Of a stretch of DNA of 64,000 nt, positions 1 to 64,000 are shown piece by piece. The position numbers and the translations under genes were made by a program. The notes beneath the pieces are model-generated. The model did not search any database and was not told the DNA's origin. It saw nothing but the letters and a program-made list of their open reading frames with translations. How positions within the stretch are numbered: the stretch's first letter is position 1; the number at the start of each line of letters is the position of its first letter. Source of the stretch: Eledone cirrhosa (taxonomy: Eukaryota); assembly GCA_964016885.1 (NCBI GenBank), contig OZ024759.1, forward strand, positions 27,032,001 to 27,096,000, written 5' to 3'.

Positions 1-100
1 GATGTCCATAACATTACATGACAGAATTATTAGCCACAGGGGCAGAGATGTCCATAACATTACATGACAATTATTAGCCCCAGGGGCAGATATGTCCATG
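1..100 (+). repeat. 46-bp minisatellite (end of an array)
   Basis: Unit gatgtccataacattacatgacagaattattagccacaggggcaga recurs at 1 and 47; the same unit forms many arrays across the window. Confidence 0.95.
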
Positions 101-1310
101 ACAGAGTTTCATCTCTCGCTCTCTCTCTTCCTCTCTCTCGTTTCATCTCGCTCTCTCTCTCGTTTCATCTCGCTCTCTCTCTCTCTCGTTTCACCTCTGT
201 CTTCTTCTCTCTCGTTTCATCTCTCTCTTCCTCTCTCTCGTTCTATCTCTCTCTTCCTCTCTCTCGTTTCATCTCTCTCTCTCGTTTCATCTCTATATCC
301 CTCGTTTCATCTGTCTCTCTCTCTGTCGTTTCATTTCCCTCTATCTCTCTCTCGCTCTCTCGTTTCATCTCTCTCTCCCTCTCGTTTCATCTCGCTCTCT
401 CTCTCCTGTTTCATCTCGATCTCTCTCTCCTGTTTCATCTCGCTCTCTACTCACGTTTCCTCTCTCTCGTTTCCTCTCTTTCTCGTTTCATCTCTCTCTC
501 GTTTCATCTCTCTATGTCTCATTTCATCTCGCTCTCTCTCTCTCTCATTTCATCTCGTTCTCTCTCTCTCTCATTTCATCTCGCTCTCACTCTCTCGTTT
601 CATCTCGCTCTCTCACTCTCGTTTCATCTCGCACTCTCTCTCTCGTTTCATCTCTCTCTCTCTCTCTCTCTCATTTCATCTCGCTCTCTGTCTCGTGTCA
701 TCTCGCTCTCTCTGTCTCTCGTTTCATCTCGCTCTCACTCTCTCGTTTCATCTCACTCTAACTCTCTCATTTCATCTCGCTCTCCCTGTCTCGTTTCATC
801 TCGCTCCCACTCTCTCATTTCATCTCACTCTCTTTCTCTCATTTCATCTCGCTCTCTCGCTCTTGTTTCAACACTCTAATCCCTCACTTGTTTCATCTCT
901 CTCTAATCCCTCACTTGTTTCATCTCTCTCTTGTTTCAATTCTTTCTCTCTCTCTCTCTCTCACTCTCTCTCTCTCTCTCTCTCTCTCTTTCTATCCCCT
1001 CTCTCTTTCTCTCCCCTCTCTCTGTTGTTTCATCCCTCACCCTCTTGTTTCATCCCCTTCTCTCCCTCTCTCTCTCTTCCCCTCTATCTCTATTCCTCTC
1101 TCTCATCCCCTCTCTCTCTCTTCCTCTCTCTCTCTCTCTTCCTCTCTCCCCTCACCCTCTTGTTTCAACTCTCTCCTCGTTTCAACTCTCTCCTCGTTTC
1201 AACTCTCTCTCTCTCCTCTCGTTTCAACTCTCTCTCTCTCCTCGTGTTTCAACCATCTCCTCTCTTGTTTCAACTCTCTCACCTCTCGTTTCAACTCTCT
1301 CTCTCTCTGT
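101..1310 (+). repeat. Complex CT-rich satellite block
   Basis: (CT)n runs punctuated by gtttcatctcgc and later gtttcaac; pyrimidine-rich + strand. The long Ser/Leu/Phe ORFs here are artefacts of the repeat. Confidence 0.95.
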
Positions 1311-1505
1311 GTCTCCAATGTGTATACCGATATATATACCGAAGAATGTACATAAACACACATGCATACACGCATGTGTATATATATATACATACATGTG
1401 TCTCTCTCTCTCCCTATATATATGTACATATGTGTAAATATGTACATACATATTAGTGTATATATATTGCTATCTATATGCATATTTGTATTAATTATAC
1501 TGTAT

Positions 1506-1680
1506 GGTGAATTGGCAGTATCGGTAGAGGGTCTGACGCCATGCTTTCCAGCATAGTTACGTCCCTTTACGATCCGAGGTCAACTTTGCCTTTCATCCTT
1601 ACGGGGTCGATAAAATAAAGTACCAGTAATGTACTGGTTAATTACTGACCTTGTGCCTAAAATAGAAACAATTATTAGTT
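1506..1680 (+). mobile_element. tRNA-derived SINE (octopus OK-like), degenerate
   Basis: ggtgaattggcagtatcggtagag head, then gaggtcaactttgcctttcatccttacggggtcgataaaataaagtaccag core and gaccttgtgcctaaaatagaaacaattatta tail; paralogous to 2343-2517. Family name is recalled, not searched. Copies at ~28267, ~41155, ~51268. Confidence 0.75.
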
Positions 1681-2234
1681 CAAAGAGAAACCACCATCAT
1701 AGAGAAACCACCGTCCTACCTGAAATATTATGTTATCATATTAAATATTTCTTATACTGTCATGTTTTTTCTTTAAAACGATTGCATTTCAATAAAGTGA
1801 AGAAAACTATTATATACTGTTGTTATATCATTATACTTTAGTTTTAACTTATTATTTCTATGTGTATAAATATAATGTATGTAAGTGTGTTTGAAAATAT
1901 ATAATAATAATATGCATGTTTGAAGCAGGGTTCAACTGAAATATCTACACCGGTAACTTAATTAGTGTTACACCTTAGGCATAAACTATTTGGCATTCTT
2001 TGAAGGAGGTACTAGGTTTTTCACTGTCTTAAATGGAGTATACACGCGCACACAATGCATATATATAAATTGTTTTTCTCTGTACAAAGAGATTGACATC
2101 ATTTCTTAAATCATTATTTAGGGTTTTACAACAAAACATATTGTATGTGTAATTATACAAATTGAATTTAAGTATTTATTTTAAAATTTTACATACACTT
2201 TAGTAGTATATATATATATATATATATTCATTTG

Positions 2235-2980
2235 TGATGCCATGCATTGTATTGTACACTTCGACATATGAATTACGTTCATGCAACACTTCTCTTATCA
2301 TAGCCATTTTTTGTGGTGAGCAGTCATTATTTGTTGGTACTAGGGCAGTGGATTGGCAGTATCGGTAGAGCGCCAGACACCATGCTTTACAGCATAGGGT
2401 TATGGCCATTTACGTTCTGGGTTCAAATCTCTCCAAGGTTGACTTTGTTTTCATCCTTATGAGGTCGATAGAATAAAGTACCAGTAATTGCTGGCCTTGT
2501 GCCAGAAACAATTATTTGGTTGTACTTCCAATCTGTGCTACACACCTTCGTTCCCATCAATAATATATAACTGGCCATATTGTGGTGTATTTTCTGCAGG
2601 TTACAGAGATGGGGGTGTAGTGATATGTTTGACCCTGAATATGAAAGCTATACGGGCCTCTGCCGGGTGGTAACACCAAATGAAGTGAAATAAATGTAGT
2701 TTTAATTGCAGATGTTTCTGTGAAATCAACTGCTTCCTGGCCTCTTTCAAAGAGATTTCTCAGTCTCTCAGGGTATATTTGCAATGGTGGCAACACAACC
2801 TTTCCTTTATTACAACAGTTACAATTTTCATTTCTAAATTTCAAAGCTCCACAGTGATCACACGAAACATTCATATCACTAATATGAAATTCTTCTACAT
2901 TTCCATTAATATTAATTGTTGGCCAATTTCTCTTACAACGCTCATTATCCATTCTTCTCTGTCTGAATGTTTTCCATTCT
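2235..2980 (-). pseudogene. Helitron Rep/Hel N-terminal fragment
   Basis: CDHCGALKFRNENCNCCNKGKVVLPPL (Helitron N-terminal Cys cluster), PPGRGPYSFHIQGQTYH and REVLHERNSYV; interrupted by a SINE and frameshifts. Confidence 0.9.
2343..2517 (+). mobile_element. tRNA-derived SINE inserted antisense into the Helitron
   Basis: tggcagtatcggtagagcg A-box-like, gggttcaaatc B-box, same core as 1506; flanked by an imperfect 15-bp duplication ttatttgttggtact / ttatttggttgtact. Also at ~29106, ~41991, ~52103, ~61583. Confidence 0.8.
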
Positions 2981-3339
2981 GTTGTTTATTATGTAATTAA
3001 ATAGCTCTGTACAATACATAGAGCATTCTTCTTTTCTTTACCTTTTCTATGGAAATACAAGAACAAACATGTAAATATATATATATATGTATATACATAA
3101 ACAAGACTGTTATTGCTCCAACCAGTCTATTTACCTTTGATAACTATCCTAAATATAAATACACCTATACCATACATACATATATCATATATGTTTTTGA
3201 TGCCGTGGTATAGCAGAGATAAGCAAGAAGAGAAAAGAAAATGAAAAGGAGAAAAAAAAAGAAGTAAGAAGTCGGGGGAGGGACAGACACTTCACCCCAG
3301 TCTAAGTGGTCCCTCAGCCGCAACCTGTGGAAGAAACTT

Positions 3340-3530
3340 AAAAGCGTTACCTCGGAGCAAGGCCAGAGACACCTGCTACAATAGTCGCCCCTCCTCATGA
3401 GGCTCCTGTCATCTTTCCTCCCGACTTTATGGAGGAAATCAGCAGTACAGGGACCAAGTATGGCAGAGGTCTCAATGGAGTGGAAGAGGTGAGTCAGGCC
3501 TTGGTACTATCTTACTATCCTCTGCATTGC
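3340..3530 (-). mobile_element. CRE-like non-LTR retrotransposon 3' fragment (restriction-like endonuclease tail), decayed
   Basis: Manual translation with frameshifts: AEDSK..YQGLTHLF..IETSAILGPCTADFLHKVGRK..TG..EG.LL*QVSLALLRGNAF. This matches the E-T-x-G ... SLAxxRGNA C-terminus of CRE-clade proteins. Confidence 0.7.
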
Positions 3531-3559
3531 GGGGTGTGGAGCCTAGGTTTGTGGCTGTA

Positions 3560-3686
3560 GCTATATTTGAACTTTTATATGAAATTTCAGTTTTATATTT
3601 TTCACATCATAAAACTTAATCTTAGTCTTTTGCAGCTCATCTTGTTTCATCTCGCAGCACACGATTTGGGAACCACTGCTCTAGAG
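3560..3686 (-). mobile_element. hAT/Charlie-type transposon end with target-site motif
   Basis: tttgggaaccactg (reverse of CAGTGGTTCCCAAA) ends at 3678 and is followed by ctctagag, the NTCTAGAN target typical of Charlie hATs. Partner end not found; inner boundary approximate. Confidence 0.7.
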
Positions 3687-4010
3687 ATAGAAAAAGTATA
3701 TTTTATGCAGGGCTTCCCTGAGACATAAAAACTATTTCAAGAGATCGACATGGGTAGAAAGGTTGAGAAATGCTGCACAATGTTCTTTGGTTTTTGTTCA
3801 CCTTTAAATAATCATGTATAAAATATCGGGTGTGCAAGATTTCATGAAAAGGTATAACATTTTTTATGCTGGTCTTGCAGGGACTAGCTCCAATTGAGAG
3901 TTGTACCAATTCCCACTAAACTCGAAACTCCTGGACAATATATACATATCTTTATAAGTTCCTGTGTATTGTGTCGCTGTATAATGAAACATAAATATAT
4001 ACCATGCATG

Positions 4011-4258
4011 TCAGTCAGATTTGAACTCACTATATTTGGCGTTTTATAGACATAATTTGTTTGTTAAAACAATTGATTAAATAATAACTAAATAAAATTA
4101 ATTCTACAATCCTGGATAGGGAATGAACTTATAACTTCATAATAGAAGCCATCTATTCGAGCAGTATTGCCATCTAAGCCACCAGGTTACCTACAGAACT
4201 TCATTCAAATATAAAATATAAAATATATGCCAGACATAGTGAGTTCGAATCTGACTGA
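4011..4258. mobile_element. MITE-like segment with 30-bp inverted termini
   Basis: tcagtcagatttgaactcactatatttggc (4011) versus gccagacatagtgagttcgaatctgactga (4229-4258): reverse complements with 3 mismatches. Confidence 0.65.
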
Positions 4259-4377
4259 TTAGTTGGTCATTGTCCCAGCCAACAGTTTAAATCGCCAACC
4301 AGTAGGTGACATCGACTAGGTTGGGAAAACTTGGTTAAGTAGCTCCAGTTATTGCTACGTTAGACATATTCAAGACT

Positions 4378-4482
4378 TATCGACACCGAATGGAAGAAAG
4401 GTAAAGTTGAACTCAGAGTAAAGAACAGGAAAAATACTGCAAAGAATGCTATCTGATGTTCTAACAATTCTACCAAATTACC
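4378..4482 (-). mobile_element. Highly decayed SINE, reverse orientation
   Basis: ttatcgacaccgaatggaagaaaggtaaagttgaactc ... ctaacaattctaccaaattacc is a reverse-complement relative of the SINE core and head at 1506. Confidence 0.55.
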
Positions 4483-4567
4483 TTATGTATATATATTTAT
4501 ATCTAGAGATAAGAAGAAAACTGAAAGAAAGAAAAGAAAAAAAATGAGACCTTATATGTAACCCATG

Positions 4568-5541
4568 TTACAACTCAATATATATATATTTGGGTTGTAA
4601 CATATTCCCGCCGGTGAAATAAAAATTTTAATAGAAAAACGGCGGGAATATATGTTACAACCCAATCTATATATATTTGAGTTGTAACATATATTCCCGC
4701 CGTTGAAATAAAAATTTTAATAGAAAAACGGCGGGAATATATGTTACAATCCAATCTAGATATATTTGGGTTGTAACATATATTCCCGCCGTTGAAATAA
4801 AAATTTTAATAGAAAACCGGCGGGAATATATGTTACAACCCAATCTATATATATTTGGGATGTAACATATATTCCCGCCGTTGAAATAAAAGTTTTAATA
4901 GAAAAACGGCGGGAATATATGTTGCAACCCAATCTACATATATTTGGGTTGTAACATATATTCCCGCCGTTGAAATAAAAATTTTAATAGAAATACGGCG
5001 GGAATATATGTTACAACCCAATCTATATATGTTTGGGTTGTAACATATATTCCCGCCGTTTTTCTATTAAAATTTTTATTTCAACGGCGGGAATATATGT
5101 TACAATCCAAATATATATAGATTGGGTTGTAACATATATTCCCGCCGTTTTTCTATTAAAATTTTTATTTCAACGGCGGGAATATATGTTACAACCCAAA
5201 TATTTATAGATAGGGTTGTAACATATATTCCCGCCATTTTTCTATTAAAATTTTTATTTCGACGGCGGGAATATGTTACAACCCAAATATATATAGATTG
5301 GGTTGTAACATATATTCCCGCCGTTTTTCTATTAAAATTTTTATTTCAACGGCGGGAATATATGTTACAACTCAAATATATATAGATTGGGTTGTAACAT
5401 ATATTCCCGCCGTTTTTCTATTAAAATATTTATTTCAACGGCGGGAATATATGTTACAACCCAAAAATATGTAGATTGGGTTGTAACATATATTCTCGCC
5501 GTTTTTCTATTAAAATTTTTATTTCACCGGCGGGAATATAT
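4568..5541. repeat. Array of ~89-bp hairpin units with a central orientation switch (about 11 units)
   Basis: Unit gggttgtaacatatattcccgccgtt-loop-aacggcgggaatatatgttacaaccc-spacer starts at ~4592, 4679, 4768, 4857, 4946; loops are reverse-complemented at ~5035, 5124, 5213, 5300, 5389, 5478. Confidence 0.95.
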
Positions 5542-5562
5542 ACCCTGAGAGACTGAGAAATC

Positions 5563-5915
5563 TCTTTCAAAGAGATTTCTCAGTCTCTCAGGGTATATTT
5601 GCAATGGTGGCAACACAACCTTTCCTTTTTTACAACAGTTACAATTTTCATTTCTAAATTTCAAAGCTCCACAGTGATCACACGAAACATTCATATCACT
5701 AATATGAAATTCTTCTACATTTCCATTAATATTAATTGTTGGCCAATTTCTCTTACGACGCTCATTATCGATTCTTCTCTGTCTGAATGTTTTCCATTCT
5801 AAGTCTATTTGCATGGAATAATTATATTCTGTTGTTTATTATGTAATTAAATAGCTCTGTACAATACATAGAGCATTCTTCTTTTCTTTACCTTTTCTAT
5901 GGAAATACAAGAACA

Positions 5916-5970
<55 letters not shown>

Positions 5971-7439
5971 ATATACATAAACAAGACTGTTATTGCTCCA
6001 ACCAGTCTATTTATCTTTGATAACTATCCTAGATATAAATACACCTATACCATACATACATATATCATATATGTTTTTGATGCCGTGGTATAGCAGAGAT
6101 AAGCAAGAAGAGAAAAGAAAATGAAAAGGAGAAAAAAAAAGAAGTAAGAAGTCGGGGGAGGGACAGACACTTCACCCCAGTCTAAGTGGTCCCTCAGCCG
6201 CAACCTGTGGAAGAAACGTAAAAGCGTTACCTCAGAGCAAGGCCAGAGACACCTGCAACAATAGTCGCCCCTCCTCATGAGGCTCCTGTCGTCTTTCCTC
6301 CCGACTTTATGAAGGAAATCAGCAGTACAGGGACCAAGTATGGCAGAGGTCTCAATGGAGTGGAAGAGGTGAGTCAGGCCTTGGTACTATCTTACTATCC
6401 TCTGCATTGCGGGGTGTGGAGCCTAGGTTTGTGGCTGTAGCTATATTTGAACTTTTATATGAAATTTCAGTTTTATTTTTTTCACATCATAAAACTTAAT
6501 CTTAGTCTTTTGCAGCTCATCTTGTTTCATCTCGCAGCACACGATTTGGGAACCACTGCTCTAGAGATAGAAAAAGTATATTTTATGCAGGACTTCCCTG
6601 AGACATAAAAACTATTTCCAGAGATCGACATGGGTAGAAAGGTTGAGAAATGCTGCACAATGTTCTTTGGTTTTTGTTCACCTTTAAATAATCATGTATA
6701 AAATATCGGGTGTGCAAGATTTCATGAAAAGGTATAACATTATTTATGCTGATCTTGCAGGGACTAGCTCCAATTGAGAGTTGTACCAATTCCCACTAAA
6801 CTCGAAACTCCTGGACAATATATACATATCTTTATAAGTTCCTGTGTATTGTGTCGTTGTATAATGAAACATAAATACATACCATGCATGTCAGTCAGAT
6901 TTGAACTCACTATATTTGGCGTTTTATAGATATAATTTGTTTGTTAAAACAATTGATTAAATAATAACTAAATAAAATTAATTCTACAATCCTGGATAGG
7001 GAATGAACTTATAACTTCATAATAGAAGCCATCTATTCGAGCAGTATTGCCATCTAAGCCACCAGGTTACTTACAGAACTTCATTCAAATATAAAATATA
7101 AAATATATGCCAGACATAGTGAGTTCGAATCTGACTGATTAGTTGGTCATTGTCCCAGCCAACAGTTTAAATCGCCAACCAGTAGGTGACATCGACTAGG
7201 TTGGGAAAACTTGGTTAAGTAGCTCCAGTTATTGCTACGTTAGACATATTCAAGACTTATCGACACCGAATGGAAGAAAGGTAAAGTTGAACTCAGAGTA
7301 AAGAACTGGAAAAATACTGCAAAGAATTCTATCTGATGTTCTAACAATTCTACCAAATTACCTTATGTATATATATTTATATCTAGAGATAAGAAGAAAA
7401 CTGAAAGAAAGAAAAATGAGACCTTATATGTAACCCATG
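5563..7439 (+). repeat. Direct repeat of 2743-4567 (Helitron N-fragment, CRE tail, hAT end, MITE, SINE)
   Basis: ORF pairs 3165/6045 and 3703/6583 are offset by 2880; scattered substitutions and a 30-bp indel distinguish the copies. Confidence 0.95.
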
Positions 7440-7989
7440 ACCAGGATTGAAACCGAAACCATGACTACCACCATCTCTGGTATCACCCACCAGACCACCA
7501 TGAAAGATACAAACATCTGCTTTTTTAATATTTATAAGCCTACTTTCAATATTAAAGTAATTAACATGTGGTGTTGTTCATGCCTTTCTCTATGTTATTG
7601 GTAAAAAATAAAGTATTTAAACCTCAAATTTTGTTATTCAAATATGCTTGCTTATGTAATTATAAATGTCGCAGAATACACACACATATATAGATGTGAA
7701 AATATTCAGGACCCCAACGGCTGTGCTACTGCCGTTTCGACATCTATATATATATCTTTTAGTCCTAGGCTCTTTCAGCGCAGAAAGAATTCTCCAATGA
7801 TCACAACCAGCTAATGGTGCCCAGTGGAAGCACTTTAGTCTAATTATAACCCCAACGATCACGATTAGCGGCGGCTTTTTCGAGTCTGAGGTTGACTGCC
7901 AGATATATATATATATCTATATATATATATATATTTTTTTATACTTTGCTAGAATCCCGGAGAACAACAGAAAGATGCTGAGTTCAGAG

Positions 7990-8277
7990 TTTAAAAAACA
8001 TGTCCCCCTTTAATATAAAAACAATCCGAGTCTTGTAAAAGTGTTATTACTGTAATATAAAGTAGAAACCCTTTATTTAAACAAAGCTGAGATGCAGCGA
8101 TCATCAAAGCAAACCCCAAAATGTAAACAAACTTCTCGCAGGTGCTGGCAGATACACGATAACATGTGTATACGAAGTGTAACAGGGAGTTGGGTCGTAT
8201 TATATGACTTTCAAATTGACCCCTATTATATTCAAATTATCCCCTGTGGGGCGTGCACCCCACGTTGAGAATCCCTC
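7990..8277 (-). mobile_element. hAT-derived MITE remnant
   Basis: Reverse strand begins gagggattctcaacgtggggtgcacgcccc (CAGGGGTTCTCAAC-type end); a fuller forward homolog with both ends lies at 56248-56580. Confidence 0.6.
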
Positions 8278-9164
8278 ATAAATAAATATATGTGAGTGTG
8301 TTGCTATGACTGCTATTTCTAGCAGGTTTACTGCAGTCCTGTAGACGCACAACAAAAACCGGAAGTGGCAGCCATTAAAAAACTTTGGCTTAAAATCAGG
8401 CAAAAGTTTTTTAACAATTTGCCAAGAAAGATAACTCTTGTCTTACTTAATCGCAAAAATCGAGGCAAAAAATGTTGCGGGTGTGCAGTTTGTTTGGTGT
8501 ATTTGACTGCTATTTCTAGCATATATGGACACTTTAGAAATAGCAGCGAAACACGGGAAACATAAGAAAGAAGGACACACACGTATATATATATACATAT
8601 ATATATGCACAGATATATACATTTAAATATATATATTTATATATACATATATATATGCACAGATATATACATTTAAATATATATATTTATATATACATAC
8701 ACGCGCGCACACACACCTATACGTAGATATGGGTGTGTGTATAGCTGGTATATATATATATATGTATGGGTGAGTGTATAGCTGGTATATATATATATAT
8801 ATATATATAGGTGTGTGTCCTTCTTTCTGCTGTTTTCCGTTTTTCGCTGCTATTTCTAAAGTGTCCATACATGCTAGAAATAGCAGTCAAATACACCAAA
8901 CAAACTGCACACCCGCAAAATTTTTGCCTCGATTTTTGCGATTAAGTAAGACAAGAGTTATCTTTCTTGGCAAATTGTTAAAAAACTTTTGCCTGATTTT
9001 AAGCCAAAGTTTTTTAATGGCTGCCACTTCCGGTTTTTGTTGTGCGTCTACAGGACTGCAGTAAACCTGCTAGAAATAGCAGTCATAGCAACACACTCAC
9101 ATATATTTATTTATGAGGGATTCTCAACGTGGGGTGCACGCCCCACAGGGGATAATTTGAATAT
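8228..9164. repeat. Long inverted repeat, ~350-bp arms around a TA/CA spacer
   Basis: 8228-8580 is the near-perfect reverse complement of 8812-9164; mirror ORFs 8200..8403(-) and 8989..9255(+) share their first 59 residues. Confidence 0.95.
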
Positions 9165-9762
9165 CCCCCTCTTTATATCAATTAGCACTAACTCTCTCCC
9201 TCTCTATATCTACTACACGGCACTCTCTTCCAATACCCCTCTCTATATGAAGTAACACCAAACTCTCCCCCTCTCTATATATTAAGCACTAAGTCAGGAA
9301 TTTTTTTCTTCTTTCGTGCAGAGAGAGTAAAGTTGATTAAATCTACTGCAGTGAATTACTGGTATTTTATTTAATAAAAATTAAAATTTACTATTTGTCT
9401 TCGTTTAATTTTCGTTTTTCTTTACATAGTTTCGTTTCGTTAAATGTCTCCAGAATTTGTTTTTACTTTTACCGGATATTGAAGGTGTAAACTTGGTGTT
9501 GTCTAGAAACGTGTTAGAAATATTTTTCTTTTAATTGTGAAGAATTTAACCGCAAAGTAAGTTTTTTTTACTGTTTATTTGTGGCTGGGACAACGTATGG
9601 TATGTGTTAATGTAAATGGTGAAGGTTTAAAGATTCTTTTTACAACTGAAAATCAGTTTGTTGTTGCTGCTAATTACTTAACGCATGGAATAGATTAAAA
9701 AAATACAGGATTGTTTCTCGGAAGAGAGAAAGAAGAAACAACAAATCACAGAAGCGGGTAGC

Positions 9763-9938
9763 ACACACATTTGGGACCACATACAACACAAAAACAGGTA
9801 ATCCACACATCTGGGACCACATACAACACACCAGCAGGTAATACATACATCTAGGACCACATAAGCAGGTAATACACACATCTAGGACCACATACAACAC
9901 ACAAGCAGGTAATACACACATCTAGGACGACATACAAC
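9763..9938 (+). repeat. ~40-bp minisatellite, about 4.5 copies
   Basis: ggaccacatacaacacacaagcaggtaatacacacatcta recurs at ~9774, 9814, 9854, 9885, 9925. Confidence 0.85.
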
Positions 9939-9980
9939 CAAAGGCAGGCGAAAGGGGTGGACAAACGAGCTGCTACTAGA

Positions 9981-10240
9981 TCAAAAGATAACAGTATCGC
10001 GAGGAGCACTGGGAAACCTCTCTAATGATTTTTTTAGGCAAGCCAGCACGTCTGCAGCGTTACCTCGGGCGATGGCGAGGCTGAGGAGCTGGAACAACCA
10101 AGTGCCCTCACGAGCTTCACCAGTCACCTTCGTCAGGCTAGCCGCCAGTGAAGATAGGAATCTCGCAGTCAGTATCCCGACTCCTTCAAACGCCACAGGC
10201 TGGAAAATGTAGTTGGCCGACAGATCACAGTATTACTTAA
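9981..10240 (-). mobile_element. CRE-like non-LTR retrotransposon 3' fragment (restriction-like endonuclease C-terminus)
   Basis: K*YCDLSANYIFQPVAFEGVGILTARFLSSLAASLTKVTGEAREGTWLFQLLSLAIARGNAADVL follows the KxxKY..FxPxAxE..TG..R..L.Q.LSLAIxRGNA pattern of CRE elements. Confidence 0.85.
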
Positions 10241-10264
10241 CAGTGATAGATATTCTGTCTAAAG

Positions 10265-10335
10265 GAGGGGCGTGCAACAGGCGGCCCGCGGGCCACAATC
10301 GAGCCCACCTGACCAGTCAGAGTGGCCCGCAATGA
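10265..10335 (+). mobile_element. hAT transposon left end
   Basis: gtctaaag target-like 8-mer, then gaggggcgtgcaacaggcggcccgcgggccaca..tggcccgc, the GCGGCCCGCGGGCC subterminal motif typical of Charlie/SPIN-like hATs. Confidence 0.7.
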
Positions 10336-10384
10336 CTCTTGTAGGCTTATTTAGAATTTTTTCCATACCCGTAATACTTCTGTT

Positions 10385-10752
10385 AGTTGACCTATACTAA
10401 AGGACTTCACTGATAGGGTTATATGTGTTATAATTTCCCAGTTGACCTATACTAAAGGACTTCACTGATAGGGTTATATGTGTTATAGTTTCCCAGTTGA
10501 CCTATACTAAAGGGCTTCACTGATAGAGTTATATGTGTTATAGTTTCCCAGAGGGCTTCACTGATAGGGTTATATGTGTTATAGTTTCCCAGTTGACCTA
10601 TACTAAAGGACTTCACTGATAGGGTTATATGTGTTATAGTTTCCCAGTTGACCTATACTAAAGGACTTCACTGATAGGGTTATATGTGTTATCGTTTCCC
10701 AGTTGACCTATACTAAAGGGCTTCACTGATAGAGTTATATGTGTTATAGTTT
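10385..10752 (+). repeat. 55-bp minisatellite, about 6.7 copies
   Basis: agttgacctatactaaaggacttcactgatagggttatatgtgttatagtttccc at 10385, 10440, 10495 etc., with one truncated unit. Same array at ~36707 and ~46820. Confidence 0.95.
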
Positions 10753-10992
10753 GAAACAAACTACCTGCATCTGTTATTATACTTTTATAACACCGCTATA
10801 TTACCTACATGAAAGAGGTAAATATTTATTTCTCTTGTCTTCTTAAATGTATAGAACATTTTTCTTATATATATTCTTAACATAGCTAGGACCGTTTATT
10901 ATTTACTAGTCTCTACTCCTAGGACTTTGCTGGTCTCATGTCCCCTCCATCAACACACACTCGGTAGAAAGCTGGTCGTCGGATGTAAAGTG

Positions 10993-11130
10993 GCCCTGAT
11001 TACAGGTCTAGTATTGAAGCCTTTCGGCTTGAGCCTTGCTGATGCCGACACAGTTCCTGTGGTAGTTTTGGTAGCACAGGTGACATTTTATTGTGTTTAG
11101 GTACCGGCTAGTGCGGACACAGAGAGCACA
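10993..11130 (-). pseudogene. Degenerate PHD-type zinc finger
   Basis: Manual translation CALCVRTSRYLNTIKCHLCYQNYHRNCVGISKAQAERLQY*TCNQG has C4HC3 spacing, with TAG at the conserved Trp and GGC at the last Cys position. Confidence 0.75.
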
Positions 11131-11315
11131 ACCAGGTGGTGAGCTGGCAACGACCAAGTGTAGAGGGCCAGCTTTGAAATTCGAGCGACGGAGTGAACTA
11201 GTAAAAGAGGCAGGGTAAGCAGCATTGGTTCTAACGGTGGGACTAGAACGGAGGTTGGGTGGTGCTGGGGGTGGGCTAACAGCTAACAGTTGTAGGAGTG
11301 GTGGGGGTTTGCTAG

Positions 11316-12923
11316 GATTAATTTTTACATCTGTCTGTGAACTCTTGAAAAAGCAACATACAATTGTCCAGGGTTAAATACTTGCTCAGGGAGGAACAGA
11401 CCCACTTTATCATGTATTTGACCATGGTTCTTGTTGATTGTCATGGCATATGACAGTCTTAATGGAAACTGGGGTCTTTCCAAAGTAAAAGGGATGTTGG
11501 CACCACTGGGGGATAACTTCAGTCTTGGGATCAAAACACACCTGCCCATGAAAGGACCATAGATATGAGAAGCTTTGATAAAATGTTTATGCAGTTCTAC
11601 TACTTCTAATCTTGTGCCATTACATAATCTGTTCTGGATTGAAATATTCCATAGAAGCATTATTATTGATCCTGCTTATAATTGGAGTTTGTGAGGCGGC
11701 ATCCCAGAAGGTGTAAGCAAGTTCATTTAGCTTGAACCAGGCAGCAAGGGTCCCTGCATTTCTACCACAACCTGAGCATTGCCTCTTTGAAAGTAAACTC
11801 TGTTTGTTCTCCAGGTGTGTGGCTAGGCTGTACACTGTATGTGATGCACCATGAAGCTTAAATTCCGAGAGACACGACACTGCTTCTGGCTGAGACACAT
11901 ACCTGCAACAAAGATAGGTTCTTATTTCATCATGGTTGTGTTGGTTCTGAGCCTCATTAGGTAATGCATTATTCGTTACTTCTATAGATGTACAATCATG
12001 CCCCATGTAACATATTTAAAGAGGTACTTGACACTTTTTACAGAAGCGCAAACTTCAACATTAATATGTGCACAATATTTCTTAAGCAAAAAGGCATTAA
12101 ATGGCATAACATTCCTGTTATCTACTGAATGTCATCCAATTTACACTGCAGTTCCTGTCTTGCACCTCCTGTACTCTGGGTATCCATTTAGGTTCAATAA
12201 TGTTTCCCTTCTGTAGGTTTTTGGATAGTTCTTTTTGAAAAATCCATTTTGTATAAATGGGGGAAAAGGGTTTCCAGAACCACATGGCCTGTGGATCATA
12301 AACTTTTAAACCTGCTCATGTAGTACTGGATCATCTTCCAATGCAGGTATTTCTGCTGACACGATTCTGTCAATGTCTTCTCTGTTTCTTATCTTGTCTT
12401 CATTTTTTAAGGCTCAGTGTTATCATCTGTTTAGATAATTCATTAAACCATTATACTCATCCACTCACAATTGGGCTTGATTGTTCCTCAAATATTGAAG
12501 CCTGCATCCCTCTACTTTCATATAGGCATCCACTAAATACTGCTAAAATAATTTACCTGCCCTATATATCGCACTAAATCCTCCTCTATATGCTATACAG
12601 TATATGTAATACTCCTGCATTGTCAGTCTATTGCAAACACAGGTCCTACATTCCTCTCCATGGCACTATGCCACCAAAATTCACCATTATCGGTCGGTCA
12701 TGAGGTCCAAGTGGCATGAATTATGTGGTATTTTCTGAGGAGGATGGTCTTTAGGAAAGATGATAATATCTCTTTGTACAGGTGGTGTGCCCTCAATCCC
12801 CCACAAAACAACAGCTATCATTACTAGTTGGTAAATTAGAGCAGCTCATATCTGATCCTCTTCTAAATCTTAATTCACAGTTCTGTACACGACAATTTTC
12901 TCTTCTTGCACTTTGCTGTTTGA
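11316..12923 (-). pseudogene. Helitron Rep/Hel (Rep remnant plus PIF1-helicase C-terminus), internally deleted
   Basis: GKLF*QYLVDAYMKVEGCRL, DIDRIVSAEIP, MIHRPCG, GYPEYRR, AHINVEVCASVKSVKYLFKYV, RYVSQPEA, TPSGMPPHKLQLK, LCNGTRL, QFPLRLSYAMTINKNHGQ, GQLYVAFSRV; several stops and frameshifts. Confidence 0.95.
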
Positions 12924-13931
12924 GATGAAACAAGATAGCAATGTCCATAACATTACATGTCAGAATTATTAGCCACAGGGGCAGAGATGTCCATAACATT
13001 ACATGTCAGAATTATTAGCCACCGGGGCAGAGATGTCCATAACATTACATGTCAGAATTATTAGCCACAGGGGCAGAGATGTCCATAACATTACATGACA
13101 GAATTATTAGCCACAGGGGCAGAGATGACCATAACATTACATGACAGATTTATTAGCCACAGGTGCAGAGATGACCATAACATTACATGACAGAATTATT
13201 AACCACAGGGGCAGAGATGACCATAACATTACATGACAATTATTAGCCCCAGGGGCAGATATGTCCATAACATTACATGACAGAGTTTCATCTCGCGCTC
13301 TCTCTCTCTCGTTTCATCTCGCTCTCTCTCTCTCTCGTTTCATCTCTGTCTTCCTCTCTCTCATTTCATCTCTGTCTTCCTCTCTCTCGTTCCATCTCTC
13401 TCTTCCTCTCTCTCGTTCCATCTCTCTCTTCCTCTCTCTCGTTTCATCACTCTCTCTCGTTTCATCTCTATTTCTCTCTCTCGTTTCATCTGTCTCTCTC
13501 TCTGTCGTTTCATCTCCCTCTATCTCTCTCTCGCTCTCTCATTTCATCTCTCTCTCCCTCTCGTTTCATCTCGCTCTCTCTCTCCTGTTTCATCTCGCTC
13601 TCTCTCTCCTGTTTCATCTCGCTCTCTAGTCTCGTTTCCTCTCTCTCTCATTTCATCTCGCTCTCTCTCTCTCATTTCATCTCGCTCTCACTCTCTCTCA
13701 TTTCATCTCGCTCTCTCTCTCTCATTTCATCTCGCTCTCACTCTCTCATTTCATCTCGCTCTCACTCTCTCTCATTTCATCTCGCTCTCTCTCTCTCTCT
13801 CGTTTCATCTCGCTCTCTCTCTCTCATTTCATGTCGCTCTCACTCTCTCTCATTTCATCTCGCACTCACTCTCTCATTTCATCTCGCTCTCTCTCTCTCT
13901 CGTTTCATCTCGCTCTCTCTGTCTCATTTCA

Positions 13932-13970
<39 letters not shown>

Positions 13971-14184
13971 TCATCTCGCTCTCTCTCTCTCTCATTTCAT
14001 CTCACTCTCTCTCTCTCTCGTTTCATCTCGCTCTCACTCTCTCATTTCATCTCGCTCTCTCTCTCTCGTTCCATCTTGCTCTCTCTCTCTCTTCCTCTCT
14101 CTCTTGTTTCAACACTCTAATCCCTCACTTGTTTCATCTCTCTCTAATCCCTCACTTGTTTCATCTCTCTCTTGTTTCAATTCG

Positions 14185-14215
<31 letters not shown>

Positions 14216-14217
14216 CC
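12924..14217 (+). repeat. Left part of the 2.6-kb insert: 46-bp array plus CT block, cut by the gap
   Basis: Matches 39246-40531; starts gatgaaacaagatagcaatgtccataac directly after Helitron ...gctgtttga. Confidence 0.9.
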
Positions 14218-14417
14218 NNNNNNNNNNNNNNNNNNNNNNNNNNNNNNNNNNNNNNNNNNNNNNNNNNNNNNNNNNNNNNNNNNNNNNNNNNNNNNNNNNN
14301 NNNNNNNNNNNNNNNNNNNNNNNNNNNNNNNNNNNNNNNNNNNNNNNNNNNNNNNNNNNNNNNNNNNNNNNNNNNNNNNNNNNNNNNNNNNNNNNNNNNN
14401 NNNNNNNNNNNNNNNNN
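14218..14417. other. Assembly gap (200 N)
   Basis: Run of N of round length, so probably a placeholder; true size and orientation across it are unknown. Confidence 0.99.
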
Positions 14418-17400
14418 TCTGACATGTAATGTTATGGACATCTCTGCCCTGTGGCTAATAATTCTGACATGTAATGTTATGGACATCTCTGCCCCTGTGG
14501 CTAATAATTCTGAGAGAGATGAAACAAGTGAGGGATTAGAGAGAGATAAAACAAGTGAGGGATTAGAGTGTTGAAACAAGAGAGAGAGAGGAAGAGAGAG
14601 AGAGAGCGAGATGAAATGAGACAGGGAGAGCGAGATGAAACACGAGAGTGAGAGAAGCGAGATGAAACGAGAGAGTGAGAGCGAGATGAAACGAGAGAGA
14701 GAGAGAGCGAGATGAAACGAGACAGAGAGAGCGAGATGTAATGAGAGAGAGAGAGAGCGGGATGGAACGAGACAAAGAGGAAACGAGAGAGAGGAAACGA
14801 GAGTAGAGAGCGAGATGAAACGAGAGGGAGAGAGAGATGAAACGAGAGAGCGAGAGAGAGATGAAACGAGGGAGATAGAGATGAAACGAGAGAGAGAAAG
14901 AGAGAGATGGAACGAGAGAGAGGAAGAAAGAGATGAAACGAGAGAGAGAGAGAGCGAGATGAAACGAGAGAGAGAGAGCGCGAGATGAAACGAGAGAGAG
15001 AGAGCGCGAGATGAAACGAGAGAGAGAGAGCGCGAGATGAAACGACAGAGAGAGAGACAGATAAAAGGAGGGAGATAGAGATGAAACGAGAGAGAGGAAG
15101 ATAGAGATGGAACGAGAGAGAGCAAGAGAGAGATGGAACGAGAGAGAGGAAGACAGAGATGAAACGAGAGAGAGAGAGAGCGAGATGAAACTCTGTCATG
15201 TAATGTTATGGACATATCTGCCCTTGGGGCTAATAATTGTCATGTAATGTTATGGACATCTCTGCCCCTGTGGCTAATAATTCTGTCATGTAATGTTATG
15301 GACATCTCTGCCCCTGTGGCTAATAATTTTGTCATGTAATGTTATGGACATCTCTGCCCTGTGGCTAATAATTCTGACATGTAATGTTATGGACATCTCT
15401 GCCCCTGTGGCTAATAATTCTAAGAGAGATGAAACAAGTGAGGGATTAGAGAGAGATAAAAAAGTGAGGGATTAGAGTGTTGAAACAAGAGAGAGAGAGG
15501 AAGAGAGAGAGAGAGAGCGAGATGAAATGAGACAGGGAGAGCGAGATGAAACGAGACAGAGAGGAAACGAGAGAGAGGAGACGAGAGTAGAGAGCGAGAT
15601 GAAACAGAAGAGAGAGAGCGAGATGAAACGAGAGGGAGAGAGAGATGAAACGAGTGAGCGAGAGAGAGATGAAACGAGGGAGATAGAGATGAAACGAGAG
15701 AGAGGAAGAGAGAGATGGAACGAGAGAGAGGAAGAGAGAGAGGAAGACAGAGATGAAACGAGAGAGAGAGAGAGCGAGATGAAATGAGAGAGAGAGAGCG
15801 CGAGATGAAACGAGAGAGAGAGAGAGCGCGAGATGAAACGACAGAGAGAGAGACAGATGAAAGGAGGGAGATAAAGATGAAACGAGAGAGAGGAAGAGAG
15901 AGATGGAACGAGAGAGAGGAAGAGAGAGAGGAAGACAGAGATGAAACGAGAGAGAGAGAGAGCGAGAGGAAACGAGAGAGAGAGAGCGCAAGATGAAACG
16001 AGAGAGAGAGAGCGCGAGATGAAACTCTGTCATGTAATGTTATTGACATATCTGCCCCTGTGGCTAATAATTCTGTCATGTAATGTTATGGTCATCTCTG
16101 CCCCTGTGGCTAATAATTCTGTCATGTAATGTTATGGACATCTCTGCCCCTGTGGTTAATAATTCTGACATGTAATGTTATGGTCATCTCTGCGCCTGTG
16201 GCTAATAATTCTGAGAGAGATGAAACAAGTGAGGGATTAGAGTGTTGAAACAAGAGAGAGAGAGCGAGATGAAATGAGAGAGTGTGAGCGAGATGAAACG
16301 AGACAGGGAGAGCGAGATGAAACGAGAGAGTGAGAGCGAGATGAAACGAGAGAGTGAGAGCGAGATGAAACGAGAGAGAGAGAGCGAGATGAAATGAGAG
16401 AGAGAGAGCGAGATGAAATGAGAGAGAGAGAGCGAGATGAAACGAGACAGAGAGAGAACGAGATGAAACGAGAGAGTGAGAGCGAGATGAAACGAGAGAG
16501 AGAGAGCGAGATGAAACGGGAGGGAGAGAGAGATGAAACGAGAGAGAGTGGAAACGAGAGTAGAGAGCGAGATGAAACAGGAGAGAGAGAGAGCGAGATG
16601 AAACAGGAGAGAGAGAGCGAGATGAAACGAGAGGGAGAGAGAGATGAAACGAGAGAGCGAGAGAGAGATGAAACGAGGGAGATAGAGATGAAACGAGAGA
16701 GAGGAAGAGAGAGATGGAACGAGAGAGAGGAAGATAGAGATGGAACGAGAGAGAGGAAGACAGAGATGAAACGAGAGAGAGAGAGAGCGAGATGAAACAG
16801 GAGAGAGAGAGCGAGATGAAACGAGAGGGAGAGAGAGATGAAACGAGAGAGCGAGAGAGAGATGAAACAAGGGAGATAGAGATGAAACGAGAGAGAGGAA
16901 GAGAGAGATGGAACGAGAGAGAGGAAGAGAGAGATGGAACGAGAGAGAGGAAGACAGAGATGAAACGAGAGAGCGAGATGAAACGAGAGAGAGAGAGAGC
17001 GAGAAGAAACGAGAGAGAGGAAGAGAGAGAGCGCCAGATGAAACTCTGTCATGTAATGTTATGGACATATCTGCCCTTGGGGCTAATAATTGTCATGTAA
17101 TGTTATGGACATCTCTGCCCCTGTGGCTAATAATTCTGAGAGAGATGAAACAAGTGAGGGATTAGAGAGAGATAAAACAAGTGAGGGATTAGAGTGTTGA
17201 AACAAGAGAGAGAGAGAGCGAGATGAAACGCGATAGTGAGAGAAGCGAGATGAAACGAGAGAGTGAGAGCGAGATGAAACGAGAGAGAGAGAGAGCGAGA
17301 TGAAACGAGACAGAGAGAGCGAGATGTAATGAGAGAGAGAGCGAGCGGGATGGAACGAGACAGAGAGGAAACGAGAGTAGAGAGCGAGATGAAACGAGAG

Positions 17401-20400
17401 GGAGAGAGAGATGAAACGAGAGAGCGAGAGAGAGATGAAACGAGGGAGATAGAGATGAAATGAGAGAGAGGAAGAGAGAGATGGAACGAGAGAGAGGAAG
17501 ACAGAGATGAAACGAGAGAGAGAGAGAGCGAGATGAAACGAGACAGAGAGAGCGCGAGATGAAACGAGAGAGAGAGAGCACGAGATGAAACGACAGAGAG
17601 AGAGACAGATGAAAGGAGGGAGATAGAGATAAAACGAGAGAGAGGATGAGAGAGATGGAACGAGAGAGAGGAAGAGAGAGATGGAACGAGAGAGAGGAAG
17701 ACAGAGATGAAACGAGAGAGAGAGAGAGCAAGATGAAACGAGAGAGAGAGAGCGCGAGATGAAACTCTATCATGTAATGTTATTGATATATCTGCCCCTG
17801 TGGCTAATAATTGTCATGTAATGTTATGGTCATCTCTGCCCCTGTGGCTAATAATTCTGTCATGTAATGTTATGGACGTCTCCGCCCCTGTGGCTAATAA
17901 CTCTGACATGTAATGTTATGGACATCTCTGCCCTGTGGCTAATAATTCTGACATGTAATGTTATGGACATCTCTGCCCCTGTGGCTAATAATTCTGAGAG
18001 AGATGAAACAAGTGAGGGATTAGAGAGAGATAAAACAAGTGAGGGATTAGAGTGTTGAAACAGGAGAGAGAGAGCGAGATGAAACGCGATAGTGAGAGAG
18101 GCGAGATGAAACGAGAGAGTGAGAGCGAGATGAAACGGGACAGAGAGAGCGAGATGTAATGAGAGAGAGAGAGAGCGGGATGGAACGAGACAGAGAGGAA
18201 ACGAGAGTAGAGAGCGAGATGAAACGAGAGGGAGAGAGAGATGAAACGAGAGAGCGAGAGAGAGATGAAACGAGGGAGATAGAGATGAAACGAGAGAGAG
18301 GAAGAGAGAGATGGAACGAGAGAGAGGAAGACAGAGATGAAACGAGAGAGAGAGCGAGATGAAACGAGAGAGAGAGAGCGCAAGATGAAACGAGAGAGAG
18401 AGAGCGCGAGATGAAACGACAGAGAGAGAGACAGATGAAAGGAGGGAGATAGAGATGAAACGAGAGAGAGGAAGAGAGAGATGGAACGAGAGAGAGGAAG
18501 ACAGAGATGAAACGAGAGAGAGAGCGAGATGAAACGAGAGAGAGGAAGAGAGAGAGCGCGAGATGAAACTCTCTCATGTAATGTTATCGACATATCTGCC
18601 CTTGGGGCTAATAATTGTCATGTAATGTTATGGACATCTCTGTCCCTATGGCTAATAATTCTGTCATGTAATGTTATGGACATCTCTGCCCCTGTGGCTA
18701 ATAATTCTGTCATGTAATGTTATGGACATCTCTGCCCCTGTGGCTAATAATTCTGACATGTAATGTTATGGACATCTCTGCCCCTGTGGCTAATAATTCT
18801 GCCATGTAATGTTATGGACATCTCTGCCCTGTGGCTAATAATTCTGACATGTAATGTTATGGACATCTCTGCCCCTGTGGCGAATAATTCTGAGAGAGAT
18901 GAACCAAGTGAGGGATTAGAGAGAGATAAAACAAGTGAGGGATTAGAGTGTTGAAACAAGAGAGAGAGAGGAAGAGAGAGAGAGAGCGAGATGAAACAAG
19001 AGAGTGAGAGAGGCGAGATGAAACGAGAGAGTGAGAGCGAGATCAAACGAGAAAGAGAGACAGCGAGATGAAACGAGACAGAGAGGAAACGAGAGAGAGA
19101 GGAAATGAGAGAGAGGAAACGAGAGTAGAGAGCGAGATGAAACAGGAGAGAGAGAGCGAGAAGAAACGAGCGGGAGAGAGAGATGAAACGAGAGAGCGAG
19201 AGAGAGATGAAACGAGGGAGATAGAGATGAAACGAGAGAGAGGAAGAGAGAGATGGAACGAGAGAGAGGAAGACAGAGATGAAACGAGAGAGAGAGAGAG
19301 CGAGATAAAACGAGACAGAGAGAGCGCGAGATGAAACGAGAGAGAGAGAGCGCGAGATGAAACGACAGAGAGAGAGACAGATGAAAGGAGGGAGATAGAG
19401 ATGAAACGAGAGAGAGGATGAGAGAGATGGAACGAGAGAGAGGAAGAGAGAGATGGAACGAGAGAGAGGAAGACAGAGATGAAACGAGAGAGAGAGCAAG
19501 ATGAAACGAGAGAGAGAGAGCGCAAGATGAAACGAGAGAGAGAGAGCGCGAGATGAAACTCTGTCATGTAATGTTATTGACATATCTGTCCCTGTGGCTA
19601 ATAATTGTCATGTAATGTTATGGTCATCTCTGCCCCTGTGGCTAATAATTCTGTCATGTAATGTTATGGACATCTCTGCCCTTGTGGCTAATAATTCTGA
19701 GATATATTAAACAAGTGAGGGATTAGAGTGTTGAAACAAGAGAGAGAGAGCGAGAAGAAATGAGAGAGTGAGAGCGGGATGAAATGAGAGAGAGAGAGCG
19801 AGATGAAACGGGAGGGAGAGAGAGATGAAACGAGAGAGAGAGGAAACGAGAGAGAGAGGAAACGAGAGTAGAGAGCGAGATGAAACAAGAGAGAGAGAGA
19901 GCGAGATGAAACAGGAGAGAGAGAGCGAGATGAAACGAGAGGGAGAGAGAGATGAAACGAGAGAGCGAGAGAGAGATGAAACAAGGGAGATAGAGATGAA
20001 ACGAGAGAGAGGAAGAGAGAGATGGAACGAGAGAGAGGAAGAGAGAGATGGCACGAGAGAGAGGAAGACAGAGATGAAACGAGAGAGAGAGAGCGAGATG
20101 AAACGAGAGAGAGAGAGCGCGACATGAAACGAGAGAGAGAGAGCGCTAGATGAAACGACAGAGAGCGAGACAGATGAAAGAAGGGAGATAGAGATGAAAC
20201 GAGAGAGAGGAAGAGAGAGATGGAACGAGAGAGAGGAAGACAGAGATGAAACGAGAGAGAGAGAGAGCAAGATGAAACGAGAGAGAGAGAGAGCGCAAGA
20301 TGAAACGAGAGAGAGGAAGAGAGAGATGGAACGAGAGAGAGGAAGAGAGAGATGGCACGAGAGAGAGGAAGACAGAGATGAAACGAGAGAGAGAGAGCGA

Positions 20401-20957
20401 GATGAAACGAGAGAGAGAGAGCGCAAGATGAAACGAGAGAGAGAGAGCGCGAGATGAAACGACAGAGAGAGAGACAGATGAAAGAACGGAGATAGAGATG
20501 AAACGAGAGAGAGGAAGAAAGAGATGGAACGAGAGAGAGGAAGAGAGAGATGGAACGAGAGAGAGGAAGACAGAGATGAAACGAGAGAGAGAGCGAGATG
20601 AAACGAGAGAGAGGAAGACAGAGATGAATCGAGAGAGAGGGAGAGCGAGATGAAACGAGAGAGAGAGCGCGCAAGATGAAACTCTGTCATGTAATGTTAT
20701 TGACATATCTGCCCCTGTGGCTAATAATTGTCATGTAATGTTATGGTCATCTCTGCCCCTGTGGCTAATAATTCTGTCATGTAATGTTATGGACATCTCT
20801 GCCCCTGTGGCTAATAATTCTGACATGTAATGTTATGGACATCTCTGCCCTTGTGGCTAATAAATCTGACATGTAATGTTATGGAAATCTCTGCCCCTGT
20901 GGCTAATAATTCTGTCATGTAATGTTATGGAAATCTCTGCCCCTATGGCTAATAAAT
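14418..20957 (-). repeat. Higher-order satellite, reverse orientation: seven GA-rich blocks alternating with 46-bp arrays
   Basis: GA blocks start at ~14512, 15421, 16213, 17138, 17996, 18892, 19699; each starts near gagagagatgaaacaagtgagggattag and ends near gatgaaactctgtcatg. Confidence 0.95.
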
Positions 20958-23900
20958 CAGAATTATTAGCCACAGGGGCAGAGATGTCCATAACATTACA
21001 TGTCAGAATTATTAGCCACAGGGGCAGAGATGTCCATAACATTACATGACAGATTTATTAGCCACAGGGGCAGAGATGTCCATAACATTACATGTCAGAT
21101 TTATTAGCCACAGGGGCAGAGATGTCCATAACATTACATGTCAAAATTATTAGCCACAGGGGCAGAGATGTCCATAACATTACATGACAGATTTATTAGC
21201 CACAGGGGCAGAGATGTCCATAACATTACATGACAGAATTATTAGCCACAGGGGCAGAGATGTCCATAACATTACATGACAGAATTATTAGCCACAGGGG
21301 CAGAGATTTCCATAACATTACATGACAATTATTAGCCCCAAGGGCAGATATGTCCATAACATTACATGACAGACTTTCATCTCGCGCTCTCTCTCTCGTT
21401 TCATCTCACGCTCTCTCTCTTCCTCTCTCTCGTTTCATCTCGCGTTCTCTCTCTTCCTCTCTCTCGTTTCATCTCGCTCTCTCTCTCGTTTCATCTCTGT
21501 CTTCCTCTCTCTCGTTCCATCTCTCTCTTCCTCTCTCTCGTTCCATCTCTCTCTTCCTCTCTCTCGTTTCATCTCTCTCTCTCGTTTCATCTCTATCTCC
21601 CTCGTTTCATCTGTCTCTCTCTCTGTCGTTTCATCTCCCTCTATCTCTCTCTCGCTCTCTCGTTTCATCTCTCTCTCCCTCTCGTTTCATCTCGCTCTCT
21701 CTCTCCTGTTTCATCTCGCTCTCTCTCTCCTGTTTCATCTCGCTCTCTACTCTCGTTTCCTCTCTCTCGTATCCTCTCTCTCGTTTCCTCTCTCTCTCGT
21801 TTCCTCTCTCTCTCGTTTCCTCTAGCTCTCACTCTCTCGTTTCATCTCGCTCTCTCTCTCTCATTTCATCTCGCTCTCTCTCTCTCGTTTCATATCGCTC
21901 TCACTCTCTCATTTCATCTCGCTCTCTCTCTCTCGTTTGATCTCGCTCTCACTCTCTCTTCCTCTCTCTCTCTTGTTTCAACACTCTAATCCCTCACTTG
22001 TTTCATCTCTCTCTTATCCCTCACTTGTTTCATCTCTCTCAGAATTATTAGCCACAGGGGCAGAGATATCCATAACATTACATGTCAGAATTATTAGCCA
22101 CAGGGGCAGAGATGTCCATAACATTACATGACAGATTTATTAGCCACAGGGGCGGAGATGTCCATAACATTACATGACGAATTTATTAGCCACAGGGGCA
22201 GAGATGTCCATAACATTACATGACAGAATTATTAGCCACAGGGGCAGAGATGTCCATAACATTACATGACAGAATTATTTGCCACAGGGGCAGAGATGTA
22301 CATAACATTACATGACAATTATTAGCCCCAAGGGCAGATATGTCCATAACATTACATGACAATTATTAGCCCCAAGGGCAGATATTTCCATAACATTACA
22401 TGACAGACTTTCATCTCGCGCTCTCTCTCTTCCTCTCTCTCGTTTCATCTCGCTCTCTCTCTCTCGTTTCATCTCGCTCTCTCTCTCTCTCGTTTCATCT
22501 CGCGCTCTCTCTCTTCCTCTCTCTCGTTTCATCTCGCTCTCTCTCTCGTTTCATATCTGTCTTCCTCTCTCTCGTTCCATCTCTCTATTCCTCTCTCTCT
22601 CGTTTCATCTAGCTATCACTCTCCCGTTTCATCTCCCTCTATCTCTCTCTCGCTCTCTCGTTTCATCTCTCCCTCCCTCTCATTTCATCTCGCTCTCTCT
22701 CTCCGGTTTCATCTCGCTCTCTCTCTCTCCTGTTTCATCTTGCTCTCTACTCTCGTTTCCTCTCTCTCGTTTCCTCTCTCTCGTTTCCTCTATCTCTCGT
22801 TTCCTCTCTCTCTCGTTTCATCTAGCTCTCACTCCCTCGTTTCATCTCGCTCTCTCTGACTCGTTCCATCTCGCTCTCACTCTCTCGTTTCATCTCGCTC
22901 TCTCTCTCTCATTTCATCTCGCTCTCTCTCTCTCATTTCATCTCGATCTCTCTGTCTCGTTTCATCCCGCTCTCTCTGTCTCGTTTCATCTCGCTCTCTC
23001 TCTCTCATTTCATCTCGCTCTCTCTCTCTCATTTCATCTCGCTCTCTCTCTCTCTCTCGTTTCATCTCACTCTCAATCTCTCATTTCATCTCGCTCTCTC
23101 TCTCTCATTTCATCTCGCGCTCTCTCTCTTCCTCTCTCTCGTTTCATCTCGCTCTCTCTCTCTTCCTCTCTCTCGTTTCATCTCGCTCTCTCTCTCTCGT
23201 TTCATCTTGCGCTCTCTCTCTTCCTCTCTCTCGTTTCATCTCGCGCTCTCTCTCTTCCTCTCTCTCGTTTCATCTTGCTCTCTCCCTCTCTCGTTTCATC
23301 TCGCGTTCTCTCTCTTCCTCTCTCTCGTTTCATCTCTGTCTTCCTCTCTCTCGTTCCATCTCTCTCTTCCTCTCTCTCGTTCCATCTCTCTCTTCCTCTC
23401 TCTCGTTTCATCTCTCTCTCTCGTTTCATCTCTATCTCCCTCGTTTCATCTGTCTCTCTCTCTGTCGTTTCATCTCCCTCTATCTCTCTCTCGCTCTCTC
23501 GTTTCATCTCTCTCTCCCTCTCGTTTCATCTCGCTCTCTCTCTCCTGTTTCATCTCGCTCTCTCTCTCCTGTTTCATCTCGCTCTCTACTCTCGTTTCCT
23601 CTCTCTCGTATCCTCTCTCTCGTTTCCTCTCTCTCTCGTTTCCTCTCTCTCTCGTTTCCTCTAGCTCTCACTCTCTCATTTCATCTCGCTCTCTCTCTCT
23701 CGTTTCATCTCGCTCTAATCTGTCTCGTTTCATTTCGCTCTCTCTCTCTCTCGTTTCATTTCGCTCTCTCTGTCTCGTTTCATCTCGCTCTCTCTCTCTC
23801 ATTTCAACTCGCTCTCTCTCTCTCATTTCATCTCGCTCTCTCTCTCTCGTTTCATATCGCTCTCACTCTCTCATTGCATCTCGCTCTCTCTCTCTCGTTT

Positions 23901-26900
23901 GATCTCGCTCTCACTCTCTCTTCCTCTCTCTCTCTTGTTTCAACACTCTAATCCCTCACTTGTTTCATCTCTCTCTTATCCCTCACTTGTTTCATCTCTC
24001 TCAGAATTATTAGCCACAGGGGCAGAGATATCCATAACATTACATGTCAGAATTATTAGCCACAGGGGCAGAGATGTCCATAACATTACATGACAGATTT
24101 ATTAGCCACAGGGGCGGAGATGTCCATAACATTACATGACGAATTTATTAGCCACAGGGGCAGAGATGTCCATAACATTACATGACAGAATTATTAGCCA
24201 CAGGGGCAGAGATGTCCATAACATTACATGACAGAATTATTTGCCACAGGGGCAGAGATGTACATAACATTACATGACAATTATTAGCCCCAAGGGCAGA
24301 TATGTCCATAACATTACATGACAATTATTAGCCCCAAGGGCAGATATGTCCATAACATTACATGACAGACTTTCATCTCGCGCTCTCTCTCTTCCTCTCT
24401 CTCGTTTCATCTCGCTCTCTCTCTCTCGTTTCATCTCGCTCTCTCTCTCTCTCGTTTCATCTCGCGCTCTCTCTCTTCCTCTCTCTCGTTTCATCTCGCT
24501 CTCTCTCTCTCTCGTTTCATATCTCTCTTCCTCTCTCTCGTTCCATCTCTCTATTCCTCTCTCTCTCGTTTCATCTAGCTATCACTCTCTCGTTTCATCT
24601 CCCTCTATCTCTCTCTCGCTCTCACGTTTCATCTCTCCCTCCCTCTCATTTCATCTCGCTCTCTCTCTCCGGTTTCATCTCGCTCTCTCTCTCTCCTGTT
24701 TCATCTTGCTCTCTACTCTCGTTTCCTCTCTCTCGTTTCCTCTCTCTCGTTTCCTCTCTCTCGTTTCCTCTCTCTCTCATTTCCTCTCTCTCTTGTTTCA
24801 TCTAGCTCTCACTCTCTCGTTTCATCTCGCTCTCTCTGACTCGTTCCATCTCGCTCTCACTCTCTCGTTTCATCTCGCTCTCTCTCTCTCATTTCATCTC
24901 GCTCTCTCTCTCTCATTTCATCTCGATCTCTATGTCTCGTTTCATCCCGCTCTCTCTGTCTCGTTTCATCTCGCTCTCTCTCTCTCATTTCATCTCGCTC
25001 TCTCTCTCTCATTTCATCTCGCTCTCTCTCTCTCTCTCGTTTCATCTCACTCTCAATCTCTCATTTCATCTCGCTCTCTCTCTCTCATTTCATCTCGCGC
25101 TCTCTCTCTTCCTCTCTCTCGTTTCATCTCGCGCTCTCTCTCTTCCTCTCTCTCATTTCATCTCGCTCTCTCTCTCTCGTTTCATCTTGCGCTCTCTCTC
25201 TTCCTCTCTCGTTTCATCTCGCTCTCTCTCTCTCATTTCATCTCGATCTCTCTGTCTCGTTTCATCCCGCTCTCTCTGTCTCGTTTCATCTCGCTCTCTC
25301 TCTCTCATTTCATCTCGCTCTCTCTCTCTCATTTCATCTCGCGCTCTCTCTCTTCCTCTCTCTCGTTTCATCTCGCGCTCTCTCTCTTCCTCTCTCTCGT
25401 TTCATCTCGCTCTCTCTCTCTCTCTCGTTTCATCTTGCGCTCTCTCTCTTCCTCTCTCTCGTTTCATCTCGATCTCTCTCTGTCTCGTTTCATCTCTGTC
25501 TTCCTCTCGCTCGTTCCATCTCTCTCTTCCTCTCTCTCGTTCCATCTCTCTCTTCCTCTCTCTCGTTTCATCTCTCTCTCTCGTTTCATCTCTGTCTTCC
25601 TCTCTCTCGTTCCATCTCCCTCTTCCTCTCTCTCGTTACATCTCTCTCTTCCTCTCTCTCGTTTCATCTCTCTCTCTCGTTTCATCTCTATCTCCCGCGT
25701 TTCATCTGTCTCTCTCTCTGTCGTTTCATCTCCCTCTATCTCTCTCTCGCTCTCTCGTTTCATCTCTCTCTCCCTCTCGTTTCATCTCGCTCTCTCTCTC
25801 CTGTTTCATCTCGCTCTCTCTCTCCTGTTTCATCTCGCTCTCTACTCTCGTTTCCTCTCTCTCGTTTCGTCTCTCTCGTTTCCTCTCTCTCTCGTTTCAT
25901 CTAGCTCTCCCACTCTCGTTTCATCTCGCTCTCTCTGTCTCGTTCCATCTCGCTCTCACTCTCTCGTTTCATCTCGCTCTCTCTCTCTCATTTCATCTCG
26001 CTCTCTCTCTCTCATTTCATCTCGCGCTCTCTCTCTCGTTTCATCTCGCTCTCTCTGTCTCGTTTCATCTCGCTCTCGCTCTCTCTGTCTCGTTTCATCC
26101 CGCTCTCTCTCTCTCATTTCATCTCGCTCTCTCTCTCTCTCATTTCATCTCGCTCTCTCTCTCTCTCTCGTTTCATCTCGCTCTCACTCTCTCATTTCAT
26201 CTCGCTCTCTCTCGTTTGATTTCGCTCTCACTCTCTCTTCCTCTCTCTCTCTTGTTTCAACACTCTAATCCCTCACTTGTTTCATCTCTCTCAGAATTAT
26301 TAGCCACAGGGGCAGAGATGTCCATAACATTACATGTCAGAATTATTAGCCACAGGGGCAGAGATGTCCATAACATTACATGACAGATTTATTAGCCACA
26401 GGGGCAGAGATGTCCATAACATTACATGACGAATTTATTAGCCACAGGGGCAGAGATGTCCATAACATTACATGTCAGAATTATTAGCTACAGGGGCAGA
26501 GATGTCCATAACATTACATGTCAGAATTATTAGCCACAGGGGCAGAGATGTCCATAACATTACATGACAGATTTATTAGCCACAGGGGCAGAGATGTCCG
26601 TAACATTAAATGACAGATTTATTAGCCACAGGGGCAGAGATTCCATAACATTACATGTCAGAATTATTAGCCACAGGGGCAGAGATTTCCATAACATTAC
26701 ATGACAGAATTATTAGCCACAGGGGCAGAGATGTCCATAACATTACATGACAGAATTATTAGCCACAGGGGCAGAGATGTCCATAACATTACATGACAAT
26801 TATTAGCCCCAGGGGCAGATATGTCCATGACAGAGTTTCATCTCTCGCTCTCTCTCTTCCTCTCTCTCGTTTCATCTCGCTCTCTCTCTCGTTTCATCTC

Positions 26901-28070
26901 GCTCTCTCTCTCTCTCGTTTCACCTCTGTCTTCTTCTCTCTCGTTTCATCTCTCTCTTCCTCTCTCTCGTTCTATCTCTCTCTTCCTCTCTCTCGTTTCA
27001 TCTCTCTCTCTCGTTTCATCTCTATATCCCTCGTTTCATCTGTCTCTCTCTCTGTCGTTTCATTTCCCTCTATCTCTCTCTCGCTCTCTCGTTTCATCTC
27101 TCTCTCCCTCTCGTTTCATCTCGCTCTCTCTCTCCTGTTTCATCTCGATCTCTCTCTCCTGTTTCATCTCGCTCTCTACTCACGTTTCCTCTCTCTCGTT
27201 TCCTCTCTTTCTCGTTTCATCTCTCTCTCGTTTCATCTCTCTATGTCTCATTTCATCTCGCTCTCTCTCTCTCTCATTTCATCTCGTTCTCTCTCTCTCT
27301 CATTTCATCTCGCTCTCACTCTCTCGTTTCATCTCGCTCTCTCACTCTCGTTTCATCTCGCACTCTCTCTCTCGTTTCATCTCTCTCTCTCTCTCTCTCT
27401 CATTTCATCTCGCTCTCTGTCTCGTGTCATCTCGCTCTCTCTGTCTCTCGTTTCATCTCGCTCTCACTCTCTCGTTTCATCTCACTCTAACTCTCTCATT
27501 TCATCTCGCTCTCCCTGTCTCGTTTCATCTCGCTCCCACTCTCTCATTTCATCTCACTCTCTTTCTCTCATTTCATCTCGCTCTCTCGCTCTTGTTTCAA
27601 CACTCTAATCCCTCACTTGTTTCATCTCTCTCTAATCCCTCACTTGTTTCATCTCTCTCTTGTTTCAATTCTTTCTCTCTCTCTCTCTCTCACTCTCTCT
27701 CTTTCTCTCTCTCTCTTTCTATCCCCTCTCTCTTTCTCTCCCCTCTCTCTGTTGTTTCATCCCTCACCCTCTTGTTTCATCCCCTTCTCTCCCTCTCTCT
27801 CTCTTCCCCTCTATCTCTATTCCTCTCTCTCATCCCCTCTCTCTCTCTTCCTCTCTCTCTCTCTCTTCCTCTCTCCCCTCACCCTCTTGTTTCAACTCTC
27901 TCCTCGTTTCAACTCTCTCCTCGTTTCAACTCTCTCCTCGTTTCAACTCTCTCCTCGTTTCAACTCTCTCTCTCTCCTCTCGTTTCAACTCTCTCTCTCT
28001 CCTCGTGTTTCAACCATCTCCTCTCTTGTTTCAACTCTCTCACCTCTCGTTTCAACTCTCTCTCTCTCTG
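20958..28070 (+). repeat. Higher-order satellite, forward orientation: 46-bp arrays alternating with four CT blocks
   Basis: Arrays at ~20958, 22040, 24002, 26292; CT blocks at ~21372, 22407, 24369, 26833; internal 1962-bp duplication (ORFs 21937/23899 and 22308/24270). Confidence 0.95.
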
Positions 28071-28997
28071 TGTCTCCAATGTGTATACCGATATATATAC
28101 CGAAGAATGTACATAAACACACATGCATACACGCATGTGTATATATATATACATACATGTGTCTCTCTCTCTCCCTATATATATGTACATATGTGTAAAT
28201 ATGTACATACATATTAGTGTATATATATTGCTATCTATATGCATATTTGTATTAATTATACTGTATGGTGAATTGGCAGTATCGGTAGAGGGTCTGACGC
28301 CATGCTTTCCAGCATAGTTACGTCCCTTTACGATCCGAGGTCAACTTTGCCTTTCATCCTTACGGGGTCGATAAAATAAAGTACCAGTAATGTACTGGTT
28401 AATTACTGACCTTGTGCCTAAAATAGAAACAATTATTAGTTCAAAGAGAAACCACCATCATAGAGAAACCACCGTCCTACCTGAAATATTATGTTATCAT
28501 ATTAAATATTTCTTATACTGTCATGTTTTTTCTTTAAAACGATTGCATTTCAATAAAGTGAAGAAAACTATTATATACTGTTGTTATATCATTATACTTT
28601 AGTTTTAACTTATTATTTCTATGTGTATAAATATAATGTATGTAAGTGTGTTTGAAAATATATAATAATAATATGCATGTTTGAAGCAGGGTTCAACTGA
28701 AATATCTACACCGGTAACTTAATTAGTGTTACACCTTAGGCATAAACTATTTGGCATTCTTTGAAGGAGGTACTAGGTTTTTCACTGTCTTAAATGGAGT
28801 ATACACGCGCACACAATGCATATATATAAATTGTTTTTCTCTGTACAAAGAGATTGACATCATTTCTTAAATCATTATTTAGGGTTTTACAACAAAACAT
28901 ATTGTATGTGTAATTATACAAATTGAATTTAAGTATTTATTTTAAAATTTTACATACACTTTAGTAGTATATATATATATATATATATATTCATTTG

Positions 28998-29740
28998 TGA
29001 TGCCATGCATTGTATTGTACACTTCGACATATGAATTACGTTCATGCAACACTTCTCTTATCATAGCCATTTTTTGTGGTGAGCAGTCATTATTTGTTGG
29101 TACTAGGGCAGTGGATTGGCAGTATCGGTAGAGCGCCAGACACCATGCTTTACAGCATAGGGTTATGGCCATTTACGTTCTGGGTTCAAATCCCTCCAAG
29201 GTTGACTTTGTTTTCATCCTTATGAGGTCGATAGAATAAAGTACCAGTAATTGCTGGCCTTGTGCCAGAAACAATTATTTGGTTGTACTTCCAATCTGTG
29301 CTACACACCTTCGTTCCCATCAATAATATATAACTGGCCATATTGTGGTGTATTTTCTGCAGGTTACAGAGATGGGGGTGTAGTGATATGTTTGACCCTG
29401 AATATGAAAGCTATACGGGCCTCTGCCGGGTGGTAACACCAAATGAAGTGAAATAAATGTAGTTTTAATTGCAGATGTTTCTGTGAAATCAACTGCTTCC
29501 TGGCCTCTTTCAAAGAGATTTCTCAGTCTCTCAGGGTATATTTGCAATGGTGGCAACACAACCTTTCCTTTATTACAACAGTTACAATTTTCATTTCTAA
29601 ATTTCAAAGCTCCACAGTGATCACACGAAACATTCATATCACTAATATGAAATTCTTCTACATTTCCATTAATATTAATTGTTGGCCAATTTCTCTTACA
29701 ACGCTCATTATCCATTCTTCTCTGTCTGAATGTTTTCCAT
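28998..29740 (-). pseudogene. Helitron Rep/Hel N-terminal fragment
   Basis: ORF 29320..29715 is identical to 2557..2952; its Rep/helicase half is absent because satellite lies upstream instead. Confidence 0.9.
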
Positions 29741-31330
29741 TCTGTTGTTTATTATGTAATTAAATAGCTCTGTACAATACATAGAGCATTCTTCTTTTCC
29801 TTACCTTTTCTATGGAAATACAAGAACAAACATGTAAATATATATATATATGTATATACATAAACAAGACTGTTATTGCTCCAACCAGTCTATTTACCTT
29901 TGATAACTATCCTAAATATAAATACACCTATACCATACATACATATATCATATATGTTTTTGATGCCGTGGTATAGCAGAGATAAGCAAGAAGAGAAAAG
30001 AAAATGAAAAGGAGAAAAAAAAAGAAGTAAGAAGTCGGGGGAGGGACAGACACTTCACCCCAGTCTAAGTGGTCCCTCAGCCGCAACCTGTGGAAGAAAC
30101 TTAAAAGCGTTACCTCGGAGCAAGGCCAGAGACACCTGCTACAATAGTCGCCCCTCCTCATGAGGCTCCTGTCATCTTTCCTCCCGACTTTATGGAGGAA
30201 ATCAGCAGTACAGGGACCAAGTATGGCAGAGGTCTCAATGGAGTGGAAGAGGTGAGTCAGGCCTTGGTACTATCTTACTATCCTCTGCATTGCGGGGTGT
30301 GGAGCCTAGGTTTGTGGCTGTAGCTATATTTGAACTTTTATATGAAATTTCAGTTTTATATTTTTCACATCATAAAACTTAATCTTAGTCTTTTGCAGCT
30401 CATCTTGTTTCATCTCGCAGCACACGATTTGGGAACCACTGCTCTAGAGATAGAAAAAGTATATTTTATGCAGGGCTTCCCTGAGACATAAAAACTATTT
30501 CAAGAGATCGACATGGGTAGAAAGGTTGAGAAATGCTGCACAATGTTCTTTGGTTTTTGTTCACCTTTAAATAATCATGTATAAAATATCGGGTGTGCAA
30601 GATTTCATGAAAAGGTATAACATTTTTTATGCTGGTCTTGCAGGGACTAGCTCCAATTGAGAGTTGTACCAATTCCCACTAAACTCGAAACTCCTGGACA
30701 ATATATACATATCTTTATAAGTTCCTGTGTATTGTGTCGCTGTATAATGAAACATAAATATATACCATGCATGTCAGTCAGATTTGAACTCACTATATTT
30801 GGCGTTTTATAGACATAATTTGTTTGTTAAAACAATTGATTAAATAATAACTAAATAAAATTAATTCTACAATCCTGGATAGGGAATGAACTTATAACTT
30901 CATAATAGAAGCCATCTATTCGAGCAGTATTGCCATCTAAGCCACCAGGTTACCTACAGAACTTCATTCAAATATAAAATATAAAATATATGCCAGACAT
31001 AGTGAGTTCGAATCTGACTGATTAGTTGGTCATTGTCCCAGCCAACAGTTTAAATCGCCAACCAGTAGGTGACATCGACTAGGTTGGGAAAACTTGGTTA
31101 AGTAGCTCCAGTTATTGCTACGTTAGACATATTCAAGACTTATCGACACCGAATGGAAGAAAGGTAAAGTTGAACTCAGAGTAAAGAACAGGAAAAATAC
31201 TGCAAAGAATGCTATCTGATGTTCTAACAATTCTACCAAATTACCTTATGTATATATATTTATATCTAGAGATAAGAAGAAAACTGAAAGAAAGAAAAGA
31301 AAAAAAATGAGACCTTATATGTAACCCATG

Positions 31331-32037
31331 TTACAACTCAATATATATATATTTGGGTTGTAACATATTCCCGCCGGTGAAATAAAAATTTTAATAGAAA
31401 AACGGCGGGAATATATGTTACAACCCAATCTATATATATTTGGGATGTAACATATATTCCCGCCGTTGAAATAAAAATTTTAATAGAAAAACGGCGGGAA
31501 TATATGTTGCAACCCAATCTATATATATTTGGGTTGTAACATATATTCCCGCCGTTGAAATAAAAATTTTAATAGAAATACGGCGGGAATATATGTTACA
31601 ACCCAATCTATATATGTTTGGGTTGTAACATATATTCCCGCCGTTTTTCTATTAAAATTTTTATTTCAACGGCGGGAATATATGTTACAACCCAAATATT
31701 TATAGATAGGGTTGTAACATATATTCCCGCCGTTTTTCTATTAAAATTTTTATTTCGACAGCGGGAATATGTTACAACCCAAATATATATAGATTGGGTT
31801 GTAACATATATTCCCGCCGTTTTTCTATTAAAATTTTTATTTCAACGGCGGGAATATATGTTACAACTCAAATATATATAGATTGGGTTGTAACATATAT
31901 TCCCGCCGTTTTTCTATTAAAATATTTATTTCAACGGCGGGAATATATGTTACAACCCAAAAATATGTAGATTGGGTTGTAACATATATTCTCGCCGTTT
32001 TTCTATTAAAATTTTTATTTCACCGGCGGGAATATAT
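31331..32037. repeat. Second 89-bp hairpin array (about 8 units)
   Basis: Same units and junctions as 4568-5541; the offset drops by 267 bp (3 x 89) across it. Confidence 0.95.
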
Positions 32038-32459
32038 ACCCTGAGAGACTGAGAAATCTCTTTCAAAGAGATTTCTCAGTCTCTCAGGGTATATTTGCAA
32101 TGGTGGCAACACAACCTTTCCTTTTTTACAACAGTTACAATTTTCATTTCTAAATTTCAAAGCTCCACAGTGATCACACGAAACATTCATATCACTAATA
32201 TGAAATTTTTCTACATTTCCATTAATATTAATTGTTGGCCAATTTCTCTTACGACGCTCATTATCGATTCTTCTCTGTCTGAATGTTTTCCATTCTAAGT
32301 CTATTTGCATGGAATAATTATATTCTGTTGTTTATTATGTAATTAAATAGCTCTGTACAATACATAGAGCATTCTTCTTTTCTTTACCTTTTCTATGGAA
32401 ATACAAGAACAAACATATATATATATATAAGAACAAACATATATATATATATAAGAACA

Positions 32460-32516
<57 letters not shown>

Positions 32517-35500
32517 ATATACATAAACAAGACTGTTATTGCTCCAACCAGTCTATTTATCTTTGATAACTATCCTAGATATAAATACACCTATACCATA
32601 CATACATATATCATATATGTTTTTGATGCCGTGGTATAGCAGAGATAAGCAAGAAGAGAAAAGAAAATGAAAAGGAGAAAAAAAAAGAAGTAAGAAGTCG
32701 GGGGAGGGACAGACACTTCACCCCAGTCTAAGTGGTCCCTCAGCCGCAACCTGTGGAAGAAACGTAAAAGCGTTACCTCAGAGCAAGGCCAGAGACACCT
32801 GCAACAATAGTCGCCCCTCCTCATGAGGCTCCTGTCGTCTTTCCTCCCGACTTTATGAAGGAAATCAGCAGTACAGGGACCAAGTATGGCAGAGGTCTCA
32901 ATGGAGTGGAAGAGGTGAGTCAGGCCTTGGTACTATCTTACTATCCTCTGCATTGCGGGGTGTGGAGCCTAGGTTTGTGGCTGTAGCTATATTTGAACTT
33001 TTATATGAAATTTCAGTTTTATTTTTTTCACATCATAAAACTTAATCTTAGTCTTTTGCAGCTCATCTTGTTTCATCTCGCAGCACACGATTTGGGAACC
33101 ACTGCTCTAGAGATAGAAAAAGTATATTTTATGCAGGACTTCCCTGAGACATAAAAACTATTTCCAGAGATCGACATGGGTAGAAAGGTTGAGAAATGCT
33201 GCACAATGTTCTTTGGTTTTTGTTCACCTTTAAATAATCATGTATAAAATATCGGGTGTGCAAGATTTCATGAAAAGGTATAACATTATTTATGCTGATC
33301 TTGCAGGGACTAGCTCCAATTGAGAGTTGTACCAATTCCCACTAAACTCGAAACTCCTGGACAATATATACATATCTTTATAAGTTCCTGTGTATTGTGT
33401 CGTTGTATAATGAAACATAAATACATACCATGCATGTCAGTCAGATTTGAACTCACTATATTTGGCGTTTTATAGATATAATTTGTTTGTTAAAACAATT
33501 GATTAAATAATAACTAAATAAAATTAATTCTACAATCCTGGATAGGGAATGAACTTATAACTTCATAATAGAAGCCATCTATTCGAGCAGTATTGCCATC
33601 TAAGCCACCAGGTTACTTACAGAACTTCTTTCAAATATAAAATATAAAATATATGCCAGACATAGTGAGTTCGAATCTGACTGATTAGTTGGTCATTGTC
33701 CCAGCCAACAGTTTAAATCGCCAACCAGTAGGTGACATCGACTAGGTTGGGAAAACTTGGTTAAGTAGCTCCAGTTATTGCTACGTTAGACATATTCAAG
33801 ACTTATCGACACCGAATGGAAGAAAGGTAAAGTTGAACTCAGAGTAAAGAACTGGAAAAATACTGCAAAGAATTCTATCTGATGTTCTAACAATTCTACC
33901 AAATTACCTTATGTATATATATTTATATCTAGAGATAAGAAGAAAACTGAAAGAAAGAAAAATGAGACCTTATATGTAACCCATGACCGGGATTGAAACC
34001 GAAACCATGACTACCACCATCTCTGGTATCACCCACCAGACCACCATGAAAGATACAAACATCTGCTTTTTTAATATTTATAAGCCTACTTTCAATATTA
34101 AAGTAATTAACATGTGGTGTTGTTCATGCCTTTCTCTATGTTATTGGTAAAAAATAAAGTATTTAAACCTCAAATTTTGTTATTCAAATATGCTTGCTTA
34201 TGTAATTATAAATGTCGCAGAATACACACACATATATAGATGTGAAAATATTCAGGACCCCAACGGCTGTGCTACTGCCGTTTCGACATCTATATATATA
34301 TCTTTTAGTCCTAGGCTCTTTCAGCGCAGAAAGAATTCTCCAATGATCACAACCAGCTAATGGTGCCCAGTGGAAGCACTTTAGTCTAATTATAACCCCA
34401 ACGATCACGATTAGCGGCGGCTTTTTCGAGTCTGAGGTTGACTGCCAGATATATATATATATCTATATATATATATATTTTTTTTTATACTTTGCTAGAA
34501 TCCCGGAGAACAACAGAAAGATGCTGAGTTCAGAGTTTAAAAAACATGTCCCCCTTTAATATAAAAACAATCCGAGTCTTGTAAAAGTGTTATTACTGTA
34601 ATATAAAGTAGAAACCCTTTATTTAAACAAAGCTGAGATGCAGCGATCATCAAAGCAAACCCCAAAATGTAAACAAACTTCTCGCAGGTGCTGGCAGATA
34701 CACGATAACATGTGTATACGAAGTGTAACAGGGAGTTGGGTCGTATTATATGACTTTCAAATTGACCCCTATTATATTCAAATTATCCCCTGTGGGGCGT
34801 GCACCCCACGTTGAGAATCCCTCATAAATAAATATATGTGAGTGTGTTGCTATGACTGCTATTTCTAGCAGGTTTACTGCAGTCCTGTAGACGCACAACA
34901 AAAACCGGAAGTGGCAGCCATTAAAAAACTTTGGCTTAAAATCAGGCAAAAGTTTTTTAACAATTTGCCAAGAAAGATAACTCTTGTCTTACTTAATCGC
35001 AAAAATCGAGGCAAAAAATGTTGCGGGTGTGCAGTTTGTTTGGTGTATTTGACTGCTATTTCTAGCATATATGGACACTTTAGAAATAGCAGCGAAACAC
35101 GGGAAACATAAGAAAGAAGGACACACACGTATATATGTATACATATATATATGCACAGATATATACATTTAAATATATATATTTATATATACATACACGC
35201 GCGCACACACACCTATACGTAGATATGGGTGTGTGTATAGCTGGTATATATATATATGTATGGGTGAGTGTATAGCTGGTATATATATATATATAGGTGT
35301 GTGTCCTTCTTTCTGCTGTTTTCCGTTTTTCGCTGCTATTTCTAAAGTGTCCATACATGCTAGAAATAGCAGTCAAATACACCAAACAAACTGCACCCCA
35401 CGTTGAGAATCCCTCATAAATAAACATATATTTATTTATGAGGGATTCTCAACGTGGGGTGCACGCCCCACAGGGGATAATTTGAATATCCCCCTCTTTA

Positions 35501-36302
35501 TATCAATTAGCACTAACTCTCTCCCTCTCTATATCTACTACACGGCACTCTCTTCCAATACCCCTCTCTATATGAAGTAACACCAAACTCTCCCCCTCTC
35601 TATATATTAAGCACTAAGTCAGGAATTTTTTTCTTCTTTCGTGCAGAGAGAGTAAAGTTGATTAAATCTACTGCAGTGAATTACTGGTATTTTATTTAAT
35701 AAAAATTAAAATTTACTATTTGTCTTCGTTTAATTTTCGTTTTTCTTTACATAGTTTCGTTTCGTTAAATGTCTCCAGAATTTGTTTTTACTTTTACCGG
35801 ATATTGAAGGTGTAAACTTGGTGTTGTCTAGAAACGTGTTAGAAATATTTTTCTTTTAATTGTGAAGAATTTAACCGCAAAGTAAGTTTTTTTTACTGTT
35901 TATTTGTGGCTGGGACAACGTATGGTATGTGTTAATGTAAATGGTGAAGGTTTAAAGATTCTTTTTACAACTGAAAATCGGTTTGTTGTTGCTGCTAATT
36001 ACTTAACGCATGGAATAGATTAAAAAAATACAGGATTGTTTCTCGGAAGAGAGGAAGAAGAAACAAATCACAGAAGCGGGTAGCACACACATTTGGGACC
36101 ACATACAACACAAAAACAGGTAATCCACACATCTGGGACCACATACAACACACCAGCAGGTAATACATACATCTAGGACCACATAAGCAGGTAATACACA
36201 CATCTAGGACCACATACAACACACAAGCAGGTAATACCCACATCTAGGACGACATACAACCAAAGGCAGGCGAAAGGGGTGGACAAACGAGCTGCTACTA
36301 GA

Positions 36303-36562
36303 TCAAAAGATAACAGTATCGCGAGGAGCACTGGGAAACCTCTCTAATGATTTTTTTAGGCAAACCAGCACGTCTGCAGCGTTACCTCGGGCGATGGCGA
36401 GGCTGAGGAGCTGGAACAACCAAGTGCCCTCACGAGCTTCACCAGTCACCTTCGTCAGGCTAGCCGCCAGTGAAGATAGGAATCTCGCAGTCAGTATCCC
36501 GACTCCCCCAAACGCCACAGGCTGGAAAATGTAGTTGGCCGACAGATCACAGTATTACTTAA
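36303..36562 (-). mobile_element. CRE-like endonuclease tail, copy 2
   Basis: ORF 36303..36518 contains LSLAIARGNAADVL. Confidence 0.85.
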
Positions 36563-37637
36563 CAGTGATAGATATTCTGTCTAAAGGAGGGGCGTGCAAC
36601 AGGCGGCCCGCGGGCCACAATCGAGCCCACCTGACCAGTCAGAGTGGCCCGCAATGACTCTTGTAGGCTTATTTAGAATTTTTTCCATACCCGTAATACT
36701 TCTGTTAGTTGACCTATACTAAAGGACTTCACTGATAGGGTTATATGTGTTATAATTTCCCAGTTGACCTATACTAAAGGACTTCACTGATAGGGTTATA
36801 TGTGTTATAGTTTCCCAGTTGACCTATACTAAAGGGCTTCACTGATAGAGTTATATGCGTTATAGTTTCCCAGAGGGCTTCACTGATAGGGTTATATGTG
36901 TTATAGTTTCCCAGTTGACCTATACTAAAGGACTTCACTGATAGGGTTATATGTGTTATAGTTTCCCAGTTGACCTATACTAAAGGACTTCACTGATAGG
37001 GTTATATGTGTTATCGTTTCCCAGTTGACCTATACTAAAGGGCTTCACTGATAGAGTTATATGTGTTATAGTTTGAAACAAACTACCTGCATCAGTTATT
37101 ATACTTTTATAACACCGCTATATTACCTACATGAAAGAGGTAAATATTTATTTCTCTTGTCTTCTTAAATGTATAGAACATTTTTCTTATATATATTCTT
37201 AACATAGCTAGGACCGTTTATTATTTACTAGTCTCTACTCCTAGGACTTTGCTGGTCTCATGTCCCCTCCATCAACACACACTCGGTAGAAAGCTGGTCG
37301 TCGGATGTAAAGTGGCCCTGATTACAGGTCTAGTATTGAAGCCTTTCGGCTTGAGCCTTGCTGATGCCGACAGAGTTCCTGTGGTAGTTTTGGTAGCACA
37401 GGTGACATTTTATTGTGTTTAGGTACCGGCTAGTGCGGACACAGAGAGCACAACCAGGTGGTGAGCTGGCAACGACCAAGTGTAGAGGGCCAGCTTTGAA
37501 ATTCGAGCGACGGAGTGAACTAGTAAAAGAGGCAGGGTAAGCAGCATTGGTTCTAACGGTGGGACTAGAACGGAGGTTGGGTGGTGCTGGGGGTGGGCTA
37601 ACAGCTAACAGTTGTAGGAGTGGTGGGGGTTTGCTAG

Positions 37638-40253
37638 GATTAATTTTTACATCTGTCTGTGAACTCTTGAAAAAGCAACATACAATTGTCCAGGGTTAAA
37701 TACTTGCTCAGGGAGGAACAGACCCACTTTATCATGTATTTGACCATGGTTCTTGTTGATTGTCATGGCATATGACAGTCTTAATGGAAACTGGGGTCTT
37801 TCCAAAGTAAAAGGGATGTTGGCACCACTGGGGGATAACTTCAGTCTTGGGATCAAAACACACCTGCCCATGAAAGGACCATAGATATGAGAAGCTTTGA
37901 TAAAATGTTTATGCAGTTCTACTACTTCTAATCTTGTGCCATTACATAATCTGTTCTGGATTGAAATATTCCATAGAAGCATTATTATTGATCCTGCTTA
38001 TAATTGGAGTTTGTGAGGCGGCATCCCAGAAGGTGTAAGCAAGTTCATTTAGCTTGAACCAGGCAGCAAGGGTCCCTGCATTTCTACCACAACCTGAGCA
38101 TTGCCTCTTTGAAAGTAAACTCTGTTTGTTCTCCAGGTGTGTGGCTAGGCTGTACACTGTATGTGATGCACCATGAAGCTTAAATTCCGAGAGACACGAC
38201 ACTGCTTCTGGCTGAGACACATACCTGCAACAAAGATAGGTTCTTATTTCATCATGGTTGTGTTGGTTCTGAGCCTCATTAGGTAATGCATTATTCGTTA
38301 CTTCTATAGATGTACAATCATGCCCCATGTAACATATTTAAAGAGGTACTTGACACTTTTTACAGAAGCGCAAACTTCAACATTAATATGTGCACAATAT
38401 TTCTTAAGCAAAAAGGCATTAAATGGCATAACATTCCTGTTATCTACTGAATGTCATCCAATTTACACTGCAGTTCCTGTCTTGCACCTCCTGTACTCTG
38501 GGTATCCATTTAGGTTCAATAATGTTTCCCTTCTGTAGGTTTTTGGATAGTTCTTTTTGAAAAATCCATTTTGTATAAATGGGGGAAAAGGGTTTCCAGA
38601 ACCACATGGCCTGTGGATCATAAACTTTTAAACCTGCTCATGTAGTACTGGATCATCTTCCAATGCAGGTATTTCTGCTGACACGATTCTGTCAATGTCT
38701 TCTCTGTTTCTTATCTTGTCTTCATTTTTTAAGGCTCAGTGTTATCATCTGTTTAGATAATTCATTAAACCATTATACTCATCCACTCACAATTGGGCTT
38801 GATTGTTCCTCAAATATTGAAGCCTGCATCCCTCTACTTTCATATAGGCATCCACTAAATACTGCTAAAATAATTTACCTGCCCTATATATCGCACTAAA
38901 TCCTCCTCTATATGCTATACAGTATATGTAATACTCCTGCATTGTCAGTCTATTGCAAACACAGGTCCTACATTCCTCTCCATGGCACTATGCCACCAAA
39001 ATTCACCATTATCGGTCGGTCATGAGGTCCAAGTGGCATGAATTATGTGGTATTTTCTGAGGAGGATGGTCTTTAGGAAAGATGATAATATCTCTTTGTA
39101 CAGGTGGTGTGCCCTCAATCCCCCACAAAACAACAGCTATCATTACTAGTTGGTAAATTAGAGCAGCTCATATCTGATCCTCTTCTAAATCTTAATTCAC
39201 AGTTCTGTACACGACAATTTTCTCTTCTTGCACTTTGCTGTTTGAGATGAAACAAGATAGCAATGTCCATAACATTACATGTCAGAATTATTAGCCACAG
39301 GGGCAGAGATGTCCATAACATTACATGTCAGAATTATTAGCCACCGGGGCAGAGATGTCCATAACATTACATGTCAGAATTATTAGCCACAGGGGCAGAG
39401 ATGTCCATAACATTACATGACAGAATTATTAGCCACAGGGGCAGAGATGACCATAACATTACATGACAGATTTATTAGCCACAGGTGCAGAGATGACCAT
39501 AACATTACATGACAGAATTATTAACCACAGGGGCAGAGATGACCATAACATTACATGACAATTATTAGCCCCAGGAGCAGATATGTCCATAACATTACAT
39601 GACAGAGTTTCATCTCGCGCTCTCTCTCTCTCGTTTCATCTCGCTCTCTCTCTCTCTCGTTTCATCTCTGTCTTCCTCTCTCTCATTTCATCTCTGTCTT
39701 CCTCTCTCTCGTTCCATCTCTCTCTTCCTCTCTCTCGTTCCATCTCTCTCTTCCTCTCTCTCGTTTCATCACTCTCTCTCGTTTCATCTCTATTTCTCTC
39801 TCTCGTTTCATCTGTCTCTCTCTCTGTCGTTTCATCTCCCTCTATCTCTCTCTCGCTCTCTCATTTCATCTCTCTCTCCCTCTCGTTTCATCTCGCTGTC
39901 TCTCTCCTGTTTCATCTCGCTCTCTCTCTCCTGTTTCATCTCGCTCTCTAGTCTCGTTTCCTCTCTCTCTCATTTCATCTCGCTCTCTCTCTCTCATTTC
40001 ATCTCGCTCTCACTCTCTCTCATTTCATCTCGCTCTCTCTCTCTCATTTCATCTCGCTCTCACTCTCTCATTTCATCTCGCTCTCACTCTCTCTCATTTC
40101 ATCTCGCTCTCTCTCTCTCTCTCGTTTCATCTCGCTCTCTCTCTCTCATTTCATGTCGCTCTCACTCTCTCTCATTTCATCTCGCACTCACTCTCTCATT
40201 TCATCTCGCTCTCTCTCTCTCTCGTTTCATCTCGCTCTCTCTGTCTCATTTCA

Positions 40254-40290
<37 letters not shown>

Positions 40291-42642
40291 TCATCTCGCT
40301 CTCTCTCTCTCATTTCATCTCACTCTCTCTCTCTCTCGTTTCATCTCGCTCTCACTCTCTCATTTCATCTCGCTCTCTCTCTCTCGTTCCATCTTGCTCT
40401 CTCTCTCTCTTCCTCTCTCTCTTGTTTCAACACTCTAATCCCTCACTTGTTTCATCTCTCTCTAATCCCTCACTTGTTTCATCTCTCTCTTGTTTCAATT
40501 CGTTCTCTCTCTCTCTCTCTCTTTCTCTCCCCTCTCTCTTTCTCTCCCCTCTCTCTCTTGTTTCATCCCTCACCCTCTTGTTTCATCCCCCTCTCCCTCT
40601 TCCTCTCTCTCTCTTCCTCTCTCTCTCTTCCTCTCTCTCTCTCTTTCTCTCTCTCTCTTCCTCTCTCTCTCTCTTCCTCTCTCTCTCTCTCTTCCTCTCT
40701 CTCTCTCTTTCACACTCTATCTCCGACTCGTTTCATCACTCTCTCCCCTCTCTCCCCTCACCCTCTTGTTTCAACTCTCTCTTCGTTTCAACTCTCTCTC
40801 CTCTCGTTTCAACTCTCTCTCTCTCTCTCCTCTCGTTACAACTCTCTCTCTCTCTCCTCTCGTTTCAACTCTCTCTCTCTTTTCTCGTTTCAACTCTCTC
40901 CTCTCTTGTTTCAACTCTCTCACCTCTCGTTTCAACTCTTTCTCTCTGTGTCTCCAATGTGTAATAAACCGTGACTCATATATATATACCGAAGTATGTA
41001 CATAAACACATACATACACGCATGTGTATATATATATACATACATGTGTCTCTCTCTCTCTCCCTATATATATGTATATATGTATAAATATGTACATACA
41101 TATTAGTGTATATATATTGCTATCTATATGCATATTTGTATAATTATACTGTATGGTGAATTGGCAGTATCGGTAGAGGGTCTGACGCCATGCTTTCCAG
41201 CATAGTTACGTCCCTTTACGATCCGAGGTTAACTTTGCCTTTCATCCTTAAGGGGTCGATAAAATAAAGTACCAGTAATGTACTGGTTAATTGCTGGCCT
41301 TGTGCCTAAAGTAGAAACAATTATTAGTTCAAAGTGAAACCACCATCCTACCTGAAATATTATGTTATCATATTAAATATTTCTTATACTGTCATGTTTT
41401 TTCTTTAAAACGATTGCATCTCAATAAAGTGAAGAAAACTATTATATACTGTTGTTATATCATTATACTTTAGTTTTAACATTTCTATGTGTATAAATAT
41501 AATGTATGTAAGTGTGTTTGAAAATATATAATAATAATATGCATGTTTGAAGCAGGGTTCAACTGAAATATCTATACCAGTAACTTAATTAGTGTTACAC
41601 CTTAGGCATAAACTATTTGGCATTCTTTGAAGGAGGTACTAGGTTTTTCGCTTTCTTAAATGGAGTATACACGCGCACACGATGCATATATATAAATTGT
41701 TTTTCTCTGTACAAAGAGATTGACATCATTTCTTAAATCATTATTTAGGGTTTTACAACAAAACATATTGTATGTGTAATTATACAAATTGAATTTAAGT
41801 ATTTATTTTAAAATTTTACATACACTTTAGTAGTATCATCATCATCATCATCATCATTTTACGTCCGCTTTTCCCTCATTTGTGATGCCATGCATTGTAT
41901 TGTACACTTCGACATATGGATTATATTCATGCAACACCTCTCATATCATAGCCATTTTTTGTGGTGAGCAGTCATTATTTGTTGGGACTAGGGCAGTGGA
42001 TTGGCAGTATCGGTAGAGCGTCAGACACCATGCTTTGCAGCATAGGGTTATGGCCCTTTACGTTCTGGGTTCAAATCCCTCTAAGGTTGACTTTGTTTTC
42101 ATCCTTATGAGGTCGATAGAATAAAGTACCAGTAATTGCTGGCCTTGTGCCAGACAAAATTATTTGGTTGTACTTCCAATCTGTGCTACACACCTTCGTT
42201 CCCATCAATAATATATAACTGGCCATATTGTGGTGTATTTTCTGCAGGTTACAGAGATGGGTGTGTATTGATATGTTTGACCCTGAATATGAAATCTATA
42301 CGGGCCTCTGCCGGGTGGTAACACCAAATGAAGTGAAATAAATGTAGTTTTAATTGCAGATGTTTCTGTGAAATCAACTGCTTCCTGGCCTCTTTCAAAG
42401 AGATTTCTCAGTCTCTCAGGGTATATGTGCAATGGTGGCAACACTACCTTTCCTTTATTACAACAGTTACAATTTTCATTTCTAAATTTCAAAGCTCCAC
42501 AGTGATCACACGAAACATTCATATCACTAATATGAAATTCTTCTACATTTCCATTAATATTAATTGTTGGCCAATTTCTCTTACGACGCTCATTATCCAT
42601 TCTTCTCTGTCTGAATGTTTTCCATTCTAAGTCTATTTGCAT
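37638..42642 (-). pseudogene. Helitron Rep/Hel pseudogene split by the 2.6-kb insert and a SINE
   Basis: N-part 41883-42642 (CDHC..CCNKGKV) and Rep/helicase part 37638-39245 are collinear on the minus strand. Confidence 0.95.
39246..41882. mobile_element. 2637-bp insert of unknown class within the Helitron (46-bp array, CT block, TA/CA tract, SINE, AT-rich DNA)
   Basis: Flanked by TGA at 39243-39245 and 41883-41885; the empty site ctgtttgatgcc at 61471-61482 has a single TGA. No terminal inverted repeat or poly-A seen. Confidence 0.75.
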
Positions 42643-42748
42643 GGAATAATTATATTCTGTTGTTTATTATGTAATTAAATAGCTCTGTACAATACATAGA
42701 GCATTCTTCTTTTCTTTACCTTTTCTATGGAAATACAAGAACAAACAG

Positions 42749-42780
<32 letters not shown>

Positions 42781-45700
42781 ATATACATAAACAAGACTGT
42801 TATTGCTCCAACCAGTCTATTTACCTTTGATAACTATCCTAAATATAAATACACCTATACCATACATACACATATCATATATGTTTTTGATGCCGTGGTA
42901 TAGCAGAGATAAGCAAGAAGAGAAAAGAAAATGAAAATGAGAAAAAAAAAGAAGTAAGAAGTCGGGGGAGGGACAGACACTTCACTCCTGTCGTCTTTCC
43001 TCCCGACTTTATGGAGGAAATCAGCAGTACAGGGACCAAGTATGGCAGAGGTCTCAATGGAGTGGAAGAGGTGAGTCAGGCCTTGGTACTATCTTACTAT
43101 CCTTTGCATTGCGGGGTGTGGAGCCTAGGTTTGTGGCTGTAGCTATATTTGAACTTTTATATGAAATTTCAGTTTTATATTTTTCACATCTTAAAACTTA
43201 ATCTTAGTCTTTTGCAGCTCATCTTGTTTCATCTCGGAGCACACGATTTGGGAACCACTGCTCTAGAGTTAGAAAAAGTATATTTTATGCAGGGCTTCCC
43301 TGAGACATAAAAACTATTTCAAGAGATCGACATGGGTAGAAAGGTTGAGAAATGCTGCACAATGTTCTTTGGTTTTTGTTCACCTTTAAATAATCATGTA
43401 TAAAATATCGGGTGTGCAAGATTTCATGAAAAGGTATAACATTATTTATGCTGATCTTGCAGGAACTAGCTCCAATTGAGAGTTGTACCAATTCCCACTA
43501 AACTCGAAACTCCTGGACAATATATACATATCTTTATAAGTTCCTGTGTATTGTGTCGTTGTATAATGAAACATAAATATATACCATGCATGTCAGTCAG
43601 ATTTGAACTCACTATATTTGGCGTTTTATAGATATAATTTGTTTGTTAAAACAATTGATTAAATAATAACTAAATAAAATTAATTCTACAATCCTGGATA
43701 GGGAATGAACTTATAACTTCATAATAGAAGCCATCTATTCGAGCAGTATTGCCATCTAAGCCACCAGGTTACTTACAGAACTTCATTCAAATATAAAATA
43801 TATGCCAGACATAGTGAGTTCGAATCTGACTGATTAGTTGGTCATTGTCCCAGCCAACAGTTTAAATCGCCAACCAGTAGGTGACATCGACTAGGTTGGG
43901 AAAACTTGGTTAAGTAGCTCCAGTTATTGCTACGTTAGACATATTCAAGACTTATCGACACCGAATGGAAGAAAGGTAAAGTTGAACTCAGAGTAAAGAA
44001 CTGGAAAAATACTGCAAAGAATTCTATCTGATGTTCTAACAATTCTACCAAATTACCTTATGTATATATATTTATATCTAGAGATAAGAAGAAAACTGAA
44101 AGAAAGAAAAATGAGACCTTATATGTAACCCATGACCAGGATTGAAACCGAAACCATGACTACCACCATCTCTGGTATCACCCACCAGACCACCATGAAA
44201 GATACAAACATCTGCTTTTTTAATATTTATAAGCCTACTTTCAATATTAAAGTAATTAACATGTGGTGTTGTTCATGCCTTTCTCTATGTTATTGGTAAA
44301 AAATAAAGTATTTAAACCTCAAATTTTGTTATTCAAATATGCTTGCTTATGTAATTATAAATGTCGCAGAATACACACACATATATAGATGTGAAAATAT
44401 TCAGGACCCCAACGGCTGTGCTACTGCCGTTTCGACATCTATATATATATCTTTTAGTCCTAGGCTCTTTCAGCGCAGAAAGAATTCTCCAATGATCACA
44501 ACCAGCTAATGGTGCCCAGTGGAAGCACTTTAGTCTAATTATAACCCCAACGATCACGATTAGCGGCGGCTTTTTCGAGTCTGAGGTTGACTGCCAGATA
44601 TATATATATATCTATATATATATATATATTTTTTTATACTTTGCTAGAATCCCGGAGAACAACAGAAAGATGCTGAGTTCAGAGTTTAAAAAACATGTCC
44701 CCCTTTAATATAAAAACAATCCGAGTCTTGTAAAAGTGTTATTACTGTAATATAAAGTAGAAACCCTTTATTTAAACAAAGCTGAGATGCAGCGATCATC
44801 AAAGCAAACCCCAAAATGTAAACAAACTTCTCGCAGGTGCTGGCAGATACACGATAACATGTGTATACGAAGTGTAACAGGGAGTTGGGTCGTATTATAT
44901 GACTTTCAAATTGACCCCTATTATATTCAAATTATCCCCTGTGGGGCGTGCACCCCACGTTGAGAATCCCTCATAAATAAATATATGTGAGTGTGTTGCT
45001 ATGACTGCTATTTCTAGCAGGTTTACTGCAGTCCTGTAGACGCACAACAAAAACCGGAAGTGGCAGCCATTAAAAAACTTTGGCTTAAAATCAGGCAAAA
45101 GTTTTTTAACAATTTGCCAAGAAAGATAACTCTTGTCTTACTTAATCGCAAAAATCGAGGCAAAAAATTTTGCGGGTGTGCAGTTTGTTTGGTGTATTTG
45201 ACTGCTATTTCTAGCATATATGGACACTTTAGAAATAGCAGCGAAACACGGGAAACATAAGAAAGAAGGACACACACGTATATATATATACATATATATA
45301 TGCACAGATATATACATTTAAATATATATATTTATATATACATACACGCGCGCACACACACCTATACGTAGATATGGGTGTGTGTATAGCTGGTATATAT
45401 ATATATGTATGGGTGAGTGTATAGCTGGTATATATATATAGGTGTGTGTCCTTCTTTCTGCTGTTTTCCGTTTTTCGCTGCTATTTCTAAAGTGTCCATA
45501 CATGCTAGAAATAGCAGTCATAGCAACACACTCACATATATTTATTTATGAGGGATTCTCAACGTGGGGTGCACGCCCCACAGGGGATAATTTGAATATC
45601 CCCCTCTTTATATCAATTAGCACTAACTCTCTCCCTCTCTATATCTACTACACGGCACTCTCTTCCAATACCCCTCTCTATATGAAGTAACACCAAACTC

Positions 45701-46415
45701 TCCCCCTCTCTATATATTAAGCACTAAGTCAGGAATTTTTTTCTTCTTTCGTGCAGAGAGAGTAAAGTTGATTAAATCTACTGCAGTGAATTACTGGTAT
45801 TTTATTTAATAAAAATTAAAATTTACTATTTGTCTTCGTTTAATTTTCGTTTTTCTTTACATAGTTTCGTTTCGTTAAATGTCTCCAGAATTTGTTTTTA
45901 CTTTTACCGGATATTGAAGGTGTAAACTTGGTGTTGTCTAGAAACGTGTTAGAAATATTTTTCTTTTAATTGTGAAGAATTTAACCGCAAAGTAAGTTTT
46001 TTTTACTGTTTATTTGTGGCTGGGACAACGTATGGTATGTGTTAATGTAAATGGTGAAGGTTTAAAGATTCTTTTTACAACTGAAAATCAGTTTGTTGTT
46101 GCTGCTAATTACTTAACGCATGGAATAGATTAAAAAAATACAGGATTGTTTCTCGGAAGAGAGAAAGAAGAAACAACAAATCACAGAAGCGGGTAGCACA
46201 CACATTTGGGACCACATACAACACAAAAACAGGTAATCCACACATCTGGGACCACATACAACACACCAGCAGGTAATACATACATCTAGGACCACATAAG
46301 CAGGTAATACACACATCTAGGACCACATACAACACACAAGCAGGTAATACACACATCTAGGACGACATACAACCAAAGGCAGGCGAAAGGGGTGGACAAA
46401 CGAGCTGCTACTAGA

Positions 46416-46675
46416 TCAAAAGATAACAGTATCGCGAGGAGCACTGGGAAACCTCTCTAATGATTTTTTTAGGCAAGCCAGCACGTCTGCAGCGTTACCT
46501 CGGGCGATGGCGAGGCTGAGGAGCTGGAACAACCAAGTGCCCTCACGAGCTTCACCAGTCACCTTCGTCAGGCTAGCCGCCAGTGAAGATAGGAATCTCG
46601 CAGTCAGTATCCCGACTCCCCCAAACGCCACAGGCTGGAAAATGTAGTTGGCCGACAGATCACAGTATTACTTAA
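46416..46675 (-). mobile_element. CRE-like endonuclease tail, copy 3
   Basis: ORF 46416..46631. Confidence 0.85.
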
Positions 46676-47750
46676 CAGTGATAGATATTCTGTCTAAAGG
46701 AGGGGCGTGCAACAGGCGGCCCGCGGGCCACAATCGAGCCCACCTGACCAGTCAGAGTGGCCCGCAATGACTCTTGTAGGCTTATTTAGAATTTTTTCCA
46801 TACCCGTAATACTTCTGTTAGTTGACCTATACTAAAGGACTTCACTGATAGGGTTATATGTGTTATAATTTCCCAGTTGACCTATACTAAAGGACTTCAC
46901 TGATAGGGTTATATGTGTTATAGTTTCCCAGTTGACCTATACTAAAGGGCTTCACTGATAGAGTTATATGTGTTATAGTTTCCCAGAGGGCTTCACTGAT
47001 AGGGTTATATGTGTTATAGTTTCCCAGTTGACCTATACTAAAGGACTTCACTGATAGGGTTATATGTGTTATAGTTTCCCAGTTGACCTATACTAAAGGA
47101 CTTCACTGATAGGGTTATATGTGTTATCGTTTCCCAGTTGACCTATACTAAAGGGCTTCACTGATAGAGTTATATGTGTTATAGTTTGAAACAAACTACC
47201 TGCATCAGTTATTATACTTTTATAACACCGCTATATTACCTACATGAAAGAGGTAAATATTTATTTCTCTTGTCTTCTTAAATGTATAGAACATTTTTCT
47301 TATATATATTCTTAACATAGCTAGGACCGTTTATTATTTACTAGTCTCTACTCCTAGGACTTTGCTGGTCTCATGTCCCCTCCATCAACACACACTCGGT
47401 AGAAAGCTGGTCGTCGGATGTAAAGTGGCCCTGATTACAGGTCTAGTATTGAAGCCTTTCGGCTTGAGCCTTGCTGATGCCGACACAGTTCCTGTGGTAG
47501 TTTTGGTAGCACAGGTGACATTTTATTGTGTTTAGGTACCGGCTAGTGCGGACACAGAGAGCACAACCAGGTGGTGAGCTGGCAACGACCAAGTGTAGAG
47601 GGCCAGCTTTGAAATTCGAGCGACGGAGTGAACTAGTAAAAGAGGCAGGGTAAGCAGCATTGGTTCTAACGGTGGGACTAGAACGGAGGTTGGGTGGTGC
47701 TGGGGGTGGGCTAACAGCTAACAGTTGTAGGAGTGGTGGGGGTTTGCTAG

Positions 47751-50366
47751 GATTAATTTTTACATCTGTCTGTGAACTCTTGAAAAAGCAACATACAATT
47801 GTCCAGGGTTAAATACTTGCTCAGGGAGGAACAGACCCACTTTATCATGTATTTGACCATGGTTCTTGTTGATTGTCATGGCATATGACAGTCTTAATGG
47901 AAACTGGGGTCTTTCCAAAGTAAAAGGGATGTTGGCACCACTGGGGGATAACTTCAGTCTTGGGATCAAAACACACCTGCCCATCAAAGGACCATAGATA
48001 TGAGAAGCTTTGATAAAATGTTTATGCAGTTCTACTACTTCTAATCTTGTGCCATTACATAATCTGTTCTGGATTGAAATATTCCATAGAAGCATTATTA
48101 TTGATCCTGCTTATAATTGGAGTTTGTGAGGCGGCATCCCAGAAGGTGTAAGCAAGTTCATTTAGCTTGAACCAGGCAGCAAGGGTCCCTGCATTTCTAC
48201 CACAACCTGAGCATTGCCTCTTTGAAAGTAAACTCTGTTTGTTCTCCAGGTGTGTGGCTAGGCTGTATACTGTATGTGATGTACCATGAAGCTTAAATTC
48301 CGAGAGACACGACACTGCTTCTGGCTGAGACACATACCTGCAACAAAGATAGGTTCTTATTTCATCATGGTTGTGTTGGTTCTGAGCCTCATTAGGTAAT
48401 GCATTATTCGTTACTTCTATAGATGTACAATCATGCCCCATGTAACATATTTAAAGAGGTACTTGACACTTTTTACAGAAGCGCAAACTTCAACATTAAT
48501 ATGTGCACAATATTTCTTAAGCAAAAAGGCATTAAATGGCATAACATTCCTGTTATCTACTGAATGTCATCCAATTTACACTGCAGTTCCTGTCTTGCAC
48601 CTCCTGTACTCTGGGTATCCATTTAGGTTCAATAATGTTTCCCTTCTGTAGGTTTTTGGATAGTTCTTTTTGAAAAATCCATTTTGTATAAATGGGGGAA
48701 AAGGGTTTCCAGAACCACATGGCCTGTGGATCATAAACTTTTAAACCTGCTCATGTAGTACTGGATCATCTTCCAATGCAGGTATTTCTGCTGACACGAT
48801 TCTGTCAATGTCTTCTCTGTTTCTTATCTTGTCTTCATTTTTTAAGGCTCAGTGTTATCATCTGTTTAGATAATTCATTAAACCATTATACTCATCCACT
48901 CACAATTGGGCTTGATTGTTCCTCAAATATTGAAGCCTGCATCCCTCTACTTTCATATAGGCATCCACTAAATACTGCTAAAATAATTTACCTGCCCTAT
49001 ATATCGCACTAAATCCTCCTCTATATGCTATACAGTATATGTAATACTCCTGCATTGTCAGTCTATTGCAAACACAGGTCCTACATTCCTCTCCATGTCA
49101 CTATGCCACCAAAATTCACCATTATGGGTCGGTCATGAGGTCCAAGTGGCATGAATTATGTGGTATTTTCTGAGGAGGATGGTCTTTAGGAAAGATGATA
49201 ATATCTCTTTGTACAGGTGGTGTGCCCTCAATCCCCCACAAAACAACAGCTATCATTACTAGTTGGTAAATTAGAGCAGCTCATATCTGATCCTCTTCTA
49301 AATCTTAATTCACAGTTCTGTACACGACAATTTTCTCTTCTTGCACTTTGCTGTTTGAGATGAAACAAGATAGCAATGTCCATAACATTACATGTCAGAA
49401 TTATTAGCCACAGGGGCAGAGATGTCCATAACATTACATGTCAGAATTATTAGCCACCGGGGCAGAGATGTCCATAACATTACATGTCAGAATTATTAGC
49501 CACAGGGGCAGAGATGTCCATAACATTACATGACAGAATTATTAGCCACAGGGGCAGAGATGACCATAACATTACATGACAGATTTATTAGCCACAGGTG
49601 CAGAGATGACCATAACATTACATGACAGAATTATTAACCACAGGGGCAGAGATGACCATAACATTACATGACAATTATTAGCCCCAGGGGCAGATATGTC
49701 CATAACATTACATGACAGAGTTTCATCTCGCGCTCTCTCTCTCTCGTTTCATCTCGCTCTCTCTCTCTCTCGTTTCATCTCTGTCTTCCTCTCTCTCATT
49801 TCATCTCTGTCTTCCTCTCTCTCGTTCCATCTCTCTCTTCCTCTCTCTCGTTCCATCTCTCTCTTCCTCTCTCTCGTTTCATCACTCTCTCTCGTTTCAT
49901 CTCTATTTCTCTCTCTCGTTTCATCTGTCTCTCTCTCTGTCGTTTCATCTCCCTCTATCTCTCTCTCGCTCTCTCATTTCATCTCTCTCTCCCTCTCGTT
50001 TCATCTCGCTCTCTCTCTCCTGTTTCATCTCGCTCTCTCTCTCCTGTTTCATCTCGCTCTCTAGTCTCGTTTCCTCTCTCTCTCATTTCATCTCGCTCTC
50101 TCTCTCTCATTTCATCTCGCTCTCACTCTCTCTCATTTCATCTCGCTCTCTCTCTCTCATTTCATCTCGCTCTCACTCTCTCATTTCATCTCGCTCTCAC
50201 TCTCTCTCATTTCATCTCGCTCTCTCTCTCTCTCTCGTTTCATCTCGCTCTCTCTCTCTCATTTCATGTCGCTCTCACTCTCTCTCATTTCATCTCGCAC
50301 TCACTCTCTCATTTCATCTCGCTCTCTCTCTCTCTCGTTTCATCTCGCTCTCTCTGTCTCATTTCA

Positions 50367-50398
<32 letters not shown>

Positions 50399-52754
50399 GT
50401 TTCATCTCGCTCTCTCTCTCTCTCATTTCATCTCACTCTCTCTCTCTCTCGTTTCATCTCGCTCTCACTCTCTCATTTCATCTCGCTCTCTCTCTCTCGT
50501 TCCATCTTGCTCTCTCTCTCTCTTCCTCTCTCTCTTGTTTCAACACTCTAATCCCTCACTTGTTTCATCTCTCTCTAATCCCTCACTTGTTTCATCTCTC
50601 TCTTGTTTCAATTCGTTCTCTCTCTCTCTCTCTCTTTCTCTCCCCTCTCTCTTTCTCTCCCCTCTCTCTCTTGTTTCATCCCTCACCCTCTTGTTTCATC
50701 CCCCTCTCCCTCTTCCTCTCTCTCTCTTCCTCTCTCTCTCTTCCTCTCTCTCTCTCTTTCTCTCTCTCTCTTCCTCTCTCTCTCTCTTCCTCTCTCTCTC
50801 TCTCTTCCTCTCTCTCTCTCTTTCACACTCTATCTCCGACTCGTTTCATCACTCTCTCCCCTCTCTCCCCTCACCCTCTTGTTTCAACTCTCTCTTCGTT
50901 TCAACTCTCTCTCCTCTCGTTTCAACTCTCTCTCTCTCTCTCCTCTCGTTACAACTCTCTCTCTCTCTCCTCTCGTTTCAACTCTCTCTCTCTTTTCTCG
51001 TTTCAACTCTCTCCTCTCTTGTTTCAACTCTCTCACCTCTCGTTTCAACTCTTTCTCTCTGTGTCTCCAATGTGTAATAAACCGTGACTCATATATATAT
51101 ACCGAAGTATGTACATAAACACATACATACACGCATGTGTATATATATATACATACATGTGTCTCTCTCTCTCTCCCTATATATATGTATATATGTATAA
51201 ATATGTACATACATATTAGTGTATATATATTGCTATCTATATGCATATTTGTATAATTATACTGTATGGTGAATTGGCAGTATCGGTAGAGGGTCTGACG
51301 CCATGCTTTCCAGCATAGTTACGTCCCTTTACGATCCGAGGTTAACTTTGCCTTTCATCCTTAAGGGGTCGATAAAATAAAGTACCAGTATGTACTGGTT
51401 AATTGCTGGCCTTGTGCCTAAAGTAGAAACAATTATTAGTTCAAAGTGAAACCACCATCCTACCTGAAATATTATGTTATCATATTAAATATTTCTTATA
51501 CTGTCATGTTTTTTCTTTAAAACGATTGCATCTCAATAAAGTGAAGAAAACTATTATATACTGTTGTTATATCATTATACTTTAGTTTTAACATTTCTAT
51601 GTGTATAAATATAATGTATGTAAGTGTGTTTGAAAATATATAATAATAATATGCATGTTTGAAGCAGGGTTCAACTGAAATATCTATACCAGTAACTTAA
51701 TTAGTGTTACACCTTAGGCATAAACTATTTGGCATTCTTTGAAGGAGGTACTAGGTTTTTCGCTTTCTTAAATGGAGTATACACGCGCACACGATGCATA
51801 TATATAAATTGTTTTTCTCTGTACAAAGAGATTGACATCATTTCTTAAATCATTATTTAGGGTTTTACAACAAAACATATTGTATGTGTAATTATACAAA
51901 TTGAATTTAAGTATTTATTTTAAAATTTTACATACACTTTAGTAGTATCATCATCATCATCATCATCATTTTACGTCCGCTTTTCCCTCATTTGTGATGC
52001 CATGCATTGTATTGTACACTTCGACATATGGATTATATTCATGCAACACCTCTCATATCATAGCCATTTTTTGTGGTGAGCAGTCATTATTTGTTGGGAC
52101 TAGGGCAGTGGATTGGCAGTATCGGTAGAGCGTCAGACACCATGCTTTGCAGCATAGGGTTATGGCCCTTTACGTTCTGGGTTCAAATCCCTCTAAGGTT
52201 GACTTTGTTTTCATCCTTATGAGGTCGATAGAATAAAGTACCAGTAATTGCTGGCCTTGTGCCAGACAAAATTATTTGGTTGTACTTCCAATCTGTGCTA
52301 CACACCTTCGTTCCCATCAATAATATATAACTGGCCATATTGTGGTGTATTTTCTGCAGGTTACAGAGATGGGTGTGTATTGATATGTTTGACCCTGAAT
52401 ATGAAATCTATACGGGCCTCTGCCGGGTGGTAACACCAAATGAAGTGAAATAAATGTAGTTTTAATTGCAGATGTTTCTGTGAAATCAACTGCTTCCTGG
52501 CCTCTTTCAAAGAGATTTCTCAGTCTCTCAGGGTATATTTGCAATGGTGGCAACACTACCTTTCCTTTATTACAACAGTTACAATTTTCATTTCTAAATT
52601 TCAAAGCTCCACAGTGATCACACGAAACATTCATATCACTAATATGAAATTCTTCTACATTTCCATTAATATTAATTGTTGGCCAATTTCTCTTACGACG
52701 CTCATTATCCATTCTTCTCTGTCTGAATGTTTTCCATTCTAAGTCTATTTGCAT
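47751..52754 (-). pseudogene. Helitron Rep/Hel pseudogene split by the insert (49359-51994)
   Basis: ORFs 47760..48095, 48055..48441 and 52317..52754. Confidence 0.95.
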
Positions 52755-52860
52755 GGAATAATTATATTCTGTTGTTTATTATGTAATTAAATAGCTCTGT
52801 ACAATACATAGAGCATTCTTCTTTTCTTTACCTTTTCTATGGAAATACAAGAACAAACAG

Positions 52861-52892
<32 letters not shown>

Positions 52893-54789
52893 ATATACAT
52901 AAACAAGACTGTTATTGCTCCAACCAGTCTATTTACCTTTGATAACTATCCTAAATATAAATACACCTATACCATACATACACATATCATATATGTTTTT
53001 GATGCCGTGGTATAGCAGAGATAAGCAAGAAGAGAAAAGAAAATGAAAATGAGAAAAAAAAAGAAGTAAGAAGTCGGGGGAGGGACAGACACTTCACTCC
53101 TGTCGTCTTTCCTCCCGACTTTATGGAGGAAATCAGCAGTACAGGGACCAAGTATGGCAGAGGTCTCAATGGAGTGGAAGAGGTGAGTCAGGCCTTGGTA
53201 CTATCTTACTATCCTTTGCATTGCGGGGTGTGGAGCCTAGGTTTGTGGCTGTAGCTATATTTGAACTTTTATATGAAATTTCAGTTTTATATTTTTCACA
53301 TCTTAAAACTTAATCTTAGTCTTTTGCAGCTCATCTTGTTTCATCTCGCAGCACACGATTTGGGAACCACTGCTCTAGAGTTAGAAAAAGTATATTTTAT
53401 GCAGGGCTTCCCTGAGACATAAAAACTATTTCAAGAGATCGACATGGGTAGAAAGGTTGAGAAATGCTGCACAATGTTCTTTGGTTTTTGTTCACCTTTA
53501 AATAATCATGTATAAAATATCGGGTGTGCAAGATTTCATGAAAAGGTATAACATTATTTATGCTGATCTTGCAGGAACTAGCTCCAATTGAGAGTTGTAC
53601 CAATTCCCACTAAACTCGAAACTCCTGGACAATATATACATATCTTTATAAGTTCCTGTGTATTGTGTCGTTGTATAATGAAACATAAATATATACCATG
53701 CATGTCAGTCAGATTTGAACTCACTATATTTGGCGTTTTATAGATATAATTTGTTTGTTAAAACAATTGATTAAATAATAACTAAATAAAATTAATTCTA
53801 CAATCCTGGATAGGGAATGAACTTATAACTTCATAATAGAAGCCATCTATTCGAGCAGTATTGCCATCTAAGCCACCAGGTTACTTACAGAACTTCATTC
53901 AAATATAAAATATATGCCAGACATAGTGAGTTCGAATCTGACTGATTAGTTGGTCATTGTCCCAGCCAACAGTTTAAATCGCCAACCAGTAGGTTACATC
54001 GACTAGGTTGGGAAAACTTGGTTAAGTAGCTCCAGTTATTGCTACGTTAGACATATTCAAGACTTATCGACACCGAATGGAAGAAAGGTAAAGTTGAACT
54101 CAGAGTAAAGAACTGGAAAAATACTGCAAAGAATTCTATCTGATGTTCTAACAATTCTACCAAATTACCTTATGTATATATATTTATATCTAGAGATAAG
54201 AAGAAAACTGAAAGAAAGAAAAAAAAAATGAGACCTTATATGTAACCCATGACCGGGATTGAAACCGAAACCAGGACTACCACCATCTCTGGTATCACCC
54301 ACCAGACCACCATGAAAGATACAAAAATCTGCTTTTTTAATATTTATAAGCCTACTTTCAATATTAAAGTAATTAACATGTGGTGTTGTTCATGCCTTTC
54401 TCTATGTTATTGATAAAAAATAAAGTATTTAAACCTCAAATTTTGTTATTCAAATATGCTTGCTTATGTAATTATAAATGTCGCAGAATACACACACATA
54501 TATAGATGTGAAAATATTCAGGACCCCAACGGCTGTGCTACTGCCGTTTCGACATCTATATATATATCTTTTAGTCCTAGGCTCTTTCAGCGCAGAAAGA
54601 ATTCTCCAATGATCACAACCAGCTAATGGTGCCCAGTGGAAGCACTTTAGTCTAATTATAACCCCAACGATCACGATTAGCGGCGGCTTTTTCGAGTCTG
54701 AGGTTGACTGCCAGATATATATATATATATTTTTATACTTTGCTAGAATCCCGGAGAACAACAGAAAGATGCTGAGTTCAGAGTTTAAA

Positions 54790-55423
54790 AAACATGTCCC
54801 CTTTAATATAAAAACAATCCGAGTCTTGTAAAAGTGTTATTACTGTAATATAAAGTAGAAACCCTTTATTTAAACAAAGCTGCGATGCAGCGATCATCAA
54901 AGCAAACCCCAAAATGTAAACAAACTTCTCGCAGGTGCTGCCAGATACACGATAACATGTGTATACGAAGTGTAACAGGGAGTTGGGTCGTATTATATGA
55001 CTTTCAAATTGACCCCTATTATATTCAAATTATCCCCTGTGGGGCGTGCACCCCACGTTGAGAATCCCTCATAAATAAATATATGTGAGTGTGTTGCTAT
55101 GACTGCTATTTCTAGCAGGTTTACTGCAGTCCTGTAGACGCACAACAAAAACCGGAAGTGGCAGCCATTAAAAAACTTTGGCTTAAAATCAGCCAAAAGA
55201 TTTTCAATAATAGTAAAATTTTATTTTTGACAAGGACGATAACTTTTGTCTTACTTAATCGCAAAAATCGAGGCAAAAATTTTGAGGGTGTGCAGTTTAC
55301 ACGCTAAAAATAAACCTGCTAGAAATAGCAGTCATAGCAACTCACTTACATATATTTATATATCATATATATATATATATATATATATGGACACTTTAGA
55401 AATAGCAGCGAATAACAGAAAGG

Positions 55424-55518
<95 letters not shown>

Positions 55519-56580
55519 TATATATATATGCCCCAGCATACACACACACACACACATATATATACATATATATATGCCCCAGCATGGTCTTGGACGATCG
55601 TCTAACTAAGGCCAATAATAAAATCCTTCAAAATAAATTAAACACTACTAAATCCGGGGTTACAACTTGGATTACTTAAAAGTCAGTAAAGCTGTAAAGA
55701 TTCTATATTGTAAATAGGTGGTCGCATGTTCGAATCCGGGCAAATCTCGAGAAAAATAACAAAAAGAAGGACAATGTAAAAATAGCAGCCATAAACGAGA
55801 GGAGGACACACACACAAACACACACACATGTATATATATATATATGTGTGTCTGTGTATGTGTTTGGCTGCTATATATATATATAGCGGTCAACACACAC
55901 ACACGTACATATATAAGTGTGTGTGTTTGGCTGATATATATATATATATATATATATGATATATAAATATATGTGAGTTGCTATGACTGCTATTTCTAGC
56001 AGGTTTATTTTAGCGTGTAAACTGCACACCCGCAAAATTTTTGCCTCGATTTTTGCGATTAAGTAAGACAAAAGTTATCGTCCTTGTCAAAAATAAAATT
56101 TTACTATTATTGAAAATCTTTTGGCTGATTTTAAGCCAAAGTTTTTTAATGGCTGCCACTTCCGGTTTTTGTTGTGCGTCTACAGGACAGCCATAAACCT
56201 ACTAGAAATAGCAGTCATAACAACACACTTATGTATATTTATATATCAGGGATTCTCAACGAAGGGTACACGCCCCACAGGGGGCAATTTGAATTTAATA
56301 GGGGCCAATTAGAAAGTGATATAATACGACCAAACTTCCAGTTACACTTTGTTCACATGTTATCCTGTATCTGGCAGCAGCTACGAGAAGTTTGTTTATA
56401 TTTTGAAGTTTGTTTTGATCATCGCGGCATCGTAGCTTTGTTTAATTAAAGCATTTCTACTTTATATTACAGTAGTAACACTTTTACAAGACTCGGTTTA
56501 TTTCTATATTAAAAGGGAACATAAACCTAATTTTTAAACGTTGAGGTGGGGCATGGAGCAAAAAAGGTTTGGAACTACTG
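54790..56580. repeat. Composite inverted repeat, ~1.8 kb
   Basis: 55095-55345 is a near-perfect inverse of 55975-56225; the outer arms are diverged hAT-MITE copies; centre is TA/CA tracts plus a unique ~230-bp core. Confidence 0.85.
56248..56580 (+). mobile_element. hAT-derived MITE, ~330 bp
   Basis: Starts cagggattctcaac and ends aaaaaggtttggaactactg (reverse CAGTAGTTCCAAACCTTTTT); imperfect termini, no clear 8-bp duplication. Confidence 0.65.
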
Positions 56581-58260
56581 AAGACAACGAATCATCGTTT
56601 TTATTAATGTAAACAAACTTCTCGCAGGTGCTGCCAGATACACGATAACATGTGTATACGAAGTGTAACAGGGAGTTGGGTCGTATTATATGACTTTCAA
56701 ATTGACCCCTATTATATTCAAATTATCCCCTGTGGGGCGTGCACCCCACGTTGAGAATCCCTCATAAATAAATATATGTGAGTGTGTTGCTATGACTGCT
56801 ATTTCTAGCAGGTTTACTGCAGTCCTGTAGACGCACAACAAAAACCGGAAGTGGCAGCCATTAAAAAACTTTGGCTTAAAATCAGGCAAAAGTTTTTTAA
56901 CAATTTGCCAAGAAAGATAACTCTTGTCTTACTTAATCGCAAAAATCGAGGCAAAATTTTGCGGGTGTGCAGTTTGTTTGGTGTATTTGACTGCTATTTC
57001 TAGCATATATGGACACTTTAGAAATAGCAGCGAAACACGGGAAACATAAGAAAGAAGGTCACACACGTATATATATATATATATATAATTATGTATCTGT
57101 ATATATATATATATATATACATATATACATATATATATGCACAGATATATACATTTAAATATATATATTTATATATACATACACGCGCGCACACACACCT
57201 ATACGTAGATATTGGTGTGTGTATAGCTGGTATATATATATATATGTATGGGTGAGTGTATAGCTGGTATATATATATATATATATATAGGTGTGTGTCC
57301 TTCTTTCTGCTGTTTTCCGTTTTTCGCTGCTATTTCTAAAGTGTCCATACATGCTAGAAATAGCAGTCATAGAAACACACTCACATATATTTATTTATGA
57401 GGGATTCTCAACGTGGGGTGCACGCCCCACAGGGGATAATTTGAATATCCCCCTCTTTATATCAATTAGCACTAACTCTCTCCCTCTCTATATCTACTAC
57501 ACGGCACTCTCTTCCAATACCCCTCTCTATATGAAGTAACACCAAACTCTCCCCCTCTCTATATATTAAGCACTAAGTCAGGAATTTTTTTCTTCTTTCG
57601 TGCAGAGAGAGTAAAGTTGATTAAATCTACTGCAGTGAATTACTGGTATTTTATTTAATAAAAATTAAAATTTACTATTTGTCTTCGTTTAATTTTCGTT
57701 TTTCTTTACATAGTTTCGTTTCGTTAAATGTCTCCAGAATTTGTTTTTACTTTTACCGGATATTGAAGGTGTAAACTTGGTGTTGTCTAGAAACGTGTTA
57801 GAAATATTTTTCTTTTAATTGTGAAGAATTTAACCGCAAAGTAAGTTTTTTTTACTGTTTATTTGTGGCTGGGACAACGTATGGTATGTGTTAATGTAAA
57901 TGGTGAAGGTTTAAAGATTCTTTTTACAACTGAAAATCGGTTTGTTGTTGCTGCTAATTACTTAACGCATGGAATAGATTAAAAAAATACAGGATTGTTT
58001 CTCGGAAGAGAGGAAGAAGAAACAAATCACAGAAGCGGGTAGCACACACATTTGGGACCACATACAACACAAAAACAGGTAATCCACACATCTGGGACCA
58101 CATACAACACACCAGCAGGTAATACATACATCTAGGACCACATAAGCAGGTAATACACACATCTAGGACCACATACAACACACAAGCAGGTAATACCCAC
58201 ATCTAGGACGACATACAACCAAAGGCAGGCGAAAGGGGTGGACAAACGAGCTGCTACTAG

Positions 58261-58520
58261 ATCAAAAGATAACAGTATCGCGAGGAGCACTGGGAAACCT
58301 CTCTAATGATTTTTTAGGAAAGCCAGCACGTCTGCAGCGTTACCTCGGGCGATGGCGAGGCTGAGGAGCTGGAACAACCAAGTGCCCTCACGAGCTTCAC
58401 CAGTCACCTTCGTCAGGCTAGCCGCCAGTGAAGATAGGAATCTCGCAGTCAGTATCCCGACTCCCCCAAACGCCACAGGCTGGAAAATGTAGTTGGCCGA
58501 CAGATCACAGTATTACTTAA
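58261..58520 (-). mobile_element. CRE-like endonuclease tail, copy 4
   Basis: Same sequence as 9981-10240 with a 1-bp deletion near 58315. Confidence 0.8.
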
Positions 58521-58664
58521 CAGTGATAGATATTCTGTCTAAAGGAGGGGCGTACAACAGGCGGCCCGCGGGCCACAGTCGAGCCCACCTGACCAGTCAG
58601 AGTGGCCCGCAATGACTCTTGTAGGCTTATTTAGAATTTTTTCCATACCCGTAATACTTCTGTT

Positions 58665-59305
58665 AGTTGACCTATACTAAAGGACTTCACTGATAGGGTT
58701 ATATGTGTTATAATTTCCCAGTTGACCTATACTAAAGGACTTCACTGATAGGGTTATATGTGTTATAGTTTCCCAGTTGACCTATACTAAAGGACTTCAC
58801 TGATAGGGTTATATGTGTTATAGTTTCCCAGTTGACCTATACTAAAGGACTTCACTGATAGGGTTATATGTGTTATAATTTCCCAGTTGACCTATACTAA
58901 AGGACTTCACTGATAGGGTTATATGTGTTATAGTTTCCCAGTTGACCTATACTAAAGGGCTTCACTGATAGAGTTATATGTGTTATAGTTTCCCAGAGGG
59001 CTTCACTGATAGGGTTATATGTGTTATAGTTTCCCAGTTGACCTATACTAAAGGACTTCACTGATAGGGTTATATGTGTTATAGTTTCCCAGTTGACCTA
59101 TACTAAAGGACTTCACTGATAGGGTTATATGTGTTATAGTTTCCCAGTTGACCTATACTAAAGGACTTCACTGATAGGGTTATATGTGTTATAGTTTCCC
59201 AGTTGACCTATACTAAAGGACTTCACTGATAGGGTTATATGTGTTATAGTTTCCCAGTTGACCTATACTAAAGGGCTTCACTGATAGAGTTATATGTGTT
59301 ATAGT
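58665..59305 (+). repeat. 55-bp minisatellite, expanded (about 11.7 copies)
   Basis: Same unit as 10385-10752 with five more copies. Confidence 0.95.
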
Positions 59306-59870
59306 TTGAAACAAACTACCCGCATCAGTTATTATACTTTTATAACACCGCTATATTACGTACATGAAAGAGGTAAATATTTATTTCTCTTGTCTTCTTA
59401 AATGTATAGAACATTTTTCTTATATATATTCTTAACATAGCTAGGACCGTTTATTATTTACTAGTCTCTACTCCTAGGACTTTGCTGGTCTCATGTCCCC
59501 TCCATCAACACACACTCGGTAGAAAGCTGGTCGTCGGAGGTAAAGTGGCCCTGATTACAGGTCTAGTATTGAAGCCTTTCGGCTTGAGCCTTGCTGATGC
59601 CGACAGAGTTCCTGTGGTAGTTTTGGTAGCACAGGTGACATTTTATTGTGTTTAGGTACCGGCTAGTGCGGACACAGAGAGCACAACCAGGTGGTGAGCT
59701 GGCAACGACCAAGTGTAGAGGGCCAGCTTTGAAATTCGAGCGACGGAGTGAACTAGTAAAAGAGGCAGGGTAAGCAGCATTGGTTCTAACGGTGGGACTA
59801 GAACGGAGGTTGGGTGGTGCTGGGGGTGGGCTAACAGCTAACAGTTGTAGGAGTGGTGGGGGTTTGCTAG

Positions 59871-62231
59871 GATTAATTTTTACATCTGTATGTGAACTCT
59901 TGAAAAAGCAACATACAATTGTCCAGGGTTAAATACTTGCTCAGGGAGGAACAGACCCACTTTATCATGTATTTGACCATGGTTCTTGTTGATTGTCATG
60001 GCATATGACAGTCTTAATGGAAACTGGGGTCTTTCCAAAGTAAAAGGGATGTTGGCACCACTGGGGGCTAACTTCAGTCTTGGGATCAAAACACACCTGC
60101 CCATCAAAGGACCATAGATATGAGAAGCTTTGATAAAATGTTTATGCAGTTCTACTACTTCTAATCTTGTGCCATTACATAATCTGTTCTGGATTGAAAT
60201 ATTCCATAGAAGCATTAGTATTGATCCTGCTTTTAATTGGAGTTTGTGAGGCGGCATCCCAGAAGGTGTAAGCAAGTTCATTTAGCTTGAACCAGGCAGC
60301 AAGGGTCCCTGCATTTCTACCACAACCTGAGCATTGCCTCTTTGAAAGTAAACTCTGTTTGTTCTCCAGGTGTGTGGCTAGGCTGTATAATGTATGTGAT
60401 GTACCATGAAGCTTAAATTCGGAGAGACACGACACTGCTTCTGGCTGAGACACATACCTGCAACAAAGATAGGTTCTTATTTCATCATGGTTGTGTTGGT
60501 TCTGAGCCTCATTAGGTAATGCATTATTCGTTACTTCTATAGATGTACAATCATGCCCCATGTAACATATTTAAAGAGGTACTTGACACTTTTTACAGAA
60601 GCGCAAACTTCAACATTAATATGTGCACAATATTTCTTAAGCAAAAAGGCATTAAATGGCACAACATTCCTGTTATCTACTGAATGTCATCCAATTTACA
60701 CTGCAGTTCCTGTCTTGCACCTCCTGTACTCTGGGTATCCATTTAGGTTCAATAATGTTTCCCTTCTGTAGGTTTTTGGATAGTTCTTTTGGAAAAATCC
60801 ATTTTGTATAAATGGGGGAAAAGGGTTTCCAGAACCACATGGCCCGTGGATCATAAACTTTTAAACCTGCTCATATAGTACTTGATCATCTTCCAATGCA
60901 GGTATTTCTGCTGACACGATTCTGTCAATGTCTTCTCTGTTTCTTATCTTGTCTTCATTTCTTAAGGCTCAGTGTTATCATCTGTTTAGATAATTCATTA
61001 AACCATTATACTCATCCACTCACAATTGGGCTTGATTGTTCCTCAAATATTGAAGCCTGCATCCCTCTACTTTCATATAGGCTTCCACTAAATACTGCTA
61101 AAATAATTTACCTGCCCTATATATCGCACTAAATCCTCCTCTATATGCTATACTGTATATGTAATACTCCTGCATTGTCAGTCTATTGCAAACACAGGTC
61201 CTGCATTCCTCTCCATGTCACTATGCCACCAAAATTCACCATTATGGGTCGGTCATGAGGTCCAAGTGGCATGAATTATGTGATATTTTCTGAGGAGGAT
61301 GGTCTTTAGGAAAGATGATAATATCTCTTTGTACAGGTGGTCTGCCCTCAATCCCCCACAAAACAACAGCTATCATTACTAGTTGGTAAATTATAGCAGC
61401 TCATATCTGATCCTCTTCTAAATCTTAATTCACAGTTCTGTACACGACAATGTTCTCTTCTTGCACTTTGCTGTTTGATGCCATGCATTGTATTGTACAA
61501 TTCACATATGGATTACATTCATGCAACACCTCTCTTATCATAGCCATTTTTTGTGGTGAGCACTCATTATTTGTTGGTACTAGGGCGGTGGATTGGCAGT
61601 ATCGGTAGAGCGTCAGACACCATGCTTTGCAGCATAGGGTTATGGCCCTTTACGTTCTGGGTTCAAATCCCTCCAAGGTTGACTTTGTTTTCATCCTTAT
61701 GAGGTCGATAGAATAAAGTACCGGTAATTGCTGGCCTTGTGCCAGAAACAATTATTTGGTCGTACTTCCAATCTGTGCTACACACCTTCGTTCCCATCAA
61801 TAATATATAACTGGCCATATTGTGGTGTATTTTCTGCAGGTTACAGAGGTGGGGGTGTAGTGATATGTTTGACCGTGAATATGAAAGCTATACGGGCCTC
61901 TGCCGGGTGGTAACACCAAATGAAGTGAAATAAATGTAGTTTTAATTGCAGACGTTTCTGTGAAATCAACTGCTTCCTGGCCTCTTTCAAAGAGATTTCT
62001 CAGTCTCTCGGGGTATATTTGCAATGGTGGCAACACAGCCTTTACTTTATTACAACAGTTATTTTCATTTCTAAATTTCAAAGCTTCACAGTGATCACAC
62101 GAAACATTCATATCACTAATATGAAATTCTTCTAGATTTCCATTAATATTAATTGTTGGCCAATTTCTCTTATGACGCTCATTATCCATTCTTCTCTGTC
62201 TGAATGTTTTCCATTCTAAGTCTATTTGCAT
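59871..62231 (-). pseudogene. Helitron Rep/Hel pseudogene lacking the 2.6-kb insert (least disrupted copy)
   Basis: N-terminal Cys cluster, ECNPYV, MHGIKQQSARRE, YNLPTSND, Rep motif 3 and helicase tail are contiguous apart from the SINE at ~61583-61757. Confidence 0.95.
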
Positions 62232-62332
62232 GGAATAATTATATTCTGTTGTTTATTATGTAATTAAATAGCTCTGTACGATACATAGAGCATTCTTCTT
62301 TTCTTTACCTTTTCTATAGAAATACAAGAACA

Positions 62333-62381
<49 letters not shown>

Positions 62382-62422
62382 GTGTGTATATACATAAACA
62401 AGACTGTTATTACTCCAACCAG

Positions 62423-64000
62423 ATGAAACTCTGTCATGTAATGTTATCGACATATCTGCCCTTGGGGCTAATAATTGTCATGTAATGTTATGGACATCTC
62501 TGCCCCTGTGGCTAATAATTCTGTCATGTAATGTTATGGACATCTCTGCCCCTGTGGCTAATAATTCTGTCATGTAATGTTATGGACATCTCTGCCCCTG
62601 TGGTTAATAATTCTGAGAGAGATAAAACAAGTGAGGGATTAGAGTGTTGAAACAAGAGAGAGAGAGGAAGAGAGAGAGAGAGCGAGATGAAATGAGACAG
62701 GGAGAGCGAGATGAAACGCGAGAGTGAGAGAAGCGATATGAAACGAGAGAGTGAGAGCGAGATGAAACGAGAGAGAGAGAGAGCGAGATGAAACGAGACA
62801 GAGAGAGCGAGATGTAATGAGAGAGAGAGAGAGAGCGGGATGGAACGAGACAGAGAGGAAACGAGAGAGAGAGGAAACGAGAGTAGAGAGCGAGATGAAA
62901 CAGGAGAGAGAGAGCGAGATGAAACGAGAGGGAGAGAGAGATGAAACGAGGGAGATAGAGATGAAACGAGAGAGAGGAAGAGAGAGATGGAACGAGAGAG
63001 AGGAAGACAGAGATGAAACGAGAGAGAGAGAGAGATGAAACGAGAGAGAGAGAGCGCGAGATGAAACGAGAGAGAGAGAGCGCGAGATGAAACGACAGAG
63101 AGAGAGAGAGATGAAAGGAGGGAGATAGAGATGAAACGAGAGAGAGGAAGAGAGAGATGGAACGAGCGAGAGGAAGAGAGAGATGGAACGAGAGAGAGGA
63201 AGACAGAGATGAAACGAGAGAGAGCGAGATGAAACGAGAGAGAGAGAGAGCGAGATGAAACGAGAGAGAGGAAGAGAGAGAGCGCCAGATGAAACTCTGT
63301 CATGTAATGTTATGGACATATCTGCCCTTGGGGCTAATAATTGTCATGTAATGTTATGGACATCTCTGCCCCTGTGGCTAATAATTCTGTCATGTAATGT
63401 TATGGACATCTCGGCCCCTGTGGCTAATAATTCTGACATGTAATGTTATGGACATCTCTGCCCCTGTGGCTAATAATTCTGACATGTAATGTTATGGACA
63501 TCTCTGCCCCTGTGGCTAATAATTCTGTCATGTAATGTTATGGACATCTCTGCCCCTGTGGCTAATAATTCTGCCATGTAATGTTATGGACATCTCTGCC
63601 CCTGTGGCTAATAATTCTGCCATGTAATGTTATGGACATCTCTGCCCCTGTGGCTAATAATTCTGACATGTAATGTTATGGACATCTCTGCCCTGTGGCT
63701 AATAATTCTGACATGTAATGTTATGGACATCTCTGCCCCTGTGGCTAATAATTCTGAGAGAGATGAAACAAGTGAGGGATTAGAGAGAGATAAAACAAGT
63801 GAGGGATTAGAGTGTTGAAACAAGAGAGAGAGAGGAAGAGAGAGAGAGAGCGAGATGAAATGAGACAGGGAGAGCGAGATGAAACACGAGAGTGAGAGAA
63901 GCGAGATGAAACGAGAGAGTGAGAGCGAGATGAAACGAGAGAGAGAGAGAGCGAGATGAAACGAGACAGAGAGAGCGAGATGTAATGAGAGAGAGAGAGA
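62423..64000 (-). repeat. Reverse-orientation higher-order satellite resumes
   Basis: 46-bp arrays at ~62430-62614 and 63296-63755 with GA blocks between; 63662-64000 matches 14418-14756. Confidence 0.95.

Follow-up and report, generated by a model that had tools for sequence, protein, structure and literature searches.

The human mariner-type miniature transposon (MITE) Made1 is about 80 bp in size. MITEs of this group are described as arising by internal deletion (PMC3814204, PMC5753468), and Made1, in the account given in PMC3814204, is a tiny deletion derivative of Hsmar1 whose ends are joined at a short shared word and which has TA flanks and a hairpin fold. The repeat unit that we describe here from Eledone cirrhosa resembles Made1 in each of these respects; unlike Made1 it has another parent and another terminal inverted repeat (TIR), and one copy of it became a tandem chain. 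Octopus vulgaris is reported to hold many Tc1-mariner and MITE families (PMC13282606).

Several described systems share parts of this arrangement. In Acropora corals, full-size MITEs (CMITEs) occur in tandem arrays (PMC2872659) and, as in the present array, whole MITEs stand in tandem with similar spacers and slippage rather than transposition is invoked. The CMITEs, however, are of the piggyBac/TTAA type, and the sections of that paper dealing with the arrays make no mention of an orientation switch, of capture from a donor by a recipient, or of isomers. The Xenopus Xstir/Angel fold-back repeats (PMC12628747, PMC9659126) are likewise tandem repeats derived from MITEs and associated with replication stem-loops, but according to those accounts Xstir units come from internal MITE sequence and lie inside a mobile MITE, whereas the present array consists of whole units, lacks outer ends and is not mobile. 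Strand switching at short pre-existing inverted repeats is known from ODIRA as outlined in PMC10766183, and hairpin-primed synthesis that creates microhomology from the snap-back form of SD-MMEJ as outlined in PMC5728401; both resemble our case, although those mechanisms were established experimentally in yeast and fly, while ours is read from junctions and involves ~1 kb from a distant donor. In the literature that we covered, mostly open papers, we found no description of a chain of whole MITEs folded at a TIR within a duplication joint; the MITE itself may already be listed in a repeat library.

Results

A folded array of 89-bp units lies between two copies of a duplicated segment

The window, by which we mean the whole 64,000-nucleotide stretch analysed, lies on contig C20 of the 3.0-Gb E. 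cirrhosa genome, in a young macrosatellite with 10–27-kb blocks of 97–99% identity. Self-comparison and parsing gave the following features, each array being flanked by two copies of a 1.8-kb segment X.

2742–4567, forward strand: segment X, first copy of the tandem duplication (self-comparison and parse)
4568–5541, no strand assigned: array of 11 whole mariner-MITE units with spacers, 5 forward and 6 reversed, both ends within a TIR
5035–5058, forward strand: TIR marking the change of orientation (forward spacer, stem, reversed loop; array parse)
5562–7439, forward strand: segment X', second copy, 98% identical, followed by empty-site flank (self-comparison and parse)
31331–32037, no strand assigned: second flipped array, 3 forward and 5 reversed units, with identical junctions (parse and census)
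42390–44134, forward strand: empty macrosatellite unit, a single X without array (parse)
52502–54251, forward strand: second empty macrosatellite unit, a single X without array (parse)

The array at 4568–5541 parsed as a partial stem followed by repeats of a stem (S), a 26-nt loop A, the complementary stem (S') and a 15-nt spacer b, with five forward loops and then six reverse-complemented ones, and TRF gave a period of 89 bp (11.0 copies). The observation is confirmed as real: stem, both loops, period and ~1-kb inverted arrangement were found as the first-pass annotation of the window had described them, and the switch of both loops to their reverse complements after five units, also noted there, maps to the stem at 5035–5058. 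That annotation overlooked the array at 31331–32037 and the position of the main array within a tandem-duplication joint. The stem motif matched 32 times in the window (0 in 100 shuffles), and a single unit folded at −31.2 kcal/mol (z −11.6). Rfam at gathering score gave no matches over positions 2700–7500. Over the ~1-kb inverted layout, arms of up to 279 nt are 96% identical. The earlier wording, a "palindrome of palindromes", holds at the level of the consensus but not for private variants, which do not follow a mirror order between the arms, so the arms are not fresh copies of each other.

The unit is almost certainly a mariner-derived MITE

With near certainty, a miniature mariner transposon plus a spacer makes up the 89-base hairpin unit, and the units are chained head-to-tail. 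One monomer within the array is delimited as follows.

4766–4843, forward strand: one monomer, a 78-bp MITE with 26–28-bp TIRs, identical at 70/79 aligned columns to the dispersed copy L036

The exact stem 21-mer occurred 1101 times genome-wide, and the first nine places listed were lone matches on six contigs, each a single ~79-bp element with unrelated flanks; a commoner stem variant had 162 exact matches, the first 100 listed falling on C1–C9. Distinct dispersed monomers (n = 37) were parsed from loci fetched by stem matches, a sample biased to well-kept copies. All were short, non-coding elements of 75–81 bp with 26–28-bp TIRs, and TA flanked them on both sides in 27/37 and on at least one side in 37/37, as a TA target duplication would leave it; many of them sit in TA tracts. 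Monomers thus exist as dispersed, TA-flanked elements and not only as concatemers, a point on which the first-pass annotation had asked for a check, and its suggestion that the unit is related to a MITE is borne out by mariner TIRs with a parent in the same genome.

The monomer shares its TIRs with elements of the D,D34D transposase type (L120, L131 and L132). The first parent copy, L120, was found through a Pfam PF01359 match adjoining a stem match, and four further near-full copies were 86–90% identical to it (40 of 96 candidates scored). L132 measures 1483 bp between its TA flanks, and its 26-bp repeats have 0 and 1 mismatches. Frames of L131 matched HTH_48 (PF17906), Transposase_1 (PF01359) and DDE_3 (PF13358) and contain the WVPHEL and D,D34D motifs (34-residue spacing counted by eye); a whole frame was present in none of the five near-full parent copies examined, all of which are broken. 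The dispersed monomer L036 unites 35 nt from the start of the parent with ~50 nt from its end: its 5' part is identical to the first 35 nt of L132, and its 3' end matches L132 at 47/50 columns. Judged from these alignments, the unit is a deletion derivative in which the two ends of a D,D34D mariner, itself present in broken form in this genome, are joined. Joining the two ends gives the TIR-core-TIR, or stem-loop-stem, order of the unit, and chaining of whole MITEs then produces the same order along the array, making a dumbbell unnecessary.

The best 30 Pfam PF01359 loci included none with such a TIR. A pair of TIRs 1.4 kb apart (L047/L048) was considered as a parent and rejected, being two monomers in an inverted duplication; at L047:1400–3021 the two MITE copies are inverted 1.4 kb apart, with a further internal palindrome at ~1640–2150. 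The parent transposase (L131:1647–2249) is 80–82% identical to unnamed 348-aa proteins in other assemblies, a level that would be as expected for a horizontally spread mariner.

The flipped array was inserted once and spread as satellite cargo

Exact patterns for the left junction matched 82 times and those for the right 84 times, all on C18, C20 and C25, and complete flipped arrays of 4–15 units were parsed on the same contigs (n = 88 arrays; 18 on C18, 14 on C20 and 56 on C25). Both junctions were common to 88/88 arrays, letter for letter at the start in 84/88 and at the end in 87/88. A single flip was present in 86/88, and the two remaining arrays had three flips each, arising from tandem duplication of the flip unit. 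The flip was of the spacer-stem-loop type in 63 arrays and of the loop-stem-spacer type in 25. Since the stem 21-mers of the flipped arrays (1074), of the sister array described below (18) and of dispersed elements (9) sum to 1101, the assembly contains no additional array with exact matches. We found no array with its own termini and target duplications at an unrelated site among these; one junction pair is common to all 88, which means that the array has not been mobile as a unit. It was inserted once and then spread as satellite cargo. The possibility that it is the internal repeat region of a foldback/MULE-like mobile element, which the first-pass annotation had itself raised, was rejected, as it has no termini of its own, both ends are broken TIRs and the junctions are shared by 88/88.

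Context stretches matched the window unit in 13/15 cases and belong to the same macrosatellite, which also carries the remnant of a Helitron.

11301–12920, reverse strand: broken Helitron RepHel remnant in the carrier macrosatellite unit (Pfam PF14214, E 6e-8; PF21530, E 1e-11)

The frame of this remnant has 20 stops in 540 codons. It lies ~6 kb from the array and belongs to the carrier satellite. Directly upstream of the frame, a 46-bp repeat and a CT/GA-rich repeat occupy 12941–28070 and 62420–64000 in long runs with several strand switches (GC-skew reversals); these may derive by expansion from parts of the Helitron 5' coding region. Each macrosatellite unit also has a ~940-bp self-inverted stretch (8228–9164; 90%), an apparent fold-back, and the segment at 9255–9985 resembles a small non-autonomous Helitron with 40-bp internal repeats, which recur at L025:3139–3715, and a CTAG end. 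At G000:C18 34.99–35.00 Mb (L179), four units of array plus X stand in direct tandem with a 2.68-kb period, forming a nascent higher-order satellite.

An unflipped sister array is the likely donor

A search for TA-ended stems identified a sister array at C25:14,586.7–14,587.7 kb with about 11 units, all forward. This array has TIRs at both outer ends, flanks unlike the satellite, and a first loop close to that of the dispersed MITE. Mean identity of its units was 92% to the flipped arrays and 80% to dispersed copies, compared with 96% among flipped units. A T variant is present in both TIRs of the sister and flipped arrays and in both TIRs of none of the 37 dispersed copies; nine dispersed copies have it in one arm (eight loci having been picked for the T variant). 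One private spacer variant is also common to the sister and flipped arrays. The sister's left flank, once reverse-complemented and shortened by one base, equals the common spacer of the flipped arrays, which points to a strand switch at that flank.

Among empty-type X ends (n = 101), three lie on the same contig, C25, 90–131 kb from the sister array, in satellite units without any TIR; by a rough count the chance of such closeness between donor and empty units is about 0.2%. These comparisons make the sister array the likely donor of the flipped arrays. About 8% of columns separate donor from flipped units, fixed changes in the loops among them, so the link would be one of descent and not of exact copying. 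A tree of X copies (mean divergence 1.1%; a short truncated copy and the partial L216 copy left out) did not place the three near-donor units basally and was uninformative on the origin of the insert. Searching by the array's own loop gave no closer donor on C1–C17 among the first 100 of 709 places.

Junctions, fold-backs and inversion isomers

Both ends of the array coincide with short inverted sequences.

4557–4572, no strand assigned: left junction, snap-back hairpin with 6-bp arms (1-bp arm at the empty site; weak fold, z −3.0)
5538–5598, no strand assigned: right junction, perfect palindrome with 30-bp arms, grown from a palindrome with 6-bp arms at the empty site

Microhomology to the TIR was 3 nt at the left junction (8 nt with the snap-back counted) and 4 nt at the right. 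The left snap-back amounts to only 5 added bases and is readable as TIR sequence alone. Followed from its outer end toward the middle, each arm begins in the AT core of the TIR and runs in the same sense as the other. The flip likely came from a hairpin-mediated strand switch, in which respect the first reading was right. Both inversion junctions lie on pre-existing short inverted repeats, the TIR pair and the 6-bp palindrome, as ODIRA would have it, but the triplication with a full inverted middle copy that goes with that mechanism was not found here. Only about 24 nt of X are inverted beyond the original palindrome, so that an ODIRA route must assume a secondary deletion.

An extra TIR was present at 3 of 42 dispersed loci. 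Two of these, L056 (G000:C2:193.43 Mb) and L061 (G000:C2:53.366 Mb), are end duplicates with an exact 40-bp inverted copy and private variants, one of them centred on (TA)9. The L061 locus is a perfect palindrome with 40-bp arms and its own private variants, by its sequence an independent fold-back of the MITE found in the array.

Central array segments occur in both orientations across copies. When an array on C25 was compared with one on C18, the first 180 nt matched forward with 0 mismatches, whereas the central 180 nt matched with 0 mismatches when reversed versus 17 forward. Some array copies are inversion isomers of each other, and recombination between the inverted arms thus flips the centre and moves the switch point.

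Reads from another study cover both junctions

Parts of the stretch were present in 6/10 listed runs from two studies, a further run (X8) coming from a third; run X1 may derive from the source sample. RNA runs with the stretch were absent from the listing, which has no bearing on expression. Raw RAD Illumina reads of X8 gave continuous depth over the left junction (~50–85 reads) and the right (~17–28 reads), while no read or contig spanning the whole array was seen in the runs covered. In run X4 (organism B), a contig joins X to the array with 18 letters left of the joint in one comparison and 27, as a loose end, in another, below the 31-letter bar, and there was no depth at the right junction. 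Over window positions 4330–4700 and 5430–5780, the sole unit contig of this run has the second-unit variant, at a depth near that of the junction. There is a hint that organism B holds a much shorter array, contig depth giving no copy number. Run X6 (organism C) contained part of X, with no depth on the array and nothing on the right junction, in contigs that cannot show absence.

Discussion

The array is a MITE-derived folded minisatellite of single origin whose history is preserved to an unusual degree; it represents a variant of routes already known and not a new replicon. As a chain of mariner MITEs likely copied by repair and spread by a satellite, it is probably a fossil of repair and not a new hairpin element capable of replicating itself. 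Probably, host break repair working from two ends placed a copy of the chain in the joint of a 1.8-kb duplication, and the copy then became a satellite passenger. Host template-switching repair without a transposase or HUH step is very likely; the two-ended route in particular is our tentative choice, held at a little short of even confidence. Along this route, slippage would have turned a single MITE copy, set in a TA tract at C25:14.587 Mb, into a head-to-tail chain, with at least one U-turn at a TIR as the founder chain formed. A break in a nearby satellite unit would have left two 3' ends, each of which formed a snap-back, primed within the AT-rich centre of the TIR and copied the same strand of the donor chain. 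Annealing of the two copied arms TIR-to-TIR would give exactly one flip, and unequal exchange could then have spread the unit, changed its copy number and inverted its centre. Against this stand ~1 kb of templated sequence, far more than the hairpin-primed synthesis reported in PMC5728401, and a duplex donor, which makes same-strand copying by both ends a 50% event; nor does the assembly hold an intermediate, that is, an unflipped array in the X junction, among the 88.

A dogbone, or ODIRA-type, inverted amplification would begin with X joined to a short forward chain. Switches at the TIR and at the 6-bp palindrome with which X begins would cap a ~2.5-kb hairpin-ended piece, whose inverted dimer would integrate through X, most of the inverted X being deleted later; serial single-ended switching (MMBIR) would give the same product. 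Two U-turns within 1 kb, both on pre-existing short inverted repeats, fit such a course, as does a private base of the first loop that reappears, mirrored, in the last loop of many arrays on C20 and C25, and yeast is described in PMC10766183 as yielding such products together with secondary loss of one arm. Yet the mirrored base is absent from the C18 arrays and from several on C20 and C25, the order of variants is unmirrored, and an unseen precursor and a 1.8-kb deletion are required; we consider this course unlikely. A later inversion is more doubtful by far: an unflipped chain would have been inserted first, and recombination of an inner TIR with the last half-TIR would have inverted the right part before the spread. 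Arm inversions do occur here, as the 63 and 25 arrays of the two flip types and the isomer pairs attest, but the route needs its second breakpoint to lie within a terminal half-TIR of 14 nt, and unflipped copies number 0/88. An assembly artefact from fold-back reads is scarcely credible. Long palindromes are prone to chimeric reads and no spanning read was seen; the array nonetheless has 88 copies on three contigs with heritable private variants, and raw reads from another study cover both junctions.

A template set free as a single strand is another candidate for what the two break ends copied. It could be a MITE hairpin or circle outside the chromosome, as in the Angel-MITE model (described in section 4 of PMC12628747), or a transcript copied by a Penelope-type reverse transcriptase; such a template would force both arms into one sense, as is observed reading inward. 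Both arms also start in the same TIR AT core, and the two points of one TIR at which the chain begins and stops are almost complementary. However, with a DNA donor chain ~90 kb away a free template is unnecessary, the insertion site is not a TA tract, the census of 88 arrays records only one such capture, and a one-unit circle from the founder site would pair a forward loop with a reversed spacer, an unusual combination in the arrays; we regard this reading as improbable. Integration of an opened circle was given little weight, the complementary start and end points lying in the AT core, where microhomology is easiest. The first-pass annotation had favoured the integrated product of a tiny hairpin replicon, or a substrate of an HUH/Helitron enzyme, made by rolling-hairpin or rolling-circle copying. 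The order of the unit does fit a dumbbell, and 6 kb separate the array from a Helitron remnant, but the unit is a mariner deletion derivative whose ends are TIRs with a parent in the genome, and one junction pair in 88 arrays speaks for one insertion event. Rolling-hairpin flip/flop would alternate at each turn, where a single flip is seen in 86/88 and the three-flip pair are tandem duplications of the flip unit, and the Helitron is broken and marks the carrier satellite. We have accordingly all but abandoned this proposal.

With the candidate hairpin replicon removed, what is left is a well-preserved lineage leading from a mariner to a MITE, a tandem chain, a folded insert and a satellite passenger; no host function of the array is indicated. 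We think it quite unlikely that a single-stranded MITE chain (hairpin, circle or RNA) was copied from both break ends and sealed TIR-to-TIR. If true, the released single strand would make this a fully preserved case of transposase-free MITE multiplication, with parent, monomer, donor chain, empty target, product and flip-flop isomers all in one genome and the first natural support that we have found for an Angel-type extrachromosomal route, and some related organism may still retain a shorter stage. Transposase-free multiplication of MITEs and the seeding of satellites by them are debated mostly from models. The donor, empty site, junctions and 88 descendants found here make models of MITE multiplication comparable, and the inversion isomers are a natural marker of short-inverted-repeat recombination in an animal germline.

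Follow-up and report, generated by a model that had tools for sequence, protein, structure and literature searches.

The PHD finger that lies one frameshift downstream of a Helitron helicase in Eledone cirrhosa is best read, with a probability of roughly 55%, as coming from the 5′ part of a CRE-like retrotransposon with a PHD, and is now part of a dead patchwork of Helitron and CRE sequence that has been amplified in tandem. The window analyzed is the 64,000-nt stretch of contig OZ024759.1 from 27,032,001 to 27,096,000; all positions below are window-based. The argument for this reading draws on the end of the Helitron at 11317, a change point in composition, overall and third-position GC, the missing Helitron tail, and features shared between fingers, together with seven PHD-bearing relatives, an ordered two-piece profile match, and three trees that group the tail with them. 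The label CRE is presumed from motif likeness, the trees here having no named CRE element.

The window consists of a tandem array rich in satellites, and contains an N gap at 14218-14417. The block containing the Helitron and PHD sequences is found in it four times, with 0-7 differences over 727 nt: beyond the copy described here, the junction and PHD recur, again on the minus strand, at 37315..37695 (copy B, offset +26322), 47428..47808 (copy C, +36435), and 59548..59928 (copy D, +48555, the most diverged of the four). The frameshift, stop, and Gly described below are common to all four, which must therefore be counted as one observation. A tandem unit of about 10.1 kb (35424-45186 and 45534-55298, 99.2% identical), made up of transposon debris and satellites, holds two of the block copies. 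A contig of this unit in sequencing run X1 has a depth of 1049, vs. 5-15 in diverged contigs, which hints at strong amplification of the unit in that organism.

Other repeats are conspicuous in the window. Between 12941 and 28000, arrays of a 46-bp minisatellite alternate with a GA-rich satellite in both orientations, and the Helitron is split at 12923 in copies A-C; an 89-bp tandem repeat (4565-5541, 11 copies) breaks up a Helitron N-terminal piece. A large palindromic element at 8228-9164, with perfect 244-nt arms, 139-nt inner arms, and an AT-repeat core, is MITE- or foldback-like. The short piece at 9329-9372 belongs to a very abundant repeat (loose ends in more than 1000 X11 reads per side) that is presumably SINE-like. 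On the minus strand at 6045-6386, and again near 3200-3500, a frame with ETSAILGP resembles, by eye, another RLE-element tail; the whole-window profile scan gave no match of the 6045-6386 frame to the CRE profiles.

The Helitron is dead. Remnants of a Rep region and of a Pif1-type helicase are both present, both decayed. The Rep region (11691..12923, minus strand) has many stops and frameshifts, and only copy D keeps the N-terminal part of the region in one piece (about 61479-62300), where Helitron_like_N matches with an E-value of 1.1e-6. The helicase (11317..11690, minus strand) is represented by its C-terminal part, from the 2B domain (Pif1_2B) to motif VI and DVKIN, and matches Helraiser (PDB 7lcc) with an E-value of 3.7e-31; a scan of all window frames for the motif I/II pattern came back empty. 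No Helitron termini (5′ TC, 3′ hairpin with CTRR) were seen among the 25 longest inverted-repeat pairs listed. Helitron relatives were absent from viral contigs and from phages; nine loci were found in metagenomes, one of them a Helitron (L001) and the remaining eight weak.

The helicase frame terminates GQLYVAFSRVHRQM-stop, following a frameshift near 11335-11332 that is consistent with a net loss of 4 nt. A diverged Helitron contig (X1 record 2, about 82% identical, with 69 other letters) is a net 4 nt longer over 11711-11317, which fits such a loss in the window, the places of the gaps not being displayed. The preliminary description took TDVKI, read in the shifted frame, for the usual continuation after motif VI, and Helraiser bears this out: it reads SRVRRACDVKV at this point, so that TDVKI is Helitron sequence and the frameshift is inside the Helitron. 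What follows is different. Helraiser ends 36 aa past motif VI, and L001 about 31 aa past it; with these two ends as the comparison, the conserved Helitron tail and its stop are absent after 11317 and were not found further downstream. Nothing in the PHD frame resembles the L001 tail, and neither of the two Helitron ends carries a PHD.

The frame itself was originally described as a shifted, stop-free run of about 120 codons with a PHD finger after the helicase, and this holds: on the minus strand, 11373-11011 has 121 codons without a stop, 3′ of the helicase, reading TDVKINPSKPPP and then C-x2-C-x11-C-x2-C-x4-H-x2-C. The first 13 or so codons overlap the helicase frame and have no separate meaning. 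At this composition a stop-free run of 111 codons has a chance probability of 0.017 in a given frame, or 0.045 when any of three will do; the figure for just the 62-codon linker is 0.155. This linker (11131..11316, minus strand) is Pro/Ser-rich, stop-free, and 55% GC, with no in-frame Met. It leads into a broken C4-H-C3 PHD finger (10993..11130, minus strand), which keeps seven of its eight zinc ligands: a TAG at 11010-11008 occupies the position of the conserved Trp, before ligand 7, and Gly (10995-10993) takes the place of ligand 8, the finger running on beyond the stop. A further 29 nt (10964..10992, minus strand) complete the PHD-bearing piece before an unrelated repeat, with loose ends at 10963 in X1 and X5 (X5 record 10). 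It is likely that no protein is made from this broken locus.

The suggested HMM check against PHD models came out in favor of a PHD, if below threshold: Pfam PHD (PF00628) matches with an E-value of 1.6e-4 and 22.1 bits (20.2 with the stop read through), under the curated cut-off of 24. A profile of the seven PHD-bearing retrotransposon proteins discussed below, scanned over the whole window, matches 11145-10993 with an iE of 1.4e-7. A word-index search with the window PHD peptide gave none among 342 candidates, and a full HMMER search gave three matches, of which two are multi-PHD proteins of a generic kind and the third is an unrelated repeat protein. The closest solved PHD structures are of the BPTF/DIDO/CXXC1 type.

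Copies of the finger with both residues intact occur elsewhere in the genome. At position 11009, 17 X1 contigs and 108 of 109 X11 reads have the base that gives Trp; at 10995, 10 X1 contigs and 105 of 107 X11 reads have the base that gives Cys. The X5 and X6 contigs retain the stop. The X11 reads come from diverged copies, judging by their few start places and at least 10 other differences, and at least 17 contigs of the single run X1 hold diverged copies of the piece. This points to a putative dispersed repeat family bearing a PHD, of which the array would carry a damaged member; contig depth is not copy number. The full set of C4-H-C3 ligands is, as predicted from these reads and contigs, a property of the family and not of the window copy.

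The putative junction between the Helitron and the foreign piece is placed at 11316..11317 (interval 11304-11321). Within 10964-12923 the best composition change point is 11316, none of 500 null sequences having one as strong, and the X1 record 2 alignment ends at 11317, its 250 further letters being unaligned and not displayed. Both are consistent with the Helitron ending at 11317, which is likely. Overall GC is 39% for the Helitron, compared with 52% for the PHD piece and 53% for the CRE tail. At third codon positions it is 28/46 for the PHD, 40/70 for the CRE tail, 161/446 for the Helitron, and 24/62 for the linker; the PHD differs from the Helitron (p 0.001) and not significantly from the tail (p 0.71), while the linker is like the Helitron (p 0.68), so that the jump in composition may partly be an amino-acid bias. 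CpG depletion also differs between the Helitron and the PHD piece (p 0.02), but is given little weight since the N-terminal part of the Helitron is equally CpG-rich. Two sets of X11 read ends, at 11323 and 11683, were considered as element ends and rejected: both are at AATT sites, and are likely library cuts.

A repetitive region of this kind, satellite-rich and with an N gap, might be suspected of having been misassembled at the junction. This is very improbable, and largely refuted by independent contigs of two other runs (X5 record 11 and X6 record 16, under two further species labels, from one study), which run through the junction ungapped, with 2 and 6 differences. The junction is thus taken to be real; both contigs also carry the frameshift.

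That frameshift is present in every junction seen (all four window copies and both contigs), with no in-frame or intact fusion among them, which counts against the reading put first in the preliminary description: a Helitron family that carried the linker and PHD after its helicase, as a C-terminal extension or a stably captured segment, the CRE tail being unrelated. Such a fusion would displace the conserved helicase tail of about 30 aa, and would have to account for the alignment of the diverged Helitron contig ending at 11317, and for a PHD whose third-position GC is unlike that of the Helitron. It does explain why TDVKI leads in frame into the PHD without a stop, why the linker has no Met and a Helitron-like third-position GC, and why contigs under two further species labels span the junction ungapped; the intact-PHD copies elsewhere in the genome are also compatible with it, their upstream neighbors being unseen. 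Coverage is ambiguous: summed X1 depth falls to 1098, near baseline, in the bin with the junction, vs. 2520 and 2612 in the flanking bins, but other Helitron bins are as low. An Atlas search with the helicase end gave helicase-fragment clusters only among the matches listed, and a PHD is found in none of the six listed of 30 (clusters of 83-144 aa fragments). In the literature, PHD is among the domains that HELIANO Table S11 gives as stably carried by Helitron-like elements; as far as the accessible part of that paper goes, the four domains likely to share an ORF with RepHel do not include it (PMC11417382). On balance a Helitron lineage of this kind seems unlikely: the absent tail, the alignment end at 11317, the change point at 11316, and the lack of an intact fusion all argue against it as the main reading.

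A related proposal borrows from both sides. A cephalopod Helitron lineage could have swapped its helicase tail for a linker and PHD of CRE-like retrotransposon origin and, for some time, moved as a RepHel-PHD fusion; this is held to be decidedly improbable. If true, the fusion would represent domain capture across transposon classes, by which a rolling-circle element would gain its own chromatin- or DNA-targeting module. No RepHel-PHD fusion was found in literature listings.

The preferred reading, a CRE-like origin for the PHD piece, depends on the second retrotransposon sequence nearby. The C-terminal end of a CRE-like RLE retrotransposon ORF lies at 9984..10234 on the minus strand, truncated at 10234 (profile iE 1e-16). 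Its sole homologue among 510 candidates is the Octopus vulgaris protein P0002, with 73% identity over 63 aa, and 432 X11 reads run beyond 10234 with other letters, whose hand translation matches the P0002 residues just upstream. Between the PHD piece and this tail are a fragment of a separate repeat (10783..10963, 33% GC; the alignment of X5 record 10 is confined to it, with different letters on either side) and a 55-bp minisatellite of about 6.9 copies (10385..10752). A GC-rich end at 10265-10335 on the minus strand, between minisatellite and tail, may correspond to the terminus of a hAT-type non-autonomous element, which it resembles. After the tail come 40-bp tandem repeats (9747..9948) with very high contig depth, which are possibly the 3′ UTR of the CRE-like element. 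No CRE relatives were found in viral contigs, and genome contigs gave one weak match (L010).

A search with P0002 yielded 40 longer proteins, and the alternative raised in the preliminary description, a PHD-bearing CRE, proved to have intact representatives among them: in seven of the 40, an N-terminal PHD is followed by an RT, a knuckle, and an RLE. By a motif scan covering all 40, six have a full N-terminal PHD; Pfam PHD was found in the same six among the 24 scanned, with three above the cut-off. The seventh is a cluster whose longer member, P0096, scores 28.5 bits, so that four of the seven intact relatives pass the 24-bit cut-off that the window finger falls short of. Of the proteins of at least 900 aa, seven of 19 are PHD proteins, with the chimeric P0025 left out of this count and of all trees. 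The seven are encoded by single ORFs of about 970-1045 aa, all with RVT_1 and a CCHC knuckle and six with RPDG..WD; their best PDB matches are R2 proteins. In other relatives the N-terminal slot is filled, largely by clade, by C2H2 (one), CCHC-type (seven), or CXC (one) modules (P0018, P0019, P0028, P0036, P0038, P0040, P0044, P0048, and P0050). P0112, from the cluster of P0020, was considered as a PHD carrier and not counted: it has no Pfam PHD, and matches the window peptide with an E-value of 0.048. This 1105-aa RT protein has two N-terminal Cys/His-rich fingers, PHD-like by eye, with a Ser/Thr-rich linker between them. Residues 1-200 of P0013 gave no Atlas match.

Several tests connect both window pieces to this PHD-first group. 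A profile of the whole group matches the window with just two of its segments (profile positions 12-62 and 902-977), on the same strand and in the same order in all four copies; by tblastn, P0014 and P0016 each match both the PHD piece and the tail. Trees were made from the C-terminal 300 aa with the PHD columns excluded, the window tail filling 23-25% of the columns. The seven PHD proteins form one supported group in them, which the tail joins with support of 98/92 when P0002 is included and 99 when it is not, and 99 in a 28-row subset under another model.

There are arguments against this assignment as well. Moving the tail into a non-PHD group is not rejected by an AU test (p 0.185), and profile scores for the tail are neutral: 54.9 bits on the PHD-group profile, vs. 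50.2 ± 8.7 (maximum 61.3) on 30 random non-PHD groups. P0002 is no different, with 206 on the PHD-group profile vs. 210.5 on the random groups. Among the sequences of this genome, no full-length CRE was seen. The linker is another difficulty: intact relatives have a Met 6-24 residues ahead of Cys1, and the window has none in 71. CRE tails are abundant among the sequencing-run contigs of this genome, so that the adjacency of PHD and tail could be due to chance.

The finger alone would not settle its origin: going by its scores, a PHD appears not to be diagnostic here, since the window finger overlaps with host PHDs. On leave-one-out CRE-PHD profiles it reaches 30-36 bits, compared with 47-72 for the CRE PHDs left out and at most 43 for host PHDs. 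BPTF scores 39.9. When the fingers are truncated before the stop, the ranges are 33-40 for the window, 36-61 for the left-out fingers, and 33-38 for the best host, a control chosen by its likeness to the window finger. It is conceivable that the patchwork, though likewise due to chance, took its PHD from elsewhere: from CR1/L2 LINE ORF1, from a Penelope-like element or a DNA transposon, or from a captured BPTF/DIDO-type host exon. PHDs are common in CR1/L2 ORF1, their phylogenies being described in the accessible text as unresolved (PMC4120745), and they also occur in Penelope-like and other elements (PMC8557442, likewise seen in part); the best database matches of the window peptide being generic PHD proteins, and the equal scores of host PHDs on the CRE-PHD profile, fit this too. 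A single host gene is harder to reconcile with the 17 or more contigs of diverged copies in one run, which better fit a dispersed repeat, and the window finger has neither the Trp nor the Asp found in BPTF and in both P0004 fingers. It shares with the CRE-like PHDs their ligand spacing, basic charge, and absence of Trp at His-2, and stands in the right order and on the same strand as a tail grouped with PHD-bearing CREs in three trees. Another donor is accordingly considered a possible source, though not a probable one.

If the PHD piece does come from a CRE-like element, CRE sequence would have landed in, or been joined to, the Helitron a few codons past motif VI, and the agreement of the PHD frame with that of the helicase would be fortuitous (1 in 3). 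The scan found no RT, knuckle, or first RLE motifs between the window PHD and the tail, only the two profile segments given above; about 2.5 kb of the CRE middle, including the RT, would have been lost or never present, with unrelated repeats now in the gap. The CRE 3′ end, about 760 bp downstream of the PHD piece, would belong to the same element, having arrived in one insertion or two, and the finished block would then have been amplified in tandem. As for a target duplication, the junction and the sequence after the CRE tail share only chance-level repeats of 6-8 nt. Resumption of the Helitron tail past the CRE 3′ end, near 9700 and with a target duplication, was tried and rejected (scores of 20-22, background 15.0 ± 3.6); with the failure of this test, a simple nested insertion is unsupported.

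The Trp two residues ahead of the His is an aromatic-cage residue of PHDs that read H3K4me3. The window finger has Asn there, and no Asp after Cys3; among the seven CRE-like fingers the Trp is found in none and the Asp in one, and all are basic (6-9 K/R vs. 0-4 D/E). H3K4me3 reading is thus unlikely, and the term "chromatin reader" used in the preliminary description is doubtful for the window and for all seven intact relatives; of the interpretation as a whole, the PHD identity, the TDVKI continuation, and the PHD-bearing CRE have stood, and the Helitron lineage with such a reader has found no support as the main reading. In all seven CRE-like PHDs an acidic residue comes shortly ahead of Cys1, which would still allow unmethylated H3K4 as a ligand. 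From its position, the PHD of the intact relatives is predicted to be an N-terminal target-binding module. It likely binds nucleic acid or unmodified chromatin rather than H3K4me3, where nucleic-acid binding is a guess, since in the accessible text of one review just two PHDs are noted to bind DNA, neither of them typical (PMC6222470).

As a locus, this is ordinary debris of nested repeats. The result that reaches beyond it is a supported group of RLE retrotransposons, intact and with a single ORF, whose proteins start with a Trp-less PHD (seven of the 40 relatives). RLE elements pick their targets via N-terminal domains, and are in development as gene-insertion tools; a PHD in this slot is therefore a testable alternative targeting module. 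No description of a PHD in CRE/RLE elements was found in the open literature. The search covered neither Repbase reports nor subscription journals, so that the group may already be known there.

The PHD is in general well described as an accessory transposon domain (PMC11417382, PMC4120745, PMC8557442, as far as their accessible parts show), and several known systems are close enough to compare with this one. The first is the Helitron (HLE1) RepHel protein, for which Helraiser is the solved example: the window helicase end matches it, including the DVK continuation, but has stops, most of the helicase deleted, a frameshift past motif VI, and the last 30 or so residues replaced. A PHD near a RepHel is not new in itself, being one of 20 domains in HELIANO Table S11 found to be stably carried by Helitron-like elements (PMC11417382). 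As in the window, the PHD in those cases is within 4 kb of the RepHel, but recurrence among autonomous-element copies was required as well, and the PHD is not named, in the part of the paper available, among the four domains that share the RepHel ORF (PMC11417382).

Two others are the PHD of host proteins and that of other LINEs. BPTF/DIDO/CXXC1-type PHDs have the same pattern in their C-terminal half as the window finger, but both the Trp at His-2 and the Asp that follows Cys3 in BPTF and the P0004 fingers are missing from the window finger. A PHD-bearing ORF1 in CR1/L2 LINEs was reportedly described by Kapitonov and Jurka in 2003. It is likewise a PHD at the front end of a non-LTR protein, proposed to help in genome targeting (PMC4120745, in the text accessible), but CR1/L2 elements are APE-type LINEs, and the relatives found here encode an RLE in a single ORF.

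The last is the CRE group and other RLE non-LTR elements, of which R2 is the solved relative (PDB 9nl3, 9dou, 9nl2). PHDs go unmentioned in the accessible main texts of two accounts of RLE elements (PMC4640811, PMC5678591). The intact relatives likewise have a single ORF with an RT, a CCHC knuckle, and an RLE, and the window keeps the typical C-terminal end. Where RLE LINEs have been described with a zinc finger and a Myb domain at the N-terminus (PMC5678591, PMC4640811, in the same texts), the relatives found here have a C4-H-C3 PHD instead.
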